Shown piece after piece: positions 1 through 64,000 of a stretch of DNA of 64,000 nucleotides. The notes beneath the pieces are model-generated. The model was given only the letters and a program-made list of their open reading frames with translations, had not been told where the DNA came from and searched no databases. The DNA comes from an uncultured Planctomycetaceae bacterium (lineage in GTDB: Bacteria > Planctomycetota > Planctomycetia > Planctomycetales > Planctomycetaceae): the NCBI GenBank assembly GCA_963813715.1, contig CAWFAK010000015.1, forward strand, positions 67,008-131,007. Reading direction: 5' to 3'. The position numbers were made by a program, and so were the translations under genes. How positions within the stretch are numbered: position 1 is the first letter of the stretch; each line of letters starts with the position of its first letter.

Positions 1-2
1 CA

Positions 3-1130
3 TTGGCCGTCGCGGCAACGTTGCTGGCAGCGGCCACACTGGGATGGCCCCGACTGCGACCGACTGAAAAACCGGTCGTCACCAACGACGCGCAGCCGAC
101 GGTCTCGGATCAACCCGGGCCGCGGCATCCCGCAGACGTGCCATCGCCGGTCGTCGTCCGCGCGAACGAGAATATTTCGCGAGCGCCAGTGCCAAGCGAA
201 GTCGTGCCCTGGCGGTCGCCCAATGCGCTCGAAGAGCTGATTCTGGCGGCTCACGATCGCGAACGGGGTCAGGCGGCGCCTTCCCCGGCAATTGCCCAGC
301 ACGAGCCGAACAAGGAGCCCGCGATAACGCCGCCCATTCATTTAGCAGGCGTGGCGCGGCGCAAATCTCCGACGACCTCGAAACCTCTGTCGTCGGAGCA
401 AGCACGCGTCGCCTCGGCGATTCAGCGCGTGGCTTCGGAGAAACGGGTCGACGTCGCGGCGGTGGCCTTGGAGCTGCGGAAATCAGCGGCAATCTCGGAG
501 CGACTCCTGATTGAAACGCTCGACCGCGGCAAGAGTCGCGAGCAACTGGCCGCGTTGCGGCTCCTGGCAGAGATCGGCAGCCCGCTCTCGGTTGTCCCCG
601 TGTTCCGGGCGGCCCACGAATCGGCTCTGCATGCGACGGCACTCGAGACCTTGGTGCGTCTGGCTGATCCGTCGGTCCTTGGCGAATTGGCGCGGAGCGA
701 GAGGAACCCCGAGCTGCAGCGGTCGTTGTTGGCTGCTCTGCTGGCTCGCGGCGAACCAAACGCGTTGGACGTGTTTTTGAGTTTCGTGCAGTACGAGCCA
801 ACGACAGAAACGGCGCTCGCCGCCGCGCAGACGTTGAAAGACCCGCCGATGGATTTGCTGTTCGCGAGTCTCTCGGTGCCGCTGGAATCGCAGCGCATCG
901 CGGCGGCCCGCGTGATTGGGCGAATCGATGGGGCGGCGACGACCCAGCGGTTGATCGGAATGGTCGACTCGGGAGTCAACCGCCACGAAGCGTGCATCGC
1001 CTTGTTGAGCAGTCGCGGGCCGGAAGCCACCCGCTACGTGGACGCGGCGGCCCGTCGCGATCCCGCGCTGGCCGCGATTTTGTCTGGTGCCCGTCTCTTT
1101 ACCCCGTCCGAAAATCCTCCTCGGAGTTGA
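3..1130 (+). CDS. HEAT-repeat protein with N-terminal TM segment (probably 5'-truncated)
   Basis: Leu/Ala-rich helical repeats (AALRLLAEIG, AAARVIGRI); ORF starts at the window edge. Confidence 0.6.
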   Translation: MAVAATLLAAATLGWPRLRPTEKPVVTNDAQPTVSDQPGPRHPADVPSPVVVRANENISRAPVPSEVVPWRSPNALEELILAAHDRERGQAAPSPAIAQHEPNKEPAITPPIHLAGVARRKSPTTSKPLSSEQARVASAIQRVASEKRVDVAAVALELRKSAAISERLLIETLDRGKSREQLAALRLLAEIGSPLSVVPVFRAAHESALHATALETLVRLADPSVLGELARSERNPELQRSLLAALLARGEPNALDVFLSFVQYEPTTETALAAAQTLKDPPMDLLFASLSVPLESQRIAAARVIGRIDGAATTQRLIGMVDSGVNRHEACIALLSSRGPEATRYVDAAARRDPALAAILSGARLFTPSENPPRS

Positions 1131-1133
1131 GCC

Positions 1134-2422
1134 ATGACGTTTGCCACGATCCGCCGACCGTTGTCCTCCTGCGCCGCCTCCGTGAAGGGTCCGGCAAGAT
1201 CGAAGACTCGCACGTGGGCGCTTCCGCTCCTGGTGGCAACAGCCCTGTTCCTCCCGACCGCGGCGCGAGGCCAGGATGACCCGGCCCAAAAGCGGCCGGC
1301 TCGCCGGCCGAGAGCCGCCACGGCGAATGCCGACCAGGATCGGCAGCTGGTTGTCCGCGTCTATCCGGTCGAAGATCTGCTGCAGACCGTCAGCGACTAC
1401 CCGTATCGCGGTGGACTTCCGGGGACGTTCCCCCATATGGCAAACGGTGGATTTGGCGGCGGACTTGGCGGGGGGGGAATGGGCGGTGGTGGCGGTGGTG
1501 GTGGTGGAACGTTCTCCGTCCCGAGCGCAGCCGCTCCGCCCCAGGTGTTGCGCCAGTTCGGAGGCGTGGGAAACTCTGGGGGTAATTCTGCTCAGACCGA
1601 CGAACGCGAAAGCCGAAAGTCAGAACTTTTGGAAATGATCCAGTCGTACGTCAAAGGCGACTGGGGAAACTCGGGGCGGAATGCAGCATCTTTCGCGGCA
1701 GCCTGATCGTGCGCAATACCGAAGAAGTTCAAAAGGCTGTGGCCGATCTTTTACAGGCTGTGCGCACGACGAGTGAAATCGGACGCTCGGTGACCATCGA
1801 GGCCACCTGGCTCGTGCTGACTCCTCAACAGCTCGAGAGCTTGCGACGCTTCTCGGCGGGCAAGCCGGATGCGCCCGCGGCCGATCTGCGAAAAAGCTTT
1901 GGCGAACTCACGCAACAGGCGACAGCCATCCACGGCCAGATCACATGTCTCAATGGGCAGCAGGTGCATCTGGCCACCGGTAGGCGACAGGTGATCGCCA
2001 GCGGCGGCACGCCCACGGTCGGGATGGGAGCCGTCGGCTATACACCGATTGTGTCGGTGCTGAATCTTGGGGCGGTCTTGCAAGTCAGGCCATCGCTCTC
2101 GGCCGACTCCGGGAAGGTCCTCGTCGACCTAAGGAGCGTCGTGACGCAGTGGAAAGAGCCGGCGGCTCCCATCCAGATCTCGAGCCAGGCCCTCGTCGGT
2201 TCGGAAGAGAAGAAGGCCGAAGGGCCGCTCGTCCACAGTATGGTGACGATCGACCGCGCGGACGTCGGCACGCAGGAATGGGCGAGCACGGTCTCGATCC
2301 CGATCGGCCAACCGGTCTATATCGGTTCGGTCACGCTGACCGGCGACAAGGCGGGCCACTTGGAGCCGGCTCAGAATCCGGAGCTGGCGCTGGTGATCGA
2401 GATACGTCCGAGCTCCCGCTAA
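1134..2422 (+). CDS. Secretin/type II-III secretion-like exported protein (frameshift near 1705)
   Basis: Signal peptide, VRVYPVEDL motif, Gly-rich linker, then C-terminal ITCLNGQ...GAVLQVRP; two ORFs in different frames join near 1705. Confidence 0.55.
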
Positions 2423-2447
2423 TTCGCGTAGCGAAGATCAGCGATGT

Positions 2448-3125
2448 CTACTTCGTCAGTTCCAACGTCGACCACAGGCTCGGGTCGTGGTCGAAGGGAA
2501 ACTCGCGGCCGACGGTCAGGAATTGCTCGCCCAGTTCCGCGTCTTTCACTGCGTAGTAGAAGCCGAGCAGCGGGTTCGAATCGCGGTCGTAGCCCTGCAA
2601 GCACTCGGCTGGAGTCCAGATCTCAAGCTCGTATCCGCTGCGCGTCGCCCGGGAAACGGACTGCAAGAGGCTGGCCCGGCTCATCGGGGCGTCTTCCTTG
2701 GCCAGAGCGATCGCCAATTGCTGAGCGCCGGCTCGGCCACCGCCGCCGGAGTTCTTGGCCGTTCCCTTGGCCCAATTCTCGGGGAGGGGCCAAAAGGCGA
2801 AATGATGGCAGAAGCGGGTCGCCCGATGGATCGATTGCGTGTTGCGAGTGTCGATCCAGAGCTGCAGTCCGTCCGATTCGGACGGTTCGTTCGGATCGAC
2901 GAAGATCGGCATTTTCTTGCCGCTAACTTCCAATCGGAAGCCGAGCCCCGCCTCATTCCAGCCGGCGCGCAGCGTCGCGAAGGGCGCGGCGGCGTCTAAC
3001 CCGCCGAGGTCGGGCAACGGAGCGATTTTTTCCACGTCGAGGAACGGCTTGCGTGCGACCGACGACTCGACCTCTCGCACCGGAAAGGAAAAGCGGAACA
3101 AGAATCGGTGCGGAACGACGGGCAT
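2448..3125 (-). CDS. DOMON/CBM9-like carbohydrate-binding domain protein
   Basis: WNEAGL, DGLQLWIDTR and GYELEIW motifs. Confidence 0.55.
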   Translation of the reverse strand: MPVVPHRFLFRFSFPVREVESSVARKPFLDVEKIAPLPDLGGLDAAAPFATLRAGWNEAGLGFRLEVSGKKMPIFVDPNEPSESDGLQLWIDTRNTQSIHRATRFCHHFAFWPLPENWAKGTAKNSGGGGRAGAQQLAIALAKEDAPMSRASLLQSVSRATRSGYELEIWTPAECLQGYDRDSNPLLGFYYAVKDAELGEQFLTVGREFPFDHDPSLWSTLELTK

Positions 3126-3499
3126 AGGAGCCGATGACCGGCGCGATACTCCGCGGCAGCTTCGGCGATCTGCTGCCAGCTCATCAGATGCGTTTCGATG
3201 CTTTTGATCACGAGCGAGCCGCGCTTGCCTTTGGCATCTTCCAGCTCGTAGCCCGACTGGCGGAGCTTGTTTTCCTGCTCCGATTCCTTGGGAAGCAGCC
3301 CGTCGTCACTGATGGCGCGCCACCATTCGAGGTGCGGCCAGTCGCGGCGGATGGTGCGAATGGTCGTGACCATTGTGCGGCCATTCATGCCGGCGCTAAA
3401 GCCCGCCTGTTTGGCCAGCGTGCTGAACGTGGCGACTTTTTGCGCTTTTTTCAGCTCCCAAAGGAGCTCCGCTACTTCCGACGCTCGACTCGAAACCAT
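2996..3499 (-). CDS. MGMT/ATL-like DNA-binding protein (true 3' end probably near 3130)
   Basis: VATFSTLAKQAG and WWRAISDDG motifs; tail overlaps the next gene. Confidence 0.5.
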   Translation of the reverse strand: MVSSRASEVAELLWELKKAQKVATFSTLAKQAGFSAGMNGRTMVTTIRTIRRDWPHLEWWRAISDDGLLPKESEQENKLRQSGYELEDAKGKRGSLVIKSIETHLMSWQQIAEAAAEYRAGHRLLCPSFRTDSCSAFPFRCERSSRRSHASRSSTWKKSLRCPTSAG

Positions 3500-3756
3500 T
3501 GGGGATCCCCTTGGGATAGGGACAGGTCAGGCTTCCGAAGCCCGAAGAATCGTATTCAGGAAACCTTCGTCCGTGACCTGAACCAACCGGAAGGATTGCC
3601 GCAAACGGAACGTCAAATCTCTTCCGGGCCTTTGAAATCCGGGACGCCGCGTATGTCCACGAGGAGCCAATCTTGGAATAATTCTAAGGTAATCGATCCG
3701 ACGTCCCCCTCACAAGCCCTGATGTCGGATCCATGGTGATTGAGGAAGCCCGGAAC

Positions 3757-4194
3757 ATGGAGGAAATCTACGAAGGACACGGAATTCGCTTCCGTTACCC
3801 TGTTTATTGGGAAGTGACCGAGCAGGAAGACGACGAAGCGACCTCGATTACCGTCGCCAGCCCCGATACGTCGTTCTGGTCCATCTCTCTCTTTCACGAC
3901 GCTCCTTCGCCCCAGGAGGTGCTGGAGTCGGCCCTGGAGGCCTTTCGCGAGGAGTATGCGGAGGCCGACGTTTATGCCTCCACCGAGCGCATCGGGGACC
4001 GAGCCGGCGTCGCGCGCGACCTCGACTTTGTCTGCTTTGAGCTCATTAATAGCGCGTTCTTGCGATCGTTTCAGACCGAGCGATACACAGTTCTGGTGCT
4101 CTATCAGGGATTCGACGGAGAACTCGAGACGACGCGGCCGATGCTCGAGGCGATTTCCGCCAGCCTGGCTTTCGCCGGCGAAGACGAGCCCTGA
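3757..4194 (+). CDS. Conserved hypothetical protein (PsbP/DcrB-like)
   Basis: Acidic ORF with GIRFRYP.W motif. Confidence 0.55.
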   Translation: MEEIYEGHGIRFRYPVYWEVTEQEDDEATSITVASPDTSFWSISLFHDAPSPQEVLESALEAFREEYAEADVYASTERIGDRAGVARDLDFVCFELINSAFLRSFQTERYTVLVLYQGFDGELETTRPMLEAISASLAFAGEDEP

Positions 4195-4538
4195 ACAGCG
4201 TGCGGGCACAGGCGCAATGGTGCGTCTTCGGACCCGACGGCCAGTCGGCTTTGCCCGTGCCCCTGCGAGCCGAATATAATCGGGGGCATCAATATCGGGG
4301 CCGATCTGACCGCTGGCCGATTCGACTACCCAGTCCGACGTCGCCGTTTCGCTGCCAGCACTCATTGGGTTGCCACGTGGCGACGCCAACCGTCCGGTGG
4401 CCCTGGGGGAACGTCATCCGACAAACCCGCATTTTGGCCGTTGATCCAAGCCAGTTCGGGGCTTGGGTGGCGGGTTGGTGGCGTCCGCGTTGCGGGCCGG
4501 GCTAAAACACAAGCGCACTGCTTGGAGGATACACGCAC

Positions 4539-4760
4539 ATGGCTGCGGAGCTCTTTTCGCACCAAGTGGAGAGCGTGGGAACGGTCGCCGGCCACGTCTG
4601 GAACTATTTAAATGACAACGGGCCAGTCACCCTCAGCAAGCTGGCCCGCGAGATCGAGGCTCCGCGAGACCTCGTGATGCAAGGAGTCGGCTGGCTTGCC
4701 CGAGAAGGAAAGGTTGCCTTCCACGAAGGTCCCAGGAGCAAGACCATTTCGCTGCTGTGA
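4539..4760 (+). CDS. Small winged-helix protein (DUF2582-like)
   Basis: VGTVAGHVWNYL...GVGWLAREGK; GGAGG RBS upstream. Confidence 0.8.
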   Translation: MAAELFSHQVESVGTVAGHVWNYLNDNGPVTLSKLAREIEAPRDLVMQGVGWLAREGKVAFHEGPRSKTISLL

Positions 4761-4799
4761 ACGATTCGATCCGCGCCGATTCCTTTCGGACACCAGCCG

Positions 4800-5768
4800 A
4801 TGCCTGCCACCACCGAATTTGACAATTTTTGCGAAGAGGGCCGCCGTCAGGTGCGGCACCAGGACGCGGACGCCGCGATCGCCGCCTTTCGGAAGGCGCT
4901 GGCGCTCAACGAGCGGGCGATCGTCGTGCACGAGGGGCTGGCGGCCGCCTATTTCCTGAAAAAGGATTACGAGAACGCGGCCGAACACTTCAAGAAAGTG
5001 ACGCTGCTCGACCCGCGACAGGCCAAGGCCCTCATCAACCTTGGCGCGGTCTACAACCGGATGGGCGAGTATACAAAGGCGGTCACCATTCTGCGCAAGG
5101 CCGTGCAAAAGGATAAAAGCTCGGGCGAAGGACACTACAACCTGGGGTTGGCCTATCGCGGGCTCAACCAGCAGGCGATGGCGGTGTCGGCGTACAAAGA
5201 GGCCGTCCGCGTTTCTCCGGCGATGGCGGCCGCCCATCAGAACCTGGCCAACGTCTATGTCGACATGGGCAACTTTCAGCACGCCATGATCCACTACAAA
5301 AAGGCGCTGGAGATCAACCCAGAGTTCGAGCGGGCGCAGCGCGGGCTGGAAGCGGCCCAGGAGATGAGCTCGCAGGCCAAAAAGTCCATTAGTCCGTTCG
5401 GCCGGCTCGTCGACCCCAATGCCATCGGTGCCAAGTCCGCTCCGCGGGTCGAACGGCGGATGAACGACACGGAGCGGGCCCAGGATCGGATGACCGTCTT
5501 CAGCGTGCTGAGCGAAGTGGACGATGCGGCCAACCTGCTCTTGAAGCAGCTCAAGGAATCCTTCGACCCGGCACTGCTCACGCTGGCGCGAACTCTTTCG
5601 GAGCGGATGGACGGACCCAGCACGATCTCGCGCGACTACCGGGTCTATCTGATGGCCTTCAAGCAGGTCTACGAATCGCGCCGGGCGCTCAAACGTGCCG
5701 TCGCGGCCCTTCGGGCGCACGAAGAGATGATGAACACGCCCGACATGCCGATGCGCCGCCCTAACTGA
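4800..5768 (+). CDS. Tetratricopeptide repeat protein
   Basis: Multiple TPR motifs (ALINLGAVY, GHYNLGLAY, AHQNLANVY). Confidence 0.9.
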   Translation: MPATTEFDNFCEEGRRQVRHQDADAAIAAFRKALALNERAIVVHEGLAAAYFLKKDYENAAEHFKKVTLLDPRQAKALINLGAVYNRMGEYTKAVTILRKAVQKDKSSGEGHYNLGLAYRGLNQQAMAVSAYKEAVRVSPAMAAAHQNLANVYVDMGNFQHAMIHYKKALEINPEFERAQRGLEAAQEMSSQAKKSISPFGRLVDPNAIGAKSAPRVERRMNDTERAQDRMTVFSVLSEVDDAANLLLKQLKESFDPALLTLARTLSERMDGPSTISRDYRVYLMAFKQVYESRRALKRAVAALRAHEEMMNTPDMPMRRPN

Positions 5769-5840
5769 CGCGACTGCTCCAAGGTCGTGCTCGTCACGGT
5801 TGCCGCGTGCCCGCTTGGGCTCACCGCTGCCGATCGTCGC

Positions 5841-8800
5841 TTAGGGCATGACCGTGCCGTTGACCAGGATGCCGCCCGTGGTGGTGGAGGCGGGGACTGA
5901 GAAGGGCGTGGCGGCGCCGGTGATGGTGTTGTTGGCCGCACTGCTCAGGTTGGGCATGTAGGTCGTGCTGCCGCTGACCGGATCGGTCACGCTGCTGAAG
6001 ATGATGCCGCGATCGGGTCCGCCGCCGTTGGGCACCGAGAACGAGTTGTTGCTGATGCTGATCGCGCTCGGCCCGGTGACCGAGTCGAACAGCATGCCGG
6101 TCGCTCCGCCCGCATTGTCGTAGATCGAGTTGCCGCTGATCGTGAGAGCGGCGGAGGGGCCCAGCGAAAACTCCATGCCGGTGCCGTTGGCCGCGCCGAA
6201 TTGCACGCTGTTGTTCGTCACGCCGATCGACGCCGGGCCGTCCGTAATGAAGTGGAAGCCAACATCGTTTCCGCCGTTGGCCGCGAAGGCGTTGTTCTGA
6301 ACCAAAATCGTCGACATGTAGACGCTCGACGCGTTGTTGATCAGCACGCCCGTATTGGACCCGCCCGTTCCCGCGAAGCTGTTGCTGGCAATCGTCGTGT
6401 CAAGCGTGCCGTTCCACGCGACATTGACGCCGGCCGTGTTCGACCCGCCGTCGGTAAATGCGTTGTTCTGCACGGTGAGGGTCATCGTCGAAGGCTCGCG
6501 CTCGGCATCGTCGCGATCAGCAGGTTGTCGGCAGTGGTCGAGGTAAGCGTGTTCCCTTCGAGGTTGACCACATACGCGCCCTGTTGGTTGTACTGGCTGC
6601 GGATGTTGGCCGCGCCGTTGCCGGTGAAGGTCGACGTCACGAGATTGAGCGATCCCACGTTGAGAGCGTCGATTCCGTAGCTACGAGGATCCGGAGATTG
6701 TCGTATTGGCCAGCGCCAGCGACTGCACGTTCTGTGCCTGGATACCCACGCCGTTGGAATTCAGGGTCATACCGACCAGCCCGACGGTGCCGGTGTTCGT
6801 CAGAATGGCGCCAACCGTGTCGTTCTGGATAATGCCGCCGGTGCCCACCGCATTGCTCGCATTGCCGGTGACGAAGAACGTGCCGGACGATCCGATCAGC
6901 TTGAGGCCCACCGGCGCGTTGTTGCTCGAGAGCGCGGCGAGATAGACGTTCATATTTGTGCTCTCGATGTCGGCGGCCGTGCCGCCCACTGAGGAGATCG
7001 TTCCACCCGCTCCCGCCGTGTGCGCACTGTTGATCACGAGCGTTCCCGCGTCGTTGGCAAACAGGCCCGTGCCGTTGACGCTGGTCACGTTGAGCGTGCT
7101 GAAGGTCGTGGTGCCGGTATTGCTCGTCAGCGAAACGCCCGGGTTGCTCGCGGCATTGGAGACCGTGACCGCACCCGTGAAGGTTGTGTTGACCGACGAA
7201 TTGGCGATCGAGATGCCCGACGCGGTGGAGCCGATCTCGTTGGTGATGTTGGTCGTTCCCGTAACGGCCACGGTGCCGGCCGAATTGCCGATGGAGAGGC
7301 CGGCGCCCTCGCGGTGGTCGATCGACAGGTTGTCGAAGGTCACGCTGCCGTTCGCGAACTGATTGAAGATATTGACGGATTCCCCCGCCGCGCCGGAGAC
7401 AGTGGTCGTTCCGGCAAATTGGACGGCGCCGGACTCGTTTTCGATATCGATGCCTCGGCCGGCCGAGTTGAGCACGGTCAGGTTGTTGAAATCCACGGTG
7501 CCCGCATTGTTCAACAGCAGCACGCCTTGGCTGCCGCTGCCGGGCAATTGCATACCGGTGAGGTTGACCGTGCCGCCGCCGATCGCGAAGACCAAAGCAT
7601 CGTAATTCTGGCTCCCCGCGATGGTGCCGGTAAACGTGATGTTCGCGTTTCCACCCTCAATCCACAGGCCGTTCTGCTGCGAGCCGTTAACGGTGGTGTT
7701 GAGGATTTGGACCGAGTTCGCGCTGTTGACGAGCAGGATGCCGTTGTTGCCCGCGTTGTTGATGGTGACATTCTCAATGCTGCTGTTCGAGACGCCGTTG
7801 CCGAAGAGGCCGTTGCCGGCCGGGTTGTTGATCGTGAAGCCAGACAGGATGGCGTTGGGGGCCAGGGTGATGGCGTCTCCGGTCGACGATTGCAGGACGG
7901 GCAGGCTGGTGCTGCCACTCGCGTGAGGCAGTACGATCGTTCCCGTGGGCACCGATAATGTGTGCTGCAATCCAGCGCCGTCTCCCAGCAGGGCCTGGCC
8001 GGCATTCATCGAGATGGTGGCGTCCGCGCCGTTGAACACGCTGTTGGCGTGCACGAAGACGATCGTCGCCCCCGTGGCCTGTGCGGCCGCGATGGTCTGG
8101 AAGGGACTGTTGATCGTGCCGCTGCCGCCCGCGGCCGCCGCACTGTTCACGTGCGCCACTGTGTAGGGAGTATTCGTGATCGGATCGATGGCAGTGACGT
8201 TCGGATCGACCTGGCCGCGGGTGGGGGCCAGGACGGTGTAGTTGCGGGTGACGTGCTCGCCAAGTCGTGCTTGCTGCGACGGATCGGACAATTCCGAGCG
8301 GTGCAGGGGCCCGAAGGTCCAGGAAATTCCCAAAAAGGCCCGTGTGTTGAAGAAGTTGTCGTTGGTCACCTGCACGCTGCCGTCGACGCCCTGGTACAGA
8401 TTTGCCTGCAGCCGGGCGGAGCCGCCAGTGATGTGATCGCCCTGGCTGTCCGTGTAGTAGTAGCCGCCGCCGTAAAGCCGCACGTTGTGCGCCTCGGCGA
8501 ACTTACCGGGAATGGGAACACCCAGCTCCATATCGAAGCCTGTCATGGCCGAGATATAGCCCTGCAGTTCGTTGTAGACGACGTTATTGCCGACGAACCG
8601 GGCCGAGTTGCCGATCGCCCCAAGAGACGTTTGGTCGAACGTCTGCCCGAACGGCACGTAGACGTTGGCCCGCCAGTCCCACCAGCGGCCGTATGTCTCG
8701 AGGCTCACGCCGAATTGCTGGAAGTAAGGATCCCGCGTGCCGTCCGCGTCGTACCAGCCGCTGATGCCGAACACGCGATCGAGCGAAGGGTTGTAAATCC

Positions 8801-9599
8801 GGTAGCCGAGGCCGACGTTCCCGCCGAACGTGCCGTCGACCGTGGGGAAGGCCCGCACGTCGGCGAAATAGAGTTGGTGATCCATCAGGAAGAACGGAAA
8901 CAGCTCGACGGGAAAGAGCGACAGATCCTGGACCGGACCTTGTCCGGAGATCCCCGCCGCCCGCACCTGCACCGCAACCAGGTCTTCCCGATCGAAATAA
9001 CTAGGCTGTCCGTTGGGTGAGTTGGCGTTCGGAGCGGGCGGATTGGGCGGCGTGATCGTCGGTGTCGAATTGTTGGGAGTCGTCGGGCTTGGAGTTGAAT
9101 TGTTGGGCGCGGGCCCGTTCGACCCCGGAGTGCTCGAAGAAGGTGGCGTCGACGATGAAGCATTGGCAGCTGGCGCGATCGAAGACGAGCTGGAGTTGGC
9201 CGAATTTGTGCCTGTCGAGCTTCCGCTTGTCGCATCGGCCGCAGTCGAAGTTGCGGAGGCAGGGACCAACGCGGGCATTTTGGGCGGCGACGAATTCGTC
9301 GATTTGCCGCCGCCGTTTGATTTTGCGTCTCCCGATTTTGCGGACGAACCTGGCGCGGTCACTGGAGGCGGCGCGTCGTCCGGCATCGACGGCGCGGCCG
9401 GTGTCGCAGGGAGGGGATCGTCGGCGCGCAGAGTCGCAGCTGCACCCGCCAGGAGGGCGAGGGCCAGTCCGCCGGTCAGCGCGCAGAGGCGCGCGCGGGA
9501 CACTCGCACCGTCGATTTGTCGACGAGGAAGAAGTCCATCACAGTCGGTCCTGCGTATTCAGACGCGCTGCGAAACACTTCGCGGCCATGCAGGTTCAC
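5841..9599 (-). CDS. Inverse autotransporter (intimin-like beta domain) with beta-helix passenger; frameshifts at ~6490-6680
   Basis: Signal peptide, Pro/Ser linker, GGNVGLGYR...FQQFGVSLE...RANVYVP barrel motifs, GSGTINSPFQTI, Asn/Gly/Thr-rich repeats. Confidence 0.75.
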
Positions 9600-9942
9600 G
9601 AAGCAGCGTCACGAATGGGGAGGGGTGATCGAGATTTGTGGCAGGGAGGGACTCGGCCGAAGCGCGGGCGCGCTTCGATGACGAGCGATAAAGTCTGCGA
9701 GAAATCAGGAATGCAGGCTGGAAGGGTGGAGGCAGGATGTGGAGAGGGGGGTAGAAATACTCGCACCCGCCAAATGTGTCAATACGGTCCCGCGCCGCGG
9801 CTTCGCCTGCGAGGACACCGACCTTGCGGTAAACAGTGGTTCGTCGTCGGGAAGATGCGTGTGCATGGCACACCTCCTTTCAAATTGAGTCACGGGAAAC
9901 GACACGGCGTCGCCATCCGGGTTCATCGTTTCGCCCCCACAT

Positions 9943-10365
9943 TCATTTGACTGAATCGGGAGCGCCCGCCTCGATCCACGCGCGCACCGTCTCCTTCTCC
10001 GATGGCGTGAGCCGTCCCCGCGGCGCGTCGGGGGGCGGCATCTCATCGTGCTCGACGAGCGCCCACAGCTCAGACTCCGCGGGGCGGCCGGGAACGATTT
10101 TCTCGGGGTCCGCGGCCAGCCGCTTGAGATCGAGCACGTAGCCGAAGCGGCCTCGGGGCCGGGGCAGGTCGGGGCCGTGGCAGCCGGCACACTTCATCCG
10201 AAAGATACCGCGCGCCGCGTCCGCCAGATTTGCCACCCGCGCTTCGGTCCGAACGGGAGGCGATTCAGCCTGGCTCGGCGAAGCCGAACGACCGCCGCCA
10301 GCCCAGAAGCCGACTCCCGTAAACGCGGCGACAAACGGAATCAGCGCGAGCCACCATTTGTTCAT
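9943..10365 (-). CDS. Planctomycete-type cytochrome c domain protein
   Basis: CAGCH haem motif, IVPG.P.ES, MPP, WI..GA; N-terminal TM. Confidence 0.85.
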   Translation of the reverse strand: MNKWWLALIPFVAAFTGVGFWAGGGRSASPSQAESPPVRTEARVANLADAARGIFRMKCAGCHGPDLPRPRGRFGYVLDLKRLAADPEKIVPGRPAESELWALVEHDEMPPPDAPRGRLTPSEKETVRAWIEAGAPDSVK

Positions 10366-10580
10366 GAGTCACCATTCTCAAGATCGATCGCAGTTTAAGA
10401 ATCGCTCGGCGGTCGCGATCGCCGAGTGGCGGGCGTCGAGCCGCAAGAGGCCCCCAGTCATTGGCGCTGAAAGGCGGCCAACACGCCGACCCCAGACACC
10501 CTTTGACTCCCAGCACCTGACCCCGCCACCCGGGCGATCTGCTGCCGAGCCACCCTGTCGTTATTTCCTGGCGCTCGAGT

Positions 10581-11558
10581 TCAGCCCTCGAGCGTCGTAT
10601 CGACGATCGCGAGCGAGCCAGCGTTCTCGAAATAAGAGACGGCCGTCAAACCGAGCATCGATCGCAGCCGTTCCGCGGGCAGATCGCGCATCGGACCCGG
10701 CGTTCCCTTCCCCGGTTGCGACTGGGGAAACGCGGTCGAGCGGGCCGTATGAAAAGTCACCCGCCCTTCCACTTTCTGCATCACCTGATGGATATGACCG
10801 TTGAGTACGGTCAGCGAGCCGAAGCGCCGCAGGATTCGCAGGGCCCGCGCGGCGTCCTGCGTGCCCCAGCCCCATTTCTCGTAGACCGACCAGAGCGGCA
10901 CGTGCGCGAACACAACGACGGGCGTGCTGTCGGCCAGCCCCGCCACGTCGCGTTCCAACCACTGCAATTGGTCCGGGCCGATCACGCCCAGTCCCCCGTC
11001 CTTGCTGCCGGACTTCGCGGTGGCGACGTTCACCAGGCCGATGAAGTGGACCCCTTGCGTATTGAAGCTGTACCAACCGCTCCCCGACGTCCCTCGGCCG
11101 TAGCGCTTGAGGTATTCCCGGTTTCCGTCGCTGTCAAAATCGTGTTCGCCCGGCACATAGAAGACGCGGCCGGCCTTCGCTTCCTTGAGCAGCTCGGCAA
11201 CCGCGTCAAATTCCTCGGGACGGGCCGAGTGGGTGATGTCGCCCGTATGAAGAATGAACGCGGGCGGCTCGGGCAGCGCATTGATCCGGGCAATCGTTTG
11301 CCTGAGCGTGCCGGCGACGTCCTTGTTGGGGGCGCGGCTGAACCCGAGATGGCTGTCGCTGATCTGCACGAACGACAGACTCGAGCGATTTGTCGCCGCT
11401 TGCCCGAAGACGCGCGACGTGGCGATCCCGCCGGACATTCCCCAAACGAGCCCCGTGCCGACCCAGGCCATGCACTTGAGCATGCCCCGGCGGTCGATGC
11501 CGTCGTCGTGATTGTTGGTTGAAGGCGGGGATGGAAATAGCGTCTTGTCGTCGCGCAT
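10581..11558 (-). CDS. Tat-exported metallophosphoesterase
   Basis: RRGMLK twin-arginine motif; DSH, GDITH, GEHD, GHIH metal-binding motifs. Confidence 0.9.
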   Translation of the reverse strand: MRDDKTLFPSPPSTNNHDDGIDRRGMLKCMAWVGTGLVWGMSGGIATSRVFGQAATNRSSLSFVQISDSHLGFSRAPNKDVAGTLRQTIARINALPEPPAFILHTGDITHSARPEEFDAVAELLKEAKAGRVFYVPGEHDFDSDGNREYLKRYGRGTSGSGWYSFNTQGVHFIGLVNVATAKSGSKDGGLGVIGPDQLQWLERDVAGLADSTPVVVFAHVPLWSVYEKWGWGTQDAARALRILRRFGSLTVLNGHIHQVMQKVEGRVTFHTARSTAFPQSQPGKGTPGPMRDLPAERLRSMLGLTAVSYFENAGSLAIVDTTLEG

Positions 11559-11785
11559 CGAAATCTCCTGGGCAACAAATCGCGGAACGGACTGAAACAG
11601 GGCCACCGACATCCCTACCGAGCCCGTCCCCAAAAAATTCCCGACGACAAAATTCCGCAGAATTAGAGAAAATTGACGAGGGAATAAACGGCGGCCGCGG
11701 ACGGTAGGATAGATGGGGTGTCGCCCGCTCGGCGGCCGTTGGACGCTCTCGCCGCGAATAGCTCCCCGCGTTTGGAAGCCCGCAT

Positions 11786-12311
11786 TTGGAATCCGATGAG
11801 CGGAGGCGGTTTGCAGATGTCACGCTGCCTCATCTCGATGCTGCGTACAACCTGGCCCGCTGGTTGACGCGGGACGAGCACGCCGCCGAGGACGTGGTCC
11901 AGGAGGCGTACCTTCGCGCTGCGCGGTACTTCGGCAGCTTCCGCGGAGGCGACGGGCGACCCTGGCTGTTGGGAGTGGTGCGCCGTGCGGCATTCGACTG
12001 GCTACAATCGGCATCGGGGACCAACCGCGGTCTCCTTCGACGACGACTTGCATGATCGGGGCGACACGTCGGCCGACCCGCAACAGCTGGTCTTGCGCAA
12101 GAGCGACGAAGCCAGCGTGCGCGACGCCTTGGCCGAATTGCCGTTACCCTTGCGCGAGGTGATCGTGTTGCGCGAGCTGGAAGGCCTGAGCTATCAAGAG
12201 ATCGCCGTGCTCGTCGAAATTCCGATCGGCACCGTGATGTCCCGCCTGTCGCGGGGACGACGGCAACTTCAACAGCGACTGGCCGGCTACGTGGGCGAGG
12301 ACGCGAAATGA
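11786..12311 (+). CDS. ECF sigma-70 factor (frameshift near 12010)
   Basis: AEDVVQEAYLRA (region 2) and LSYQEIA...GTVMSRLSRGR (region 4) in two frames. Confidence 0.85.
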
Positions 12312-13098
12312 ACTGCCAGGACGTCCAACAACTGTTGTCCGCCTACGCCGACGGCGAGCTGGACCTCGTCCACAGCCTGCAGGTCGAGGAGCACCTCGGC
12401 AGCTGTCCCGCCTGGCGCAGTCCGAAAAGAACCTGCGCTCGCTGCACACAGCGCTCGCCGCGCCGTCGCTGCGGTACGCGGCACCCGCCGCGCTTGCGCT
12501 CAGATTCATGCCTCGCTCGACGAGGCGGCCCTCGTCACTGCGGGCAAGCGTCCCGGTGCAAACCGGGAAGCGTGGCTGCGGCCCGTCGCGCTGGCCGCCG
12601 GATTTCTCGTGATGATCGGCGTCGGTGCCACGCTTGGCATTCTGCTGTCGCTGGGGCCGGAGTGCGAACGGCCGGATCGAGGACTGGGTCATCGCCGGAC
12701 ACGTCCGTTCGCTGCAGGTCAATCACCTGACCGACGTGGTTTCGTCCGATCGGCACACGGTGAAACCCTGGTTTCGCGACAAGCTCGATTTTTCGCCGCT
12801 GGTCCCCGACCTGGCCGCCGACGGTTTTCCGCTGACTGGCGGGCGCCTCGATTACCTCGACGGTCGCCCGGTCGCGGCCCTCGTTTACCAGCGCGGCAAA
12901 CACGCGATCAACGTCTTCACCTGGCCAACGCAGGCCGCCGGTGACACACCATTGCGCGAGTTCAGCCGGCAGGGATTCCACCTCCGCGAATGGCAACAAG
13001 CGGGGATGAACTACTGGGCGATCTCCGATCTCAACGACGAAGATCTGGACCAATTCGTGCGGTTGTATCAGCAACGCACGAGCGCCCCGCCGCCCTGA
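12308..13098 (+). CDS. Transmembrane anti-sigma factor (zf-HC2), frameshifted
   Basis: LSAYADGEL...EEHL.SC.. N-terminus; DVVSSDRHTVKPWF and GGRLDYL C-terminus. Confidence 0.85.
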
Positions 13099-13395
13099 CT
13101 AGTCGCCGACGAACTTGATGTAGAGATGCACCGCTGCTCTGCAGGTCGAGACCAGCGACAGGATCTGTTGGAGTTCCGCCTTTTGTTCTGGCGCACCACA
13201 CTCGCTGCTCAACAACTGCAGGTCCGCTTCCAGGTAGGGAGCCTGAATGTGATTGAAGGTTGTGTCACCGTACGGGTCGACAAACCTCAGGCAGACAAAT
13301 CGGGCATCGGTTTCCGCCGGGATGAGGCTGGGTGAAAAGTCCACTGCAGATCCGATCTGCAGACCCTGTTCGTTTTCAATAACGACTTGGATCAT
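13099..13395 (-). CDS. Small hypothetical protein
   Basis: VDPYGDTTFN..Q and HLYIKFVGD motifs; fills the gap between genes. Confidence 0.65.
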   Translation of the reverse strand: MIQVVIENEQGLQIGSAVDFSPSLIPAETDARFVCLRFVDPYGDTTFNHIQAPYLEADLQLLSSECGAPEQKAELQQILSLVSTCRAAVHLYIKFVGD

Positions 13396-13404
13396 CCCGA
13401 TCCC

Positions 13405-14238
13405 TCATTCCAACGGTGGCAACCCCACGCGTTGGCAGCAGTGGAGGAGCGGGCAGATCGGGCATTGCGGCCGTCGGGCGATGCAGATGCGTCGGCCGTG
13501 GTGGATGAGGCGGTGGGAGAAATCGACCCACTCCGATTGCGGGATCAGCTGCATCAGATCCTGTTCGATCTGTTCGGGGTTCGTGCTCTGCGTCAGGCCC
13601 AGCAGGTTGCTGATCCGCTTGACGTGCGTGTCGACGACGACGCCCGTGGCGATGCCCCAGACCGTGCCCAGCGCCACGTTCGCCGTCTTGCGGCCGACGC
13701 CCGGTAGCGTGACGAGTTCGTCCAGCGTGCGGGGAATTTCGCCGCCGAACTCTTCGACCACTCCCTTGGCCATGCCGCGCAGGCTGGTCGCCTTGGCACG
13801 GAAGAAGCCGGTCGAGCGGATCATGGCTTCGAGTTCGCCCTGGTCGGCAGCCGCCAAGGCGCGGACGTCGGGATACTTGGCAAATAGAGCGGGCGTCACC
13901 ATGTTGACTCGTTCGTCAGTGCATTGCGCCGAGAGGATCGTGGCGACCAGCAATTGGTAGGCGCTGTTGTGCGTGAGCGCGCAGACGGCGTCCGGATAGG
14001 CCTTGGCCAGCGCGCGAACGACTTGCTTGGCCTGCGCTTTCAGATCGGTCGGCGCGGAAATGCGCTTGGCGGGCGCGCGTTTGGATGACGGCGCCGGCTG
14101 GCTCTTGGGCTTGGCGGTCCCAGCGGCTTTCGCGGGGCCCTTGGCCGGCCCTTTGGTCGCGCGTCCGGCCGTGGCGCGGGAAGGCGCAAACGGGCGCTTT
14201 GGGGGTGCCGGACGGGCGGTTTTCGCGGTTTTTGCCAT
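13405..14238 (-). CDS. nth: Endonuclease III
   Basis: [13 protein letters not shown], Hh[16 protein letters not shown]-x6-C-x2-C-x5-C FeS motif. Confidence 0.95.
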
Positions 14239-14418
14239 CGTCGAACTTCCTGGAAGGCCTAATTCAGCAGTGGGCAGCCGGCGGGGTCCCGGATAAGATT
14301 CCCGGGGACGCGAGTGATGCCTTTGTCCGCGCCCGACCCATTCGAGTCAAGCGGTGCGCGCCGACTTCCCATTCCAGACTCGAGGGCACGAACGCGTGTC
14401 GGGCGAGCCTGGCCTGGG

Positions 14419-14811
14419 ATGAGCGAATATCCCGAAAAATACCTGGAGGGCGTTCGGCTCTTCAACGAGCAGGAGTTCTTCGAGTGCCACGAGGTGCTGG
14501 AGGAACTCTGGTCCGAGACGCTCGGCGACGAGAAGAAATTCTATCAGGGGCTGATCCAGGCGGCCGTGGCCTTGTTTCATTTTGGCAACGAAAACCTGGG
14601 CGGAGCGCGCAAACTCTACGAATCGTCCCGATCGAACCTGCAGCGTTACGGTTCCTTTTATCAGGGGCTGGACCTCGAAAAATTCCACGCCGACATGAAA
14701 ACCTGCTTCCGCGAGCTGTTGGAGGCCACCCAGGCCTATCCGGCCGGCGTAGAATTGGTCGAAGAGCGAATTCCGACGATTCAACTCGCTGGGGTTAAGG
14801 AAGAGTTATGA
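14419..14811 (+). CDS. DUF309 family protein
   Basis: FFECHEVLEELW...QGLIQAAVALFH. Confidence 0.9.
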   Translation: MSEYPEKYLEGVRLFNEQEFFECHEVLEELWSETLGDEKKFYQGLIQAAVALFHFGNENLGGARKLYESSRSNLQRYGSFYQGLDLEKFHADMKTCFRELLEATQAYPAGVELVEERIPTIQLAGVKEEL

Positions 14812-15545
14812 GCAAGCCGTTCGACGTTCGCGATCAGCTTGCGACTTTCGCGGGGACGGCCCCGCTGTTTCCCCTGCCCGACGTCGTTCACTTTCCGCAC
14901 TTGCTCTTGCCACTGCATATTTTCGAGCCCCGTTATCGGGAGATGGTGGCCGACGCCCTGGAGGGAGACCGCCTGCTGGCGATGGCTCTGCTCAAGCCGG
15001 GCCTCGGCACAACCGAGGGTTCGCCGCCGATTCACGACACGGTGTGCCTGGGCCGCATCACGGCAGACCAGCAGACCGAAGACGGTCGCTACTATCTGGT
15101 GCTGCAAGGCCTGTCGCGGGCGCGGATCATTCGCGAAGAGAACGACGACCTGGCCTATCGCGTCGCTCACCTTGAACTGCAGCCCGATCCCGAATGTCCC
15201 TTCTCTACCGCCACTGCCAACGCACACCGGCGGCGGCTGTTGATGGCGTTCCGCAGCCTGTTTCCCAAACACAACCTCGACCGCGTGCTCCGCCGGGCCC
15301 TCAAGGAAGCGGTGCCGTTGGGCATTTTGTGCGACGTGCTGGCCGACGCGATGTCGCTCGAGTCGCAAACGGCTTACCGAGTGCTGGCCGAGACCGACGT
15401 GAAGGAGCGCTGCCGCCTCGTGCTGCGGTTGATCCAGGAACGCCTGGACCAGGGATCGACAGACGACGCTCCGGCCCTCAAATGTGCGCCCACCGATTGG
15501 GCCGACACCAACAGCGGCTGGCCGCCCCAGTTCAGTCAGAACTGA
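14808..15545 (+). CDS. LON peptidase substrate-binding domain protein
   Basis: PLFPLPDVV.FP..LLPLHIFEPRYREMV. Confidence 0.9.
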   Translation: MSKPFDVRDQLATFAGTAPLFPLPDVVHFPHLLLPLHIFEPRYREMVADALEGDRLLAMALLKPGLGTTEGSPPIHDTVCLGRITADQQTEDGRYYLVLQGLSRARIIREENDDLAYRVAHLELQPDPECPFSTATANAHRRRLLMAFRSLFPKHNLDRVLRRALKEAVPLGILCDVLADAMSLESQTAYRVLAETDVKERCRLVLRLIQERLDQGSTDDAPALKCAPTDWADTNSGWPPQFSQN

Positions 15546-15802
15546 TTCGCTTGAACCGATCAATCTGAGCGGATCGGGTTTGAACTCCATCGCTTCGTGC
15601 GGGCGCGGACATTGTTTCGTCGGCCGTCGCGTCGAATCCTCGCGAAGCGTCCGGCCGCGGCTTATATTGTAAGTACCCACCCCCCAAAGCCTTCGCCCGA
15701 TTGCTCACCCTAAAGTGATCGGGCGACCAGGACACGCCGTTTCACTCGCGCTGCAGGGACGCGCTCTTTAATCGTCGGTTTGCCAGCGCAGGCTCCCGTC
15801 GC

Positions 15803-18945
<3,143 letters not shown>

Positions 18946-18964
18946 GTCAAAAGAAAAGAACTTC

Positions 18965-19060
18965 TGAACAGGAGGCAACAGAGCGGAGAATGGGAATCGA
19001 TCCGTTGCGTTTTTTTCGTCTTCCTCCGTTACCTCCGTTACCTCTGTTACCTCCTGTTCA
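18965..19060. repeat. Intergenic palindromic (REP-like) element
   Basis: TGAACAGGAGGCAACAGAG (18965-18983) inverted with CTCTGTTACCTCCTGTTCA (19042-19060); internal 9-bp CTCCGTTAC repeats. Confidence 0.7.
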
Positions 19061-19119
19061 AAATCTGGAAATCTGTTTTCGCCTTTTCTAAATCGCCCTC
19101 CGAGCTTGGTGCTGACCCG

Positions 19120-20558
19120 ATGAATTGTCAGGACTCCCTTTATCGCGGTTGCAACCCTGCGGCGGTTTCCCGCCGCTGGTTCTTGCAGCAGTGCGGCGTC
19201 GGGTTAGGCGCGATGTCATTAGCGGAGCTGTTGGGGAATCGCGCGGCGCCGCGACGACGGCAAAGTCGAACAATCCGCTGGCCGTGCACGAGCCGCATTA
19301 TCCGGCGAAGGCCAAGTCCGTCATCTTCCTGTTCATGGCCGGCGCTCCGAGTCATTTGGAACTATTCGACTACAAGCCGCAATTGGCTCGTTTCGACGGG
19401 CAGCTGCCGCCGGCCGAGTTGCTCAAGGGTTATCGGGCCGCCTTCATCAATCCGAACTCGAACTTGCTGGGTCCGCGATTCAAGTTCCGCAAATACGGGC
19501 AGAGCGGGGCCGAGCTGTCGGAGATCGTGCCCCACTTGGCGGGCGTCGCCGACGAGCTCGCGATCGTCAAGTCGATGGTCACCGACGCGTTCAATCACGC
19601 CCCCGGCCAAATCCTGATGAGCACGGGGACGCAACAGTTCGGTCGCCCGAGCCTCGGCGCGTGGGTGACGTACGGCCTGGGGAGCGAATCGCAGGATCTG
19701 CCCGGCTTCGTCGTCTTTAGCTCCGGCACCAAAGGGCCCAGCGGCGGCAACTCCAACTGGGGCAGCGGATTCTTGCCGACCGTTTACCAGGGCGTGCAGT
19801 TCCGCGGCACGGGCGACCCGGTCCTTTATCTGTCGAATCCCGCGGGCGTCGACCGGGCCGTGCAGGCGGATTCGCTCGAGGCGATCCAGTCTCTCAACCA
19901 GATGCGCCTCGCGCGGATGGGCGATCCCGAAATCGCCACCCGCATCCACTCGTTTGAGATGGCCTTTCGCATGCAGGCCAGCGCCCCGGAGCTGATGGAC
20001 CTGGGCCGCGAGCCGAAACACATTCTCGAAATGTACGGAGCCGAGCCGGGCAAGCCTTCGTTCGCGAATAACTGTCTGTTGGCGCGGCGGCTGGTCGAGC
20101 GCGGCGTGCGGTTCGTCGAGCTATTTCACGAAGCGTGGGACCAGCACGGCAACCTGGTCCACGATCTCAGGAAGAATTGCCTGGCCACCGATCAGGCGTG
20201 CGCCGCGCTGGTCAAAGATCTCAAGCAGCGCGGAATGCTCGACAACACGCTCGTCGTCTGGGGCGGCGAGTTCGGCCGAACGCCCATGGTGCAAGGCGGC
20301 AACGACGGCCGCGACCACCATCCCAATTGTTTCACAATGTGGCTGGCCGGCGGCGGCGTGAAGCCGGGCATCACGCTCGGCGAGAGCGACGACTTCGGCT
20401 TCAACGCCGTCAAAGACCGCGTGCACGTCCACGATCTGCACGCCACCATCCTGCACCTCCTGGGCTTCGACCACACGCGGCTCACCTATCGCTTCCAAGG
20501 CCGCAACTTCCGACTGACCGACGTGCTGGGGAACATCGTGCAGCCGCTCTTGGCATAG
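19120..20558 (+). CDS. DUF1501 family protein (frameshift near 19250)
   Basis: SRRWFL Tat-like motif, [35 protein letters not shown]. Confidence 0.92.
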
Positions 20559-20663
20559 GCGCAACTCTTTAGACCATGTCGACAACGGATATGGCATCGG
20601 GCGTGCCCCTCAAGATAAAATGCGGTATAATCCACGGTGTTTCGAGACCCGGCGGAGAAGCGC

Positions 20664-21554
20664 GTGACCGCAACAATAGGTTTCATTAGCGAGAAAGGCG
20701 GCGTCGGCAAAACGACCACTTGTTACCACATCGCCGTCGGATTGCATCGCTTCAATCAGCAGCGCGTGCTTTGCGTAGACACCGACTACCAAAGGTGAGG
20801 TCTGACGTGCCGATTCGTTCCTCGTCTAATTGAGCACTTTAGCTCTAAAACTAAGCCGACTGAGCGAACACTCTTCGACAAATTTCAGCAACTTTACGGC
20901 GGAGCCCCTGCGTCGCTTGAGGTGGACGTGCTTGAGACACCTTTGGGTGTTGACCTCGTCCCTGCGGATCCGAATCTGATGCAAGTGACCGTCGAAAAAA
21001 TGCCGGCCACAAACAGCATACGGGAGAATAACCGCATGCTTCTGCGTCACTTAGCCCTTCTGAATGCAGTGTTGGGACCTCTAAAGTCAGATTACGATTA
21101 CGTTTTGATTGATTCTCATCCAGAATTATCTGACTTGTTGCGTACTGTCGTCTATGCATGCGACTACTGCGTTTCACCGGTGCGTCTAGACCTTCAATCG
21201 ACAATTGGAGTGCCGTCAGCATTAGAGGCGATCAACGAGGTCAATGGCGACATGGAAATGATTCAAGCCGCCACGGGGGAAAACGATGACTATGTGGCGA
21301 CACAGTTTGCAGGCAGTATAGGCGTTATGGCTCGGGAATGGGGAGGTATCCTAATAGGCACGCAGCGCGTCGAGTATCGGCGGCTTGAGCGCGTCGGTCC
21401 CGTGTTCGGCAGTTATGTTACCGAAGGTGATGGCATCCGACAGGCGGCGCAATATCGCCGCCCGGTGTACGATGTTAACGGCTCCAACGCGGATAAGCAG
21501 GCTGAGCAATATCGGAGGCTCACCGAGGAGTTCATGCGACGATGTCCGAGTTAG
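20664..21554 (+). pseudogene. ParA/Soj-family ATPase with one in-frame TGA at 20796-20798
   Basis: KGGVGKTT Walker A, VDTDYQR*GLT, YDYVLIDSHP; frame otherwise open. Confidence 0.75.
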
Positions 21555-21970
21555 AGGCTCGAATTGATCCGTGGCGATTGGTTCAGTGGCTTGGCAAAGA
21601 CGGCGCCAAGGCCGGACTGAAAGCTAGTAAATCGTGTACTGTTTCGACGTTGATGGATGCGGCGTCGCGTTTGGGAATAAAAGCCGAGTCAAAGGCTACA
21701 CGACAGGAGCTGATTGATGAGATCGTACGCGTAGCAGGAAGGAGAATAGACAAGACAATCGATGATCTCCAGCGGATGAGCCGGGAGGAGCTTGTACATT
21801 ATTTTGAACGCGTTGGCGCCGATCACGAGGAGCTTCTTGACTTGCTGCGTGAAATGAATGTCCAGCCGACGAAGGAAGCTCTTCGTAATCTCGTTGAGTT
21901 TGTCTCGATGGAGCTGAGTGAAACTGGACGGTTCATTCGCATTGCAGGCAAGAAATCAAATGTTGGATGA
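21542..21970 (+). CDS. Hypothetical protein coupled to the ParA-like gene
   Basis: 142-aa ORF overlapping the ParA stop; same lower GC content. Confidence 0.7.
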   Translation: MSELEARIDPWRLVQWLGKDGAKAGLKASKSCTVSTLMDAASRLGIKAESKATRQELIDEIVRVAGRRIDKTIDDLQRMSREELVHYFERVGADHEELLDLLREMNVQPTKEALRNLVEFVSMELSETGRFIRIAGKKSNVG

Positions 21971-21988
21971 TACTCCGTTGTCGTTGGT

Positions 21989-22183
21989 CCGGGCATCAGG
22001 CTCGGCGAGAGCGACGACTTCGGCTTCAACGCCGTCAAAGAGCGCGTGCACGTTCACGACCTGCACGCCACGATCCTGCACCTCTTGGGCTTCGACCACA
22101 CGCGACTGACCTACCGCTTCCAAGGCCGCAACTCCCGGCTGACCGACGTGCTGGGGAACATCGTGCAGCCGCTCTTGGCGTAA
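21989..22183 (+). repeat. 195-bp direct repeat of the DUF1501 3' end (20364-20558)
   Basis: Colinear, about 13 mismatches by eye, mostly synonymous. Confidence 0.92.
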
Positions 22184-22536
22184 ACGCGCGGTCGCTCGTT
22201 CGTCGGCGCTGCGACTCCCAGGTATCGAGTCGCTCAATTCTTTAGCACGCGCCGAGTGACAATGTGCGAATGCTCCGTGTTTTGAGAGCGTTCACGCTGC
22301 GCACTGCCAGATCACGCCACTCAGTAGTTTTACCGATGCAAGCTCACGGTAAATTCATCCTGCCACGGTCGCGATCTGCGGTGGCAAAAAATTACTGGTG
22401 TTAAGCGAAACTTTACCGATCACTGCCAAAATTTACACACTTCGCCGCTAGCGTGAGTCGGATCGAGACCGCACCGTATCGCCACGCCGTGCGCTCGGTC
22501 GAATTTTTCCACCATCTTTCCGCAAAGGACGTTTTC

Positions 22537-23737
22537 ATGTCGCGCCGACGTCGAGCGTTCACGTTGATCGAACTGCTGGTGGTGATCGCCATCATCGCTG
22601 TCTTAGTCGCGCTGTTGCTGCCCGCCGTGCAATCGGCGCGAGGCGGCCCGCCGCACGCAATGCCGCAACAACCTCAAACAGATCGGCATTGCGGAACATA
22701 ACTACGTCGACATCAACAAGTGTTTCACGCCGTCGAACATGACGGGCCCCGGCCCGATCAGCAAAGTCGTGAACAACAACGGGAGCTGCCCCGAAATTCC
22801 GGACGGCGTCGATTGCTCGAACACGCACTTCTGGGGTGAGTTTCTGCTGCCGTTCCTGGAAGCCGAGACCGTCTATCGCCAGATCTGCATGAACCAGCCG
22901 ATTTACTCGCCGGTTGTGATCTGCGAAAGCAACAAGGCGGGCAAGCTTCACCAGGTCTGGTGCTTCCCGAACTCCGACCATTGCTGCGCGGGGGGCGGCG
23001 GCTCGCCGGGCACAGCCCCGGCCGGCCAGGTCATTCCGGCCTATGTCTGTCCCTCGTCGCCGCGTTCGCAGAATCCCTTTCTGGAAAAAACGAGCGACAA
23101 CTGTCTCTCGCTGCTCTTGAAGGCGTCGCGAGGCACCAACACCATCATCAGCCCCTATTGGGCTGGCGCCAGTGATTACACGGCCGTCAACGAATACACG
23201 GGCTCGTTGCAATCGTACTACAACTTTATGAATCCCGATTCGCCGGAGTTACACACGAACGGGATCATGGAAGAGCATGCCTTGGGGGTCTCGGTCGAGG
23301 CCGTGCTCGACGGCACATCGACAACCATCCTGGCCGGAGAGCTCGCGGGGCTTCCCGACCTCTGGCATCGCGGCGTCAAAGTGCCGCTCACTATTCAGAA
23401 CACGTTCTTTTCCGCATTCGCCGGCTTCCCGGGGGTCGTTGGCAACAACGGCGGAGGCTGCTGGGCCTGCGTCGAAAATGCGGTGAACGAACTGTCAGGA
23501 ACCGATTTTACGGGAGAAACCAATGCTCCCGTGGAGAAGTCGCCGGTGTTCACGCCGGTCTGCATCATCAACTGCTCGAACGAAAACGGCGGCGGGCTCT
23601 ACAGCTTCCATCCGGGCAGCTGCGGCCTGCTGATGGCTGATGGCTCGGCCCATTTGGTCAGCGAGAACATGAGCGCGACCGTCTTCTGCCGACTGGTCAG
23701 TCGCAACGGCCGTCAACCTGTGCTGGATGCGTTCTAA
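22537..23737 (+). CDS. DUF1559 prepilin-type N-terminal protein (frameshift near 22638)
   Basis: [37 protein letters not shown]...MADGS. Confidence 0.9.
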
Positions 23738-23859
23738 GCTCGGGCAGGTGGCAGCGACGCTCACCACGATCTTCGGCAAATCCGTGAGGCCCGTTGATCC
23801 ACGCGCGGCCGTGCGCCTCCAGCGCGCGACCGCGCTTCTTCTGAGAAGGATGTCTCGCG

Positions 23860-24418
23860 ATGTCAATTCGAATTGAGCGGGGAACGACCTTCGCACAGAA
23901 GGGAACGCTGATCCTGGCGATGTGTGGTCTTATGTTGGCCGGCTGCGGTCGTACGAACGACCGACTGAAACAGGCCTACCAGGACGCAGCGCTGGCAAAG
24001 GTCCCGGTGGCGCCCGTGTCGGGAATCGTTACGGTCGACGGCCTCGCGCCGGCTCCGTTCACTTTGGTCATGTTGTGGGATCCCAAGAAACCGAGTGCGA
24101 ACGTCCTGCGAACGATCTGCGATTCCGAAGGGAGGTTTGCCTTCACGAGCTACGAAGGCGGGGACGGCGTGCCGCCGGGAACCTACGTGGTTCTTGTTCG
24201 CACAGTTCAACATGGGAAGACCGCTCGGAACCTTCGATCCCCCCGATGCGCTGAAGAATCTCTACAACGACCCCGACAAGAACGGGTCGAAACCCGAGTT
24301 TCAAATCACGGTCGACCTGCCCGGTCGAACGGACTATCAGTTCAATCTCCCCGTCGCGGGCGAGTCGCCGGGCGTTCCCGGTCCCCATTCGATCACCGAA
24401 GTGAAAACTGCCACGTGA
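23860..24418 (+). CDS. Lipoprotein with carboxypeptidase-regulatory-like domain (frameshift near 24195)
   Basis: LAGC lipobox, PVSG.VTVDG, DGVPPGTY; typical neighbour of DUF1559 genes. Confidence 0.7.
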
Positions 24419-24863
24419 AGTGCCGTGGCAGGCTGGGATGACCGCGGATACGGGCAAGACGGCGCGGCTCAATGAGCGTCGGCAAGACAGGGTACGCAAC
24501 TGGGCTCGCTGACGGCGGGTAAAGGGACGGCGGAGGGGTCGATCGGGCGATTCATTGAACGCGCTCGGAAATCGGGCCGAATAACGAATACGGCCCCGTC
24601 GCGGCGACTGTGCGTTTCTTAATCTTCCGACGGGCTGCCGCAGTCGGAAGATGTTGCCGTAGCCGGGTTTGCTGCCGTTTCGTAGAGTCCTCGCCTCAAC
24701 TGGGCGTTCGCCGCTGCGGCTGCGGCTGGTCACGACCTTCGTGCGTCGATTTTCGGTATCTGATTTTCCCAGCGCTGACTGGTGACGGACGGCCTTCGCG
24801 CGCGGCCTCCGCCCGCCGGCTCGGCGTCCTTGTCTCCATTGGTCGATCGCTGAACGGGGTTCC

Positions 24864-27800
24864 ATGCGGCGCTCCCAGGCTGTCCACGAAACGTCGGTAG
24901 GGCTGTTTGCCTTTCTCGACGTTTTGATGTCGACGATGGGATCGCTGATTCTCGTGCTGATGATCGTCTCGCCCAAGATCCGACAGGAAAAAATTGCCAA
25001 GGCGGCGACCGAGGTGGCCCGCGACGTCGTCAAGATCGAGACGAAACCGACGCCCACACTGGCTCCCGCGCCAGCTCCTGCGGTCGTGCCGAAGCGCGAA
25101 ACGATCGACCTCAACGCCAAGTTCGCCACGCACGTGACCGAGCTCACCAGCCAGGCGGACGACAAGCGTCGCACCGCGGCCGATGCCCAGCACGAGCTGG
25201 CGACGGCCCGCGACCGCTCGCAGAAGGTGCACGAGACCCGCGAACAGCTCGAGCATGAGCTGGCCGACTTGCGGGCCGCAAAGACTCGTCTGCTGGCGTC
25301 GGTCGAAGACCTCTCGGCCGAAGGTGTGAAGGTGGAAACCGAGCTGGCGCGGCGCGGCTCGCGGCTGCGGAAAATCCGCGATCACATCGCGCACGAGTCG
25401 ACCGAGTACGCGTTCGTCGCCTACGACGGCGTCTCCGGCACGACCCGTCGGCCCATCCTCGTCGAGTGTGCCGACGACCGTATCAAGTTCGTTCAAGAAA
25501 ATATCACGCTGACGTCGGCCGACATCACTGGCTTCACAAGCGTGGCCAACCCGCTCCTCTCCGGGGCCGAGGCGCTGCTCGACTACTGGTCCACGCACTC
25601 GTCCGCCAATGAGCCGAAGCCCTACGTGCTGATGGTGGTGCGACCGAGCGGCACGCTCTCTTATTACCGGGCCCGTAACCTGCTCGAGCGAATGAAGGCG
25701 CCGTTCGGCTACGAGTTGTTGGCCGAGGATCAGAAGCTGGCGGCCCCCCCAGCCGATCCGCAGGCCACGCTCGCCTGTCGCGAGGCCATCGATCGCGCCA
25801 TCGCCAAACGCGACGCAGTCTTCAACCAGGTCTTCGCCACGACTGGAGGGTCGAGGCGCGACCCGTTTCGCCGCGGACCCGGAGGCGCGGGCGGAGATAT
25901 CCCCGGCGCCAACGGGAACGGCACACCGGGCGGCTCGAAGGACGGCAGCGGCGTCGGGCCTAGCGGAACCGGCGGCGGCGTAGGCGGCAATGGCACGGGT
26001 GCAACCTGGACCTTCGCCGATCCCTTCGACCTGACGTCAGGCGGCGTGAAAGTCGCCGGCAAAGGCGTGGCCGGGGCAAGCAGTGACGCGCTCGTCGCGT
26101 CGGGCAACACGGCCCAAGGCGTAGCGGGCGGCAACGGCCCTGGTAGCAAGGGCGCGGATGGCAACGGCGCGGGCCCAGGCGGAGCGTCCAGCGGCGACCT
26201 CGACGGCAACGGCTCGAGCAAGTCTGGATCGGGCAGTGACCGAGCGGCGGGTGCTGGACCAAGCGGTGCCGGACCGGGTGGCACGGGAGCGGCCGGCACG
26301 ACTGCCCTCGGCGGTGTGGCCCAGGCGAACGGCGGCCCGGCAAATGGAAACGGCGGCAATGGCGGCGGCGGTTTTGGTGGCGGCAGCGGCTTGCCCGATT
26401 CGTTGGTCGGCGGCGGCGCCACGGGCGGCACCGGTCCGGGTGGCGGAACGGGCGCGGCCGCTCCGGGTGGTCTGCCCGCGGGTGGCGGCGCCGGCCCAAG
26501 CGGACTTGGCTCAGGTGGAGTCGGTCCCAACGGACAGGAAGGCGGCGGAGCTGGCGGCAATCTGGTCGCGGGCGGCCCTGGTGGAACAGGAAACGGCGCG
26601 GCGCCGGGAGGCGCTGGTGGAATGGGGTCCGGTGGGCTCGGTCCCAATGGCGCGGGCGGCGTGAGCGGTGGCGGTCCGAATGGAACGACTGCGAATGGCA
26701 GCGGTCTGACCGCCGGATCTCCGGACGGTTCGCTGACCGCAGGCGCGATGAACGGCACGAGCAATTTGGCGAATGGGCCCGACGGTTCCGATCCAAACGC
26801 GAACGCCAACGGCAAGCCGCCCGTGCGCCCGGAGAAGCGGGACTTTCGCCAAGCGGCGATCTGCTGGCGGGCAGTCCGAATGCAAACAGTCCGAATGGCA
26901 ACAGTGGCACTGGCACGAACGGGCAGCCGGGCGGAGCACGCTCTGATGAGCCGTTCGAGTTGCTGCCGACGCTCGGGGCCGGCAAGGGTCCAGGCATGGA
27001 TGGCGGCATGCCGGGGGAACTCGGCAATTCGTCAAGCGGCGGCGACCTCGCGCTCTCCGGCGCGGCTGGTTCGCAGCAATCCGGCGCAAGCGCCTGCCGG
27101 ATCGTCGTCTGCTGAATTCGGATCCGGGCCAACGACGCCCATTCTGCAAGCCGGCACCGGCGGTTCGCCGTTGGGCGCGCCGAGCGGCGGCCTGAGCAGC
27201 GCCAGCGGAATGAGCGGCGGCAGCGGCGGCGGCACCGGTCAGCCCGACTCTCTCGGCACAGGCTCAGGGTCAGCCCGCTTCCACGTCAACCGGTTGGTGG
27301 CCAACCCGGCACGCCACAAATGTCCTCCGACCCGGGAACCGCCAGCCCGCAGGGCGACTCGGCCTCTTCGTCCGGCCCGTCTGCCGGCAGTCCGAGCGGC
27401 GGCGCGCCGGGCGGCGGCAGTCCCGGTGGCGGCAGCATGGGCAGCGATGGCGGCGACGCGGGCCAGTCGGCTTCCGGCTCGGTCGACGCGTCGGCCGGAG
27501 CGGGCGGTATGCCCAGCCTGGGACACGGGGGCGACGACACACCCGACAACAGCTTTGCCACACGTCACTGGGGCTACTCGACGCCGCAAGCCACGTGGGC
27601 TTCAACCACGACGTGAGTGTATGGATCGGCGCGCATTCGATCGTGGTCGGCAGCCAGCCGCCGATTCCGATCAGCCGCGCGGAATCGGCGCCGCGATTGG
27701 CCGCGCTCGTCGTCCCCGCGCTCGATCGCGAAGCGCGGACCTGGGGCCGGCCGCCACGACCATTTGTACTGGGTGCCCAACGTCAAGTTCGTGGTGAGCC

Positions 27801-27925
27801 CCGGCGGCAACCTGACTTACGAACGCCTGCGACCGGTCATGCAAAGACACGGAATGGTTTCGTCGGTCGAGTATCGGCTCGAGTTGGAATCGCCGCGGCA
27901 AACTTTCCATTCGTGGGTGCAGTAG
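24864..27925 (+). CDS. Membrane-anchored coiled-coil protein with long Gly-rich insert (several frameshifts)
   Basis: FLDVLMSTMGSLILVL TM, coiled coil, RRPILVEC, PYVLMVVRPSG, several hundred Gly/Ser-rich residues, terminal WVPNVKFVVSPGG. Confidence 0.65.
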
Positions 27926-27927
27926 CC

Positions 27928-29028
27928 ATGTCGCGCCGACGTCACTCCGATGAGATCGAGTTTGGCTCCGACTCGTTTCTCGACATCGTCGCCAACATCG
28001 TCGGCATCCTGATCATTCTGATCGTGGTGGCGGGGATCAAGGCGGGCACCGCCCCCGTCACGGCCGAGCGCTTGGCCGAATATCTGCGAACGCACGTGCA
28101 GACGCCGACGCCCAAGGTCGAAGCCGCGGCCGCTCCCACGCCGGCCGAACTGCCCAAAGAACCGCCGCACCTCGAGCCGCTGGTCATTCCCCCTTCCCCC
28201 GCACTGATCCAGCAGGCCGACGCGCTCAAGGCGGAGATCGCCTCGCTCAAGTCCGCGAGCGAGACGGCGGCCGGAGAGGTCGAGCAGGCCGGTCGCGACG
28301 AACAGGCCGACAACCAAGCCATCGCCGACTTGCGGCAGGCGATCGACACCGAGGCGGCCGAATTGGGAACCGACAAGTCAAAACTGGCCAACACCGAGAG
28401 CCAGTTGGCCGCCAAGAAAACGGGCCTGCTCCAGCTGGAAGTGGACGTGCAACGGGCCGAGGCCGTCAAGCCGAAAGTCGCCACGCTCAAGCACAAGCTC
28501 ACGCCGCTGGGGCGGGAGATCAACGGCAAAGAACTGCATTTCCGCCTGCTCAACAACCGCGTCGCCTTTCTGCCGCTGGAAGAGCTGATCCAACGACTGC
28601 GGCCGATGATTCTCCGCAATCGGGAGCGGCTGATGCGTGACGGTGTCAAGCGGGGCGAGATCGGCCCGGTTGCCGGCTTCCACATGGAGTACGTGATCGA
28701 GGCACGGCGGCTGTCCGCGATGGAAGAATTGCGAGCGGGAACGTCCGCCTCCATCAATCTCAGTTCGTGGAGGCTCGTTGCCGAGCCCGACCTGGAAACC
28801 GAGAGCGGCGAAGAAGCCGTGCGGAACAACGGCGACTTTGTCCGCCGGCTCCGCGATGCCGACGCCGACACGACGATCACCTTCTGGGTCTACCCCGATA
28901 GCTACGCGCTTTACCGTCAACTGCAGGAGTTCGCGCATCACGAAAACTTTACTGTCGCCGCGCGACCCATCCCGTTCGGCGTGCCGATCGCCGGCTCCCC
29001 GCAGGGCTCGCGCTCGTCGGGTCAGTAA
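27928..29028 (+). CDS. Membrane-anchored coiled-coil protein (ExbD-like N-terminus)
   Basis: DSFLDIVANIVGILIILIV; ITFWVYPDSY; PIAGSPQGSRS. Confidence 0.75.
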   Translation: MSRRRHSDEIEFGSDSFLDIVANIVGILIILIVVAGIKAGTAPVTAERLAEYLRTHVQTPTPKVEAAAAPTPAELPKEPPHLEPLVIPPSPALIQQADALKAEIASLKSASETAAGEVEQAGRDEQADNQAIADLRQAIDTEAAELGTDKSKLANTESQLAAKKTGLLQLEVDVQRAEAVKPKVATLKHKLTPLGREINGKELHFRLLNNRVAFLPLEELIQRLRPMILRNRERLMRDGVKRGEIGPVAGFHMEYVIEARRLSAMEELRAGTSASINLSSWRLVAEPDLETESGEEAVRNNGDFVRRLRDADADTTITFWVYPDSYALYRQLQEFAHHENFTVAARPIPFGVPIAGSPQGSRSSGQ

Positions 29029-29055
29029 GTCGTTTGGACTTTAAAAGGCCGTTTA

Positions 29056-29148
29056 AACCACCAAGACACCAAGAATACTGAGCGATTCTGGGACTCATTG
29101 CGAACCAAGAAAAAGTCCGATCTTGGTGCCCTTGGTGTCTTGGTGGTT
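29056..29148. repeat. Intergenic palindromic (REP-like) element
   Basis: Perfect 18-bp inverted repeat AACCACCAAGACACCAAG / CTTGGTGTCTTGGTGGTT. Confidence 0.75.
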
Positions 29149-29255
29149 ATCAACTCTTAAACGAAGTCGGATTGACAGTTTGAGGCGGACGGGGGTCTAA
29201 TCCCGCCGGCGCGAATGCCCCAATTTGCCGCGATCTCGTTTACCTCGAGGCTTCG

Positions 29256-30525
29256 ATGTCCAAGCAACGCAAGTCGATTAAGCCGCACAGCGATCCGTCC
29301 TTCATCCTGGCGGCAATCGTCACGGCCGCGTTCTATTACACGGTCTCCTTGCCGTCGATGCGTGGCACGCTGTTGCATCACTACACGACCGAGCACGCGG
29401 TCGAGTATGTGATCGTCGCCATCTTCATCTGGGGCATCATCGATATCCTGTTGAAGCTCCTCTCCTTTCCGCGCGAGATCGTCGCCCTGCGGCAAACGTG
29501 GCTGCCTTCGCGTCAGGGACGCGAACCGATGAGCCAGGCCCAGGTGCTCCTGGATGACGTCCGCTCGCGACCGCAGTGGCTGGTCAATTCGCGCGTCGGC
29601 CGGCGACTCGTGAACGCGCTCGAATACGTCACCGACCGCTGCTCCGCCCGCGACTATCGCGAACATCTGCGCTACCTCTCCGAGCAGGACGAGGACAGCT
29701 CACACGCCGCCTACGTGTTGATCCGGTTCGTGATCGGCATCACGCCCGTGCTCGGCTTCCTGGGCACCGTCATCCATTTCGGCACCGCGCTCTCCGGCAT
29801 CTCATTCAGTGAGATGTCCGAAAAGCTGCCCACGGTCGTCGGCGAGATGGGCACCGCCTTCAACACCACGTCGGTCGCGCTCATCGCCGCCATGACCATG
29901 ATGTTCTCGCTCTTCGTCTGCCAGCGGATTGAACGCAGCATGCTGCAGGCGATCGATCGGCTCGTCGATCGCGAACTATTGCGCCGCTTTGAGTTCAAAG
30001 AATCCGAGCATCACGCCCTTCCTATCGGCCGTGCAGGCCGCCAACGACGAAGCTCTCGCGACGATCAACGCGACCTTGCAGCGGCAGATCGAGGTCTGGA
30101 TGGCCGCCCTCGATTCGGTCTTCCAGCGCTTCGACGACCGCCAGCAGCAGGAACTGGGCCACTGGCAGCAGGTGCTCGAAACTCTCGAACAACGCCACGA
30201 AGCCCACGACATCACGCTTCACGAACAGCTCCGCGGATCGATCGCGCTCGTCGACGCGCGGCACGACAACCAGTTCGTACAGCTCCAGGCCCTGCTCGAA
30301 CGGGCCGTCGGCGCTCGCGACGATTTCGCCGCCTTCCTCAAGACGCTCGACGAAATCACCCGCGGCGAAGGCCGGCTCATCGAGCTGCAAGAATCGCTCT
30401 CGGACAATCTCCGCGTCCTGCACGAAACGCAGCAAATCGACAAGGCCCTCCACGGCCTGACAGCGGCCATCCACCTCCTAACCGCCCGCCACCACCAATC
30501 CGGCCCCCACTCCGCAGCCGCCTAA
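29256..30525 (+). CDS. MotA/TolQ/ExbB proton channel family protein (frameshift near 30000)
   Basis: ITPVLGFLGTVI and AFNTT motifs; coiled-coil tail. Confidence 0.85.
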
Positions 30526-31035
30526 GGCAGGGGTACGCCCCTGCACCCGGTGCGGCTGGAGTCCGAGAGCAAAGATGCTGCTTGCCGCGGCAAGCGTTGC
30601 GCGCACCGGTGTCGAGGCTGAGTGGCGACAAGCGGAAAGTGTATGTCCGTTGGATGCGCCTGGGCGAAGTAGCCCGGCCAGCGTCGGGCGTAAGCCCGAT
30701 GACGCTTCTTCGTCGCTCCGCTTGGGAGAGAAGCGTGCCGTTTCCCTTGGAAAGGCGACCGCCAGACCTGCAAAGGCAACGATCGGGACGATCGGTCGGC
30801 GTATCTTCATCGGAACTCTTGCCGTGTCGGTTCGTTGGCGACGTCACGACACTGGTAACGATCAAGACCCGCAGCCGTGCGCGATTTGTCTACTGCCTTC
30901 TGTGGTTTCGAAAGCGAAGACACGACGGCGGCGGCGCGAGCCGGTTTGGTCTATCCAGGATGCGCAGAATTTAGGATGTTCTCTCCGGAAATGGGGCCTC
31001 TGTGGCTCTGGTATCCGGGTTCTGAGAAACACACG

Positions 31036-31908
31036 ATGCTCAAAGTCGCGCTCTTGTCGGCGTTCGCCGTCCTTTCGCCGTCGCTCTTGCTTGCCGCGGA
31101 GGAGTGGAAGCCGGAATCGGCGCAGGCAGCGATGGAGCTACTGCAGAAAGCGCGAACCGCAATTGGTCCTCTGCGCCGCTTTGAAGTCGAGTGTCAACGG
31201 CGGGTATTGGACGACGCGTTCGGAACCGACACGCGATCGCGGGTGCGGGTCTACCGCGATCAGTCCGCCGGATTCCTCCTCGAGTGCCGGCCGGTCGACT
31301 GTGCCAAGTTTCAGGCCTCGCATCGGACGCAGCACGGCGAGCTTTGCCGGCTTCAGACCACGCGACCGGAAACCTGGTTGATGACCACAAGCGTGTGCAC
31401 AGTTCTCAATGAGGAACGACACACCTACGAAAGCGTGCCAGTTCCACCTCACGAATTCTGGATTGGATCGTTATTACCCGATCCTTACCAAGTCATGCCA
31501 CCCTGGTTCGACCCGACAGTGGATTGGACTCGATTGAAATCGCGGTTTCGCATCGAAGTCGCGCAATCGACCTCCAAAGACTTCTTCATCAAGCTGGTTC
31601 CATTAAAGAAAAATCCCGCCTGGCGGCTTGGCGACGACGAGCGCCTCACGGCTCAGCAGACAGTCGTCATCGATCGCCAAAATCTGCTGCCCAAACGATG
31701 GTCGATTGGCCGACCAGCAGGTGAGGTCACCTACCTCTACACGCAAATCGATCCTCATGCTCCGCAACGCGAGCTGAAGGTCGACTTGACCGGTTACCGG
31801 GACGAAACTCGGATCACTCCGCCCGCTGCCACCACGGAGCCGAGTTCCGTGGCCAACGCGAAGGCTGTCGAAGTCTGCGCTCGGGTCCTGCTTTGGGTGC
31901 TGTTTTGA
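31036..31908 (+). CDS. Secreted hypothetical protein (LolA-like fold possible)
   Basis: Signal peptide; IDRQNLLP motif. Confidence 0.5.
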   Translation: MLKVALLSAFAVLSPSLLLAAEEWKPESAQAAMELLQKARTAIGPLRRFEVECQRRVLDDAFGTDTRSRVRVYRDQSAGFLLECRPVDCAKFQASHRTQHGELCRLQTTRPETWLMTTSVCTVLNEERHTYESVPVPPHEFWIGSLLPDPYQVMPPWFDPTVDWTRLKSRFRIEVAQSTSKDFFIKLVPLKKNPAWRLGDDERLTAQQTVVIDRQNLLPKRWSIGRPAGEVTYLYTQIDPHAPQRELKVDLTGYRDETRITPPAATTEPSSVANAKAVEVCARVLLWVLF

Positions 31909-31938
31909 GCGGGGCCGTGCCAAGCCTCCCGCTGCCCG

Positions 31939-32367
31939 TTATGCTCTATGCGGCAATTCCGTTTCCAGAGTGAGGCAATACTCCGCGAACCCGATGGCCT
32001 TCCAAAAATGAAGCCCGGCCTCGTTTCCGACGAGGACATCGATCCGGACGCGTGGGGCGGCTTGCCAGGCGTTTTTCACCAGCCATTGAATCAGGCTCCG
32101 CCCGATTCCTCGCCGTCGGTTTTCGCTCCGCACGAACAGCTGCCGCAAATAAACGTAGTCCGTCTCGCGTCAGAACAAGGCGTATCCGACGATCACGCCC
32201 AACTCCTCGACGACCGCCGCCTCGGAGTCGCCTCGCAGCCATCCGGCCATGCGCTCGACAAGCTCGGGGACGGTCATCGAGTTGCGGTGCCCTTCGTCGC
32301 GGATGAGCTGCGCATTCAGGGCGCCCAGAGTCTCCGCATCGTCGGTCGTCGCAAACCGAATCGGCAT
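31939..32367 (-). CDS. GNAT acetyltransferase (frameshift near 32170)
   Basis: RQLFV....RRRGIG and N..G..FW..IGF motifs. Confidence 0.85.
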
Positions 32368-32460
32368 TTCTCACCTCGTTCCCTTTGTTCGAGCCAGCCC
32401 TCCGCCAAAAGAGATCAAACTTCTGCAGGGTCCGATGCCGTAATAACACGCGGTGAACCG

Positions 32461-32751
32461 ATGACCGAGAGGCAGCATGAACCGCGGTTTGGACCAGTCT
32501 TCCCGGCGCTGTGGATGGCGCTTTGCACGTTCTGCGCGTACATGGGGGCGTATTACGTCACGGTCGTCCCCTATATTCAAAAGCTCGGTCCCGGCTATTA
32601 CTACAGCATTGGCGACTATCGACTACCGTACGAAACGTACGCGTTCTTCAGTCCGGCGCATTGGATCGCTCGGCACCTGAGAAGCGAACCTTGGGCGACA
32701 CAAGCGACCGGCCAGCCGCCGCGGCGCAACCTGTCGCCAGCACACCGCTAA
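32461..32751 (+). CDS. Small membrane protein
   Basis: TM helix ending in YMGAYY; FFSPAHW resembles the cassette-family motif. Confidence 0.55.
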   Translation: MTERQHEPRFGPVFPALWMALCTFCAYMGAYYVTVVPYIQKLGPGYYYSIGDYRLPYETYAFFSPAHWIARHLRSEPWATQATGQPPRRNLSPAHR

Positions 32752-33513
32752 GCGACCACCCGACTCCACGCGTTAACCGTGCAGGTGTCGCGGTCAAGCA
32801 GTTCGTCTCATGCCGTCATTCGGTTTCGCGCGGCAGTGCTCGCCGAGTCGAATCCGGTCCAACCTCCCGTCGGGTCTCGTGTCCCGTCCCATGTCCCGTC
32901 CCAATGTTCCCGGCGCTGAGTCAACTGCTTTGCTGGGTCAACTCCCTAGTGAAACGAAGTGTCCCGACCCACCGGCCAATCTCTTTCCGGCTCGACTTCC
33001 CGGGCCCGACCCCGCGCAGTCATCTCCAGTGAGGGGCCGGTTTCTCCGCGGTTTTCTCGGTGAAACAACGTGTCCCGTCCCGTCGTCCGCGTCCCGTCGA
33101 TGGCTACGAAATGTTTCCGGACCTGCCCTCCCGAGGTCCGTCCTCCAGCCCCGCCGCTGCCGGGGATCTTTTTCTCCCCTATGTGAAATGGATCCCCATC
33201 ACCGCCGGGGATCCTTTTTTGTTCCCGGCGGGGATCTTTTCACCAGCGGTCGAGACTCTGCAGGCCACGGACGCCGCGCAACCGCACCGAGAGAAGCCGA
33301 GCGCAATCCGCGCAAGCGACCGCTCGCGTGCCAAAGCCGCTATCTCCATTGAGCCACAAAAACCCGATTCGGCCAAGATCAGTCTGGCGAAATTCGGGCT
33401 TGGCCGGCCGGGCTGGTTTGGCCGCTGCGGTGGGCGCGTTTCTGTCCCACTGCCCTGGTAGCGTCCGTGTTTGAATCACGGTTTTTTGAGCGATCGGAAC
33501 GGGTAGTTTGAAC

Positions 33514-33774
33514 TTAGGGCAGTGCTCGCTTTATTGCGTCCCCGACGCCGTGCATCGTGCGATCAACGGCAGCAGAGTGGTCCATGCACCAAACGATCGG
33601 CCAATAGATCGCCCCCAGAATCGATTCGGATCGCTGGTTTGAGATGAGTCCCCCGTCAACGCAGTAGGTGAACGCGACCGCCACCGGGAAGATGCTTAGG
33701 ACATAAATAGTGAGCAGCGCCACCGGCCACCACATCCACTTCCACGACTGGCGTCTCTTCGGTTCGTCGCTCAT
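33514..33774 (-). CDS. Cassette: small membrane protein (YxLSxxP family)
   Basis: Starts MSDEPK in the TGACGGCATG motif; IYVLSIFP...IYWP. Confidence 0.8.
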   Translation of the reverse strand: MSDEPKRRQSWKWMWWPVALLTIYVLSIFPVAVAFTYCVDGGLISNQRSESILGAIYWPIVWCMDHSAAVDRTMHGVGDAIKRALP

Positions 33775-33807
33775 GCCGTCACGAGTGGGTGCGGGTTGTG
33801 TTGGTAT

Positions 33808-34062
33808 TCAGTCCGCGATGTTTGACCACAAATGCACGTACCAGTGCAGCGCGTTTCCGAACGATGGAAATTTTTCGCTGAGCCAGAATAGAGGCGCGTA
33901 GGCCGTGAACTGCGGACCGCTAACTATGCCGCTCCCCCACGGACCGAAATGATCGTCGAGCCACCAGACCGGCCCCATCGACAGCGGATAAGCGATCAAG
34001 AGCAACGCCAGCGCCGTCCAACCAATCCACACTCGCGACCGTCTCTTCGGTTCGTCGCTCAT
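33808..34062 (-). CDS. Cassette: small membrane protein (YxLSxxP family)
   Basis: MSDEPK start motif; AYPLSMGP...AYAPLFW. Confidence 0.8.
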   Translation of the reverse strand: MSDEPKRRSRVWIGWTALALLLIAYPLSMGPVWWLDDHFGPWGSGIVSGPQFTAYAPLFWLSEKFPSFGNALHWYVHLWSNIAD

Positions 34063-34100
34063 GCCGTCACCTGGGCGATTGGTACGGGAGTTCACGGGTC

Positions 34101-34464
34101 TCAGAACTTTGTGGCGACAACGATTGCGACAATCCAAACCCCGACAATGACGACGGCGATCGTTGCGAACCGGGCTAGCCGCCCAGTGGAACCGGAGAAA
34201 AGCGACATGCCATCAGCTTTGTTCGGCCGCGCCAACCATGCGACAATCCGCGCCGAGATGATCGCAATGAGCCCCGAGACGCAAAGATAGAGGAAGAAAT
34301 CTCCTGAGCGATCCGGGCGATTTCCGAACGCCCAACTATCGAGTCGGACGAAGCCGTACATCGCGCCAATGAAAACCCAAAAGGACACGAGCACGCCCAG
34401 CACCCAGGCAAAGCCTGACGCTAGCGACATCCGCCACTGATGGTCGCCCCTGGTCTTCGCTCAT
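34101..34464 (-). CDS. Cassette: three-TM protein (frameshift near start)
   Basis: MSEDQG start in motif at 34464; hydrophobic ORF 34101-34430 in another frame. Confidence 0.65.
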
Positions 34465-34624
34465 GCCGTCATTCCGGGGGATTAGCCACGCGAGCTCAGT
34501 GGTGGCAATGCAGCCCACAAAATGTGGATCAAGAATAAGGTCACCGCGCACCAGCTAAAGACGACAGCGAAGCGCGGGTTGTGCCTGCGTTTGAATCACG
34601 GTTTTTCGCTTTTGGCACGGGAGT

Positions 34625-34828
34625 TTAGCGGGGCCGGGGCCAGAATCGCAGGACGCTCCACACGATGAGGCACCCAACGCACGCGCCCGGGATGGCAACG
34701 ATCACTTTCAACCCACTGGCCACAGTAGCGGCGGACGCTCCCGCCCACACTGCGATCCAGGTTCCGGCATCTAATCGCGTCTGGTTAGACGTGTGCTTTT
34801 CTGGATTAGACTTCGGTTCGCGGCTCAT
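34625..34828 (-). CDS. Cassette: small membrane protein
   Basis: MSREPK start motif; stop abuts AACTCCCGTGCC. Confidence 0.75.
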   Translation of the reverse strand: MSREPKSNPEKHTSNQTRLDAGTWIAVWAGASAATVASGLKVIVAIPGACVGCLIVWSVLRFWPRPR

Positions 34829-34857
34829 GCCGTCACCTTAGCGCGTGGCACGGGAGT

Positions 34858-35077
34858 TCAGGGCGCGGCGCTGCGTCCTGCGTAGCGCTGCAACAGTCCG
34901 ATCACGAGGAAGATGAGTCCGGATGTCGTGAGGCCCATTCGTAGCACCTCCACCAGGCTTCCCCGTTCAAGGTGCCAAGCGTAGAGCACCGCCGCGATGG
35001 GCAGGATGATGGCCGCAGTCCTAAGCAGCGCGCGGCCATTCGCGAGGAGATCTTCCGGTTTGCGGTTCGTCGCTCAT
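34858..35077 (-). CDS. Cassette: two-TM protein (frameshift near start)
   Basis: MSDEP start; alternative frame LRTAAIILPIAAVLYAW...GLIFLVIGLLQR ends at TGA in the end motif. Confidence 0.65.
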
Positions 35078-35165
35078 GCCGTCATTCTAGCGGGGGCGGT
35101 ACTCTGGGTTCAGTTTCGGTAGTGCCTGCGGTTGAAACCGGGTTTTGAGCGATTGGCACGGGAGT

Positions 35166-35394
35166 TCAGTGACGCTTGCTGAACGGGTACGCCCAGATCC
35201 GCATGGACTCCCGGAAAAATTCGCAGTTCTCAAAGAGCCAGTCGACCGGCGCGTAGGCCGGACTCGATGGCTTGCCACCATCCCGAATCTTCCGTGAGAC
35301 GCCAAACTGGGGCTTCCGAGAGCGGGTAACAGGCGATGCCGACGATTGCCCAGCGGAGCCACGCCAACAAACGCCGCTTTCGTTCGTCGCTCAT
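35166..35394 (-). CDS. Cassette: YxLSxxP family membrane protein (frameshift)
   Basis: MSDERK...CYPLSEAPV; second frame AYAPVDWL ends at the end motif. Confidence 0.7.
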
Positions 35395-35609
35395 GCCATC
35401 TTCCTGGCGATAAATTCCACCAGTCCGACGACGGATGCCGTCACAGCGACGATCGCAAAGAGGGTTCTCATTTCGAGAAGACCGAAGGCTGTGAGTGCGA
35501 TTGACACAAAGGAAAGAGCGAGGCCCGCGAAGTCTACGTAGATAAGGCGAGCGTCTCGGCGCCTCGCGTCCTGCTTCTGCAACTCGTGATGCTTCGGTTC
35601 GTCGCTCAT
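35391..35609 (-). CDS. Cassette: two-TM protein
   Basis: MSDEPK start; stop overlaps the next ATG (ATGA). Confidence 0.75.
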   Translation of the reverse strand: MSDEPKHHELQKQDARRRDARLIYVDFAGLALSFVSIALTAFGLLEMRTLFAIVAVTASVVGLVEFIARKMA

Positions 35610-35613
35610 GCTG

Positions 35614-35772
35614 TCACTTCAATAGCGCCTTCGCGATTGAGTCGCCCAGCTGCCTCGACACTTCGCGGCCCGCAATTCGCCCGATCAGTAAGCTCGCGCC
35701 GACTTCTGCGATGCACACGGCCACAACCAGTACGATCGTGCCAAGGATGACCTTGCGTCGGTTGAGTCTCAT
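35614..35772 (-). CDS. Cassette: 52-aa membrane peptide
   Basis: MRLNRRKVILGTIVLVVAVC...; stop is the TGA of the next TGACAGCATG motif. Confidence 0.7.
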   Translation of the reverse strand: MRLNRRKVILGTIVLVVAVCIAEVGASLLIGRIAGREVSRQLGDSIAKALLK

Positions 35773-35876
35773 GCCGTCATTCTAGCGGCGGCGGTTGGAG
35801 TGCCAGACACCCAGGGATCATCGCGCAGGGTAGTGGGCGCGTTTGAAAAGCGAAAGTTGGCGATTGGCACGGGAGT

Positions 35877-36258
35877 TCACTTGCCTGTGAGCATCCCAAT
35901 TCCAAAAGCCATCGGGGCCAGCATCGTGATGCCGGCGACGGTTCGTCCCACTGCCACATGGTTTAGGCGACCAAGCATCAGGGCGACGAGAAACACGGCG
36001 AGCGCGGCACACTAACGGCGCCAAAGTGAAAAGGCCCCCTCTTGCTAGGCGTGTCTTCCAGTTACGTCGGGAGGGAACGTCCCGCGAGTACCAGCGGAAT
36101 GTGACGAAGACTGCGATCAACCACACGCCTATTCCAAGCGGCATCGCATCAAGCGGAAAGAGCACGGCGCCCGTGACGGCCGCCACCACAAGGAACGCGA
36201 CGCCGCCCACAACCGAGAGCAGTCCGCTCAACAATCCGGACTTCGGTTCGTCGTTCAT
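35877..36258 (-). CDS. Cassette: multi-TM protein (frameshift)
   Basis: MNDEPK start motif; hydrophobic; TGA in the end motif at 35877. Confidence 0.65.
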
Positions 36259-36278
36259 GCCGTCATGTCCCGTTGGCG

Positions 36279-36515
36279 TCAGAGCCGACCATGTCGTTTC
36301 ATTCGCTTGAGCAAGCTCTTCGTAATCACGTAACCCTCATGGTCTCCAATTACCGTGTCAACGCCACAGTGCGGACAAATCGTGGTCACCTCGCCCGTTT
36401 GTAGCGTGTCATCTTCGCCCATCCAATGCACGATTGCCGTTGGCGGAAAGATAGCGTAGCACGAGTAACACCCGCACAGCTCGCTCCCGCAAATGTCGTC
36501 GGAGTTTCCGCCCAT
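36279..36515 (-). CDS. Cassette: small Cys-rich (Zn-binding) protein
   Basis: CGCYSC...ICPHCGVD; TAGAATGACGGCATG start. Confidence 0.8.
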   Translation of the reverse strand: MGGNSDDICGSELCGCYSCYAIFPPTAIVHWMGEDDTLQTGEVTTICPHCGVDTVIGDHEGYVITKSLLKRMKRHGRL

Positions 36516-36536
36516 GCCGTCATTCTAGCGGCGGAT

Positions 36537-36676
36537 TGAACCGCTCCATAAACGTGCGGAGTGTCGAGTTGTTCCGCTCGACGTGCGACGTGCAGATCGT
36601 CCCAGCTCGCGTATCCCGCTGACATTGATCCGATCAGCCTGCACGAGCGGCGGCGGCGCGTCGCGGCCCGACTCGG
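36537..36676 (-). pseudogene. IS1-family transposase fragment
   Basis: Translates ESGRDAPPPLV...TICTSHVERNNSTLRTFMERF, matching the transposases in this window. Confidence 0.85.
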
Positions 36677-36785
36677 TGTGGCTCCGTTTCAGGAAAGTCA
36701 AAAGACGACACCACCCCCACCACGGTAGTGTCCGTGTTTGACACCGGGTTTTTGGCGATTGGCATGGGAGTTTGGGGGGCGCACG

Positions 36786-37001
36786 TCACAGCGGGAAAAG
36801 CAGGTTCCACACGTGGTCGAGAGGCCGATAAATGGGAATGGCCACGTTAATCAAAACCTTTGAACCGGTCCTGCGAAAGACGCGCATTGCCAGCCGTTCT
36901 ACAGGATCCTCCGAAGCCACGTACACAATAATCATCACGATCAGCCCGATCAGCCAAACCCAGGGCCGCAACCACGAGTGCTTATTCGGTTCGTCGCTCA
37001 T
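36786..37001 (-). CDS. Cassette: YxLSxxP-like membrane protein
   Basis: MSDEPN start; VYVASEDPV...IYRPL. Confidence 0.8.
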   Translation of the reverse strand: MSDEPNKHSWLRPWVWLIGLIVMIIVYVASEDPVERLAMRVFRRTGSKVLINVAIPIYRPLDHVWNLLFPL

Positions 37002-37010
37002 GCCGTCATG

Positions 37011-37190
37011 TCAGCGGTACAGCAAGATTGCAGCTGCCGCCCTCAGGATAGAGACCGCGCCCAGAGCGAGGATAAAACAGGTGAACGTGCCGGCCCGCTT
37101 CTTGGACAGCAATAGCCTGATGGGAATGGTCGCCAGCCCAATAAGGGCAAGCAAGATTCCAATCTTCATCGCGAGCCAATAAACGCTCAT
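37011..37190 (-). CDS. Cassette: two-TM protein
   Basis: MSVYWLAMK start within GAATGACGGCATG. Confidence 0.75.
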   Translation of the reverse strand: MSVYWLAMKIGILLALIGLATIPIRLLLSKKRAGTFTCFILALGAVSILRAAAAILLYR

Positions 37191-37194
37191 GCCG

Positions 37195-37293
37195 TCATTC
37201 TGGCTGTGAGTACCGGACAAAGACGACCGCCAGAATCGCCAAGCCGATCAGGGCGAGCACGAGCGCCTCGCGGCGATTGGGTAGTCGGATCAT
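37195..37293 (-). CDS. Cassette: 32-aa membrane peptide
   Basis: MIRLPNRREALVLALIGLAILAVVFVRYSQPE; stop is the TGA of the next motif. Confidence 0.65.
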   Translation of the reverse strand: MIRLPNRREALVLALIGLAILAVVFVRYSQPE

Positions 37294-37302
37294 GCCGTCA
37301 TT

Positions 37303-37579
37303 CTAGCGGGTCTCGAAGCGCGCCCAAGCGGCAAACGGTCCGAGCGACGGCGGAGTCCGTGGGGCTCGTCCAACTCCGCTTTGACACGAAAGGTAATGGA
37401 GCGTGATCGAAAGGTCGCGGGCCTTGCTGTAAGCCCTGTCAGCAGCCTGGAGCAGTTCGTCCGTGTGCGGAAAGCCCCGTGCGTCCATCCGCCGTCTCAC
37501 GCGCGCAGATATTGCACGTAGGCGCGAGCCGCGCGCCGATGGCGGCGACTTGGGCTGGCGTCAGGTCGTGGGAATCCAT
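37303..37579 (-). CDS. Cassette: small soluble hypothetical protein (frameshift)
   Basis: MDSHDLTPAQ start after a variant motif (TAAAAT); continues RRMDARGFP...LHYLSC in another frame. Confidence 0.55.
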
Positions 37580-37692
37580 GCCCGCAATTTTAGCGGCGGA
37601 TCCATTTGCGGGTGATTTCGAATTCAGGCACTACCCCCCCCGCAGGTAGTGGGGTCGTATCCTGGACGAAAAACGGCGATTGGCACGGGAGT

Positions 37693-38004
37693 TCAACGCA
37701 TCCAGCCGACAATCGCCCTGACTCCGGCGATGAGCACGAAAAGCACAACGAACCCGGCGATGCCGCATCCAATCAAACCCACTAGATACCGGAATCGGCT
37801 TGGCTTCGGCGCGCCAACCCGGCGCTCGATTACCACTAAGGCATTGAGGTCCTCAATGGCGCTCGTGCAACCCGCAGCAGCGAGCATGAGATCCCGCAGG
37901 CGCTGAAAGGACTCACGATTGCAAATCAGCATCAACTCGCCGCGCGTCTGCCCATGGCAAATCTCAATGCCGCCGGCGCTCCCTGCATCCGGTTCGTCGC
38001 TCAT
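37693..38004 (-). CDS. Cassette: protein with C-terminal TM
   Basis: MSDEPD start; stop in the end motif. Confidence 0.8.
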   Translation of the reverse strand: MSDEPDAGSAGGIEICHGQTRGELMLICNRESFQRLRDLMLAAAGCTSAIEDLNALVVIERRVGAPKPSRFRYLVGLIGCGIAGFVVLFVLIAGVRAIVGWMR

Positions 38005-38033
38005 GCCGTCACCTCAGCGATTGGCACGGGAGT

Positions 38034-38366
38034 TCAATCAAGCGATTCGAGCCATTGCGAGAAGATCTCCGCCCTAGACTCCGCTGATGGCGACTCAATT
38101 CCCTGAGCCTTCATCGCCTCGACCAGTTGCACGAGTAGTCGCCAATAACAGCGATGATCATCCTTGCGCTCAAACTGTCCAACGTCCCACACGGCACCGG
38201 CACCACCCCACATCGCGCCCGACGCCAATGCCGGCCCAATAGCCGTGCTGTCCCATTCCGCAATCGTCGCGACTGCGGCAACGTAATCGGCTTGCGGATG
38301 GTCGTTTCTGCGTAGGATCGCTTCGAGACGTCGCAGAATGGAAATCAGTGGCAGCCCGTCGCTCAT
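38034..38366 (-). CDS. Cassette: soluble hypothetical protein
   Basis: MSDG start after TAGAAT; WGGAGAVWD motif; stop in the end motif. Confidence 0.8.
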   Translation of the reverse strand: MSDGLPLISILRRLEAILRRNDHPQADYVAAVATIAEWDSTAIGPALASGAMWGGAGAVWDVGQFERKDDHRCYWRLLVQLVEAMKAQGIESPSAESRAEIFSQWLESLD

Positions 38367-38566
38367 GCCGTCATTCTAGCGGCGGATTCGGCGGGAATGA
38401 GACCGCCGCATTCAACGGCTGATCGATCGGCTGCAACGGGATGAGTAGTTTCACCAAGCGGGTGGGGTCGCATCGCGGTTATTTTTCAGTACCCCACTAC
38501 CCCGAAAGTGCGCCCCGCAGGTAGTGGGCGCGCATCCTGGACGAAAGTCGGCGATTGGCATGGGAG

Positions 38567-38917
38567 TTACGCGGCGCTTCGCACAGCGGGAGACAATATC
38601 CCAAGTATCCAGAACACCGCGAGTGCGGCAATCAACCACACGATTGGGTGCTTGATCGCCTCAAACAGAAGGGTGCGGCACTCGGAGAATGTAGCACGCC
38701 CGCGCCAATGACGGGCGAAATAGAAGCACCACAAGGCTGTGGCCGGCACCAGCACCAGAATCATTTGCCAAGGATCCTGGTGGGGCCAGCGGTAACGAAC
38801 CGGCTGCGGGGCGTCTATCCGTTCAATGAGAAATGCCGCCGTTGCGATGCAACAGAGTGCCAGACCCGCAGCTCCGATCAGCCCGCGAAGCCAGTTGTTG
38901 CCCCGTTCGTCGCTCAT
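38567..38917 (-). CDS. Cassette: three-TM protein
   Basis: MSDER start after TAGAAT; TAA in the end motif. Confidence 0.8.
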   Translation of the reverse strand: MSDERGNNWLRGLIGAAGLALCCIATAAFLIERIDAPQPVRYRWPHQDPWQMILVLVPATALWCFYFARHWRGRATFSECRTLLFEAIKHPIVWLIAALAVFWILGILSPAVRSAA

Positions 38918-38941
38918 GCCGTCATTCTAGCGGCGGACCGC

Positions 38942-39520
38942 TCAAATGAACTCGCGATACTTGCGCAGTTCGGCGGCCGTTTGAGGTAGTCCGTGTTTTT
39001 CGAGCGTGTCCGCGTATTCGTCTGCTGTTTTCGCGGGGCGCGTCAGGTTCGCTCGGCAATTCTTCGCGGCCGAAAGTGCGGCGGGGCGACACAGCTCAAG
39101 CTGACATACCGTGAAATCGTCTGTGTCGATCACTTCTACGCCATAGGTGGCGACGTATTCCGTCGGAAAATCCCTAGTGTTAAACGTGACGATGGCATCG
39201 GCATTCGACACAATCGCCGCCGCCAACACGTGTCTATCGTCCTGGTCTGGGAGATCAAGCGAGCCAACGAGTCGCTCGTGGCCCGTGACGATACAATCCG
39301 GGAAGCTTTCGTTCATCCGAGCCTTGAGGCGTTCGATCTTGCTCGGCTCAATATCTGGACGATTTTCGCGTAAGGCGCGAGTCCACTCGTCGTGTATTTG
39401 ATCGGTCCATCGAGGGCGAAAAAGATCTTCCGTCGCCATCCACAGAACAAGATCACGGACAGGAGCAGAGTAGAGAACGCAGGCGTCTAAAACGACTGTG
39501 AAACGGTTGGCGAAATTCAC
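38942..39520 (-). CDS. PIN-domain protein (putative toxin)
   Basis: VVLDACVLY, LPDQDDRHVLAAA, IVTFN.RDF. Confidence 0.9.
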   Translation of the reverse strand: MNFANRFTVVLDACVLYSAPVRDLVLWMATEDLFRPRWTDQIHDEWTRALRENRPDIEPSKIERLKARMNESFPDCIVTGHERLVGSLDLPDQDDRHVLAAAIVSNADAIVTFNTRDFPTEYVATYGVEVIDTDDFTVCQLELCRPAALSAAKNCRANLTRPAKTADEYADTLEKHGLPQTAAELRKYREFI

Positions 39521-39523
39521 TCA

Positions 39524-40000
39524 TTAGTACTCCAAACCCATTTCCTCCGATTCGGCCGTGATCCGTTTTAGCGTTTCTCGGCGCTCCGAATCGGCGCGGT
39601 GCTTGTGGGCCATCAAGTCCTTGAACAGGATTCTTCGATGGGACCCGACTTTACGATGTGGGATTTTTCCGCTCTCGATTAGGCCGATTAAGAATGGCCT
39701 GCTGACATTGAGGATGTCGGCCGCCTGCTGCGTTGTCAGCTCGGCGTGAATTGGAATAAATGTTACTGCGTTACCGCGAGCCATTTCCGACAGGATGTCA
39801 TTCAGGAGCAAGAAGGCGGACATCGGAATTTCTACGAATTCTTCATGTCCGCCGTCCGGCTCGAATCGAACCCCTACGTTGCGCGGCTGCACACGTGGGC
39901 TCCGAAAACGAGCCAACTTTTTTACCGATTCCTTCGCGAGCCTCTTGTCGTCATCAGACGGAAGGACGGCCTCGCGCGACTTGAGCACTCCGGCGCTCAT
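39524..40000 (-). CDS. Excisionase-type HTH protein (putative antitoxin)
   Basis: ELTTQQAADILNVSRPFLI.L...G.IP..KVG.HRRI; directly upstream of the PIN gene. Confidence 0.9.
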   Translation of the reverse strand: MSAGVLKSREAVLPSDDDKRLAKESVKKLARFRSPRVQPRNVGVRFEPDGGHEEFVEIPMSAFLLLNDILSEMARGNAVTFIPIHAELTTQQAADILNVSRPFLIGLIESGKIPHRKVGSHRRILFKDLMAHKHRADSERRETLKRITAESEEMGLEY

Positions 40001-40228
40001 TGCTAGGCCTCCGTAAGCACAAAAATGTTTTTCACCCTTGAAGCCAATCATCGACGTCGTACAATAATACTCCTTAATCGAAGCAAACGAAGCAAGCGAA
40101 ATAATCGCAATTTCGATAAACTCGCACAAATTGTTTATCCACAATGGTTTGTGCGCTAACCATTCCGGTCGATCCATGACCAGAAGTCCGACACGTCAGT
40201 GGTGGTGCCGCTCCCCCAATTCATGCCG

Positions 40229-40320
40229 GGAGAACGGCCCGCGTTTGGCGGCGCAGCAGCCTTATAACCTGCCGGAGGGGTCCGCGTACGCGCGGACGGG
40301 ATCGTAACCCCCTATCTCCG
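40229..40320. ncRNA. Conserved structured motif, copy 1 (also 43183-43281 and 47016-47108)
   Basis: Three copies with conserved blocks and a variable but base-paired internal hairpin. Confidence 0.5.
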
Positions 40321-40530
40321 CTTTTGGTGAGCAGCTTCGGCTAGCAGCCCACGGATAGCCTCCGTAACGGCAGCCGAGCGATTCCAGCCCCGTTTCCCCG
40401 CGAGCACGTCCAGACGGTCCACAAGCCCCGAGGGCACGCTAGCGGAGATGTTTACGGTCGGCCCCTCTTCGGGGTGAGCTGTCTTTCGCCCGGCTCCCTC
40501 ACGCTTGCCGCCATGCTGGCTTTTGGCCAT
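40312..40530 (-). CDS. Ribbon-helix-helix (CopG-like) regulator
   Basis: GGKREGAGRK...ISASVP...NRSAAVTEAI. Confidence 0.8.
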   Translation of the reverse strand: MAKSQHGGKREGAGRKTAHPEEGPTVNISASVPSGLVDRLDVLAGKRGWNRSAAVTEAIRGLLAEAAHQKRR

Positions 40531-40739
40531 TTCCCTGCCTCTTGAAAAACTCATACGAATCAAGTTGACATTCCCATTTGATTTTGTATGATAAATCAAG
40601 TCAGTGGTCAAGGCAAAGAAAAACCCCGGAAGGACGCCAATCCAACCGGGGCGAGAACAGACATCCGGGCGAACCCAGAATGCCAGTCCAGACAACTGCA
40701 TTCTACCACGGTTCGCCGCAGTCGAAAGAGGCGGTTCCC

Positions 40740-41669
40740 GTGGCCAACTTCATCAGTCGAGACAAACAGATTCAGGTTCTGCGGCTCTTGTCGGAAGGAA
40801 ACTCGATTCGTTCGGTCGTGCGGCTGACTGGAATCCACAAGAGCACGATCACGCGGCTCGTCGTGCGGTTCGGGAACGACTGCCGCCAGTACCTCGACTT
40901 CGCGATGGCCAATCTGAACCTCGACCACGTTCAGATTGACGAGATTTGGACGTTCTGCGGGATGAAAGAGGGACACGCCAAAAAGCGGCACCTCGATACG
41001 TCAGTCATCGGCGACCAGTACCTCTTCACGGCCCTCGACACCGAAACCAAGCTGTTGGTCACGTTCGCGATCGGCAAGCGCACTGCCGCCACGACAGAGG
41101 CGTTTATCGAGGATCTGTCGAAGCGGCTCTATCGCGGCCCCGAGGCGATCGGCGATGACCGCCCGCAGTTGAGCACCGATGGCTTCACGCCCTACGGGCC
41201 GGCGATCCGCAACCACTTCCACGGCACGGTCAAGCACGGCGTATTGATAAAGCAGTACCGCAACCCGGAAGTGGGCCGCTACGCTCCGCCGGACCTGACC
41301 GGAACCGAACGGTTAAACATCAACGGGATACGCGACCTGTCCACGATATGCACCAGCCACGTCGAGCGGAACAACTTGACGATCCGCACATTTATGCGAC
41401 GATTCACTCGGCTCGCGTTGGGCTTCTCAAAGAAGGTCGAGAACTTGGCCGCGGCCACGGCGATCCACGTTGCGGTCTACAATTTCTGCCGCATCCACTC
41501 TACGATTCGTTGCACCCCCGCAATGGCCGCCGGTGTCATCGATCGGCTGTGGGGCATGGGCGACCTGTTCGACGCGGTGACGGACCACGCGGCTCAGCTC
41601 AAAGCGAAGGCCCGTCGTGACCGCCGAATTCAGCGGCTGATCGACAGGCTGCGGAAAGAGGGACGCTAG
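40740..41669 (+). CDS. IS1-family DDE transposase
   Basis: N-terminal HTH (EGNSIRS), IDEIW, STDG, TSHVERNNLTIR, FSKK. Confidence 0.9.
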   Translation: MANFISRDKQIQVLRLLSEGNSIRSVVRLTGIHKSTITRLVVRFGNDCRQYLDFAMANLNLDHVQIDEIWTFCGMKEGHAKKRHLDTSVIGDQYLFTALDTETKLLVTFAIGKRTAATTEAFIEDLSKRLYRGPEAIGDDRPQLSTDGFTPYGPAIRNHFHGTVKHGVLIKQYRNPEVGRYAPPDLTGTERLNINGIRDLSTICTSHVERNNLTIRTFMRRFTRLALGFSKKVENLAAATAIHVAVYNFCRIHSTIRCTPAMAAGVIDRLWGMGDLFDAVTDHAAQLKAKARRDRRIQRLIDRLRKEGR

Positions 41670-41767
41670 GGCGGGCGCGTTTCGTGGTTATTTCAAACTG
41701 TCCCACTACCCGCCCCGCAGGTAGTGGGGTCGTTTGAAAAGCGAAAGTTGGCGGTTGGCACGGGAGT

Positions 41768-42007
41768 TCAAGTGAAACGTGACATCTGTGCCACGTACCA
41801 ATCAAAGAATGACCGCAGTGTGGTGGACTTGCTACACGCCCATTGAAGAGGGTCGTAGACCGTGTTTATGGTCTCGGTGCTGATACAGCCGCCGCTCCAA
41901 AGCAAATACGCCGGCCCGAGGCTCAAGAAATACAGGGCTGGAAGCGGCACGAGCGCCCAGCCGATCCAGCCCCACCACCGCCGTCGTTTCTTCGGTTCGT
42001 CGCTCAT
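41768..42007 (-). CDS. Cassette: YxLSxGP family membrane protein
   Basis: MSDEPK start after TAGAAT; LYFLSLGP...VYDPLQW; stop in the end motif. Confidence 0.85.
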   Translation of the reverse strand: MSDEPKKRRRWWGWIGWALVPLPALYFLSLGPAYLLWSGGCISTETINTVYDPLQWACSKSTTLRSFFDWYVAQMSRFT

Positions 42008-42277
42008 GCCGTCATTCTAGCGGCGCAGTTGAAGCCGACATTTAATGTTGCCACGATAAATGTGATTCGGGGCGTCTCTTTGGCTTGTGCGTAAGCTGTG
42101 TGGCCGTAGCATATTGAGGAAAGTGGGCAAATTTTCGTTCCAATCAGCCCGTCCCGTTCGTTTTATCTAATGGCGGTCGGGAGTGAGTGAAACAGCCGCC
42201 AAGGAGAACTGGGAGTGCTGGAAACGAACCAGGGATGTTTCGTTCCACGGGGTAAAAAACAGGGCACGGGTGCATCA

Positions 42278-42466
42278 ATGAACACGCGCGAACTGCTGGC
42301 CGCCTATGCAGATTTGCTCAACGCCCACGGAGTCGATTCCGAAGAGGCAAAGGAGTTCTTGGAAGCTAACCGCTTCCAGGAAGAATTCTACGACCTCGCC
42401 GTACTGTCGAAGAAGCTCAAAGCTGCGCTGACCTCGCCGGTGTGCGAGCAAGCCTGCAACAACTGA
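42278..42466 (+). CDS. Small hypothetical protein
   Basis: 62-aa helical ORF upstream of the sigma factor. Confidence 0.5.
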   Translation: MNTRELLAAYADLLNAHGVDSEEAKEFLEANRFQEEFYDLAVLSKKLKAALTSPVCEQACNN

Positions 42467-42570
42467 TTTTTGCGGTGGATTTCTAGCAGGGATGTTCGGC
42501 GCGCGACGGATTTAATGCGCGCCGTGTTGGCCAAGGAGGGCATCGTGGCAATGGACAAAGGGACGTGCGA

Positions 42571-43173
42571 ATGTCCGACACTGCCCCCCTTAAGCGATGG
42601 TCCGATGATCGAATCCTCCAAGAAGCCAGCCAGGGCAACGAAAGGGCGTTTGAGGTTTTCTGCGATCGCTCGTTGCCGTCGCTTTATCGCTACGTTCGGA
42701 ACCAATGCCGCAAGCGCGGCATTCCGGAAGACTTAGCGCAGGACTTCTGTCACGAAGCCGTGATCCGTGCGATCACGTGCATTCGCGGATGTGCAGCCGG
42801 CGAGATTCGCCCCTTTCCAAGCGTGTCCCAGGCTTGGTTAAAAAGGATCGCCGTCAATGTGCTAAAAGACTGGGGGCGCCGGGAGCGCCGGGTCGTTTTC
42901 GTCAAAGAACTTGAGATTGAATCGCGAACCGACGTTGCGCCTGAAGACGCTCTCGAAAGGGAGGAAATACTCAAGTTTTTTACTTGGCTTCCGGAACGCG
43001 AGCGAGACATGCTCGAACTCGTGTTCGTCAACGAGAAAACAATTGCCGAAGCTGGTGCCCAGCTAAACATCAGCCACGCCAACTCCTATAAGGTGTTTCA
43101 GCGAGCCTTGGAATTACTTCGGGATCTCCTCGCTGAACACGGCCATATGCCGCAACGGTCTGAGACGGATTGA
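42571..43173 (+). CDS. ECF-type sigma-70 factor (passenger gene)
   Basis: AQDFCHEA, AWLKRIAVN...D..RR, LPERERDML...TIAEAG. Confidence 0.8.
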   Translation: MSDTAPLKRWSDDRILQEASQGNERAFEVFCDRSLPSLYRYVRNQCRKRGIPEDLAQDFCHEAVIRAITCIRGCAAGEIRPFPSVSQAWLKRIAVNVLKDWGRRERRVVFVKELEIESRTDVAPEDALEREEILKFFTWLPERERDMLELVFVNEKTIAEAGAQLNISHANSYKVFQRALELLRDLLAEHGHMPQRSETD

Positions 43174-43289
43174 GTCCGTCCCGGAGAGCGGTCCGCGTTT
43201 TGGGGGGCGCAGCAGACTTATACCCTGCCGGAGGAGTCGGACCACGGAAGGTTCCGATGGGATCGTAACCCCCGCTCTCCGCCTTTTCT

Positions 43290-43469
43290 TTAGCGCGCCT
43301 TTCGCGCCGCTGCCTTCAGCAGCACGTCCCTAGCCCAGGTTGACGTATTCCCTTGCGCGGCTGAATCCAAGGCTTCGCGTTCGCCTTCTGTGAGGCGGAT
43401 GCGCAGCTCGGAATCCCGCCTCTCTTCGTCCGTCTTCGGCGGACGGCCCCGCTCTCGCTTGTCTTCCAT
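43290..43469 (-). CDS. Ribbon-helix-helix regulator (59 aa)
   Basis: RGRPPK...LRIRLTEGEREALDSAA...STWARDVLL; same position as the other RHH genes. Confidence 0.75.
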   Translation of the reverse strand: MEDKRERGRPPKTDEERRDSELRIRLTEGEREALDSAAQGNTSTWARDVLLKAAARKAR

Positions 43470-43662
43470 GAATTTATCGTAGCAACAATATTTTTCGGTT
43501 TCAAGGCTTGAACCACTGTTTATTGTTGCTACAATAAATGTCGTGATGAAAACCCCGTCGTGCTGATAACACGGCGGGGCGAACTACAACCAGGCGTTTC
43601 CGCTGATTGCAGTCTAGGCAACTTCATTTTAGCGGATTCGTCGCAGACGAGTGAGCGAATCC

Positions 43663-44592
43663 GTGGCCAATTTTCTCAGCCGCGACAGACAGATCCAGGT
43701 TCTGCGCTTGCTATCAGAGGGCAATTCGATCCGCTCGACAATGCGCCTCACAGGCATCGAGAAGAAAACCATCACGCGGATCGTGGTCAGGTTCGGCAAC
43801 CAGTGTCGGCAGTACCTCGATTTCGCGCTGTCGAACCTCAACCTCGACCACGTTCAAATCGACGAAATTTGGACGTTCTGCGGAATGAAAGAAGGGCGCG
43901 CCAAGCGGCGGAAGCTGGACACGTCGGTCATTGGCGACCAGTACCTCTTCACCGCTCTCGACACCGAAACCAAGTTGCTGGTCACGTTCGCTGTAGGCAA
44001 GCGTACGGCGGCCACGACTGAGGCGTTTATCGAGGATCTGTCCAAGCGGCTCTACCGCAGCCCCGAGGCAATCGGCGACTATCGGCCGCAGTTGAGCACC
44101 GACGGGTTTACTCCCTACGGGCCGGCGATCCGCAATCACTTCCACGGGACGGTCAAGCACGGCGTTTTGATAAAGCAGTACGTTAATCCGGATGTCGGCC
44201 GCTACGCGCCTCCGGCGCTGGTCGGGACCGAGCGATTGAACGTCAACGGCATACGCGACCTGAGCACGATATGCACATCGCACGTTGAGCGGAACAATCT
44301 GACGATCCGCACGTTTATGAAGCGGTTTACTCGGCTGGCCCTGGGCTTCTCAAAGAAGCAGGGCAACCTTGCCGCCGCGACCGCGATCCACGTTGCGGTT
44401 TACAACTTCTGCCGCATTCACAGCACGATCCGATGCACACCCGCGATGGCTGCGGGAGTGATTGATCGCTTGTGGGGCATGGGCGATCTCTATGACGCTG
44501 TGACGCGGCACGCGGCAGAGGTCACCGCCAAGCTGAGCCGGGATGCCAAGATCGCGAAGCTGATCGAGAAATTGAAGAGGAGCGAACCCTAA
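43663..44592 (+). CDS. IS1-family DDE transposase
   Basis: Close paralog of 40740-41669 with the same catalytic motifs. Confidence 0.9.
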   Translation: MANFLSRDRQIQVLRLLSEGNSIRSTMRLTGIEKKTITRIVVRFGNQCRQYLDFALSNLNLDHVQIDEIWTFCGMKEGRAKRRKLDTSVIGDQYLFTALDTETKLLVTFAVGKRTAATTEAFIEDLSKRLYRSPEAIGDYRPQLSTDGFTPYGPAIRNHFHGTVKHGVLIKQYVNPDVGRYAPPALVGTERLNVNGIRDLSTICTSHVERNNLTIRTFMKRFTRLALGFSKKQGNLAAATAIHVAVYNFCRIHSTIRCTPAMAAGVIDRLWGMGDLYDAVTRHAAEVTAKLSRDAKIAKLIEKLKRSEP

Positions 44593-45119
44593 TTGCAGGC
44601 TCGGGCGACATCATTCATAAACGCAGCCGCTTGGATTTGGATATTTTCCCTTGGCGTCTCATTGCTCGGCGGCCACGCGGAAATGTCGACCTGTGGCCTC
44701 ATGCCAGCAAGTCGAAAAAGCTCGTTGAAGAGATCGCCCGACAGCCGGACGGTCAGCTCCGGACTGGTTGTCCGAAAGCGGCCATCTGGATTATCCATCG
44801 CCCTGAGCGCCCCAGTACGATCGTTCTCGTGCATTCGCCCTTGGAACAGTTCGTATCGGAGTTTGAGTTCGGCACAGATGCGAAGGCGCTGGTTGATATC
44901 ACGCGCACGTTGCTCGTCAGCTTGTCGCCGGTTGTCTTCAGCGCGCTGTTCTTGTTTTTCTTGCTTGGCCTTGTGTTCCTTCCAAATGTCCCACGGAATC
45001 GGGGACAAGAACCCAGCGATCAAGAGTCCCAGGAATGCGACGATAGCAATCTTGTCAGGCATGGATCGCGCCTGAAACCAAGCCCAAAGTCTTGCTAACC
45101 GAACGACGAGCCGACCCAC
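44589..45119 (-). CDS. Membrane-anchored hypothetical protein
   Basis: N-terminal TM followed by coiled coil. Confidence 0.55.
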   Translation of the reverse strand: MGRLVVRLARLWAWFQARSMPDKIAIVAFLGLLIAGFLSPIPWDIWKEHKAKQEKQEQRAEDNRRQADEQRARDINQRLRICAELKLRYELFQGRMHENDRTGALRAMDNPDGRFRTTSPELTVRLSGDLFNELFRLAGMRPQVDISAWPPSNETPRENIQIQAAAFMNDVARACN

Positions 45120-45131
45120 GTTTAATCTCGC

Positions 45132-45867
45132 CTACTGGAACGGGAAGCATGGGATTTGCTTCCACTCCGTTTCGCCTTTGTGCCAGACGAACATTTTGCC
45201 GTTGTCCTCGTCGTAGGCAATAACCGAGTCGGCATTTCCGCTGAATTTCAGTCTGTCCTTCCCCGGGGGGCAATTGTTTCGACATGGGGTACATCCACCC
45301 TGCTCGGACGAAGGGCGGGGAGTACGCGAGTCCGGACCTGGGACTCGATGTGGTGGAGAAGGCTCTGGGTTCGCGTTTCCGGTTGTCCCCCCTGGGCAGA
45401 ACTCTTTCCCGTCCTTGATCACGGCGAGGGAATACCCTGCGCGTTCTCTTTGAGCCGGATTGTCTTGGCGTCCGCCAAGCTGATGTTCTGGGTGAGCCCC
45501 CGGCGATCGATTGGAACAAGTTTGTAGTCGTGCCATTCTCCGTCGCAGCAACACTCGCGACACGGAGCCTGGGGAATTGGAGCCACGCAGGAGGAGCAGC
45601 CGGAGCCTGAAAGGCTGGTGCAGGCCATGCCTGAGCCGGTGCAACGGATGGCATGCCTCCGCCGTACCATGGCCCGGCTGCGGGCTGTTGCACGCAACTG
45701 AGTTGCGCCCCTACATATTGAGGTGTGCAAATTGGTCCGCACGTCCCGTAGCACGGTGGCGTGCAGCAGCATCCGCATGGTGGGCAGCATCGCGGGCAGT
45801 CGTAAAAGCCGCAGCATCCCGTCGCCCCCGCAACGAGGGCGGGGACTAATAACGCGATCCATCGCAT
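45132..45867 (-). CDS. Cys-rich putative lipoprotein and/or downstream hypothetical protein (boundaries uncertain)
   Basis: MRWIALLVPALVAGATGCC...CPRCCPPCGCCC; overlapping frame ends at 45132. Confidence 0.4.
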
Positions 45868-46147
45868 TGGGGAAGGCCTGTTTTGTGAGGCGGAGCGCGA
45901 GACAGGCGAGATGGGGCGGACAGTCCCTCTTCGGCAATCTGTAACGCCAGCCTTGAACGGGATCGCCGAACGTTGCTGACTTGTTAAAGTTTGATTGAAG
46001 TCCCATTGGTGTTTTCACCCCCTGGGTGGGGTCGTTTGGTTTTATTTCAAAGTACCCCACTACGGCGGTGTCTCCGTTTGAAAACTGAATTGTGCTGATT
46101 GGCACGGGTTTTCATTCGGGACGCTGCCCCTAGTGGGGGTAGTGGAG

Positions 46148-46417
46148 ATGACTAATGAAGAAATCGGGCGCTGGATCGACGATCCGGCCGCACGTGAAGT
46201 GATCCTGAAATTTGTCCGCAATGTGGCGGGCGAACCGAACCTCGACTGGAGTGGTCTTGTCGAGGCTTTGGAGCATCCCGACGAATACGATTACGGTCGC
46301 GAGCTATCCGCCCCTATTCGCGCTCTTTGGTCGCGCATGGACACGGGCGAGAGGGTGGTCGCCATGATTATTTGTGAGCAGCTTGCGAATTGGCGGCGTC
46401 TGACTGCGCTTTCTTGA
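46148..46417 (+). CDS. Hypothetical protein
   Basis: GGAG RBS directly before ATG; 89 aa. Confidence 0.5.
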   Translation: MTNEEIGRWIDDPAAREVILKFVRNVAGEPNLDWSGLVEALEHPDEYDYGRELSAPIRALWSRMDTGERVVAMIICEQLANWRRLTALS

Positions 46418-46991
46418 TGGCCGCCATCACCCGCGCACCTGAAGCAGCCGACATGATTTTCGTGTAGGCGTTGCACAGCTCTCCTGACAGCAAATAAGCG
46501 GCGCACATGAACAGATTTCTCGCGGGAGTGCGCCTCTTAGTCATTCGCGCCCAAACTCTCACCGCCTTCGGAAACCGTTCTGAATTCTTTTTCTGCTCCG
46601 GAGACAGTAGGTCGAAAATCGAGTGTGCGCGTTCCATGTTCAAGGTTACGGAGCCTGGATGGTGCGCGAAATGGTTTCGCAGCTCATTTAGCTTGACCAT
46701 TGCTTGGAAGGTATGGCTGTCGATCGCGAGCAAAACCCGAGCCACAACCAGCTTCACGTAAAAGGATTGGAGCGGTGGCTGCGGCCCATCTTTTAACAGC
46801 CACGCAATTAGCGAATCTGTCTCACCAGATTCCGCATGGAGCTTAGCCCAGAGCACGTCCCCTAGCAGCCCATCACAATATCCGTGCACCGCCAGCACGC
46901 ATCCGCGATCGGATTCGTCGAGTCCGATCGTCTCCCAGAAGCGCCACCCGCCAATGTCGGGCTCGGTGAGCTTCTTGCGTCTTTTTGACAT
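46368..46991 (-). CDS. MtlR/HEPN-like protein
   Basis: ESDRGCVL...PLQSFYVK...LNELRNHFAH (RxxxxH). Confidence 0.65.
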   Translation of the reverse strand: MSKRRKKLTEPDIGGWRFWETIGLDESDRGCVLAVHGYCDGLLGDVLWAKLHAESGETDSLIAWLLKDGPQPPLQSFYVKLVVARVLLAIDSHTFQAMVKLNELRNHFAHHPGSVTLNMERAHSIFDLLSPEQKKNSERFPKAVRVWARMTKRRTPARNLFMCAAYLLSGELCNAYTKIMSAASGARVMAAIKKAQSDAANSQAAHK

Positions 46992-47099
46992 CGGGACTCT
47001 CTATACGCGCGCTTCGGAGAACGGCCCGCGCCTTGGCGGCGCAGCAGCTTTATACACTGCCGGAGGGGTCCGTGCGCTCACGGATGGGATCGTAACCCC

Positions 47100-47319
47100 C
47101 TATCTCCGCTTTTGGCGTCCAGCGCTTGCCAGAAGCCCACGGATGGCCTCCGTGACGGCCTCTGAGCGGTTCCACCCGCGCCTTGTCGGCCCGCGCGTCT
47201 AGACGCTCCATGAGGCTTTCCGGCACAGTAGCACCGATGTTTATCGTCGGACCCTCTGGATTAATTGGCTTGCGCCCGGCCCCCTCCCGTTTGCCTCCGT
47301 GCCCTGTCGTTGGGGTCAT
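47100..47319 (-). CDS. Ribbon-helix-helix regulator (frameshift)
   Basis: Paralog of 40312-40530 (GGKREGAGRK...NRSEAVTEAIRGLLA). Confidence 0.75.
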
Positions 47320-47356
47320 TTTTCCCGCCTTGTTGAAATAATTATACAAATTCAAC

Positions 47357-47385
47357 TTGCCACGCACATGTTGAATAAATATAAT
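47357..47385 (+). promoter_or_regulatory. Sigma-70 promoter for transposase 3, overlapped by palindromic operators
   Basis: TTGCCA-17 bp-TATAAT; two GTTGAA...TTCAAC palindromes. Confidence 0.7.
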
Positions 47386-47530
47386 GTATTCAACGACGTC
47401 CGACAAGGGCAACAAAAAACCCCGCCGGTGCTGAAACACAAGCGGGGCGACAAAACATCCAGGCGAACCTGAATGCCGTCTAGGCAACTGCATTCTACCA
47501 CGGTTCGCCGCAGTCGAAAGAGGCGGGACC

Positions 47531-48465
47531 GTGGCGAATGTTTTGAAGCGGGACAAGCAGATTCAGGTTCTCAGGCTGCTGGTCGAAGGTAACTCGATTC
47601 GCTCGACCGAACGGATTACCGGGATCAGCCGCAACGCGATCATGCGACTCTTGGTGCGGTTCGGAACCGCTTGCCGCGAATTCCTAGACCTGAACCTCAG
47701 CAACCTGCATCTGGAGCACGTCGAGATCGACGAGATTTGGACGTTCGTTCGCAAGAAGCAGCGGAAGCTGCACGGGTTCGAGATCATCGATCCAGAAATC
47801 GGCGACATTTACTTGTTCACGGCGCTCGACCAATCCACGAAGTTGCTGGCGTCGTTCGCGATCGGGAAGCGGAACAACCAGACGACGCAAGCGCTGATCC
47901 GCGACCTGGAGAGCCGGATGGTCCGCCGGCCGGACCACAGCGGGGCCGAACGCCCGCAACTTTCGACCGATGGATTCAACACCTACCCCGGTGCGATTGC
48001 GGAGCGGTTCGGGTCGTCCGTGAAGCATGGGGTTTTGATAAAGCAGTACCGCAATCCAGAGTCGGGCCGATAGCGCCCCCGGATCTGATCGGCACCGAGC
48101 GGATCGCGGTCCAGAACATCACCGATGTGACCACGATATGCACGTCGCACGTCGAGCGGAACAACCTGACGATCCGCACGTTTATGAAACGGTTCACGCG
48201 CCTCTCGATGGGCTTCAGCAAGAAGCTAACGAACCTCGCCGCGGCGGCCGCGCTCCAGATCGCCCACTACAACTTCTGCTGGCGGCTGCGTCAGCCGGGG
48301 AAGAGCGGACAGCGGACCCCGACGCCCGCGATGATGGCGGGGCTGGTCGAGACGCTGTGGACGATCGAGGATCTGTACGATGCCGTGATGAAACAGCAGG
48401 CCGACAAGAAGCACGCGGCCCGCGTTGCAAAACTTATTGACCGTCTGCGACGAGAAAAGCTATAA
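47531..48465 (+). CDS. IS1-family DDE transposase (frameshift near 48070)
   Basis: IDEIW and STDG in the first frame; TSHVERNNLTIR in the second. Confidence 0.88.
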
Positions 48466-48684
48466 TCATGGGAACAAGGACGGGGCCTAGTCGCAACGGA
48501 AGCGACAAGAAGTGAGAAGCATAACGGCCCGTCGAACGCGAGTGCGTTCAACAGGCCGTTTTTTTGTTGGATGAGGGGAGGGGCCGGATCCGGCAGACTC
48601 TCTCATTAGGAACAACTGTCTCGGCGGACGGTCTCATTAGCCGCAACCGTCGCACAAGATTCGGTTCTCTCCCTCCATCTCAGC

Positions 48685-48723
48685 GCCCGACGGTCCACTG
48701 ACACTGGATCGTCGGGTTTTTTT
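48685..48723 (+). terminator. Rho-independent terminator
   Basis: GCCCGACGGTCCA / TGGATCGTCGGGT stem followed by a T-run. Confidence 0.65.
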
Positions 48724-48863
48724 GTTTCGACCGCTGTCGATCTGCGGTTGAGTTTAACAGCGTCAGGCGAAAACAGTCAATATGAGTTTGTTACTTATGA
48801 GCCAATGACTTAGGATGAAAACGACACGAGATTGCCACCAAACGTTCGGTTGGCTTTTACAGA

Positions 48864-49388
48864 ATGTCGCTCGTCGCCCAATACGTCGCCGTCAGTAACA
48901 GGCGAGTGACGATCCCCCAGAATATCGCGACTGAGCTGCCCTGGATACCCACCGGGAAGAAGGGGGATCCAACTATAGAGTGCATCGCTCTGCACGGACC
49001 AGCGGGCGGGATTCAAATCGATCGGCCCGACGGAGAACTGGCAGCGCGACGAAATGATTTCTTGCGGCAGTTTTCGGCCGCAGAAATTTCGCCGCTCGAA
49101 GCCGCCGAGGACTGGATGCACCTAGCGCGATTCTATGCAGCCAGTTGGACAATTAGCCTGACGTCGGACGTCAGCTCTAAGCGATTCACGCTTCCGGCTG
49201 AGATGCTTGAGACCGGACTTCTTGGCCCTGGCGTGCCGCGCGTAGTCCTGTTGTTCGCTGCTCGTGGGATTCTTGAAATGTGGGGTGCCGAGCAATGGGA
49301 AAATTACCAAGCGAAGATCGCGAATAGGGCCGCCCACCTGCACGCAGAATCTGTCGCCGATCTCGAACGCCGGGGTGGCTCCGTTTGA
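48864..49388 (+). CDS. MraZ-like (SpoVT/AbrB) protein
   Basis: Duplicated RRVTIP / KRFTLP motifs and GILEMW. Confidence 0.6.
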   Translation: MSLVAQYVAVSNRRVTIPQNIATELPWIPTGKKGDPTIECIALHGPAGGIQIDRPDGELAARRNDFLRQFSAAEISPLEAAEDWMHLARFYAASWTISLTSDVSSKRFTLPAEMLETGLLGPGVPRVVLLFAARGILEMWGAEQWENYQAKIANRAAHLHAESVADLERRGGSV

Positions 49389-50358
49389 GAAAAGTCAAAA
49401 GACGACACCACCCCCACCCGCCCCGCATAATTCTCAAATCCCAACTGTCCATTAACACTCCTCTAACCGGCCTATCGCTGTTGACTGTCAGGGGTTGGGG
49501 CGAGGTCGATGGTTGCGTTGAGCCTAGCGGTCACCGGGGAGTTGCGTGGCTGGGAATCATTTTAAGGCTGTTCCGAAATTGAAGTTGCGGCCGACCGCAG
49601 TGCACTAACTTTCTTCGCGTTTCCTTGACCCAACGCTCGTAGAGGTTAGAATTTCGCTGTTCTCAATCGCTGCACGGACGCGGGACTTTCCTGAACGTCT
49701 GTTGACTTGCCCGGCTCATCGTCCGGGCAAATCAGTTAGTACTCGGCAATCCGCTGGATGACCGGTTGTCGAGGATGGTTGATTCGGCCTGATCCTGGCA
49801 CCGACGGAAGCCAGCTCCTACGATTCGTTGGCGGCTTCGAGTTTCGGTCCGGACGCCTGTGAGTTGGTTGCACGAGTAGATCACCGAGCGCTCGACGCAC
49901 GCTGTCGACCGACGGTGGAACCGGCACGGAGTTGATCGCCAAAAGTTGATGGCAGAACGAGCTCGCGCTGGGCTCGATTTCCAAAACATCACCAACTTCA
50001 ACGCATCACCGACTTCAAACGAATCCGTAGCCGGAAATCAGCAGCAACCGGCTTCCCGCACAGACCCTTCGTGGAACCCTCATCCCCAGTTTGCTGGCAT
50101 TGAGTGCTGCTTGCATCCCGCGATTCCGGGCCAGGACCGCAATACCGACAAGATACGGCCCGACCAACGACGGCCGCACGAACATAACGCCGCACGAACA
50201 TAACACGGTAACAACACCAGACGGTCAGCAGTCGGCAATCCAGATTTCGAGACTCAACGACCCCAGAAGTAAAGCCTCAGCCAGCAGCGAAGGCCCTTAA
50301 GTCACCGCCCGTTTCGGGCCTTGTTCGCCAGCAGAATTTCGGCAATCAGGAGTCGCGC

Positions 50359-52269
50359 GTGTCGTCCGGTGATCGGTCCGATTTCAAAGAGCTCGTCCGC
50401 GCTCGGACCGACATCGCGCAGCTGATCGGCGAGCGCGTGACCTTGCAATCGCGGATGGGCGGACGCGAGCTGGTTGGACTGTGCCCCTTCCACGACGATC
50501 ACAACCCGTCGCTGCGAGTGTATGCCGACCGGCAGTCGTATAAGTGCTGGTCCTGCGGCGAAGGGGGCGATTGCTTCGCCTTCGTGCAGAAGACCGAAGG
50601 GGTCGACTTCCGCGACGCGCTCGAATTGCTGGCGACGCGGGCGGGCCTCGAGATTCCCAAGAGTAGTGGGCCGGGCGGAGACGGGAGAGGATCCGACGGC
50701 AAGCCGACGCGGAAAGAACTCTTCGACGTCTTGAAGTGGGCGGAGAGCGAGTTTTATACCTGCCTCAAAACCTCGTCCGAGGCGAAGGCGGCCCGCGAGT
50801 ATCTTGCGTCGCGCAATTTCAGCCCCGAGACGATCGAAAAGTTCCGCCTGGGCTACGCTCCGATCGAGGGGCAATTTTTACAACGTCGCGGGCGCGATCG
50901 TTTCAATTCGGCACAACTTGCCGCCGTGCGCCTGATCTCCCCGCGTAGCGAGAGTGACGGATATTACGAATATTTCCGCGGCCGCGTGGTGTTTCCCATC
51001 CGCGACGCCTCGGCTCGCACCGTTGCGTTTGGGGGACGCGTGGTGCCGGGCGTCGGTTCGCCCGACGCACCCAAATACCTGAATAGCGCCGACAGCCCGC
51101 TCTTCGCAAAGAACAAGGTAGTCTTTGCTTTGGACGTGGCACGGCCCGCCATCGCCGGGCGCGACTCGTGCGTGGTGATGGAAGGGTATGCCGATTGCAT
51201 CATGGCTCATCAGTTTGGGATTTCCCACGCGGTCGCAACACTAGGCACGGCTTTGACTGAAAACCACGTCGGAGTCCTCAAGCGATTCACCCGCAAGGTG
51301 GTGCTCGTCTTCGACGGAGACCAGGCCGGCCGCGACGCGGCGGAAAAGTCGCTTCCTCGTTTTCTTTCCCAGGACGTCGACTTGAGGATCCTGACACTGA
51401 CGACCGCCAAGGACCCGGCCGACTTCCTCACCGAGCACGGTGCGGAAGCCTTCGGCGCGCTGCTCGATTCGGCTCCCGAGGCCTGGGAATACAAGCTACG
51501 CTTGAGTATCGAACGCCACGGCCTGGCTTCCATCGATGCGCGGGAGCAGGTGGTGGCCGAGATGCTGGAGCTGTTCCGTCAGTCTCCGCGATTCAACGGA
51601 TCGGCCCGTGAGAACATCGTTCTCAACCGGCTGGCCTTCCGCGTCGGGCTGACGGAGACGCGAATCCGCGAGATGCTGGCGGCGGGCCGACGGAAATCGG
51701 CGCAGGCCCCGCGCGTCTCCGGTGTTCAAAATTACGACAAGTCGATTCAAATCCACGAGAATCGCCCTTCACGGCAGGTCGCCCCGACGAGCGCCCGAGG
51801 CAAGCTCGAACGCGAACTGCTGGAATGCGTGATCGCCGATCCGGCGGCATTTCCCGCCGTGCAAGCGGTCGTCGTGGTCGAGGACTTCGAGGACGAGGCC
51901 CACCGCCGGTTATTGGCGTTGTGTTACCGCGTGGCAGAATCGGGCATGTCCCCCTCGTACGAAAATCTGATTGCCGGCACCGAAGAGGCCGACCTCAAGG
52001 GCCTGCTCGTCACGCTCGAGACGACGTCCCGGGCCAAGGTGCAAACGCTGCGGCTCGACGGCCCCCAGGCGGCCATCGCCGCTCAGCAGGCCCTACTCAC
52101 AGACAGCTTGCGGCTTTGGAAGCACCGGGCCGAAACGCACGCGGTTTCGGTCGAGCGGCTGGCTTCCCAGAACGAATCTTCGGGCACGTTCGACGCGGCC
52201 CAACGCGACCACCTGCGACGCGCCATGGAAATTCACGGCGAGCGCGCAAGAGCGAACACCACGACTTGA
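50359..52269 (+). CDS. dnaG: DNA primase
   Basis: CPFH..CWSC zinc finger, PKYLNS, EGYAD, FDGDQAG, KDPAD. Confidence 0.97.
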
Positions 52270-52283
52270 ACTGGAGGACGCCC

Positions 52284-53934
52284 GTGTTGCATCGGCTTGA
52301 CGACAAACTCAACGACTTGATCGCGATCGGCAAGGGGCAGGGGGGCTGGCTGACATTCAGCCAGGTCAACGACTACCTGCCGGACGAGGCGGTCAATCCC
52401 GAGAAGCTCGACACCCTGTTGATGTCTCTCGAAGAAATCGGGATGGAGATCGTCGCCGACGCCAAGCTGCCGTATAAGCCGCCCGAAAAGAAGAAGGGCA
52501 AGAACGGCCGCAAGGCGAAAGAGGGCGAAGAAAAGTCCCGCCGCATCGACGATCCGGTGCGGATGTACCTGACGCAGATGGGCGAGATCCCGCTGCTCAC
52601 GCGCGATCAGGAAATCTCGCTCGCCAAGAAGATCGAGGTCACCCGCAAGCGGTTCCGCCGCCAGCTGCTCGAGTGCGAATACGCGATGAAGGCGGCCATC
52701 GACATCCTGTCGAAGGTCAACGTCAGCGAGCTGCCGTTCGACCGCACGATCAAGGTTTCGGTGACGGAAGGGCTCGACAAGGGTCAAATCGTCGGCCGGA
52801 TGCCGCAGAACCTGAAAACGCTCGAATATCTGCGGGCGAAGAACATCGCCGACTTCGAGAAGATGGTCAATCCGGAAACGCCGGAGAAAGAGCGGAAGTC
52901 GGCCCAGCACTCGCTCGCTCTGCGGCGGCGGAAGATGGTCACGCTGATCGAAGAGATGAGCGTGCGGACCCAGCGTCTGCAGCCGGCGATGAAGCGGCTG
53001 GCCCAGATCGGTTTCCGCATGACGGAGCTCGAGTCGCAAATCGAGCACTTGAAGAAGCTCAAGACGGCCAAGGACGAGCGGGCCAATCTGCAGCGCGAGC
53101 TGTACGACCTGATGATGATGACGCTCGAAACGCCGGCCAGCCTGCGGGCCCGCCTGGAGAGCATCGAGCAACGCTTCGGCAGCTACGAGCATTCGATGCG
53201 CGAGCTGTCGGGAGGCAACCTGCGGCTCGTCGTTTCGATCGCCAAGAAGTACCGCAACCGCGGCCTGAGCTTCCTCGACCTGATTCAAGAGGGGAACACG
53301 GGCCTGATGCGGGCGGTCGACAAGTACGAGTATCGCCGCGGCTACAAGTTCTCGACCTACGCGACGTGGTGGATTCGGCAGGCCATTACGCGAGCAATCG
53401 CCGACCAGGCCCGCACGATCCGGATCCCGGTGCACATGATCGAGACGATGTCCAAGCTCCGCAAGGTGAGCAAGAAGCTGCTGCAGGAGAAGGGACGCGA
53501 GCCCACGATCGAGGAAACGGCCGAGGCCGCCGGCGTCAGCCTGGAAGAGACGCGCCGCGTGCTCAAGATTCTCGCGGCACCCGATCAGTCTCGACCGGCC
53601 CGTCGGTGAGAGCGAAGACAGCTACTTCGGCGACTTCATCGAGGACGAGGGGAGCGAAAGCCCCGTCAACGCGGCGACGCAGGAGATGCTGAAGGACAAG
53701 ATCGACACCGTTTTGAAGACCCTGACCTACCGCGAGCGCGAGATCATCAAGCTGCGGTACGGCCTGGGCGACGGCTACACCTACACGCTCGAAGAGGTGG
53801 GCCGCATCTTCAAAGTCACTCGCGAACGCGTCCGCCAGATCGAAGCCAAGGCCGTCCGCAAGCTGCAGCACCCGGTCCGCAGCAAGCAGCTGAAGGGCTT
53901 CCTGGACCAACTGGCCGCCAACGCCGCCAACTGA
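52284..53934 (+). CDS. rpoD: RNA polymerase primary sigma factor (frameshift near 53570)
   Basis: [48 protein letters not shown]; follows dnaG. Confidence 0.95.
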
Positions 53935-53957
53935 TCACGCACGTTCGTCAATTTCCG

Positions 53958-53994
53958 AAGCCGCCGGACAAGCTCTTTTGTCCGGCGGTTTTTT
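53958..53994 (+). terminator. Rho-independent terminator
   Basis: CCGCCGGACAA / TTGTCCGGCGG stem followed by a T-run. Confidence 0.8.
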
Positions 53995-54212
53995 ATTGCC
54001 AACGCAGAGAGTCGCGGCGAACGTAGGAATGAGCGGGTGGGTCTTAAGAGGGCAACGCTCCCGCCTGAGCCGCGAGCGCACAACGCAAATTAGCCCGATT
54101 GAATCCGACAGGCTCGGCGGGGATCTTCGCACTCTCGTCCGGGAGGCTCGGCAATCCGGGTCGAGGCGTATAGAATGAGGGGGTGATACAAATTGGAACT
54201 CGGAGCCCAACG

Positions 54213-54920
54213 ATGAGTGCGGCGACAGCCGGCCTCAAACGCTTGCACGAACTACACATCCGCTTGCAGGACATCAATAAACAGCTGGAACATGGCCCCC
54301 GCCAGGTCAAAGCCCGGCAGCAAATTCTCGCGAAAAAGCAGGCTGAGGTCGACGTCCTCAAGGCTGAGCTGAAGCAGACGCGGATGCTCGCCGACCAGAA
54401 AAACCTGCAGCTGAAGACGAACGAAAGCAAGATCGAGCAGCTCCGCGCCAAGTTGAACCAGGCCCAGTCGAACCGCGAGTTCGACGTGATCCGCTCGCAA
54501 ATCGACGCCGACACGATGGCCAACAGCGTCCTGGAGGACGAAATCCTCGAGGTGCTGGAAAAGGTCGATCAGCAGCAGCAGAAGATCAAGCACATCGAAG
54601 AAGAAGCCGCCCAGTCGGCCGCCGAAGTGCGACGGGTGGGTCAAGAAATCGAGACGGCGGCTCCCAAGCTCCGCGCCCAGGCGACCGAGTTGCAAACCGC
54701 CCTGTCCGAGGCGGAAAAGATTCTCCCCTCGACGGCGATTGTCACCTACCGCCGGCTGGTGCAGGCCCACGGGGCCGGGGCCTTGGCGACGGTGGAAAAC
54801 AACGCCTGTACGGCCTGCTTCGAGATTCTGTCGGCCAATTACCTGGTCGAGCTCAACACCGGCAAATTCTTGTTTTGCCGGACCTGCGGGCGTCTGCTCT
54901 ATCGCCCGGAAGCCGACTGA
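54213..54920 (+). CDS. Coiled-coil C4 zinc-ribbon protein (DUF164-like)
   Basis: Long coiled coil; CTAC...CRTCGRLLY. Confidence 0.88.
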   Translation: MSAATAGLKRLHELHIRLQDINKQLEHGPRQVKARQQILAKKQAEVDVLKAELKQTRMLADQKNLQLKTNESKIEQLRAKLNQAQSNREFDVIRSQIDADTMANSVLEDEILEVLEKVDQQQQKIKHIEEEAAQSAAEVRRVGQEIETAAPKLRAQATELQTALSEAEKILPSTAIVTYRRLVQAHGAGALATVENNACTACFEILSANYLVELNTGKFLFCRTCGRLLYRPEAD

Positions 54921-55247
54921 CGGGCCCGGCCGGCAGCGCGCATGTTGCGTTTCGTCAACATGCGGCGCGCGATGTTTCCCGCTGACAACACGGCTCGGAC
55001 TGCGCGACGCTGCGCGCCATTTTTCTCGGCGCTGCGCTTAACTGTGCTCGCATCCAGACTTAGGTCGCCGATCCGCGGACGTCGCCGCGCGCGGGCCCGA
55101 TTGGCTCGCCCTTTGCGTTTGTGGTCTGTCGACATCGATGGCCGGCCAATTTGGGCAGACAGCGACACCGGCCATCACCGACACCTCCGGGCACTCCGCC
55201 TGAACCTGGCCGTCGTTTCGGCCCGAGCATCACAGGAAGAAACCTCG

Positions 55248-55688
55248 ATGGGATCACGCAAAGACCGGATGAAAATCCGAGAGGAAAACGGCGTCACCAT
55301 TCTGGACCTGGGTCAGGTCGAGATTTGGGACGGTGCCGACCTCGCTTTGCTGCGAGACACCTTCGCCCGCAAGTGCGGCCGCCAGGGCTGCAAGAGCCTG
55401 GGCGTCGACATGACGAGCGTGAAATACGTGCCGAGCGGTTTCTTCGGCATGCTGTTCGACTGGCACGAGATGGGCGTGGCCATCCGGCTCTACACCCCAC
55501 AGCCGCGTGTGGCCAACATGCTCTGGTTCCGCCAGTTCTTCGGCGAAGAGTCGAACGGTGCGTACCTGTTGCAGAGTGAGCCCAAGGAACTGATGGCCTT
55601 CGACGATTCGTGCGATTGGAACGACGAGGACGAGGAAGTCTGGGTCGAGGCCCCGAGTCCTTCGGTGGGCGCCTACGGAAACACATGA
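55248..55688 (+). CDS. STAS-domain-like protein
   Basis: GVDMTSVKYVPSGFFGML. Confidence 0.65.
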   Translation: MGSRKDRMKIREENGVTILDLGQVEIWDGADLALLRDTFARKCGRQGCKSLGVDMTSVKYVPSGFFGMLFDWHEMGVAIRLYTPQPRVANMLWFRQFFGEESNGAYLLQSEPKELMAFDDSCDWNDEDEEVWVEAPSPSVGAYGNT

Positions 55689-55705
55689 CGACGGTTGACC
55701 CCGTG

Positions 55706-55747
55706 AAACGGCCCGACGGTCTCTCGCCCGTCGGGCCGTTTTTTTTC
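55706..55747 (+). terminator. Rho-independent terminator
   Basis: AAACGGCCCGACGG / CCGTCGGGCCGTTT followed by a T-run. Confidence 0.8.
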
Positions 55748-55840
55748 GCCACAAGCCATGGCCGCCGACATCGCAGGACGGCTACCATCGACCTCGAATT
55801 GGAGTCTTACTCGTCGCACCTCGGAGGGGCTTCGGCCGCG

Positions 55841-56859
55841 ATGCAGTCCACCGTCCTCGTCACCGGCGGAGCCGGCTATATCGGCTCGCATGCCGTCCGT
55901 CAGCTGATCCAGAGCGGCCATCAGGTGGTCGTGCTCGACAACCTGTCGCGCGGGCATCGCGCGGCCGTCCATCCCAAGGCTCGCTTCGCGCAGCTCGATC
56001 TGCTACAGACCGAAGAACTCGCGCGGCTGTTGCGCGACGAAGCTGTCACCGGCGTGATGCATTTCGCCGCGCTGGCTTACGTCGGCGAATCGGTCGACGA
56101 GCCGCTCGTCTACTATCAGAACAACCTGGCCGGCACGATCAGCCTGCTGCGGGCGATGGACGAGGCGGGTGTGAAGCGACTCGTCTTCAGCTCGACGTGC
56201 GCGACCTACGGCGTGCCTCCCAAACTGCCGATCATCGAGTCGACGCCGCAACAGCCGATCAATCCCTACGGCTGGTCGAAGCGGTTCGTCGAGCAAGTGC
56301 TGATCGACAAAGCGGTCGCCCGCCCCGACTTTGCCTGCGTGGCGCTGCGCTATTTCAACGTGGCCGGGTGTGCCGAGGACGGCAGCATTGGCGAGGACCA
56401 TCATCCCGAAACGCACTTGATTCCGCTGGTGCTGCAGGCGGCCCTGGGTCAGCGCAAATCGATTACCGTGTTCGGCACTGATTATCCGACGCCCGACGGC
56501 ACGTGCATTCGCGATTACGTGCACGTCGACGACTTGTGCCGGGCGCACCTGCTGGCACTCGAGCGCATCGCGCCGGAAAGCCCCGCTTCTACAACGCGGG
56601 GATCGGCCGCGGCTATTCGGTGCGCGAGGTGATCGACTCCGCCCGCCGCGTCACGGGACGCGAGATTCCCGTCGAGTTTGCCGCCCGCCGCGCCGGTGAT
56701 CCGCCCGAACTGTGGGCCAATGCCGACAGCCTCCGGGGCGAGTTGGGCTGGTCGCCGCAGTTTACGCGGCTGGACGACGTCATCGCGACCGCTTGGAAGT
56801 GGTTCCGCGAGCACCCGCACGGCTACGACGATGGCGAATCGCCGGCGGCCAAGCGCTGA
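55841..56859 (+). CDS. galE: UDP-glucose 4-epimerase (frameshift near 56575)
   Basis: GGAGYIGSH, YGWSK, LRYFN, DGTCIRDYVHV, RRAGDP. Confidence 0.95.
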
Positions 56860-58249
56860 CCTCATTCCGCTGTTTCGAGACGGCACCATCCCGCTCGCGC
56901 ACGGAGGTTTTACGGACCGCGGGTTCCGCATTGAGGATCATGCGAGTTTTGCCGCTCGGGTCGATTTTCAGTTTCTCTACTTCCTCGATCTGAAAGTCGA
57001 CGTTGTCCATCCGCTTCTCGGTCAGAATCTCCCGCAGTTGCTGGCGAATCGTGCGGCGGATGGACTGTTTTTCGTCGCGACTGCGCCCCTCGTCGAATCT
57101 TGCGCGAAAGACGAAGGTGGACGGGTCGACCAGCTGAATCTGCCAGGACTTGAGGCCTGGTATCCACAGCTCGGCGATCAGACTGGGATGGATGAAGTCC
57201 TCCACACCATCGCGGTTTCGAAAGACCGGTCTGTCCTCCGTCCGTCCAACCAAGTCGCGGATCTTGGTCAACGGATAGCGACCAGACGGATCGTCTGCGG
57301 GAACCAGCACGTCGTCCATCCGATAGCGGATCAAGGGCAGGGTGTCGTTGAAGAGATTGGTGACGCACGTGGAGTCGTCGCGTAATTCAAAGATCAGGTC
57401 ATCTTCGAGCAGATACATACCGTCTGAACCGGGCAGCGTCATGGCCATGAACAAGTGCTCGCTCGAGGCATACGCATTAATCACGGGGGCCTTGAAAGTC
57501 TGCTGCAGGACTTCCCGGCAGCGCGGCCGCAACGGCTCTGCTCCGCTGACGATCACCCGCGGTCGAATTTGCAGCGCCCCTTCGCGCTGAGCCTCCGCGA
57601 GCCCCTCGAGAATGCCCGCGTAGCCGGTGAGTCCTTGCGGCTGAAACTTGTTCAGCGCCGCCACGATCTGCTCCATCGGCTGGCTGACGTCGTACGTCCG
57701 GACGTTGAAGAACAGGCGGTTGAAGCCGGAGTTGCCCGTCACGAGGAGGCTCGCGCCGGCAAAATGGCCCTTGGCGGCGGCGACAAAGGCCACGCGCGTT
57801 CCCAGCCCCAAGGGGAGTACCCGCAACATCTGGCTGGAGCCGGTGATCCAGGCGGCTTGCGAATAAACAACGTGCCCCACGGTCCCGGATGTGCCCGAGC
57901 TGTGCAGCACGTGATAGCGGCCGTCCAGCAACTCGTTCGGGTCGTGCGAATGCGCCAGAAAATCCTCGATTCGCGCGAGCGAAAGAGAGGGGTCGGTCAG
58001 AATGCGGTCGAAGTTCTCAGCGACCATTTGCTTGGTAAGGACGGGAAAATCGGTGGGTCGGCAAGAGTCCAAATCGAGCCCCCGCGATTCGATGATCGCG
58101 CGGTAGAACGGCGACCGCTCGTACGCTAGCCGGACGAGTCGGCGGAATTTCGCGGACTGTTCGGCTACGAGCTGATCCCGCGAAAGACGCTGCACCCGCC
58201 GGCGTTCCCAAACGGCCTTCAACCACACGAACGGCTCGAGTGAAATCAT
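56780..58249 (-). CDS. Phenylacetate-CoA ligase-like adenylate-forming enzyme
   Basis: SSGTSG, YASSE, PLIRYRMDD, GR..D, SGK.R. Confidence 0.85.
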   Translation of the reverse strand: MISLEPFVWLKAVWERRRVQRLSRDQLVAEQSAKFRRLVRLAYERSPFYRAIIESRGLDLDSCRPTDFPVLTKQMVAENFDRILTDPSLSLARIEDFLAHSHDPNELLDGRYHVLHSSGTSGTVGHVVYSQAAWITGSSQMLRVLPLGLGTRVAFVAAAKGHFAGASLLVTGNSGFNRLFFNVRTYDVSQPMEQIVAALNKFQPQGLTGYAGILEGLAEAQREGALQIRPRVIVSGAEPLRPRCREVLQQTFKAPVINAYASSEHLFMAMTLPGSDGMYLLEDDLIFELRDDSTCVTNLFNDTLPLIRYRMDDVLVPADDPSGRYPLTKIRDLVGRTEDRPVFRNRDGVEDFIHPSLIAELWIPGLKSWQIQLVDPSTFVFRARFDEGRSRDEKQSIRRTIRQQLREILTEKRMDNVDFQIEEVEKLKIDPSGKTRMILNAEPAVRKTSVRERDGAVSKQRNEVSAWPPAIRHRRSRAGARGTTSKRSR

Positions 58250-58426
58250 CCACGCACACTCCCTGACCCCTCGGAGAGGCAATCCGCGTGCCAAGCGTGT
58301 GGCGGATTTTCTGTTCCGCAGCCGTCGAGTGGACTTTCAGGTCCTGGTTGGAACCGGGTCCGCGGTGCTCGGAGCAACCAAAAGGGGCCGGATGCCATCG
58401 AGACCAAGAAGGCCGTTCGACAGGCT

Positions 58427-59179
58427 TTACGCGATCGCATCCTGAGTCGATTGCGCCTTGCGAGCCTCACGCGCTAGCGACCGACTGTCCCCCCACCACA
58501 ACAGGGCGAACGTTGGAACGAGGGCGAGCGCGGCCCACTGATAGCCGGTCAAGTCGAGCCACAATCGCGGTTCGGGACGCAGGAACTCGGTGAAAAACCG
58601 AAAGACGAAATAAGCGATCAAGTAGAGCTTGAACAACTGGCCGCGAAACAGGCCTTTCCGCAACAACCACAGCAGCACAAATGCAGCGGACAGATGAAAC
58701 GCCGCTTCGTAGAGCTGTGTTGGATGGCGCGCGATGTGGTCGCCGAAGTCGACGCCCCAGGGCAAGCTCGTTGGCGTGCCGTAGCAGCAACCGGCCCGAA
58801 AACATCCCAGCCGTCCCACCGCGACTGCGAGCGGAACCGGGACCGCAAACGTGTCGCCCGTCTTGACCCGGATTTGAAGGATGGCTTTGGCGAGTTCGAC
58901 TCCGGCATAGCCCCCCACGAGGCCGAACATGATCGTCTTGCCGTCGGAAAACCAGGCGGCTCCCGAGCGCAGGCCCTCCCAGTCGCTGAGCACGAAGGGC
59001 AACTTGGAGCCGATCATTGCTCCACAGAACGCGCCGATCAGAATCCCCAACCGCTCCGACGGTGCAATCGCCAAGGGTTGTTGAAATCGCCGGGACAGGA
59101 AGAATCCAAGTGCCATCGCCCCGACGATCAGTGCGGCATACACCGGATCAAAATGGAGGAGGCTGAGATTCACGGCCAT
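58427..59179 (-). CDS. Prolipoprotein diacylglyceryl transferase family protein
   Basis: GRLGCF..GCCYG, RHPTQLYE, RFFTEFLR. Confidence 0.85.
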   Translation of the reverse strand: MAVNLSLLHFDPVYAALIVGAMALGFFLSRRFQQPLAIAPSERLGILIGAFCGAMIGSKLPFVLSDWEGLRSGAAWFSDGKTIMFGLVGGYAGVELAKAILQIRVKTGDTFAVPVPLAVAVGRLGCFRAGCCYGTPTSLPWGVDFGDHIARHPTQLYEAAFHLSAAFVLLWLLRKGLFRGQLFKLYLIAYFVFRFFTEFLRPEPRLWLDLTGYQWAALALVPTFALLWWGDSRSLAREARKAQSTQDAIA

Positions 59180-59189
59180 CGTCCGATTG

Positions 59190-60703
59190 TCATGTGACCG
59201 GCTGCGGAGCCAGCGAGGCGTGCTTTAGCGCATGCTTGAGCACGGGCAGCGGCACGTGGCCGTCGCGGTACAGAACGTTATACGCGCAAAATGGAATCAC
59301 ATGTCCGCTCGGCAAGACGTGGTGGATGCAGCACTTCATCAGCCGCCTCACATCGAAGTTATACGCATCCAGAAACGACGTAATCGTGATGCGAAACACA
59401 TCGGATTGTGACAGCGATTGAGCGAGTGCCCGGCCGAAAAAATCTTGGGCCGCGTTGGTGTAGTCAAGCTTCGCCCCGTTTCCCCCCGGCGGCGAAAGTG
59501 AAATGACCGGCAGCGGGAGCGGCCCGCTTGCGGTCATGCACGGCGCATCGCCGGGCACGCAGGCCCCGCCGGCGCAGCAACCAGCCGTGCCCAAATACTG
59601 TTCGATCAAATCGCGGGCCTTGGCCCGGTTGAACGTAATTCCGTTCGCCAACAGGTCGACATGGTTTCGGGCGTCGATGAATCGCGTCAGCGGGATCACG
59701 TCGTTGCCGGTCCGGTACGCGTACGCCAGGCTGTGGCAGTTCGGGTGCGCAAGGGGAGTGGCAGAAAGTCCGATTCCTGAAACAGCCCCGAAGTTTGGGC
59801 CGCGATCTTCTTGATCACGTCGGGGAACGTCACGCGCCGCTCCAATTCCTCCGGCAGCACGAAGCGGCCCGAATACGTTGCCGGCTGCAGGCTGAGCCCG
59901 GTGATCCAGGGCCGCGCGAGGCAAAAGCGGACGACGTCGCCCAATTCGTCGTCGTTCACACCGCCTTGCAGCGTCATCACAGGGATCGTCGCAATGCCGT
60001 GCTCGCCCAAAAGCTCGATCGCGCGGAGCTTTGTTTCGAGCAACGACTCGCCGCGCAATTTCAGCGACGTCGATTCGCGAAACCCGTCGAACTGGAGGTA
60101 CGCTTGAATGCGATGCTTGTAGCGGGCCAACTGGTGGATGAATTTGGAATCGCGGGCGATCCGCAGGCCGTTCGTGTTGATCATCACAATGTCGATCGGC
60201 CGGCTGCAGGCATAGTCGAGAATCTGGTCGAATTGCGGATGGATCGTCGGTTCGCCGCCGGAGAGCTGTAAGACGTCGGGTCGGCCCTCGACCTCGACAA
60301 GCCGATCGATCGCCTGCTTGACCTCCTCCAGCGGCAAGTGTTTACCGCGCGGGCCGCTCGCTGCGTAGCACATCGGGCACTCGAGATTGCACGAAGTCGT
60401 GACTTCCACGAGGCCGATGCACGTGTGCTGTTCGTGCTCCGTGCACAATCCGCAATCGAACGGGCAGCCGCGATTCGGCTCGACTCCGAAGCGGGTGGGG
60501 ACCTTCCCCGGGACGTTGAACTCCATCTGGTCGAACAGGCTGACGTCGGAGCAGACGAAGTCTTCGCGCACGCCGTGCGTGGGGCAGTGTTTGCGGAAAT
60601 AGACGCGGCCCTCTCGCGCGATGATTTTGGCCGGCGTCAGTCCCAGACACTCGGGGCACAGGCTTTGGGTCATCCCAAGAAAGGTGTGGTCACGAAGTTG
60701 CAT
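59190..60703 (-). CDS. Radical SAM protein (frameshift near 59750)
   Basis: [15 protein letters not shown]-terminal CPEC..CPTHG, C-terminal CCIH...IPFCAYN. Confidence 0.9.
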
Positions 60704-60747
60704 GCGTCACGCGTGAGTTGAAGGCTGTGTTCTGGGATTTGCCCGCA

Positions 60748-61323
60748 TTAATGCCGGACGACAATGCTCAAGAGCGCGAACGAACAAAACAGGAACAATG
60801 CAGAGAAGATCGCCAAGACGAGCAGGCAGAGAATCGCGAACGTTCTTGCGAGAACCGAAAGGACGCCATCGATGAGTTCTCCGACTCTTCCCAGGCTGTC
60901 GGAGTACCTCTGCCGGTCGAACGATACGTACATGGCCGTGACCGCCGGAGCCACGACCAGCACGTAGAGCACGGCCAACCCCGGCGCCCGCCTCCACAGT
61001 CCGATTCCAACAATTCCCAGGGCTGCGTTCAGCCCAATCAGCATGGCGATCCTCGTCGGCATGTCGTCGCTGAGGCCTTCGAATCTGGGCTTTTGCGGTT
61101 TGGGTGTCGGCGCGCGCGTCGCTACGAAAACCTTTTCTCGGCCGAGGTTCGCGAGAGGTCTGCTCGACGTCGTGGTGGGCGTGCTGACCGTCGACCGTGG
61201 CGCGTACGGGAGTGGCGCGTGCGGGAGCGGCGCGTGGCACATCCAGCAACGGACCGCGGTCGACCCGCTCCTCGCCCCACATTCCGGGCATTTCGGAAAG
61301 ACCCAATCGCCGGCTGCACTCAT
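60748..61323 (-). CDS. Zinc-ribbon membrane protein
   Basis: CPECGA...RCWMC.APL plus three TM helices. Confidence 0.7.
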   Translation of the reverse strand: MSAAGDWVFPKCPECGARSGSTAVRCWMCHAPLPHAPLPYAPRSTVSTPTTTSSRPLANLGREKVFVATRAPTPKPQKPRFEGLSDDMPTRIAMLIGLNAALGIVGIGLWRRAPGLAVLYVLVVAPAVTAMYVSFDRQRYSDSLGRVGELIDGVLSVLARTFAILCLLVLAIFSALFLFCSFALLSIVVRH

Positions 61324-61372
61324 AAACGGCCGTCGGAACTTGCCACACAGAGGGCTTGATGTTCGCCAACTC

Positions 61373-61885
61373 CTAAAGCCGGATCGCGTTGCTCGCCAGC
61401 AGCAAAAAACAAAACACGCCAACGGCGATCACGACTCCGAAAACGACCAGAAACAACACCCCGACCGTATTGAGGAACTTGGCGAACAGGAGGAGGAGAG
61501 TTTCCCCGAGTGAGTCGCCTTGGGTCCATTGATCGGGTTTCTTGCGAGCCAGTGAGATCGACATCGCGATCAGGGCCGGGATGACGACGACCAAATACAG
61601 AATGGCCAGGCCGGCTCCCTGCAGCGAGAGTCCGGCTCCGATTACGGCCAAGGCAACGATCAACAGGAGCATCGCCGACCGTCGCGTCGAGGCGCTGGTC
61701 CGAGCCGCCTCGAGATCCGATGGCGGGCGCTCGACGGCCGCTGCTGTCACTTCGAGAGACGCGCCGGGGGGTTTTTTGCCCCGCGATAGCGGTGCATCGC
61801 ACATCCAACAGCGATCCGCGGTCGGACCGCATTGCGCTCCACACTCCGCACACCTCTGGAAGATTCGTTCGTACGAAACGCTCAT
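61373..61885 (-). CDS. Zinc-ribbon membrane protein (tandem paralog)
   Basis: CAECGA...RCWMC.APL plus three TM helices. Confidence 0.75.
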   Translation of the reverse strand: MSVSYERIFQRCAECGAQCGPTADRCWMCDAPLSRGKKPPGASLEVTAAAVERPPSDLEAARTSASTRRSAMLLLIVALAVIGAGLSLQGAGLAILYLVVVIPALIAMSISLARKKPDQWTQGDSLGETLLLLFAKFLNTVGVLFLVVFGVVIAVGVFCFLLLASNAIRL

Positions 61886-62556
61886 GCCGAAGCGCCTGGT
61901 GCTTGCTCGCCACCTCCGGGAGAATTCTCCGACGAGTCGCGTCGATCTTCGACGCGGTCGGCAAATTCAAACGCCAATCGTCGCACGCGCCGAACGACCG
62001 CGCCTAACGTCACACCGGCAATCAAAATTGCCGCCAGGAAAATCATCTCGCTGTGCCGGGGCGCCGTCTTGTCTCGCGTGGCAAAGTGGTCCGCATAAAT
62101 CACCAGGGCCAGGTAACCGGCCAGGCACTCGATGGTCGCCAGCCAGACGAGCCGCAGGCTGAAGCGCAAGGCGGCGACCGCCAGGATCAGAAAGTATCCG
62201 ACGACCAAGGGACTCCGCGGGCCGTCGCACACGCCAATCATCAGGGTCAACAGCCAGACATCCACGGACGTCGTGATGAACTTCATCGCGCTGGGAAAGA
62301 CGTGCCGCGCGAGGGCCAATTGCACGGCGAGCGCCGTCAGGATCCAGGCAACAGCGAGGGCCGTCACCATCTCGTCGAACCGCGGGCTCGCCCCCTCGAT
62401 CCCGGGCAGCCCGAACCAGCGGTGATAATTCACCAGGTGAATCAGGTAGAAGGTGGCGATTCCGCCGATTCGCAGCAAATTGGCGCGCAGCTCTCCATCG
62501 TATTGCTGCCACCGACTAACGATGAACCATTGCCGGTCGACGATCGCGTCGTGCAT
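61882..62556 (-). CDS. Multi-pass membrane protein
   Basis: About six TM helices; GPRSPL and AALRFS motifs. Confidence 0.75.
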   Translation of the reverse strand: MHDAIVDRQWFIVSRWQQYDGELRANLLRIGGIATFYLIHLVNYHRWFGLPGIEGASPRFDEMVTALAVAWILTALAVQLALARHVFPSAMKFITTSVDVWLLTLMIGVCDGPRSPLVVGYFLILAVAALRFSLRLVWLATIECLAGYLALVIYADHFATRDKTAPRHSEMIFLAAILIAGVTLGAVVRRVRRLAFEFADRVEDRRDSSENSPGGGEQAPGASA

Positions 62557-62669
62557 CCGACTTTTCCCGCCGGAACCCAGAACGGAGCTGGTGTGCTCCG
62601 ATCATGGCGTGGCGGCGGGCCGAGTACAACGCAAATCTTTCGAAAACCGGGCCCGCAGGCCGCCGCAGT

Positions 62670-63678
62670 TCAGTGGACGAGCAGCGGCTGGATGCGGTCG
62701 CGAAAGACGGCCGAATCGGGCTTCGCGAAGAGTGCGTCGTATTCCTCGCTGTCGAGCGGGCCGGGCAGACGACAGAGCTCCAGCTCTTTCCGCCAGCGGC
62801 TGGCACGTACGTCGATCGTGTGCGACACAAAACCGAACCCGTCGAGTAGAGCGTGCAATTCTTCGCGCGAGTGGCCGGCCCGCCTGAGCTTCGCGTCGGC
62901 GATCTCCGTCACCACGATCACGTTGGGCCGTGCCAAGAGCGACTGGATGCCCCGCAGCACCTGCACCTCGTAGCCTTCGACGTCGATCTTGATCAGCGTC
63001 GGCTTCTGGGCGTCGAACGCGGCAACGTAGCGATCGGCCGGCTCCGTGCGGACTTCGACGCGCAGTCCCTTCGGCCTTTTCTGGAACAAAAGTTCCCAAC
63101 AGCATCTCGTCGGACGGCACGAAGAGCCATTGCACCGATTCGCAATCGGCGACGGCGCGCGGCACCAGCTCGAAGTTGGTGACGCCGTTCATCTCAAAAT
63201 GGTCTTTGAGCCGCGCGAAGGCCGTCGGATTGGGCTCGAAGGCCACGCCTTTGCCTGCGGCGCCGATGCGGCTGCGGGCCAAGAGCGACGTCAAGCCGAC
63301 GTTGGCGCCGACGTCGACGTACTGATCGCCGGCTTGGAGCAGCGTCTCGAGCACGCGGCAGATGTCGGGCTGGTAGTAGCGTCCGCTGAAATAAGCGCGG
63401 CGATCGGACCAGTTCTGCAAATTGAGCCGCATCAGCAAGCGATGCGTGCCGCGAACCGGCGGCTGCAATCCGCGGGGCCAACTGCGATCGACGGTATCTT
63501 CGGCCGAAAACCCACCGCCGCCGATTCGCCGATACAGTCCCTGCCAAAGGACGTCGGCCCGGCGAATGTCGGTCGGCAACCGTCGCATCAGCCCGCCCAA
63601 CAGCTTGAGCGGAAGGGGCAATTGCGTCGGCGCGGGTCCGGACTGCGAACCGTTCGATCCCGTGATCATCGTTGGCAT
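62670..63678 (-). CDS. FkbM-family methyltransferase (frameshift near 63070)
   Basis: DVGANVG, FEPNP, LIKIDVEGYE. Confidence 0.88.
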
Positions 63679-63912
63679 CTCTGAGTGCGCCCGTCTGGTT
63701 GTTCTGGCGCACCATGCCCGCGATTGGCCGCCACCTGGGCACCATAGCAACCGCTATTCGAGAAGCCAAGAAACGGCGGCCACAACCAGCCGGCCGATCC
63801 GAGCGAACCACCCGGGGACCGCCCGCCTCAGTCTAGGAAGACGAGTGATCTAGAGCCGTAGACGCTCATTCCCGCGACCGATAGCATCAGCCGGAAGATG
63901 CGCGATCACGCT

Positions 63913-63998
63913 GGCCGAGTGGCGGAATCGGCAGACGCACAGGACTTAAAATCCTGTGTCCCGATAGGGACGTGCGGGTTCGAGCCCCGCCTCGGCCA
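63913..63998 (+). tRNA. tRNA-Leu (anticodon UAA)
   Basis: Acceptor GGCCGAG/CTCGGCC, anticodon arm CAGGA-CTTAAAA-TCCTG, long variable arm, GGTTCGAG T-loop. Confidence 0.95.
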
Positions 63999-64000
63999 AT

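Follow-up and report, generated by a model that had tools for sequence, protein, structure and literature searches.

IS1-family transposons with cargo genes are a known kind of element; what is new is that one group of them inserts at a fixed distance from a landmark upstream of dnaG and stacks there, a targeting on which our literature searches found no paper. The window, a 64-kb stretch of contig CAWFAK010000015.1 from an uncultured Planctomycetaceae bacterium, holds such an array directly on the upstream side of dnaG. The insertion site is fixed, two registers are used, one element end faces the site, the duplicated bases vary, and the enzymes found there are associated with a single clade carrying a C-terminal tail; growth next to the site and decay of the older units are partly shown. 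On balance we favor a safe-harbor model, in which this tailed clade is directed to a conserved landmark beside the dnaG-rpoD promoter. IS1 is the textbook insertion sequence of low specificity, and a natural branch with one safe site, a 309-residue enzyme and no helpers provides a minimal model for the evolution of target choice, with the tail as a directly testable candidate determinant. The elements also offer a compact site-specific integration tool for planctomycetes, for which few genetic tools exist.

A landmark upstream of dnaG and two insertion registers

The features on the dnaG side of the array are:

49429-49453 (scored start 49432), + strand: conserved host landmark of about 20 bp, by profile match
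49624-49652, + strand: putative sigma-70-type promoter of the dnaG-rpoD operon, by motif match; -35 box 192 bp beyond the start of the landmark
50359-52269, + strand: dnaG, DNA primase (Pfam DNAG_N, Zn_ribbon_DnaG, Toprim)
49419-49427, + strand: near-register target duplication, 4 bp before the landmark (the 9-mer of the preliminary description)

An rpoD-like gene, named from its translation, directly follows dnaG. The landmark profile was present in 54 of 67 dnaG upstream regions, and in 44 of these 54 loci the landmark lay 190-193 bp upstream of the -35 box, exposing a rigidly spaced, previously undescribed putative regulatory region upstream of dnaG-rpoD. The landmark is unique in the host genome, the dnaG copy having the top profile score of 38.2 against 24.6 for the next; the profile was not found in the two dnaG loci from outside the family that were examined.

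Exact end motifs within 60 bp of the landmark fell at 11-13 or 22-23 bp in 27 of 29 cases (13 genera), that is, in a near and a far register about one helical turn apart, and the same element end nearly always faced the landmark, the exception being one genome (L098) with the opposite end. The ends stand at fixed distances and nearly always with the same end first, so arrays mostly grow on the landmark side. Ten of the loci with an exact end (26 in all) had been picked because an element or genus array was present, and genomes that are related do not count as independent. Among 40 dnaG loci fetched blind to their upstream DNA, a sample enriched for genomes with an IS1-type transposase, 32 had the landmark and 10 an in-register end, against 0.02 expected. 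A pattern scan of all prokaryotes, covering part of the end subtypes, returned 61 matches; dnaG lay downstream in 16, of which 15 were in register and 11 were loci counted before, and the 42 matches outside Planctomycetota were evenly spread across 4-32 bp. Metagenomes gave 9 of 10 matches in register (permitted range 6-34).

The preliminary description had proposed a GC-rich 9-mer as the repeated target. Repeated insertion at one site upstream of dnaG is borne out, but not the 9-mer as its address: the duplicated bases vary among species, yet agree on both sides of the proximal element, and since they differ while the distance to the landmark is fixed, the 9-mer is a target duplication. Other candidate addresses were set aside. 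A left-flank motif, an 8-bp match between a spacer and repeat-element sites, is absent at most dnaG sites. The position relative to dnaA is inconstant in five complete genomes, which speaks against the replication origin or terminus; in one of the genus genomes (G003, 40 samples of 20 kb) the best two-switch fit to GC skew explains about 13% of the variance, leaving too much noise for the terminus to be located. A role of the landmark as a regulon site was also set aside, the next-best genome matches being weak, one of them intragenic and one near a sigma-factor gene.

Composition and junctions of the array

Three cargo elements with a transposase gene, the only units to have one, lie nearest dnaG (E1-E3), followed by six decayed units:

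33457-49412: IS1-family array
46064-49412, + strand: element E1, 3349 bp, nearest the landmark; inserted in the far register into E2's right end
47531-48465, + strand: E1 transposase, with a one-base frameshift near 48070
48864-49388, + strand: E1 cargo, MraZ-like protein (Pfam PF02381, E 0.004, below cut-off)
46368-46991, - strand: E1 cargo, family not assigned (no Pfam match, no meaningful NCBIfam match)
46133-46417, + strand: second E1 open reading frame
47016-47110, + strand: E1 tRNA-like cloverleaf
41720-46063, + strand: element E2, 4344 bp, near-register insertion; right end lost one base
43663-44592, + strand: E2 transposase, intact, 309 aa (PF03400, 34.1 bits, over cut-off)
42565-43173, + strand: E2 cargo, ECF sigma factor
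43185-43283, + strand: E2 tRNA-like cloverleaf
41768-42007, - strand: E2 leaderless small membrane-protein gene, terminating at the left end
41711-41719, + strand: target duplication at the E3/E2 boundary
38520-41710, + strand: element E3, 3191 bp, near-register insertion
40740-41669, + strand: E3 transposase, intact, 309 aa; helix-turn-helix (HTH) at the N-terminus, DDE core, C-terminal helix at residues 273-307
40312-40533, - strand: ribbon-helix-helix (RHH) gene in E3, divergent from the transposase (PF01402, over cut-off)
40228-40322, + strand: E3 tRNA-like cloverleaf
38942-40000, - strand: E3 cargo, HTH_17 and PIN-domain pair, toxin-antitoxin-like
38567-38917, - strand: E3 leaderless small gene
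38502-38519, + strand: 18-bp spacer, a copy of native pre-landmark DNA left by a far-register, then a near-register event
37645-38501, + strand: unit E4, 857 bp, both ends, without transposase; small genes 37693-38004 and 38034-38366
36724-37635, + strand: unit E5, 912 bp, both ends, small genes only
35829-36715, + strand: unit E6, 887 bp, with a transposase relic in inverted orientation (36538-36674) next to two small genes
33457-35828, + strand: three decayed units, left ends at 33457, 34577 and 35118 with leaderless small genes; right ends not recognizable
32892-33427, no strand assigned: distal-edge repeat, 94% identical to C5:445480-446018, likely a rearrangement breakpoint

The five right-end/left-end junctions reported earlier (36715/36724, 37635/37645, 38501/38520, 41710/41720 and 46063/46064) were all recovered, as was the recurring 9-mer, identical at 38511-38519, 41711-41719 and 49419-49427 and with one mismatch at 37636-37644. 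The Poisson chance of three such 9-mers in 16 kb is about 0.002 (genome frequency 231 copies), a figure that ignores that every copy abuts a transposon end. An array had been placed at 37636-49427; it exists but its limits had to be moved, given the further left ends at 33457, 34577, 35118 and 35829 and an outermost right end at 49412 instead of the implied 49418 (27 of 29 bases match the right end at 36715). The 46063/46064 junction had been read as lacking a spacer; in fact the newer element cut into the final bases of its neighbor's right end, and the duplication from this event is found again beyond 49412, there with 4 nt deleted (15 of 15 aligned bases identical). The single orientation ascribed to all units applies to their ends, which share their outer bases and 11-17 of 20 bases between left and right, but not to the relic in E6; several transposase genes in relatives are also inverted relative to the element ends.

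The spacer at 38502-38519 is identical at 17 of 18 positions to the DNA preceding the landmark in a metagenome locus (L223). That at 37636-37644 does not follow from elements simply arriving one after another; a block transfer, or an exchange between alleles by recombination, is needed to account for it. The E1 frameshift is possibly an assembly error; a short-read contig across 48006-48441 has no substitutions and one gap, whose position is not listed. The unassigned E1 cargo protein has a 52% identical homolog in a related element, and the MraZ-like protein has atlas neighbors at 0.80, taken as a lead only. Rfam and ARAGORN scans of the array found nothing, the tRNA-like cloverleaves included.

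The transposase clade and its distribution

The array transposases match PF03400 at 37.4 and 34.1 bits (cut-off 24.1), and the best NCBIfam match, transpos_IS1, scores 61.8 bits, short of the model's cut-off of 100. Residues D67, D147 and E209 are invariant across 67 homologs, and the fold matches DDE transposases and integrases. A DDE transposase, terminal inverted repeats and target duplications of 8-9 bp place the elements in the IS1 family, whose terminal repeats are about 20-25 bp long with characteristic outer bases. The classical IS1 group has low target specificity and prefers AT-rich DNA, in contrast to the fixed site and GC-rich duplications seen here. The elements match the features of the ISMhu11 group, which we take to comprise single-ORF, passenger-carrying IS1-family members with an HTH and no zinc finger: they have a PF03400 transposase, an N-terminal HTH without zinc finger, IS1-type ends, 8-9 bp duplications and flanking cargo, but differ in their fixed-distance landmark targeting, asymmetric ends, polar tandem stacking and extra C-terminal helix. 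The insA/insB two-ORF layout of classical IS1 (PMC8944449) and its zinc finger are absent, the enzyme being a single 309-aa frame that begins with the HTH.

A tree of 47 transposases, restricted to sequences with about 230 or more aligned residues, has one clade of 17 (98/97) that consists entirely of tailed enzymes and contains 12 of the 13 from dnaG sites. The tail is an extra basic amphipathic helix, its hydrophobic and basic positions kept in 63-67 of 67 homologs. As clade and tail go back to one evolutionary event, the association of either with targeting counts as one correlation only. L095 and L066, long-tailed but placed outside the clade, proved to be read-through artefacts of broken genes. 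RNA-guided targeting was rejected because scattered as well as targeted elements have the tRNA-like gene (14 cases, 6 of them outside the tail clade), and the RHH gene as targeting factor because it, too, is present in elements that are scattered (L038, L050).

Ends or arrays are present at the dnaG site in seven of the nine other members of the genus that were examined, as well as in another 12 genera; outside the Planctomycetaceae none of 285 genomes of the phylum had a transposase match at E 1e-70. The proposal that the array grows in place is supported; landmark-side growth is clear in four genus arrays (the window, G003, G006 and G009), but not in G004 or G011. Five different left neighbors among nine genus members mark the site as a rearrangement breakpoint. 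Whether homologs are scattered singly depends on their relatedness: close ones are concentrated at the dnaG site, and the distant, tail-less ones sampled are mostly single, at unrelated sites. Tail-clade elements also occur off-site, in repeat elements that are weakly landmark-like and at unrelated places in two loci (L032, L090).

Positioning, growth and decay

Most likely the transposase is positioned by a putative landmark-bound host protein, as in the dif-hunting IS1202 elements: the spacing of landmark and promoter is rigid even in genomes without any element, so that a host protein probably occupies the landmark. The same rigidity speaks against the transposase reading the landmark DNA itself, without a host protein, by its basic tail helix or a second HTH and cutting at two helical registers. 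This reading, which we consider unlikely, could explain why the tail is rich in conserved basic residues, why the landmark core resembles an internal part of some right-end subtypes, and why two secondary sites (L094, L208), neither with a dnaG promoter, have the core in the far register. Across genera, however, the tail's hydrophobic face is conserved better than its basic residues, and of 79 copies of the 9-bp core in the host genome 78 are unused, an element end adjoining the dnaG copy only, which indicates that context or a bound protein matters.

The preliminary description had also suggested that the elements target their own ends, which in an IS30/IS911- or IS26-like form would leave the landmark merely to seed the first insertion. 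Several junction spacers do copy a right end (7 of 8 bases at 36716-36723), head-to-tail pairs exist at repeat-element sites (L074) and in one tail-less element (L099), and end-targeting is documented for IS3, IS30 and IS26 members (PMC7986276). Yet in-register ends occur in 13 genera with differing duplications and often no older element adjoining, insertions into older ends sit at the landmark's far register, and internal array ends are seldom used, as intact elements are mostly landmark-proximal; own-end targeting is therefore at most secondary, and improbable as the main cause. Very improbable, in our judgment, is a loose specificity for bent or accessible intergenic DNA combined with selection that purges promoter insertions and leaves an apparent hot spot. 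The highly variable, often mobile-looking genes upstream of the landmark would fit it, as would the influence of nucleoid proteins on IS1 target choice (PMC8944449), but it cannot yield two sharply defined registers separated by 10 bp with one end inward, nor do tail-less relatives in the same genomes gather at the site (1 of 30 lies 7 kb upstream). An assembly artefact of repeated copies is largely refuted and scarcely credible. The genome is metagenome-assembled and one apparent frameshift resembles a read error, but the three transposase genes are only 66-80% identical, so that collapsed repeats are impossible; the architecture recurs in independent genomes and metagenome contigs, and short-read contigs from other samples bridge the 37635/37645 and 49412 junctions, with no spanning piece among the matches listed for 38501/38520, 41710/41720 and 46063/46064. 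The sequencing runs contained 5-12% of the region's words, as contigs in every case.

In the safe-harbor model, a candidate host protein complex would sit on the phased DNA upstream of the dnaG-rpoD promoter, with the landmark (49432-49453) as its outer edge, and the transposase would be placed there, probably via its extra C-terminal helix, cutting 12-13 or 22-23 bp outside the landmark and duplicating any 8-9 bp found there. Since the landmark would survive insertion, every newcomer would land beside it, between it and the previous element, and push older elements away. Displaced elements would lose their transposase and right end, probably via adjacent deletion from the neighbor's left end, and rows of left ends with leaderless small genes would remain; the bound host factor, the tail's part in targeting and the adjacent deletion are what we infer. 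More tentatively, the 20-25 residue helix may be a tether to a putative host regulator upstream of the promoter, making the locus an integron-like gene-capture platform across the Planctomycetaceae: cargo would enter at a fixed point, enzymes decay and small leaderless membrane-protein genes stay, while broken-off halves seed orphan small-gene arrays elsewhere in the chromosome, and the element's activity may be gated by its tRNA-like gene, which matches rare isoleucine codons of the transposase. The transposase is a candidate enzyme behind the genus-wide small-gene arrays.

Several known systems share parts of this behavior. Integrons are likewise polar arrays of small accessory genes growing at one end beside a fixed site, but the units here are bounded by IS ends and duplications, and their genes have their own leaderless starts; no tyrosine recombinase matched within the window, the nearest lying about 70 kb from the array. 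Head-to-tail arrays with cargo are formed by IS26 and by targeted insertion of IS30 and IS911 (PMC7986276), which require a resident copy of the same IS, whereas the elements here, though diverged (59-87% amino-acid identity), meet at a landmark of the host. Tn7 and Tn7-like att-site elements insert at a defined distance from an essential, conserved locus and build islands serially, but need TnsABC with TnsD/TniQ and show target immunity (PMC11014353); here stacking is routine, and none of these families was found among the element ORFs scanned. Ty1, Ty3 and Tf1 find safe havens upstream of promoters, where their integrase contacts a host factor bound to the DNA (PMC5371812), but are eukaryotic LTR retrotransposons with many target genes, as opposed to a bacterial DNA transposon with one main locus and a presumed tether. 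IS1202-family elements of the ISAjo2 group, hunters of pdif/dif, have one DDE enzyme with a helical C-terminus, use no helpers and insert 5 bp away from bound XerC, all in one orientation, with direct contact to the host protein proposed (PMC10132070). They differ in their TnsB-like enzyme of 441-457 aa, Tn7-like outer ends, 5-bp duplication and dif target, as against a 309-aa IS1-type enzyme, 8-9 bp duplications, a landmark upstream of a promoter, two registers and long arrays; tandem arrays are not mentioned in the main text of that study (PMC10132070). Compared by eye with dif, the outer parts of the landmark resemble the XerC/XerD arms, with the arms 3 bp closer and the inner arm bases not kept.

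The landmark upstream of dnaG and its registers

The IS1-family system whose elements stand upstream of dnaG in the window is real, family-wide, site-specific and polar. Element ends lie at fixed distances from a conserved sequence, here called the landmark (around 49432-49453 in the window), either at 11-13 bp (near register) or at 22-23 bp (far register), with distances measured between an end's last base and the first base of the landmark (49432 in the window). A 22-bp landmark profile, constructed initially on 12 sites, was present in 54 of 67 dnaG upstream regions (two loci with less than 70 bp of upstream DNA having been dropped from the set), and in 44 of these 54 loci the dnaG promoter has its -35 box 190-193 bp after the landmark start. 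The landmark is unique by profile score in the host genome, G000 (best score 38.2, next 24.6), where its 9-bp core occurs in 79 copies. Because it is retained in genomes without any element, the landmark is a host feature. Between it and the promoter (window 49432-49652), further boxes follow at steps of about 43 bp, with a rigid spacing conserved across the family.

Within 60 bp upstream of the landmark, the exact end motif was found 29 times, at 26 loci in 13 genera, and 27 of these occurrences are at 11-13 or 22-23 bp; the two off-register ends are at 19 bp in the window, owing to a 4-nt deletion, and at 51 bp elsewhere. Forty dnaG loci fetched without sight of their upstream DNA, a set enriched for genomes with an IS1-type transposase, showed the landmark in 32 cases and an in-register end in 10, against 0.02 expected. 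A pattern scan of 185,579 genomes gave 61 matches: dnaG was downstream in 16, of which 15 were in register and 11 were loci already counted, and for the 42 matches outside the Planctomycetota the distances were spread over 4-32 bp. In a metagenome scan, 9 of 10 matches were in register. The site and its registers are observed directly; tethering of the transposase there is an inference. A literature search, with most subscription papers outside its reach, found no publication describing IS1-family elements that target the region before dnaG, nor any on targeting by this family in planctomycetes.

On its right side the array borders on DNA that is conserved across the genus. Of the nine other members examined, seven show a right end at the corresponding position together with an array of like polarity; at the dnaG site of G005 and G008 there are just decayed left ends and small genes. 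The duplicated 8-9 bp vary between species yet match on either side of the proximal element, and are therefore positional. Across the Planctomycetaceae, a left-end search combined with co-location of the transposase (48 of 201 genomes) with dnaG (191 of 201) revealed the same arrangement in other genera. Three stacked elements sharing one repeated spacer are seen in G128, and in one genome (L098) a left-type end faces the landmark. At five loci (L021, L026, L027, L030, L032) the transposase gene runs in either direction relative to the end types, the ends keeping their landmark polarity. At three loci from two genera (L139, L067, L117), the bases from the far-register duplication to the landmark resemble the opening 10-14 bases of a transposon end. 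A single Sedimentisphaerales record (L199) has, upstream of dnaG, a tail-less-type IS1 end at a distance of 7 bp from the landmark core.

Structure and probable growth of the array in the window

The preliminary description had placed five end junctions in a head-to-tail array, and all five coordinates were borne out. With the two asymmetric termini named left and right as drawn on the + strand, an end profile located nine left ends in the window (33457, 34577, 35118, 35829, 36724, 37645, 38520, 41720, 46064) and six right ends (36715, 37635, 38501, 41710, 46063, 49412). The three elements adjoining dnaG, E1 (46064-49412), E2 (41720-46063) and E3 (38520-41710), contain IS1-family transposases (PF03400), with a DNA identity of 66-80% between them, and differ in cargo (an MraZ-like gene in E1, an ECF sigma factor in E2 and an HTH-PIN pair in E3). 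Further left, E4-E6 retain both ends and have no transposase, and of the two ends the leftmost three units retain the left one alone. Behind nearly every left end are one to three minus-strand small genes, which have a leaderless start in common. The frameshift in the E1 transposase is possibly a read error: over 48006-48441 a short-read contig agrees with the window except for one gap, whose place is not listed. Contigs from other samples bridge the junctions at 37635/37645 (two runs) and at 49412 (one run, no differences); among the pieces listed, none bridges the remaining three.

In the metagenome locus L223, a far-register right end is followed by a native stretch of 18 bp, to which the window spacer 38502-38519 is equal in 17 of 18 bases; given this match, the right end at 38501 would originally have occupied the far register. 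Near-register insertions of E3 and, later, of E2 would have come next, duplicating the 9-mer each time (49419-49427, 41711-41719, 38511-38519), and E1 would have followed at the far register, within the right end of E2. The spacer 37636-37644 implies that E5 too was formerly at the near register, a position that this order leaves unaccounted for and that block transfer of E4-E3 or recombination between alleles would fit. Transposases are intact proximal to the landmark and fragmented farther out in the window as well as in G003, G006 and G009; this pattern is absent from G004 and G011.

The right ends at 46023-46063, 41669-41710 and 49371-49412 carry the terminal repeat a second time, in inverted orientation and about 41 bp in from the end, giving a small palindromic unit. 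Cargo genes at 36279-36515 and 38034-38366 (minus strand) encode two small soluble proteins with no match in Pfam or NCBIfam; one of them is cysteine-rich, and the other resembles, by eye, immunity-type proteins. The left neighbour of the dnaG array is of five different kinds among nine genus members. In the window, an ExbB/TolQ-like gene with glycine-rich proteins lies to the left (24864-30525), several of its frames appearing broken, and such a cluster is likewise the left neighbour in G007.

The transposase clade and secondary targets

The predicted transposase structure (pTM 0.80) shows an HTH and a DDE core and closes with a long helix. A tree of 47 transposases contains a clade of 17 (support 98/97) in which the conserved tryptophan is followed by 31-38 residues, compared with 7-24 in intact enzymes outside it. 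This tail has a conserved hydrophobic face with basic residues flanking it, and an indel of 4 residues is tolerated. Of the 13 enzymes at the dnaG site, 12 belong to the clade, and its remaining members are an enzyme from a repeat site and four more: L094 has a landmark-like core at the far register, L091 comes from a genome with its dnaG site on a different contig, and no landmark was seen at the insertion places of L090 and L032. Tail-less elements with both flanks readable (e.g., L044, L058, L060, L061, L062) are single, with 8-bp duplications at unrelated sites; L099, tail-less yet tandem, is an exception. Because one clade represents one event, the association between tail and targeting is a correlation, not proof.

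Four further left ends in G000 are at one position of a repeat of about 200 bp, two of them with a matching 9-bp duplication. Tandem repeats of this kind, with a fixed core as secondary target, lie at the following places in that genome:

C5:657-658 kb, tandem repeats
C5:557 kb, tandem repeats
C7:437 kb, tandem repeats
C8:490 kb, tandem repeats
C17:728 kb, tandem repeats

The repeat core has 295 copies in G000, 4 with an end and 23 of the subtype beside the two intact insertions. Related repeat sites are occupied in G002, G003, G006 and G009, and their outer flank bears only a weak likeness to the landmark, at the far register. A second head-to-tail array, far from dnaG in G005 (L052:9300-17800), has spacers derived from ends and an inserted transposase of another family; no IS1 transposase match was found there.

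tRNA-like genes and small-gene arrays

Each of E1, E2 and E3 carries, upstream of the transposase, a tRNA-like gene with a predicted anticodon for the rare A-ending isoleucine codon:

40228-40322, + strand, tRNA-like cloverleaf
43185-43283, + strand, tRNA-like cloverleaf
47016-47110, + strand, tRNA-like cloverleaf

The cloverleaf occurs in 14 elements, with compensatory change in 7 of 27 pairs. The codon itself is used in the transposase at residues 170, 197 and 203, that is for 3 of 23 isoleucines as against 1.1% in the genome; a strict search detected no cloverleaf in many elements carrying this codon cluster.

The inner left-end motif lies at most 1.5 kb downstream of 29 of 56 leaderless starts in G000, compared with 17 of 2000 random windows; the profile was trained on the window, outside which the count is 17 of 42. 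In an orphan array at C5:441-444 kb, one portion shares 83-95% identity with the distal part of the G002 dnaG array and has the same host flank. Based on this likeness, the left-end motifs and the five kinds of left neighbour, at least some leaderless small-gene arrays are relics or broken-off parts of these IS1-family elements. The inner left-end motif (e.g., 41751-41770) provides or directly adjoins the stop codon of the neighbouring small gene at 16 of 56 starts, and bears a loose resemblance to a sigma-54 promoter. A tRNA-Leu gene is present at 63912-63999, at the contig end.

Follow-up and report, generated by a model that had tools for sequence, protein, structure and literature searches.

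In the T4-type phages RB49 and phi1, recombination between repeated promoter boxes (PeSL cassettes) shuffles orphan genes with no integrase; crossovers were mapped between the ATG, the Shine-Dalgarno sequence, and the -10 box, and homologous recombination was proposed, as described in the part of the report consulted here (PMC2839356). The planctomycete arrays analyzed below resemble that account in that repeated promoter/start boxes bracket small orphan genes, with insertion, loss, and replacement at the boxes. Both parts of the PeSL-type feature, a repeated box with putative promoter activity and gene swaps at this box, are found. Set against the same part of the account, the planctomycete arrays differ in being chromosomal and in lying inside an IS1-type transposon, in having a putatively leaderless head that includes the first codons, in having a second (tail) box derived from an IS end, and in having a joint with no terminator stem-loop (the folding covered the joint). 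By analogy, the arrays may be said to work like PeSL cassettes, but they are not a member of that group.

Non-autonomous derivatives of insertion sequences (IS) of the IS1 family are termed MICs. Transporter IS (tIS) are defined in a review that, in the part consulted, has their passengers lost only by transposition-independent events (PMC9330008). As far as this source describes them, the vehicle of the planctomycete arrays is like an IS1-family tIS in its DDE_Tnp_IS1 transposase, in GGTAGTG-tipped inverted repeats that enclose passengers (PIN, HTH, and sigma genes), and in its head-to-tail tandems and adjacent deletions. Unlike a tIS as described there, it has a slot that has been refilled with >100 unrelated small genes at fixed boxes, and its units fuse into operons. 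From its sequence, the vehicle appears to have the features of an IS1-family transporter IS for which we looked.

Integron arrays, in the part of the source consulted, share with the planctomycete arrays small unrelated ORFs, a stop codon that extends into the box downstream, a leading promoter, and an identical joint between different genes, and the R box of their attC sites has the consensus RYYYAAC (PMC7439510). The planctomycete arrays, in contrast, lack RYYYAAC, a stable hairpin, covariation, and IntI, and many of their genes have a putative promoter of their own. This system is not an integron. Its recurring joint is probably the inner end of an IS fused to a common gene-start signal, which would string exchangeable genes for tiny membrane proteins into operons.

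The fused END+START joint

The window, which is the whole 64,000-nt stretch of soil planctomycete DNA that was analyzed, contains three fused joints (Table 1). A first-pass annotation had described these three copies, placing each 1 base too far to the right; the spacer that it gave as 2-3 nt is 2 nt in 3/3 of them, and the absence of an IS tip from their interior was confirmed in the same three. The left motif of the joint has 6 matches compared with a shuffle mean of 0.03, which is far above chance. On the minus strand, the joint runs from a stop-codon tail (END) through a Shine-Dalgarno-like GGTGA to TGACGGC-ATG (START); it is END plus START minus the tip and the promoter. Alone, the half-boxes are much commoner: loose searches of the 7.49-Mb genome matched START 88 times and END 33 times, in some cases by chance. 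Below, G000 denotes the genome of the window, which is part of its contig C15, L numbers denote compared loci, and X1-X4 denote assembled contigs of sequencing runs; X4 is an RNA run, whose contigs are no sign of transcription.

The joint is present in 5/11 further genomes of the genus and in 0/49 genomes outside it. When GTDB stretches with the same joint were collected, 13/14 came from Planctomycetaceae MAGs, and the lone Sphingobium match was taken as chance. The joint spacer takes 33 forms among 43 joints and is 10-16 nt long, with the commonest, an 11-nt spacer, exact in 10/43. Complete fusions of END to a promoter at the shared word AATCCGC were found three times among the joints compared, and we read several spacer forms as apparently resembling the left-end variant AAAACCGTGA fused at TGA.

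Table 1. Positions of the boxes, genes, and IS features in the window
Feature	Position	Strand	Details
Array: small START-led ORFs and repeated IS left ends	33450-38930	minus	
IS left ends in the array	33457, about 34577, 35118, 35829, 36724, 37645, 38520		
Direct TGA-CGGC-ATG couplings in the array	e.g. 37293 to 37190, 35772 to 35609		
Fused END+START joint 2	34057-34092	minus	motif search
Fused END+START joint 3	34823-34858	minus	motif search
IS1-type left end	37645-37693	plus	GGTAGTG tip at 37645; END box 37681-37693 inside
103-aa ORF	37693-38004	minus	starts at joint, ends at END box
Fused END+START joint 1	37999-38034	minus	motif search; stop-codon tail, Shine-Dalgarno-like GAGGTGA 38009-38015, TGACGGC, ATG 38004-38002
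110-aa ORF	38034-38366	minus	preceded by promoter-type START; shares its TGA with the END half of the joint
Promoter-type START	38364-38385	minus	TAGAAT 38378-38373, 6 nt, ATG
Right-end remnant	38460-38501	plus	repeat family D19; 18 bp before next left end at 38520
Full IS1-type transporter element	38520-41710	plus	left end, START-END gene, PIN_3, HTH_17, transposase, right end
116-aa START-END gene of first element	38567-38917	minus	
IS1-type DDE transposase	40740-41669	plus	PF03400 36.6 bits, cut-off 24.1; short match
Second full element	41720-46062	plus	9 bp from first; ECF-like sigma gene
79-aa START-END gene of second element	41768-42007	minus	
Transposase of second element	43663-44592	plus	PF03400 above cut-off
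Third transposase, interrupted	47531-48463	plus	stop and frame change near 48070

END belongs to an IS1-type left end

END consists of TGA followed by a 17-nt box (TGA-ACTCCCGTGCCAATCGC) and lies about 35-50 bp inside the left tip; when unfused, it runs on for ~35 bp to a CACTACC tip. Over ~20 bp, this tip matches the ends that lie just past three IS1-type transposase genes (PF03400). END therefore forms the inner portion of an IS1-type left end. The terminal inverted repeats are ~20 bp long, and their 7 tip bases are invariant in 7 ends.

The END-like word TGGCA was found at the same distance from the tip in three other genera (G521, G461, and G215), in 3/37 loci, many of which are too short to reach the left end. 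The exact START head is present in 2/121 family genomes, both of this genus, and in none of G521, G461, and G215; relatives of the transposase are present in 33/121. Because END exists in three genera that have no START, the two boxes are not co-evolved inverted half-sites, and the proposal that such half-sites bracket each gene was not upheld. Among the five largest repeat families, no similar box arrays were seen near related transposases of other genera (9 regions).

The elements are arranged head to tail, with tip-to-tip spacers of 8-10 bp in 13/18 rows that have a second tip; these rows were drawn from 112 loose pattern matches, many of which occur by chance. START was ruled out as a hot spot for IS insertion by tip-to-START distances that scatter from 3 to 638 bp. 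The passengers include a toxin-antitoxin-like PIN_3 and HTH_17 pair in the first element (window 38942-40000) and, in the second (window 42280-43173), an ECF-like sigma gene preceded by a small ORF. Other Pfam matches in the window are to DUF1559 and planctomycete cytochrome C.

Some further arrangements of END were observed. At L068:1778-1824, convergent genes are separated by a palindrome made of two fused, back-to-back END boxes. At L026:7234-7713, a SnoaL-like gene is flanked by an IS tip and an END box and has no START, so the tail can be fused by itself. Viewed from the IS tip inward, END looks like a sigma-54 -24 box whose -12 is broken, and RpoN is present in the genome. The sigma-54 consensus used combines the -24 box with GC at -12 at a fixed spacing. 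By this consensus END was rejected as a sigma-54 promoter: a -24-like word is present, but the -12 dinucleotide is CA, TA, or other, not GC.

START is the head of a putative leaderless promoter

The unfused START has the form CCGC-TAGAAT-GACGGC-ATG and often includes codons for MSDEPK. Across the genome, START sites aside, ATG peaks 6 nt after TAGAAT (16 compared with 1-10 at other offsets) and 6 nt after TACAAT (25 compared with 1-13), and a control hexamer gave no genome-wide ATG peak. A -10-like box followed by 6 nt and an ATG is the layout of a leaderless promoter. START may be the genus-specific head of such a promoter, a reading to which its sequence points.

A second repeated head of the leaderless type, ccgg-TACAAT-CGCGGC-ATG, occurs at 9 sites. 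Because these make up 9/55 of the sites behind the peak, the ATG peak comes partly from related mobile heads. Sites of the second head are on C4:49843, C5, C8, C9, C15:22662, and C16 (oriented-strand counts); it fronts small genes, two of which are homologous to START-led genes of other genomes.

In the fused form, TGAGG replaces the -10 box, yielding GAGGTGA, which is complementary to the 16S 3' end on contig C17. No genome-wide ATG peak was found for GAGGTG at the spacing of the joint (26 at offset 5), so it is this complementarity that carries the Shine-Dalgarno reading. The genome-wide ATG peak for AAGGAG lies 1-2 nt closer than the spacing of the joint.

The boxes enclose diverse small genes

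We collected 177 distinct START-led ORFs from six genomes and two metagenome contigs. Those of ≥30 aa, which number 163 (median 78), group into 107 BLAST clusters of up to 26 members. A membrane-like stretch was found in 125/163 compared with 27/500 random frames. When 87 of the START-led ORFs were scanned, one passed a Pfam cut-off (DUF3553), and Atlas matches of the small ORFs were to hypothetical Planctomycetota clusters only. The stop codon falls on the first bases of END in 42/88 ORFs with END nearby; 12/163 ORFs stop at START's own TGA and 6 at its ATGA.

Homologues of the 110-aa ORF upstream of the joint near 38000 (P0005-P0008) are 56-66% identical to it and equal in length, with a different N terminus; among its equal-length homologues, four start with MSD or MSE and four do not. 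A search for the donor context of this gene found it in 1/401 genomes of the phylum, that of the window itself. One G009/G002-type gene has a 74% homologue on C6 that shares its native tail and begins with a native start; therefore, START was grafted on alone.

Other features of these arrays and of the genome were noted. The slot between a promoter-type START and END, which usually holds a small ORF, is occupied at G000:C8:418562-418700 by a tRNA-Ile(TAT) gene, the TAT anticodon being a rare one; elsewhere, 32 same-strand tRNA genes are clustered at G000:C7:914718-919431. The genes dnaG-rpoD lie directly downstream of an array both in G000 (window 33450-49420) and in G003 (L026:6400-14700), and the gene content of the two arrays differs. 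The X1-X4 contigs differ from the window by indels of 1-2 bases at 34447, 34864-34867, 35063, and 36006; at these places, window ORFs that follow START are truncated or overlong, and the window may contain frameshifts or assembly errors.

Genes change neighbors at the boxes

The exchange proposed for the joint by the first-pass annotation does occur: near-identical genes change neighbors at the END/START boxes. In three pairs, a near-identical gene has the promoter in one place and the joint in the other, with the break directly 5' of TGACGGC (L004 versus L029, 94.8%; G000:C9 versus L005, 96.7%; G000:C3 versus L043, 91.7%). Conversely, the gene that comes after one and the same first gene differs between G000:C5:657849 and L009, with the break inside START. 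Changes of downstream partner fall inside START or END. We read these crossovers as mapping to the boxes by sequence, apparently not by structure.

Identity to the promoter form, measured with the anchor on the codons only, ends upstream at -7 in 42/94 non-promoter sites and at -10 in 14/94; G is found at -8 in 39/42 of the sites with the -7 edge. Downstream of the ATG, the position of the break varies between +3 and +24. A long MSDE head is present in 31/39 joint-led compared with 23/87 promoter-led ORFs (Fisher p=4.7e-8, with kin not independent), an excess expected if relocation behind a joint needs ~25 bp of homology, not a short core. The most varied N termini belong to promoter-proximal genes.

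The joint near 38000 and both of its neighbors are inherited intact in L029 (98-99%) and in X1 and X4 contigs, so among close strains this joint is no hot spot. In X2, record 15 matches the window up to the ATG at 37290 and departs from it immediately beyond (a single contig). Joints in the X1-X4 contigs were not counted as crossovers, as their sides are 21-41 letters long and mostly made of common boxes.

The arrays examined contain no recombinase genes; 11 tyrosine-recombinase and 8 resolvase matches were found genome-wide. IS110, with 18 matches, was rejected as the acting enzyme, because the boundaries of the 16 copies examined are not at START or END. The IS110-family copies fall into two groups, one of which adjoins GGGAC-type repeats like those at window 32880-33100. 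Of three reverse transcriptase matches in the genome, none lies near the array.

A model for the spread of the joint, and its rivals

Our favored interpretation, which we hold to be probable, is that the joint is an intercistronic stop-and-restart signal as well as a patch of homology in a family of IS1-type cargo transposons of one uncultured Planctomycetaceae genus. It builds on the observed anatomy and breakpoints, and the enzymatic steps and the expression that it invokes are putative throughout. Each unit has a small passenger gene transcribed toward the left end, with START at its head and END at its tail. The transposase would stack such units, and adjacent deletions would trim them. 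Deletions at short common words (AATC(C)GC or TGA) would fuse END to the next START, and a fusion whose gap reads as a Shine-Dalgarno sequence (GGTGA, 4 nt before ATG) would have spread, giving a two-gene operon. Host homologous or microhomology recombination between the 20-50-bp START and END boxes would then swap whole genes, as between T4 PeSLs, with folding unnecessary. This homology model accounts better for reshuffling than for first capture, given the large share of ORFs that stop exactly on END. The sharp -7 edge, which a site-specific crossover would leave as well, counts against it. So do the missing GAGGTG peak, the share of related mobile heads in the ATG peak, and the intact inheritance of the joint near 38000; neither circles nor transcript ends were observed.

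Less probable, in our estimate, is a site-specific recombinase (tyrosine, serine, or IS1-type transposase) that would cut START as duplex DNA, at a fixed core made up of G or A and then TGACGGCATG. In this layout, the promoter-type START would be the attI and the joint a sequence-defined attC, with newcomers pushing older genes down. The -7 edge and the G at -8 agree with such a core, but the TGA at -7 also terminates upstream genes and belongs to the Shine-Dalgarno-like word, so selection can give the same edge. Use of START's TGA or ATGA as a stop, which leaves 10-13-bp direct repeats flanking the new gene, and the greater variety of N termini next to the promoter both fit insertion at START, where the IS tips show no hot spot. 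The break right after the ATG in X2 would also be expected, but the post-ATG breaks as a whole are scattered and the spacer forms are many. Although the genome has matches to recombinases of two of these classes, none is within the arrays examined, and the MSDE asymmetry, which an enzyme that recognizes only the core would not yield, agrees with a requirement for long homology.

An unlikely reading is that the arrays are a transposon-borne platform for gene capture, parallel to integrons but with no hairpin or IntI, that would act through a further putative enzyme, for which the IS1-type transposase and an enzyme that works on leaderless transcripts are candidates. We likewise doubt the associated proposal that foreign genes would be set precisely between the leaderless head and the subterminal tail and pushed into operons, with a core at -7. 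The points counted for capture are the stops on END, the homologue with an altered N terminus and equal length, and the boxed tRNA-Ile(TAT) gene.

It is more doubtful still that the arrays involve no exchange machinery, with tandem insertion and deletion as the only processes and the boxes as inherited regulatory sequence under selection for expression. This reading agrees with the tip-to-tip spacers, the scattered ends of adjacent deletions, the many spacer forms, and the intact inheritance of the two-gene unit at 38000. It does not explain why the 11-nt spacer recurs between unrelated gene pairs in several genomes, why genes that are 92-97% identical have swapped heads, or why MSDE is enriched among joint-led genes.

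No support for a folded site at the joint

The first-pass annotation had read CTCATGCC and GGCA(C/T)GGGAG as imperfect inverted repeats that fold into an attC-like recombination site. Pairing them over 8 bp around a 2-nt bulge is possible, but not beyond chance: the local complementarity of the joint halves was matched by 4238/5000 shuffles (scoring ignores wobble pairs), and the plus-strand consensus stem contains an A-C mismatch. The three window joints were folded as single-stranded DNA on both strands and at two lengths and compared with shuffles; z ranged from -0.58 to +0.56 for six 37-mers and from +0.31 to +1.11 for six 71-mers. Over 36 joints at two lengths, mean z was -0.25 and +0.24, with z < -2 in 1/36 and 0/36.

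For the covariation analysis, joints were collected with an anchor that leaves the stem free, and 36/54 anchor matches were kept. The 18 that were dropped comprise 10 chance-like matches and 8 START halves with a decayed left arm, the omission of which biased the count in favor of the hairpin. The alignment (A2) holds 35 of the 36 kept joints and the third window joint, in 33 distinct rows. Among its 264 stem cells, there were 0 two-sided changes, with a shuffle expectation of just 0.2 and therefore low power. Neither pairing (92.0% of cells compared with 92.2% when shuffled) nor the covariation score (0.042 compared with 0.043) exceeded the shuffled values in the 33 joints. Variant stem cells break the pair in 21/27 cases on the gene strand and in 14/27 on the plus strand, where the other 13/27 hold it (11 by wobble and 2 by Watson-Crick pairs). 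The bulge columns vary somewhat more (8/66) than the left arm (19/264). An alternative CCGT/ACGG stem register was tried and showed no covariation either, and RNAalifold on the joint alignment returned two unrelated pairs only, without the proposed stem.

In attC sites, the R box comes with a complementary core. The boxes RYYYAAC and GTTRRRY were found in 0/33 distinct joints and are absent from the three window joints with their flanks. Integron integrase (TIGR02249) was above cut-off in 0/12 genomes of the genus (65-98% complete), and an Rfam scan of 33000-42200 with an E threshold of 1 gave no match. A folded site of the attC kind is not borne out by the z values, the stem changes, the R box, or IntI. 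The annotation had named compensatory change in the stem and crossovers at the site as decisive; the former is absent, at low power, and the latter do map here. That a single-stranded hairpin with extrahelical bases is recombined as attC is remains very improbable, even granting its 8 pairable positions, the plus-strand variants that keep the pair, the more variable bulge, and a null result softened by low power, since its loop also varies from 10 to 16 nt and END is older than START.

Discussion

Literature searches listed nothing that describes such arrays. What the present analysis adds is the derivation of END from an IS and a structural test of the joint. The end of an IS1-type transposon and a putative leaderless promoter would together make a standard expression slot, which in six genomes has received >100 unrelated families of small, mostly membrane, proteins. 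In this respect, the arrays would be a chromosomal counterpart of T4 PeSL shuffling. How intact genes are fitted between boxes is the open question behind the origin of integron cassettes. The planctomycete arrays may offer a tractable case for how intact genes come to be fitted exactly between start and stop boxes.

Follow-up and report, generated by a model that had tools for sequence, protein, structure and literature searches.

A tRNA-like gene with a UAU anticodon inside IS1-family transposons of Planctomycetia, with a probable part in control of the transposase

The genes bldA and leuX and the RNA-OUT of IS10 stand for rare-codon-gated expression or for copy-number restraint by an element-encoded RNA. 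The case described here differs from them in that a tRNA-like gene lies inside the element, and that its body and its anticodon apparently disagree. Its closest described relatives are the allo-tRNA(UAU) species which, as described in PMC5389517, show a 12-bp acceptor branch, a long variable arm, G73, a CTTATAA-type loop and stem mismatches, all features that recur in the present motif. One allo-tRNA(UAU) copy overlaps a transposon-related ORF and most members may have no use in translation, according to the same work, in which no link to transposase codons is drawn. The published UAU rows seen there are 8/4 forms of about 84 nt with a tetraloop D arm, and the 9/3 types carry other anticodons. 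By contrast, our motif, found in Planctomycetia, is a 9/3 form of 92-99 nt, with a D loop of 5-6 nt and an extra helix. Measured against the traits of the class, it has the 12-bp branch (as 9/3), a long arm with G73/U73 and UAU in a 7-nt loop; it lacks the tRNA-Sec-like D arm, whose stem is long and whose loop is a tetraloop, and the 8/4 form with five stems at the junction. No 9/3 form with an extra helix occurs in the 120 of 186 published UAU rows compared (rows 1-60 and 127-186), and six sequence blocks of the window type are missing from the supplement table (PMC5389517). Some relatives of the motif (L002, L163) share GGAGGGCG...CGCCCTCCG ends with allo-tRNA(UAU). The motif is a tRNA-like gene and, within the allo-tRNA(UAU) class as published, a variant in structure.

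The window is a stretch of 64,000 nucleotides from an uncultured Planctomycetaceae bacterium, and all coordinates refer to it. An earlier note on this DNA had described three copies of a structured motif with conserved blocks and an internal hairpin that varies while remaining paired. All of this is found at 40229-40320, 43183-43281 and 47016-47108, boundaries that run exactly from tRNA position 1 through the discriminator G73. Copy 1 (40229..40320, + strand) consists of an acceptor with two mismatches (40229-37/40311-19), an extra helix (40238-40/40277-79), a D-like hairpin (40241-54), an anticodon loop (40261-67, TAT at 40263-65), a variable arm (40280-97), a T arm (40298-310) and G73 at 40320. 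Copy 2 (43183..43281, +) has a 9-bp acceptor without mismatch and its TAT at 43219-21; copy 3 (47016..47108, +) has two acceptor mismatches, as in copy 1, and TAT at 47051-53. The sense strand is the + strand, as it is for the transposase. What had been taken for a T-arm on the minus strand (GGG-TTACGAT-CCC) is the reverse complement of the T-loop, and relatives show the canonical GGGTTCGATTCCC on the + strand.

The fold combines a 9-bp acceptor, a 3-bp T-stem, a D arm made of a 5-bp stem and a 5-6-nt GG loop, a long variable arm, G73, the anticodon UAU and an additional 3-bp helix. Its direct support is covariation and not single-sequence folding: the proposed pairs hold in 88% of 1,484 alignment cells, against 43-55% when slid, with 91% of cells paired in the acceptor and 99% in the T-stem; two-sided changes affect 26 of the 31 pairs, and five of the six helices also emerge from RNAalifold when it is given no guidance, while single copies fold no better than shuffles (z from -1.4 to +0.2), neither strand being significant. 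The earlier note had named a lack of covariation in a larger alignment as a refutation; covariation is there, and the note's multi-way junction holds. Among 49 aligned rows TAT is kept in 46 although the stems vary, G73 is invariant and base 38 is variable; UAU is also the anticodon in 14 of 15 further strong matches. Transposon guide RNAs of the omega or bridge type have a variable segment that matches target or donor DNA; as to such a segment, the variable-arm loop alone varies in the motif, and it lies within a hairpin. The window copies match no Rfam family, RF00005 included, at gathering or E-value level; they escape ARAGORN and do not score as a 7/5 tRNA. ARAGORN names some relatives tRNA-Ile(tat) (L260, L323, L329). 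An intrinsic terminator, with its one hairpin and a U run behind it, does not describe the motif, and none of 13 terminator-like sites coincides with a copy. The tRNA-Ser(UGA) of Planctomycetia shares with it G73, the long arm, the GG of the D-loop, the T-loop and, in two of three weak matches, the acceptor ends; it differs by its 7/5 fold, its serine anticodon and its status as a housekeeping gene. Derivation from tRNA-Ser is the best explanation of the gene. The assignment of tRNA-like genes to Ser, Leu or Arg bodies rests on general tRNA identity rules.

The three modules carry IS1-family transposases at 40740..41669, 43663..44592 and 47531..48465 (all +), the third gene being broken by a frameshift near 48070. 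PF03400 (DDE_Tnp_IS1) matches, with E values of 3.9e-9 and 3.9e-8, identify an IS1-type DDE transposase. In module 1, a CopG-type RHH gene (RHH1, 40312..40530, -) is convergent with the RNA, and its stop codon overlaps the 3' acceptor strand of copy 1. Module 2 has a small RHH-like gene (RHH2, 43290..43469, -), unrelated to the first, as previously remarked (E 3.3); RHH1 is the only one of the two to match a Pfam family (RHH_1). The RHH1-like gene of module 3 (47050..47316, -) is frameshifted relative to RHH1, its frame extending into copy 3. Divergent sigma-70-like promoters for transposase (+) and RHH (-) are predicted, as consensus matches only, at 40565..40616, with equivalents at 43476-43535 and 47357-47406. 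Module 1 also contains a PIN gene. Left-end-like sequences, GGTAGTGGG..., lie at 38520..38532 for element 1 and at 41720-41732 for element 2 (+; five matches, a number reached in 1 of 100 shuffles), and right-end-like sequences at 41688..41710 for element 1, at 46042-46064 for element 2 and also at 38479-38501 (-; three matches, 0 in shuffles). These GGTAGTG-type sequences are candidate terminal inverted repeats of the IS1 family. The DDE_Tnp_IS1 match and, putatively, these ends are common to IS1-family insertion sequences with passenger genes; what sets the present elements apart is a transposase encoded by a single ORF and accompanied by cargo, a tRNA-like gene and a divergent RHH gene.

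A profile built from the three window copies finds a fourth in the same genome, on C8 (E 9.9e-10; next match E 0.19). The copies accompany an IS1-family transposase in four cases out of four, in line with the earlier observation that they lie beside every transposase module; a tie to the RHH genes fails, as no RHH gene separates the C8 copy from the transposase leader. The distance from RNA to downstream transposase is fixed, and a constituent part of IS1-family cargo transposons is the best explanation of the tRNA-like gene. Such a fixed distance, and convergence with the RHH gene, might also suit a DNA site, a guide RNA or the remnant of an integration target, serving the transposase or the RHH protein. 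This is very improbable: the copies sit within the element, at 1.5-1.7 kb from its left-end-like sites, their stems covary (G-U pairs included) around a constant anticodon, no variable guide segment appears among the aligned copies, an unrelated IS4 transposase has the same module ahead of it, and RHH is missing at C8.

Of 40 genomes positive for the transposase, 17 have strong matches, and of 120 negative ones none has. The family scores 58-100 bits, against at most 46 bits for tRNA-Ser(UGA), which gives the best matches of the model among ordinary tRNA genes; the three weak matches inspected are all of this kind. Six of 20 strong genome matches are not beside a listed IS1 transposase, and this is likewise the case for the motif-only matches L060, L011 and L062. 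A phylum-wide sample of 150 other genomes gave no match, and a loose motif scan returned mostly chance hits (four strong among 100 loci tested of 120). UAU tRNAs also adjoin ATA-bearing IS1595 and IS4 transposases. With exact patterns, at least 2 of 28 published-type 8/4 copies adjoin an IS1 motif, most having none, and an IS1595 motif lies within 2 kb of at least 9 of the 28. In neighbouring clades, foreign anticodons sit on Ser- or Leu-like bodies, and some UAU neighbours (L254, L262, L137, L167) have A73 but lack the long arm. Across family and neighbours, the anticodons read AUA, GUA, GCA, UAA and UAG, rare codons in GC-rich hosts. At L406, a weak nuclease-like ORF with 8 ATA adjoins the RNA.

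The anticodon has a counterpart in the transposase. Two transposases have three ATA codons each, among 310 and 309 codons, against 4 in about 8,950 codons of host-like ORFs (17 chosen out of 33). In transposase 1 these codons are at 41247, 41328 and 41346 (residues 170, 197 and 203), in transposase 2 at the same sites, clustered in the some 40 codons that precede the catalytic Glu (residue 209). Between residues 160 and 215, ATA is found in each of the 11 transposases that have a UAU RNA in cis and in 7 of the 19 for which none was detected, for loci that are kin rather than independent and with codons counted by eye (read off the alignment for the control locus L250). Distant transposases (35-38%) retain ATA at shared sites in 2/2, 1/1, 4/4 and 3/4 codons. 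The same RNA body occurs with UAU, UAC or UGC, and where the anticodon is UAC, GTA takes the hot-spot sites at three loci: L176 has this body, no ATA and all four of its GTA codons within 15 codons of the hot-spot stretch; L234 and L281, with Ser-like bodies, have GTA in the column that holds ATA in UAU elements. L203 (UGC) is a misfit, keeping ATA at the hot spots, with its four GCA codons mostly elsewhere. Read-through of stop codons by the ochre- and amber-type neighbours finds no support, none of five transposases having the matching internal stop. At residue 203 ATA interchanges with ATC and ATT, so that isoleucine is the working residue; recoding of ATA to a working serine in IS1 enzymes is discarded, since the sites align with isoleucine and other hydrophobics.

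The best reading is a codon-matched translational control of the transposase, in which the RNA probably controls the amount of working enzyme made. The earlier note had proposed an IS-encoded structured RNA of unknown role, in regulation, targeting or processing: it is IS-encoded and structured, it belongs near a published tRNA class rather than being of a new kind, and the evidence favours translation control over targeting or processing. Tentatively, and at somewhat less than even chances, we favour a brake, in which AUA would be mis-decoded as serine or stall the ribosome, over the supply of a rare tRNA. The RNA, presumably transcribed, processed and charged with serine, or else bound unproductively, would act on its own element's transposase, rich in AUA before the catalytic Glu, by reading these codons; the outcome would be a wrong amino acid where isoleucine belongs, or a stalled ribosome. 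More element copies would then mean less active transposase, with little harm to a GC-rich host that hardly uses AUA. We favour this because isoleucine is the working residue, one body carries UAU, UAC or UGC, neighbouring Ser- and Leu-like bodies bear foreign anticodons, TilS is present in the host, and allo-tRNAs bearing Leu anticodons are reported to insert serine and kill E. coli (PMC5389517). To be sure, six allo-tRNA(UAU) altered to CUA gave no Ser or Ala suppression in that same work, which counts against a brake, as do the A73 neighbours without a long arm, fitting isoleucine better than serine. The ATA codons may also be a brake on their own, since 7 of the 19 transposases have them with no RNA detected in cis.

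The reverse arrangement is rather unlikely: the ATA cluster would hold translation low, and the element tRNA, decoding AUA as isoleucine or a tolerated small residue, would turn transposition on when expressed. The codon-anticodon match fits it equally well; mobile elements supplying rare-codon tRNAs exist, the small A73 UAU types are devoid of serine features, and an unlinked homologue has alanine at one IS1595 ATA site (one sequence). Nevertheless, by general identity rules, none of three traits, the invariant G73, the long variable arm and the variability of base 38, is a mark of isoleucine identity; the same body with UAC would need a change of synthetase, Ser-like UAC tRNAs would not bring valine, and the host has TilS. 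The failed CUA swap (PMC5389517) would fit anticodon-dependent charging.

Less probable still is a passenger toxin, defence RNA or decoy that would mistranslate or jam A-ending codons of AT-rich invaders, or soak up anticodon nucleases, the ATA cluster being a separate rare-codon pause. The rarity in GC-rich hosts of the codons read, the PIN gene, the ORF at L406, copies without a transposase and the toxin-antitoxin neighbours reported in PMC5389517 agree with it; yet a transposase would be expected to avoid, not concentrate, a codon corrupted by its passenger, and the GTA switch in UAC elements couples codon to anticodon. Against the best explanation itself we count the L203 misfit, ATA in the 7 of 19 without cis RNA, the 6 of 20 matches away from an IS1 transposase and the 0 of 5 stops.

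Taken more broadly, we lean slightly towards a private codon switch common to IS1, IS1595 and IS4 transposases of GC-rich soil bacteria, where an element tRNA matched to rare codons near the catalytic residue would set activity by mis- or gated decoding, anticodon and codons changing together from UAU/ATA to UAC/GTA. Literature searches, covering mostly open papers, found no paper tying such tRNAs to transposase codons, nor tRNA-based control of IS1. Fixed ATA codons in the adjoining transposase give the question a named target, and with the anticodon-switch variants that occur in nature it can be tested directly; standard annotation tools overlooked this class of tRNA genes here. If true, the most abundant orphan allo-tRNA class would have a function, and transposons a new mode of control, by local reinterpretation of a sense codon.

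The feature in the window is real, and is a structural variant of a published RNA class. Inspection of the sequence places its three copies (40229..40320, 43183..43281 and 47016..47108), with their conserved blocks, where the earlier note had put them, and a profile of the three retrieves a fourth on contig C8 of the same genome (E 9.9e-10; next match E 0.19). A copy does stand beside every transposase module: each of the genome's four IS1-family transposase genes of near full length has one upstream, on its own strand. RHH1 and RHH2, the small genes of modules 1 and 2, are indeed without sequence kinship, while the placing of copies by their RHH genes does not hold, as the C8 copy has none. 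The T-arm had been read on the minus strand; the canonical T-loop TTCGATT of many relatives, where the window copies have ATCGTAA, fixes the plus strand. There, the RNA makes a cloverleaf whose acceptor stem has 9 bp and whose T-stem has 3 bp; between the two lie an extra 3-bp helix, a D-like hairpin (5 bp, GG in the loop), an anticodon arm whose loop reads YTTATAM (anticodon UAU) and a long variable arm, and the discriminator base is G73. Across 49 copies (48 distinct) aligned with MAFFT, 26 of 31 pairs have two-sided changes, the covariation set earlier as a test, and 88% of 1,484 cells are paired, against 46-55% in slid controls. RNAalifold recovers all helices except the variable arm, itself poorly aligned. 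The extra 3-bp helix is paired in 96.5% of cells; support for it is modest, because each of its three pairs has just one two-sided change. G73 is invariant in all 49 rows, of which 46 have the anticodon TAT, one has TAC and one TGC; in the last it is unclear. Folded one at a time, the copies do not outdo shuffled sequences, ARAGORN does not call the window copies, and the Rfam check proposed earlier, once run, called none of them. Since the three weak model matches inspected are all ordinary tRNA-Ser(UGA) genes, the sequence suggests descent from tRNA-Ser. Elsewhere the genome has an array of 32 tRNA genes (C7:914718-919431), an ARAGORN call with anticodon TTA (C8:182792-182863), and a near-canonical UAU tRNA with A73 and no long arm (L131:1597-1668, i.e. 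C8:418596-418667), set among housekeeping-like genes and away from any IS1 transposase.

The published class is allo-tRNA(UAU). With it the window RNA shares acceptor branch, variable arm, G73 and anticodon, but it differs in the form of the D-arm and in lacking the 8/4 five-stem form (bp in acceptor stem/T-stem); it is a variant, not a listed member, in a comparison with 120 of the 186 published UAU rows, and a closer form may be among rows 61-126 or in figure S5 (PMC5389517). In the portion compared, some rows stem from metatranscriptomes, so that the class is transcribed, and one copy overlaps a transposon-related ORF (PMC5389517).

Each module runs from the tRNA-like gene (+) through a small RHH-type gene (-), divergent predicted promoters and a leader to the transposase (+); end-like sequences flank modules 1 and 2, cargo genes included. 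In 199 transposase loci, a partly redundant set in which many loci have little DNA upstream, a model built from eight copies scores 52 bits or more 44 times; all 44 matches are upstream of the transposase, on the same strand, mostly about 370-520 bases ahead of its start. The transposase occurs in 41 of 301 genomes of the bacterial class. A second model finds 20 matches (58-100 bits, seven being training sequences) in 17 of the 40 other transposase-positive genomes, and none in the 120 covered of 260 transposase-negative ones (top score 45 bits). Fourteen are directly upstream of an IS1-family transposase from that survey; five of the remaining six were examined: an IS4-type transposase follows one and an integrase-like ORF another, and no transposase was found in the sequence surrounding three. 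Three motif-only matches were also examined. One, at L060:2478-3924, is a family copy upstream of the tRNA-modifying gene miaA, where the stretch examined shows no transposase; another adjoins an IS4 transposase, and the third has no transposase within the 580 bases examined. The transposase leader is conserved in the window (40616-40736, 43545-43660, 47410-47530), with a hairpin and a T run, both on the minus strand, plus a CATTCTAGCGG-type block; it may represent an antisense RNA or second promoter. The region 33500-42020 looks like a cassette array: small minus-strand genes encoding proteins that start MSDE... lie between IS-end-like sequences, with a recurrent CCGCTAGAATGACGGCATG start (leaderless-like) and a recurrent TTGGCACGGGAGTT. 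Element 1 carries as cargo a toxin-antitoxin-like PIN_3 and HTH_17 gene pair (38942-40000, minus strand). A small ORF and an ECF-sigma-like gene (42281-43173, plus strand) end 10 bases short of copy 2 and may be co-transcribed with it.

Transposases 1 and 2 (40740..41669 and 43663..44592) alike have ATA at residues 170, 197 and 203, shortly before the invariant Glu209; the host background is 4 ATA in about 8,950 codons (the 17 of 33 long ORFs judged real host genes), with none in dnaG or rpoD. ATA falls within residues 160-215 in 11/11 transposases that have a UAU RNA in cis vs 7/19 in which no RNA was detected, absence being checked at the loci. The RNA also accompanies four distant transposases (35-38% identity), whose ATA codons stand at the shared sites. 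At L176 the same RNA body has anticodon UAC, and the transposase has no ATA and all four of its GTA codons within 15 codons of the 160-215 stretch; Ser-like tRNAs with UAC at L234 and L281 go with GTA in the column holding ATA in UAU elements. Two observations run counter to the match: at L203 (UGC), ATA is retained and no GCA cluster was found in the transposase, and for five ochre- or amber-type neighbours, a matching internal stop was found in 0/5 transposases. All these tallies were done by eye, on sequences related to each other. Upstream of related transposases lie Leu-like tRNAs whose anticodon is UUA (ochre) or CUA (amber) (L188:523-614, L218:931-1018, L236:874-962, L306:2155-2242, L290:1806-1888); the L236 transposase ends in TAA. 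Other tRNA-like genes upstream of transposases, some in tandem, have body and anticodon apparently mismatched (L137:888-1046, L278:26-101, L283:2270-2346, L280:2103-2190, L312:2175-2247, L152:2684-2761). A second, small UAU type of about 67-70 nt, with A73 and without the long arm, occupies the position of the long type (L254:2018-2085, L262:2174-2240, L137:976-1046, L167:2018-2084).

The association extends beyond IS1. At L011 and L344 the RNA and an RHH-like gene precede IS4-type transposases (PF01609 for L011, which also has the same leader) sharing ATA at one common site. A sequence pattern for the published 8/4 class matched 28 Acidobacteria loci. Two have an IS1 motif downstream, and the one inspected, L391, has six ATA, four at or near residues 170, 197 and 203. 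In nine, an IS1595 motif of either orientation occurs within 2 kb; the five inspected (Pfam run for three) have 3-6 ATA each, at common sites, host background in these genomes being measured on one gene. ATA is absent from one IS1595 gene near which no UAU tRNA was found. Two more published-type loci inspected have no transposase directly downstream. At L406:2115-2678, directly after a published-type allo-tRNA(UAU), an ORF with a weak PBECR2 nuclease match has 8 ATA in 187 codons.

The kind of explanation with the best support is control of transposase translation through the matched codon, which probably holds. Within it we favour, tentatively, a brake, by which the RNA would cause serine mis-decoding or stalling at transposase AUA codons. 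It is favoured because isoleucine is the working residue at position 203, where ATA interchanges with ATC and ATT; because the RNA, by tRNA identity rules, has serine features irrespective of its anticodon; because neighbouring clades have tRNAs with body and anticodon in disagreement; and because TilS is already present in the host. That the element's RNA instead supplies AUA decoding as a rare tRNA is possible, if less probable: the small A73 UAU types agree with it, as does the reported failure of six anticodon-swapped allo-tRNA copies, which either showed no activity in E. coli or killed it (PMC5389517). A passenger toxin or decoy role, which is unlikely, and a DNA site, which is most improbable, fit less well. 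Our literature searches found no paper tying these RNAs to transposase codons. The RNA class itself is already published; the switch of codon with anticodon, together with the spread over transposase families, makes the question directly testable.
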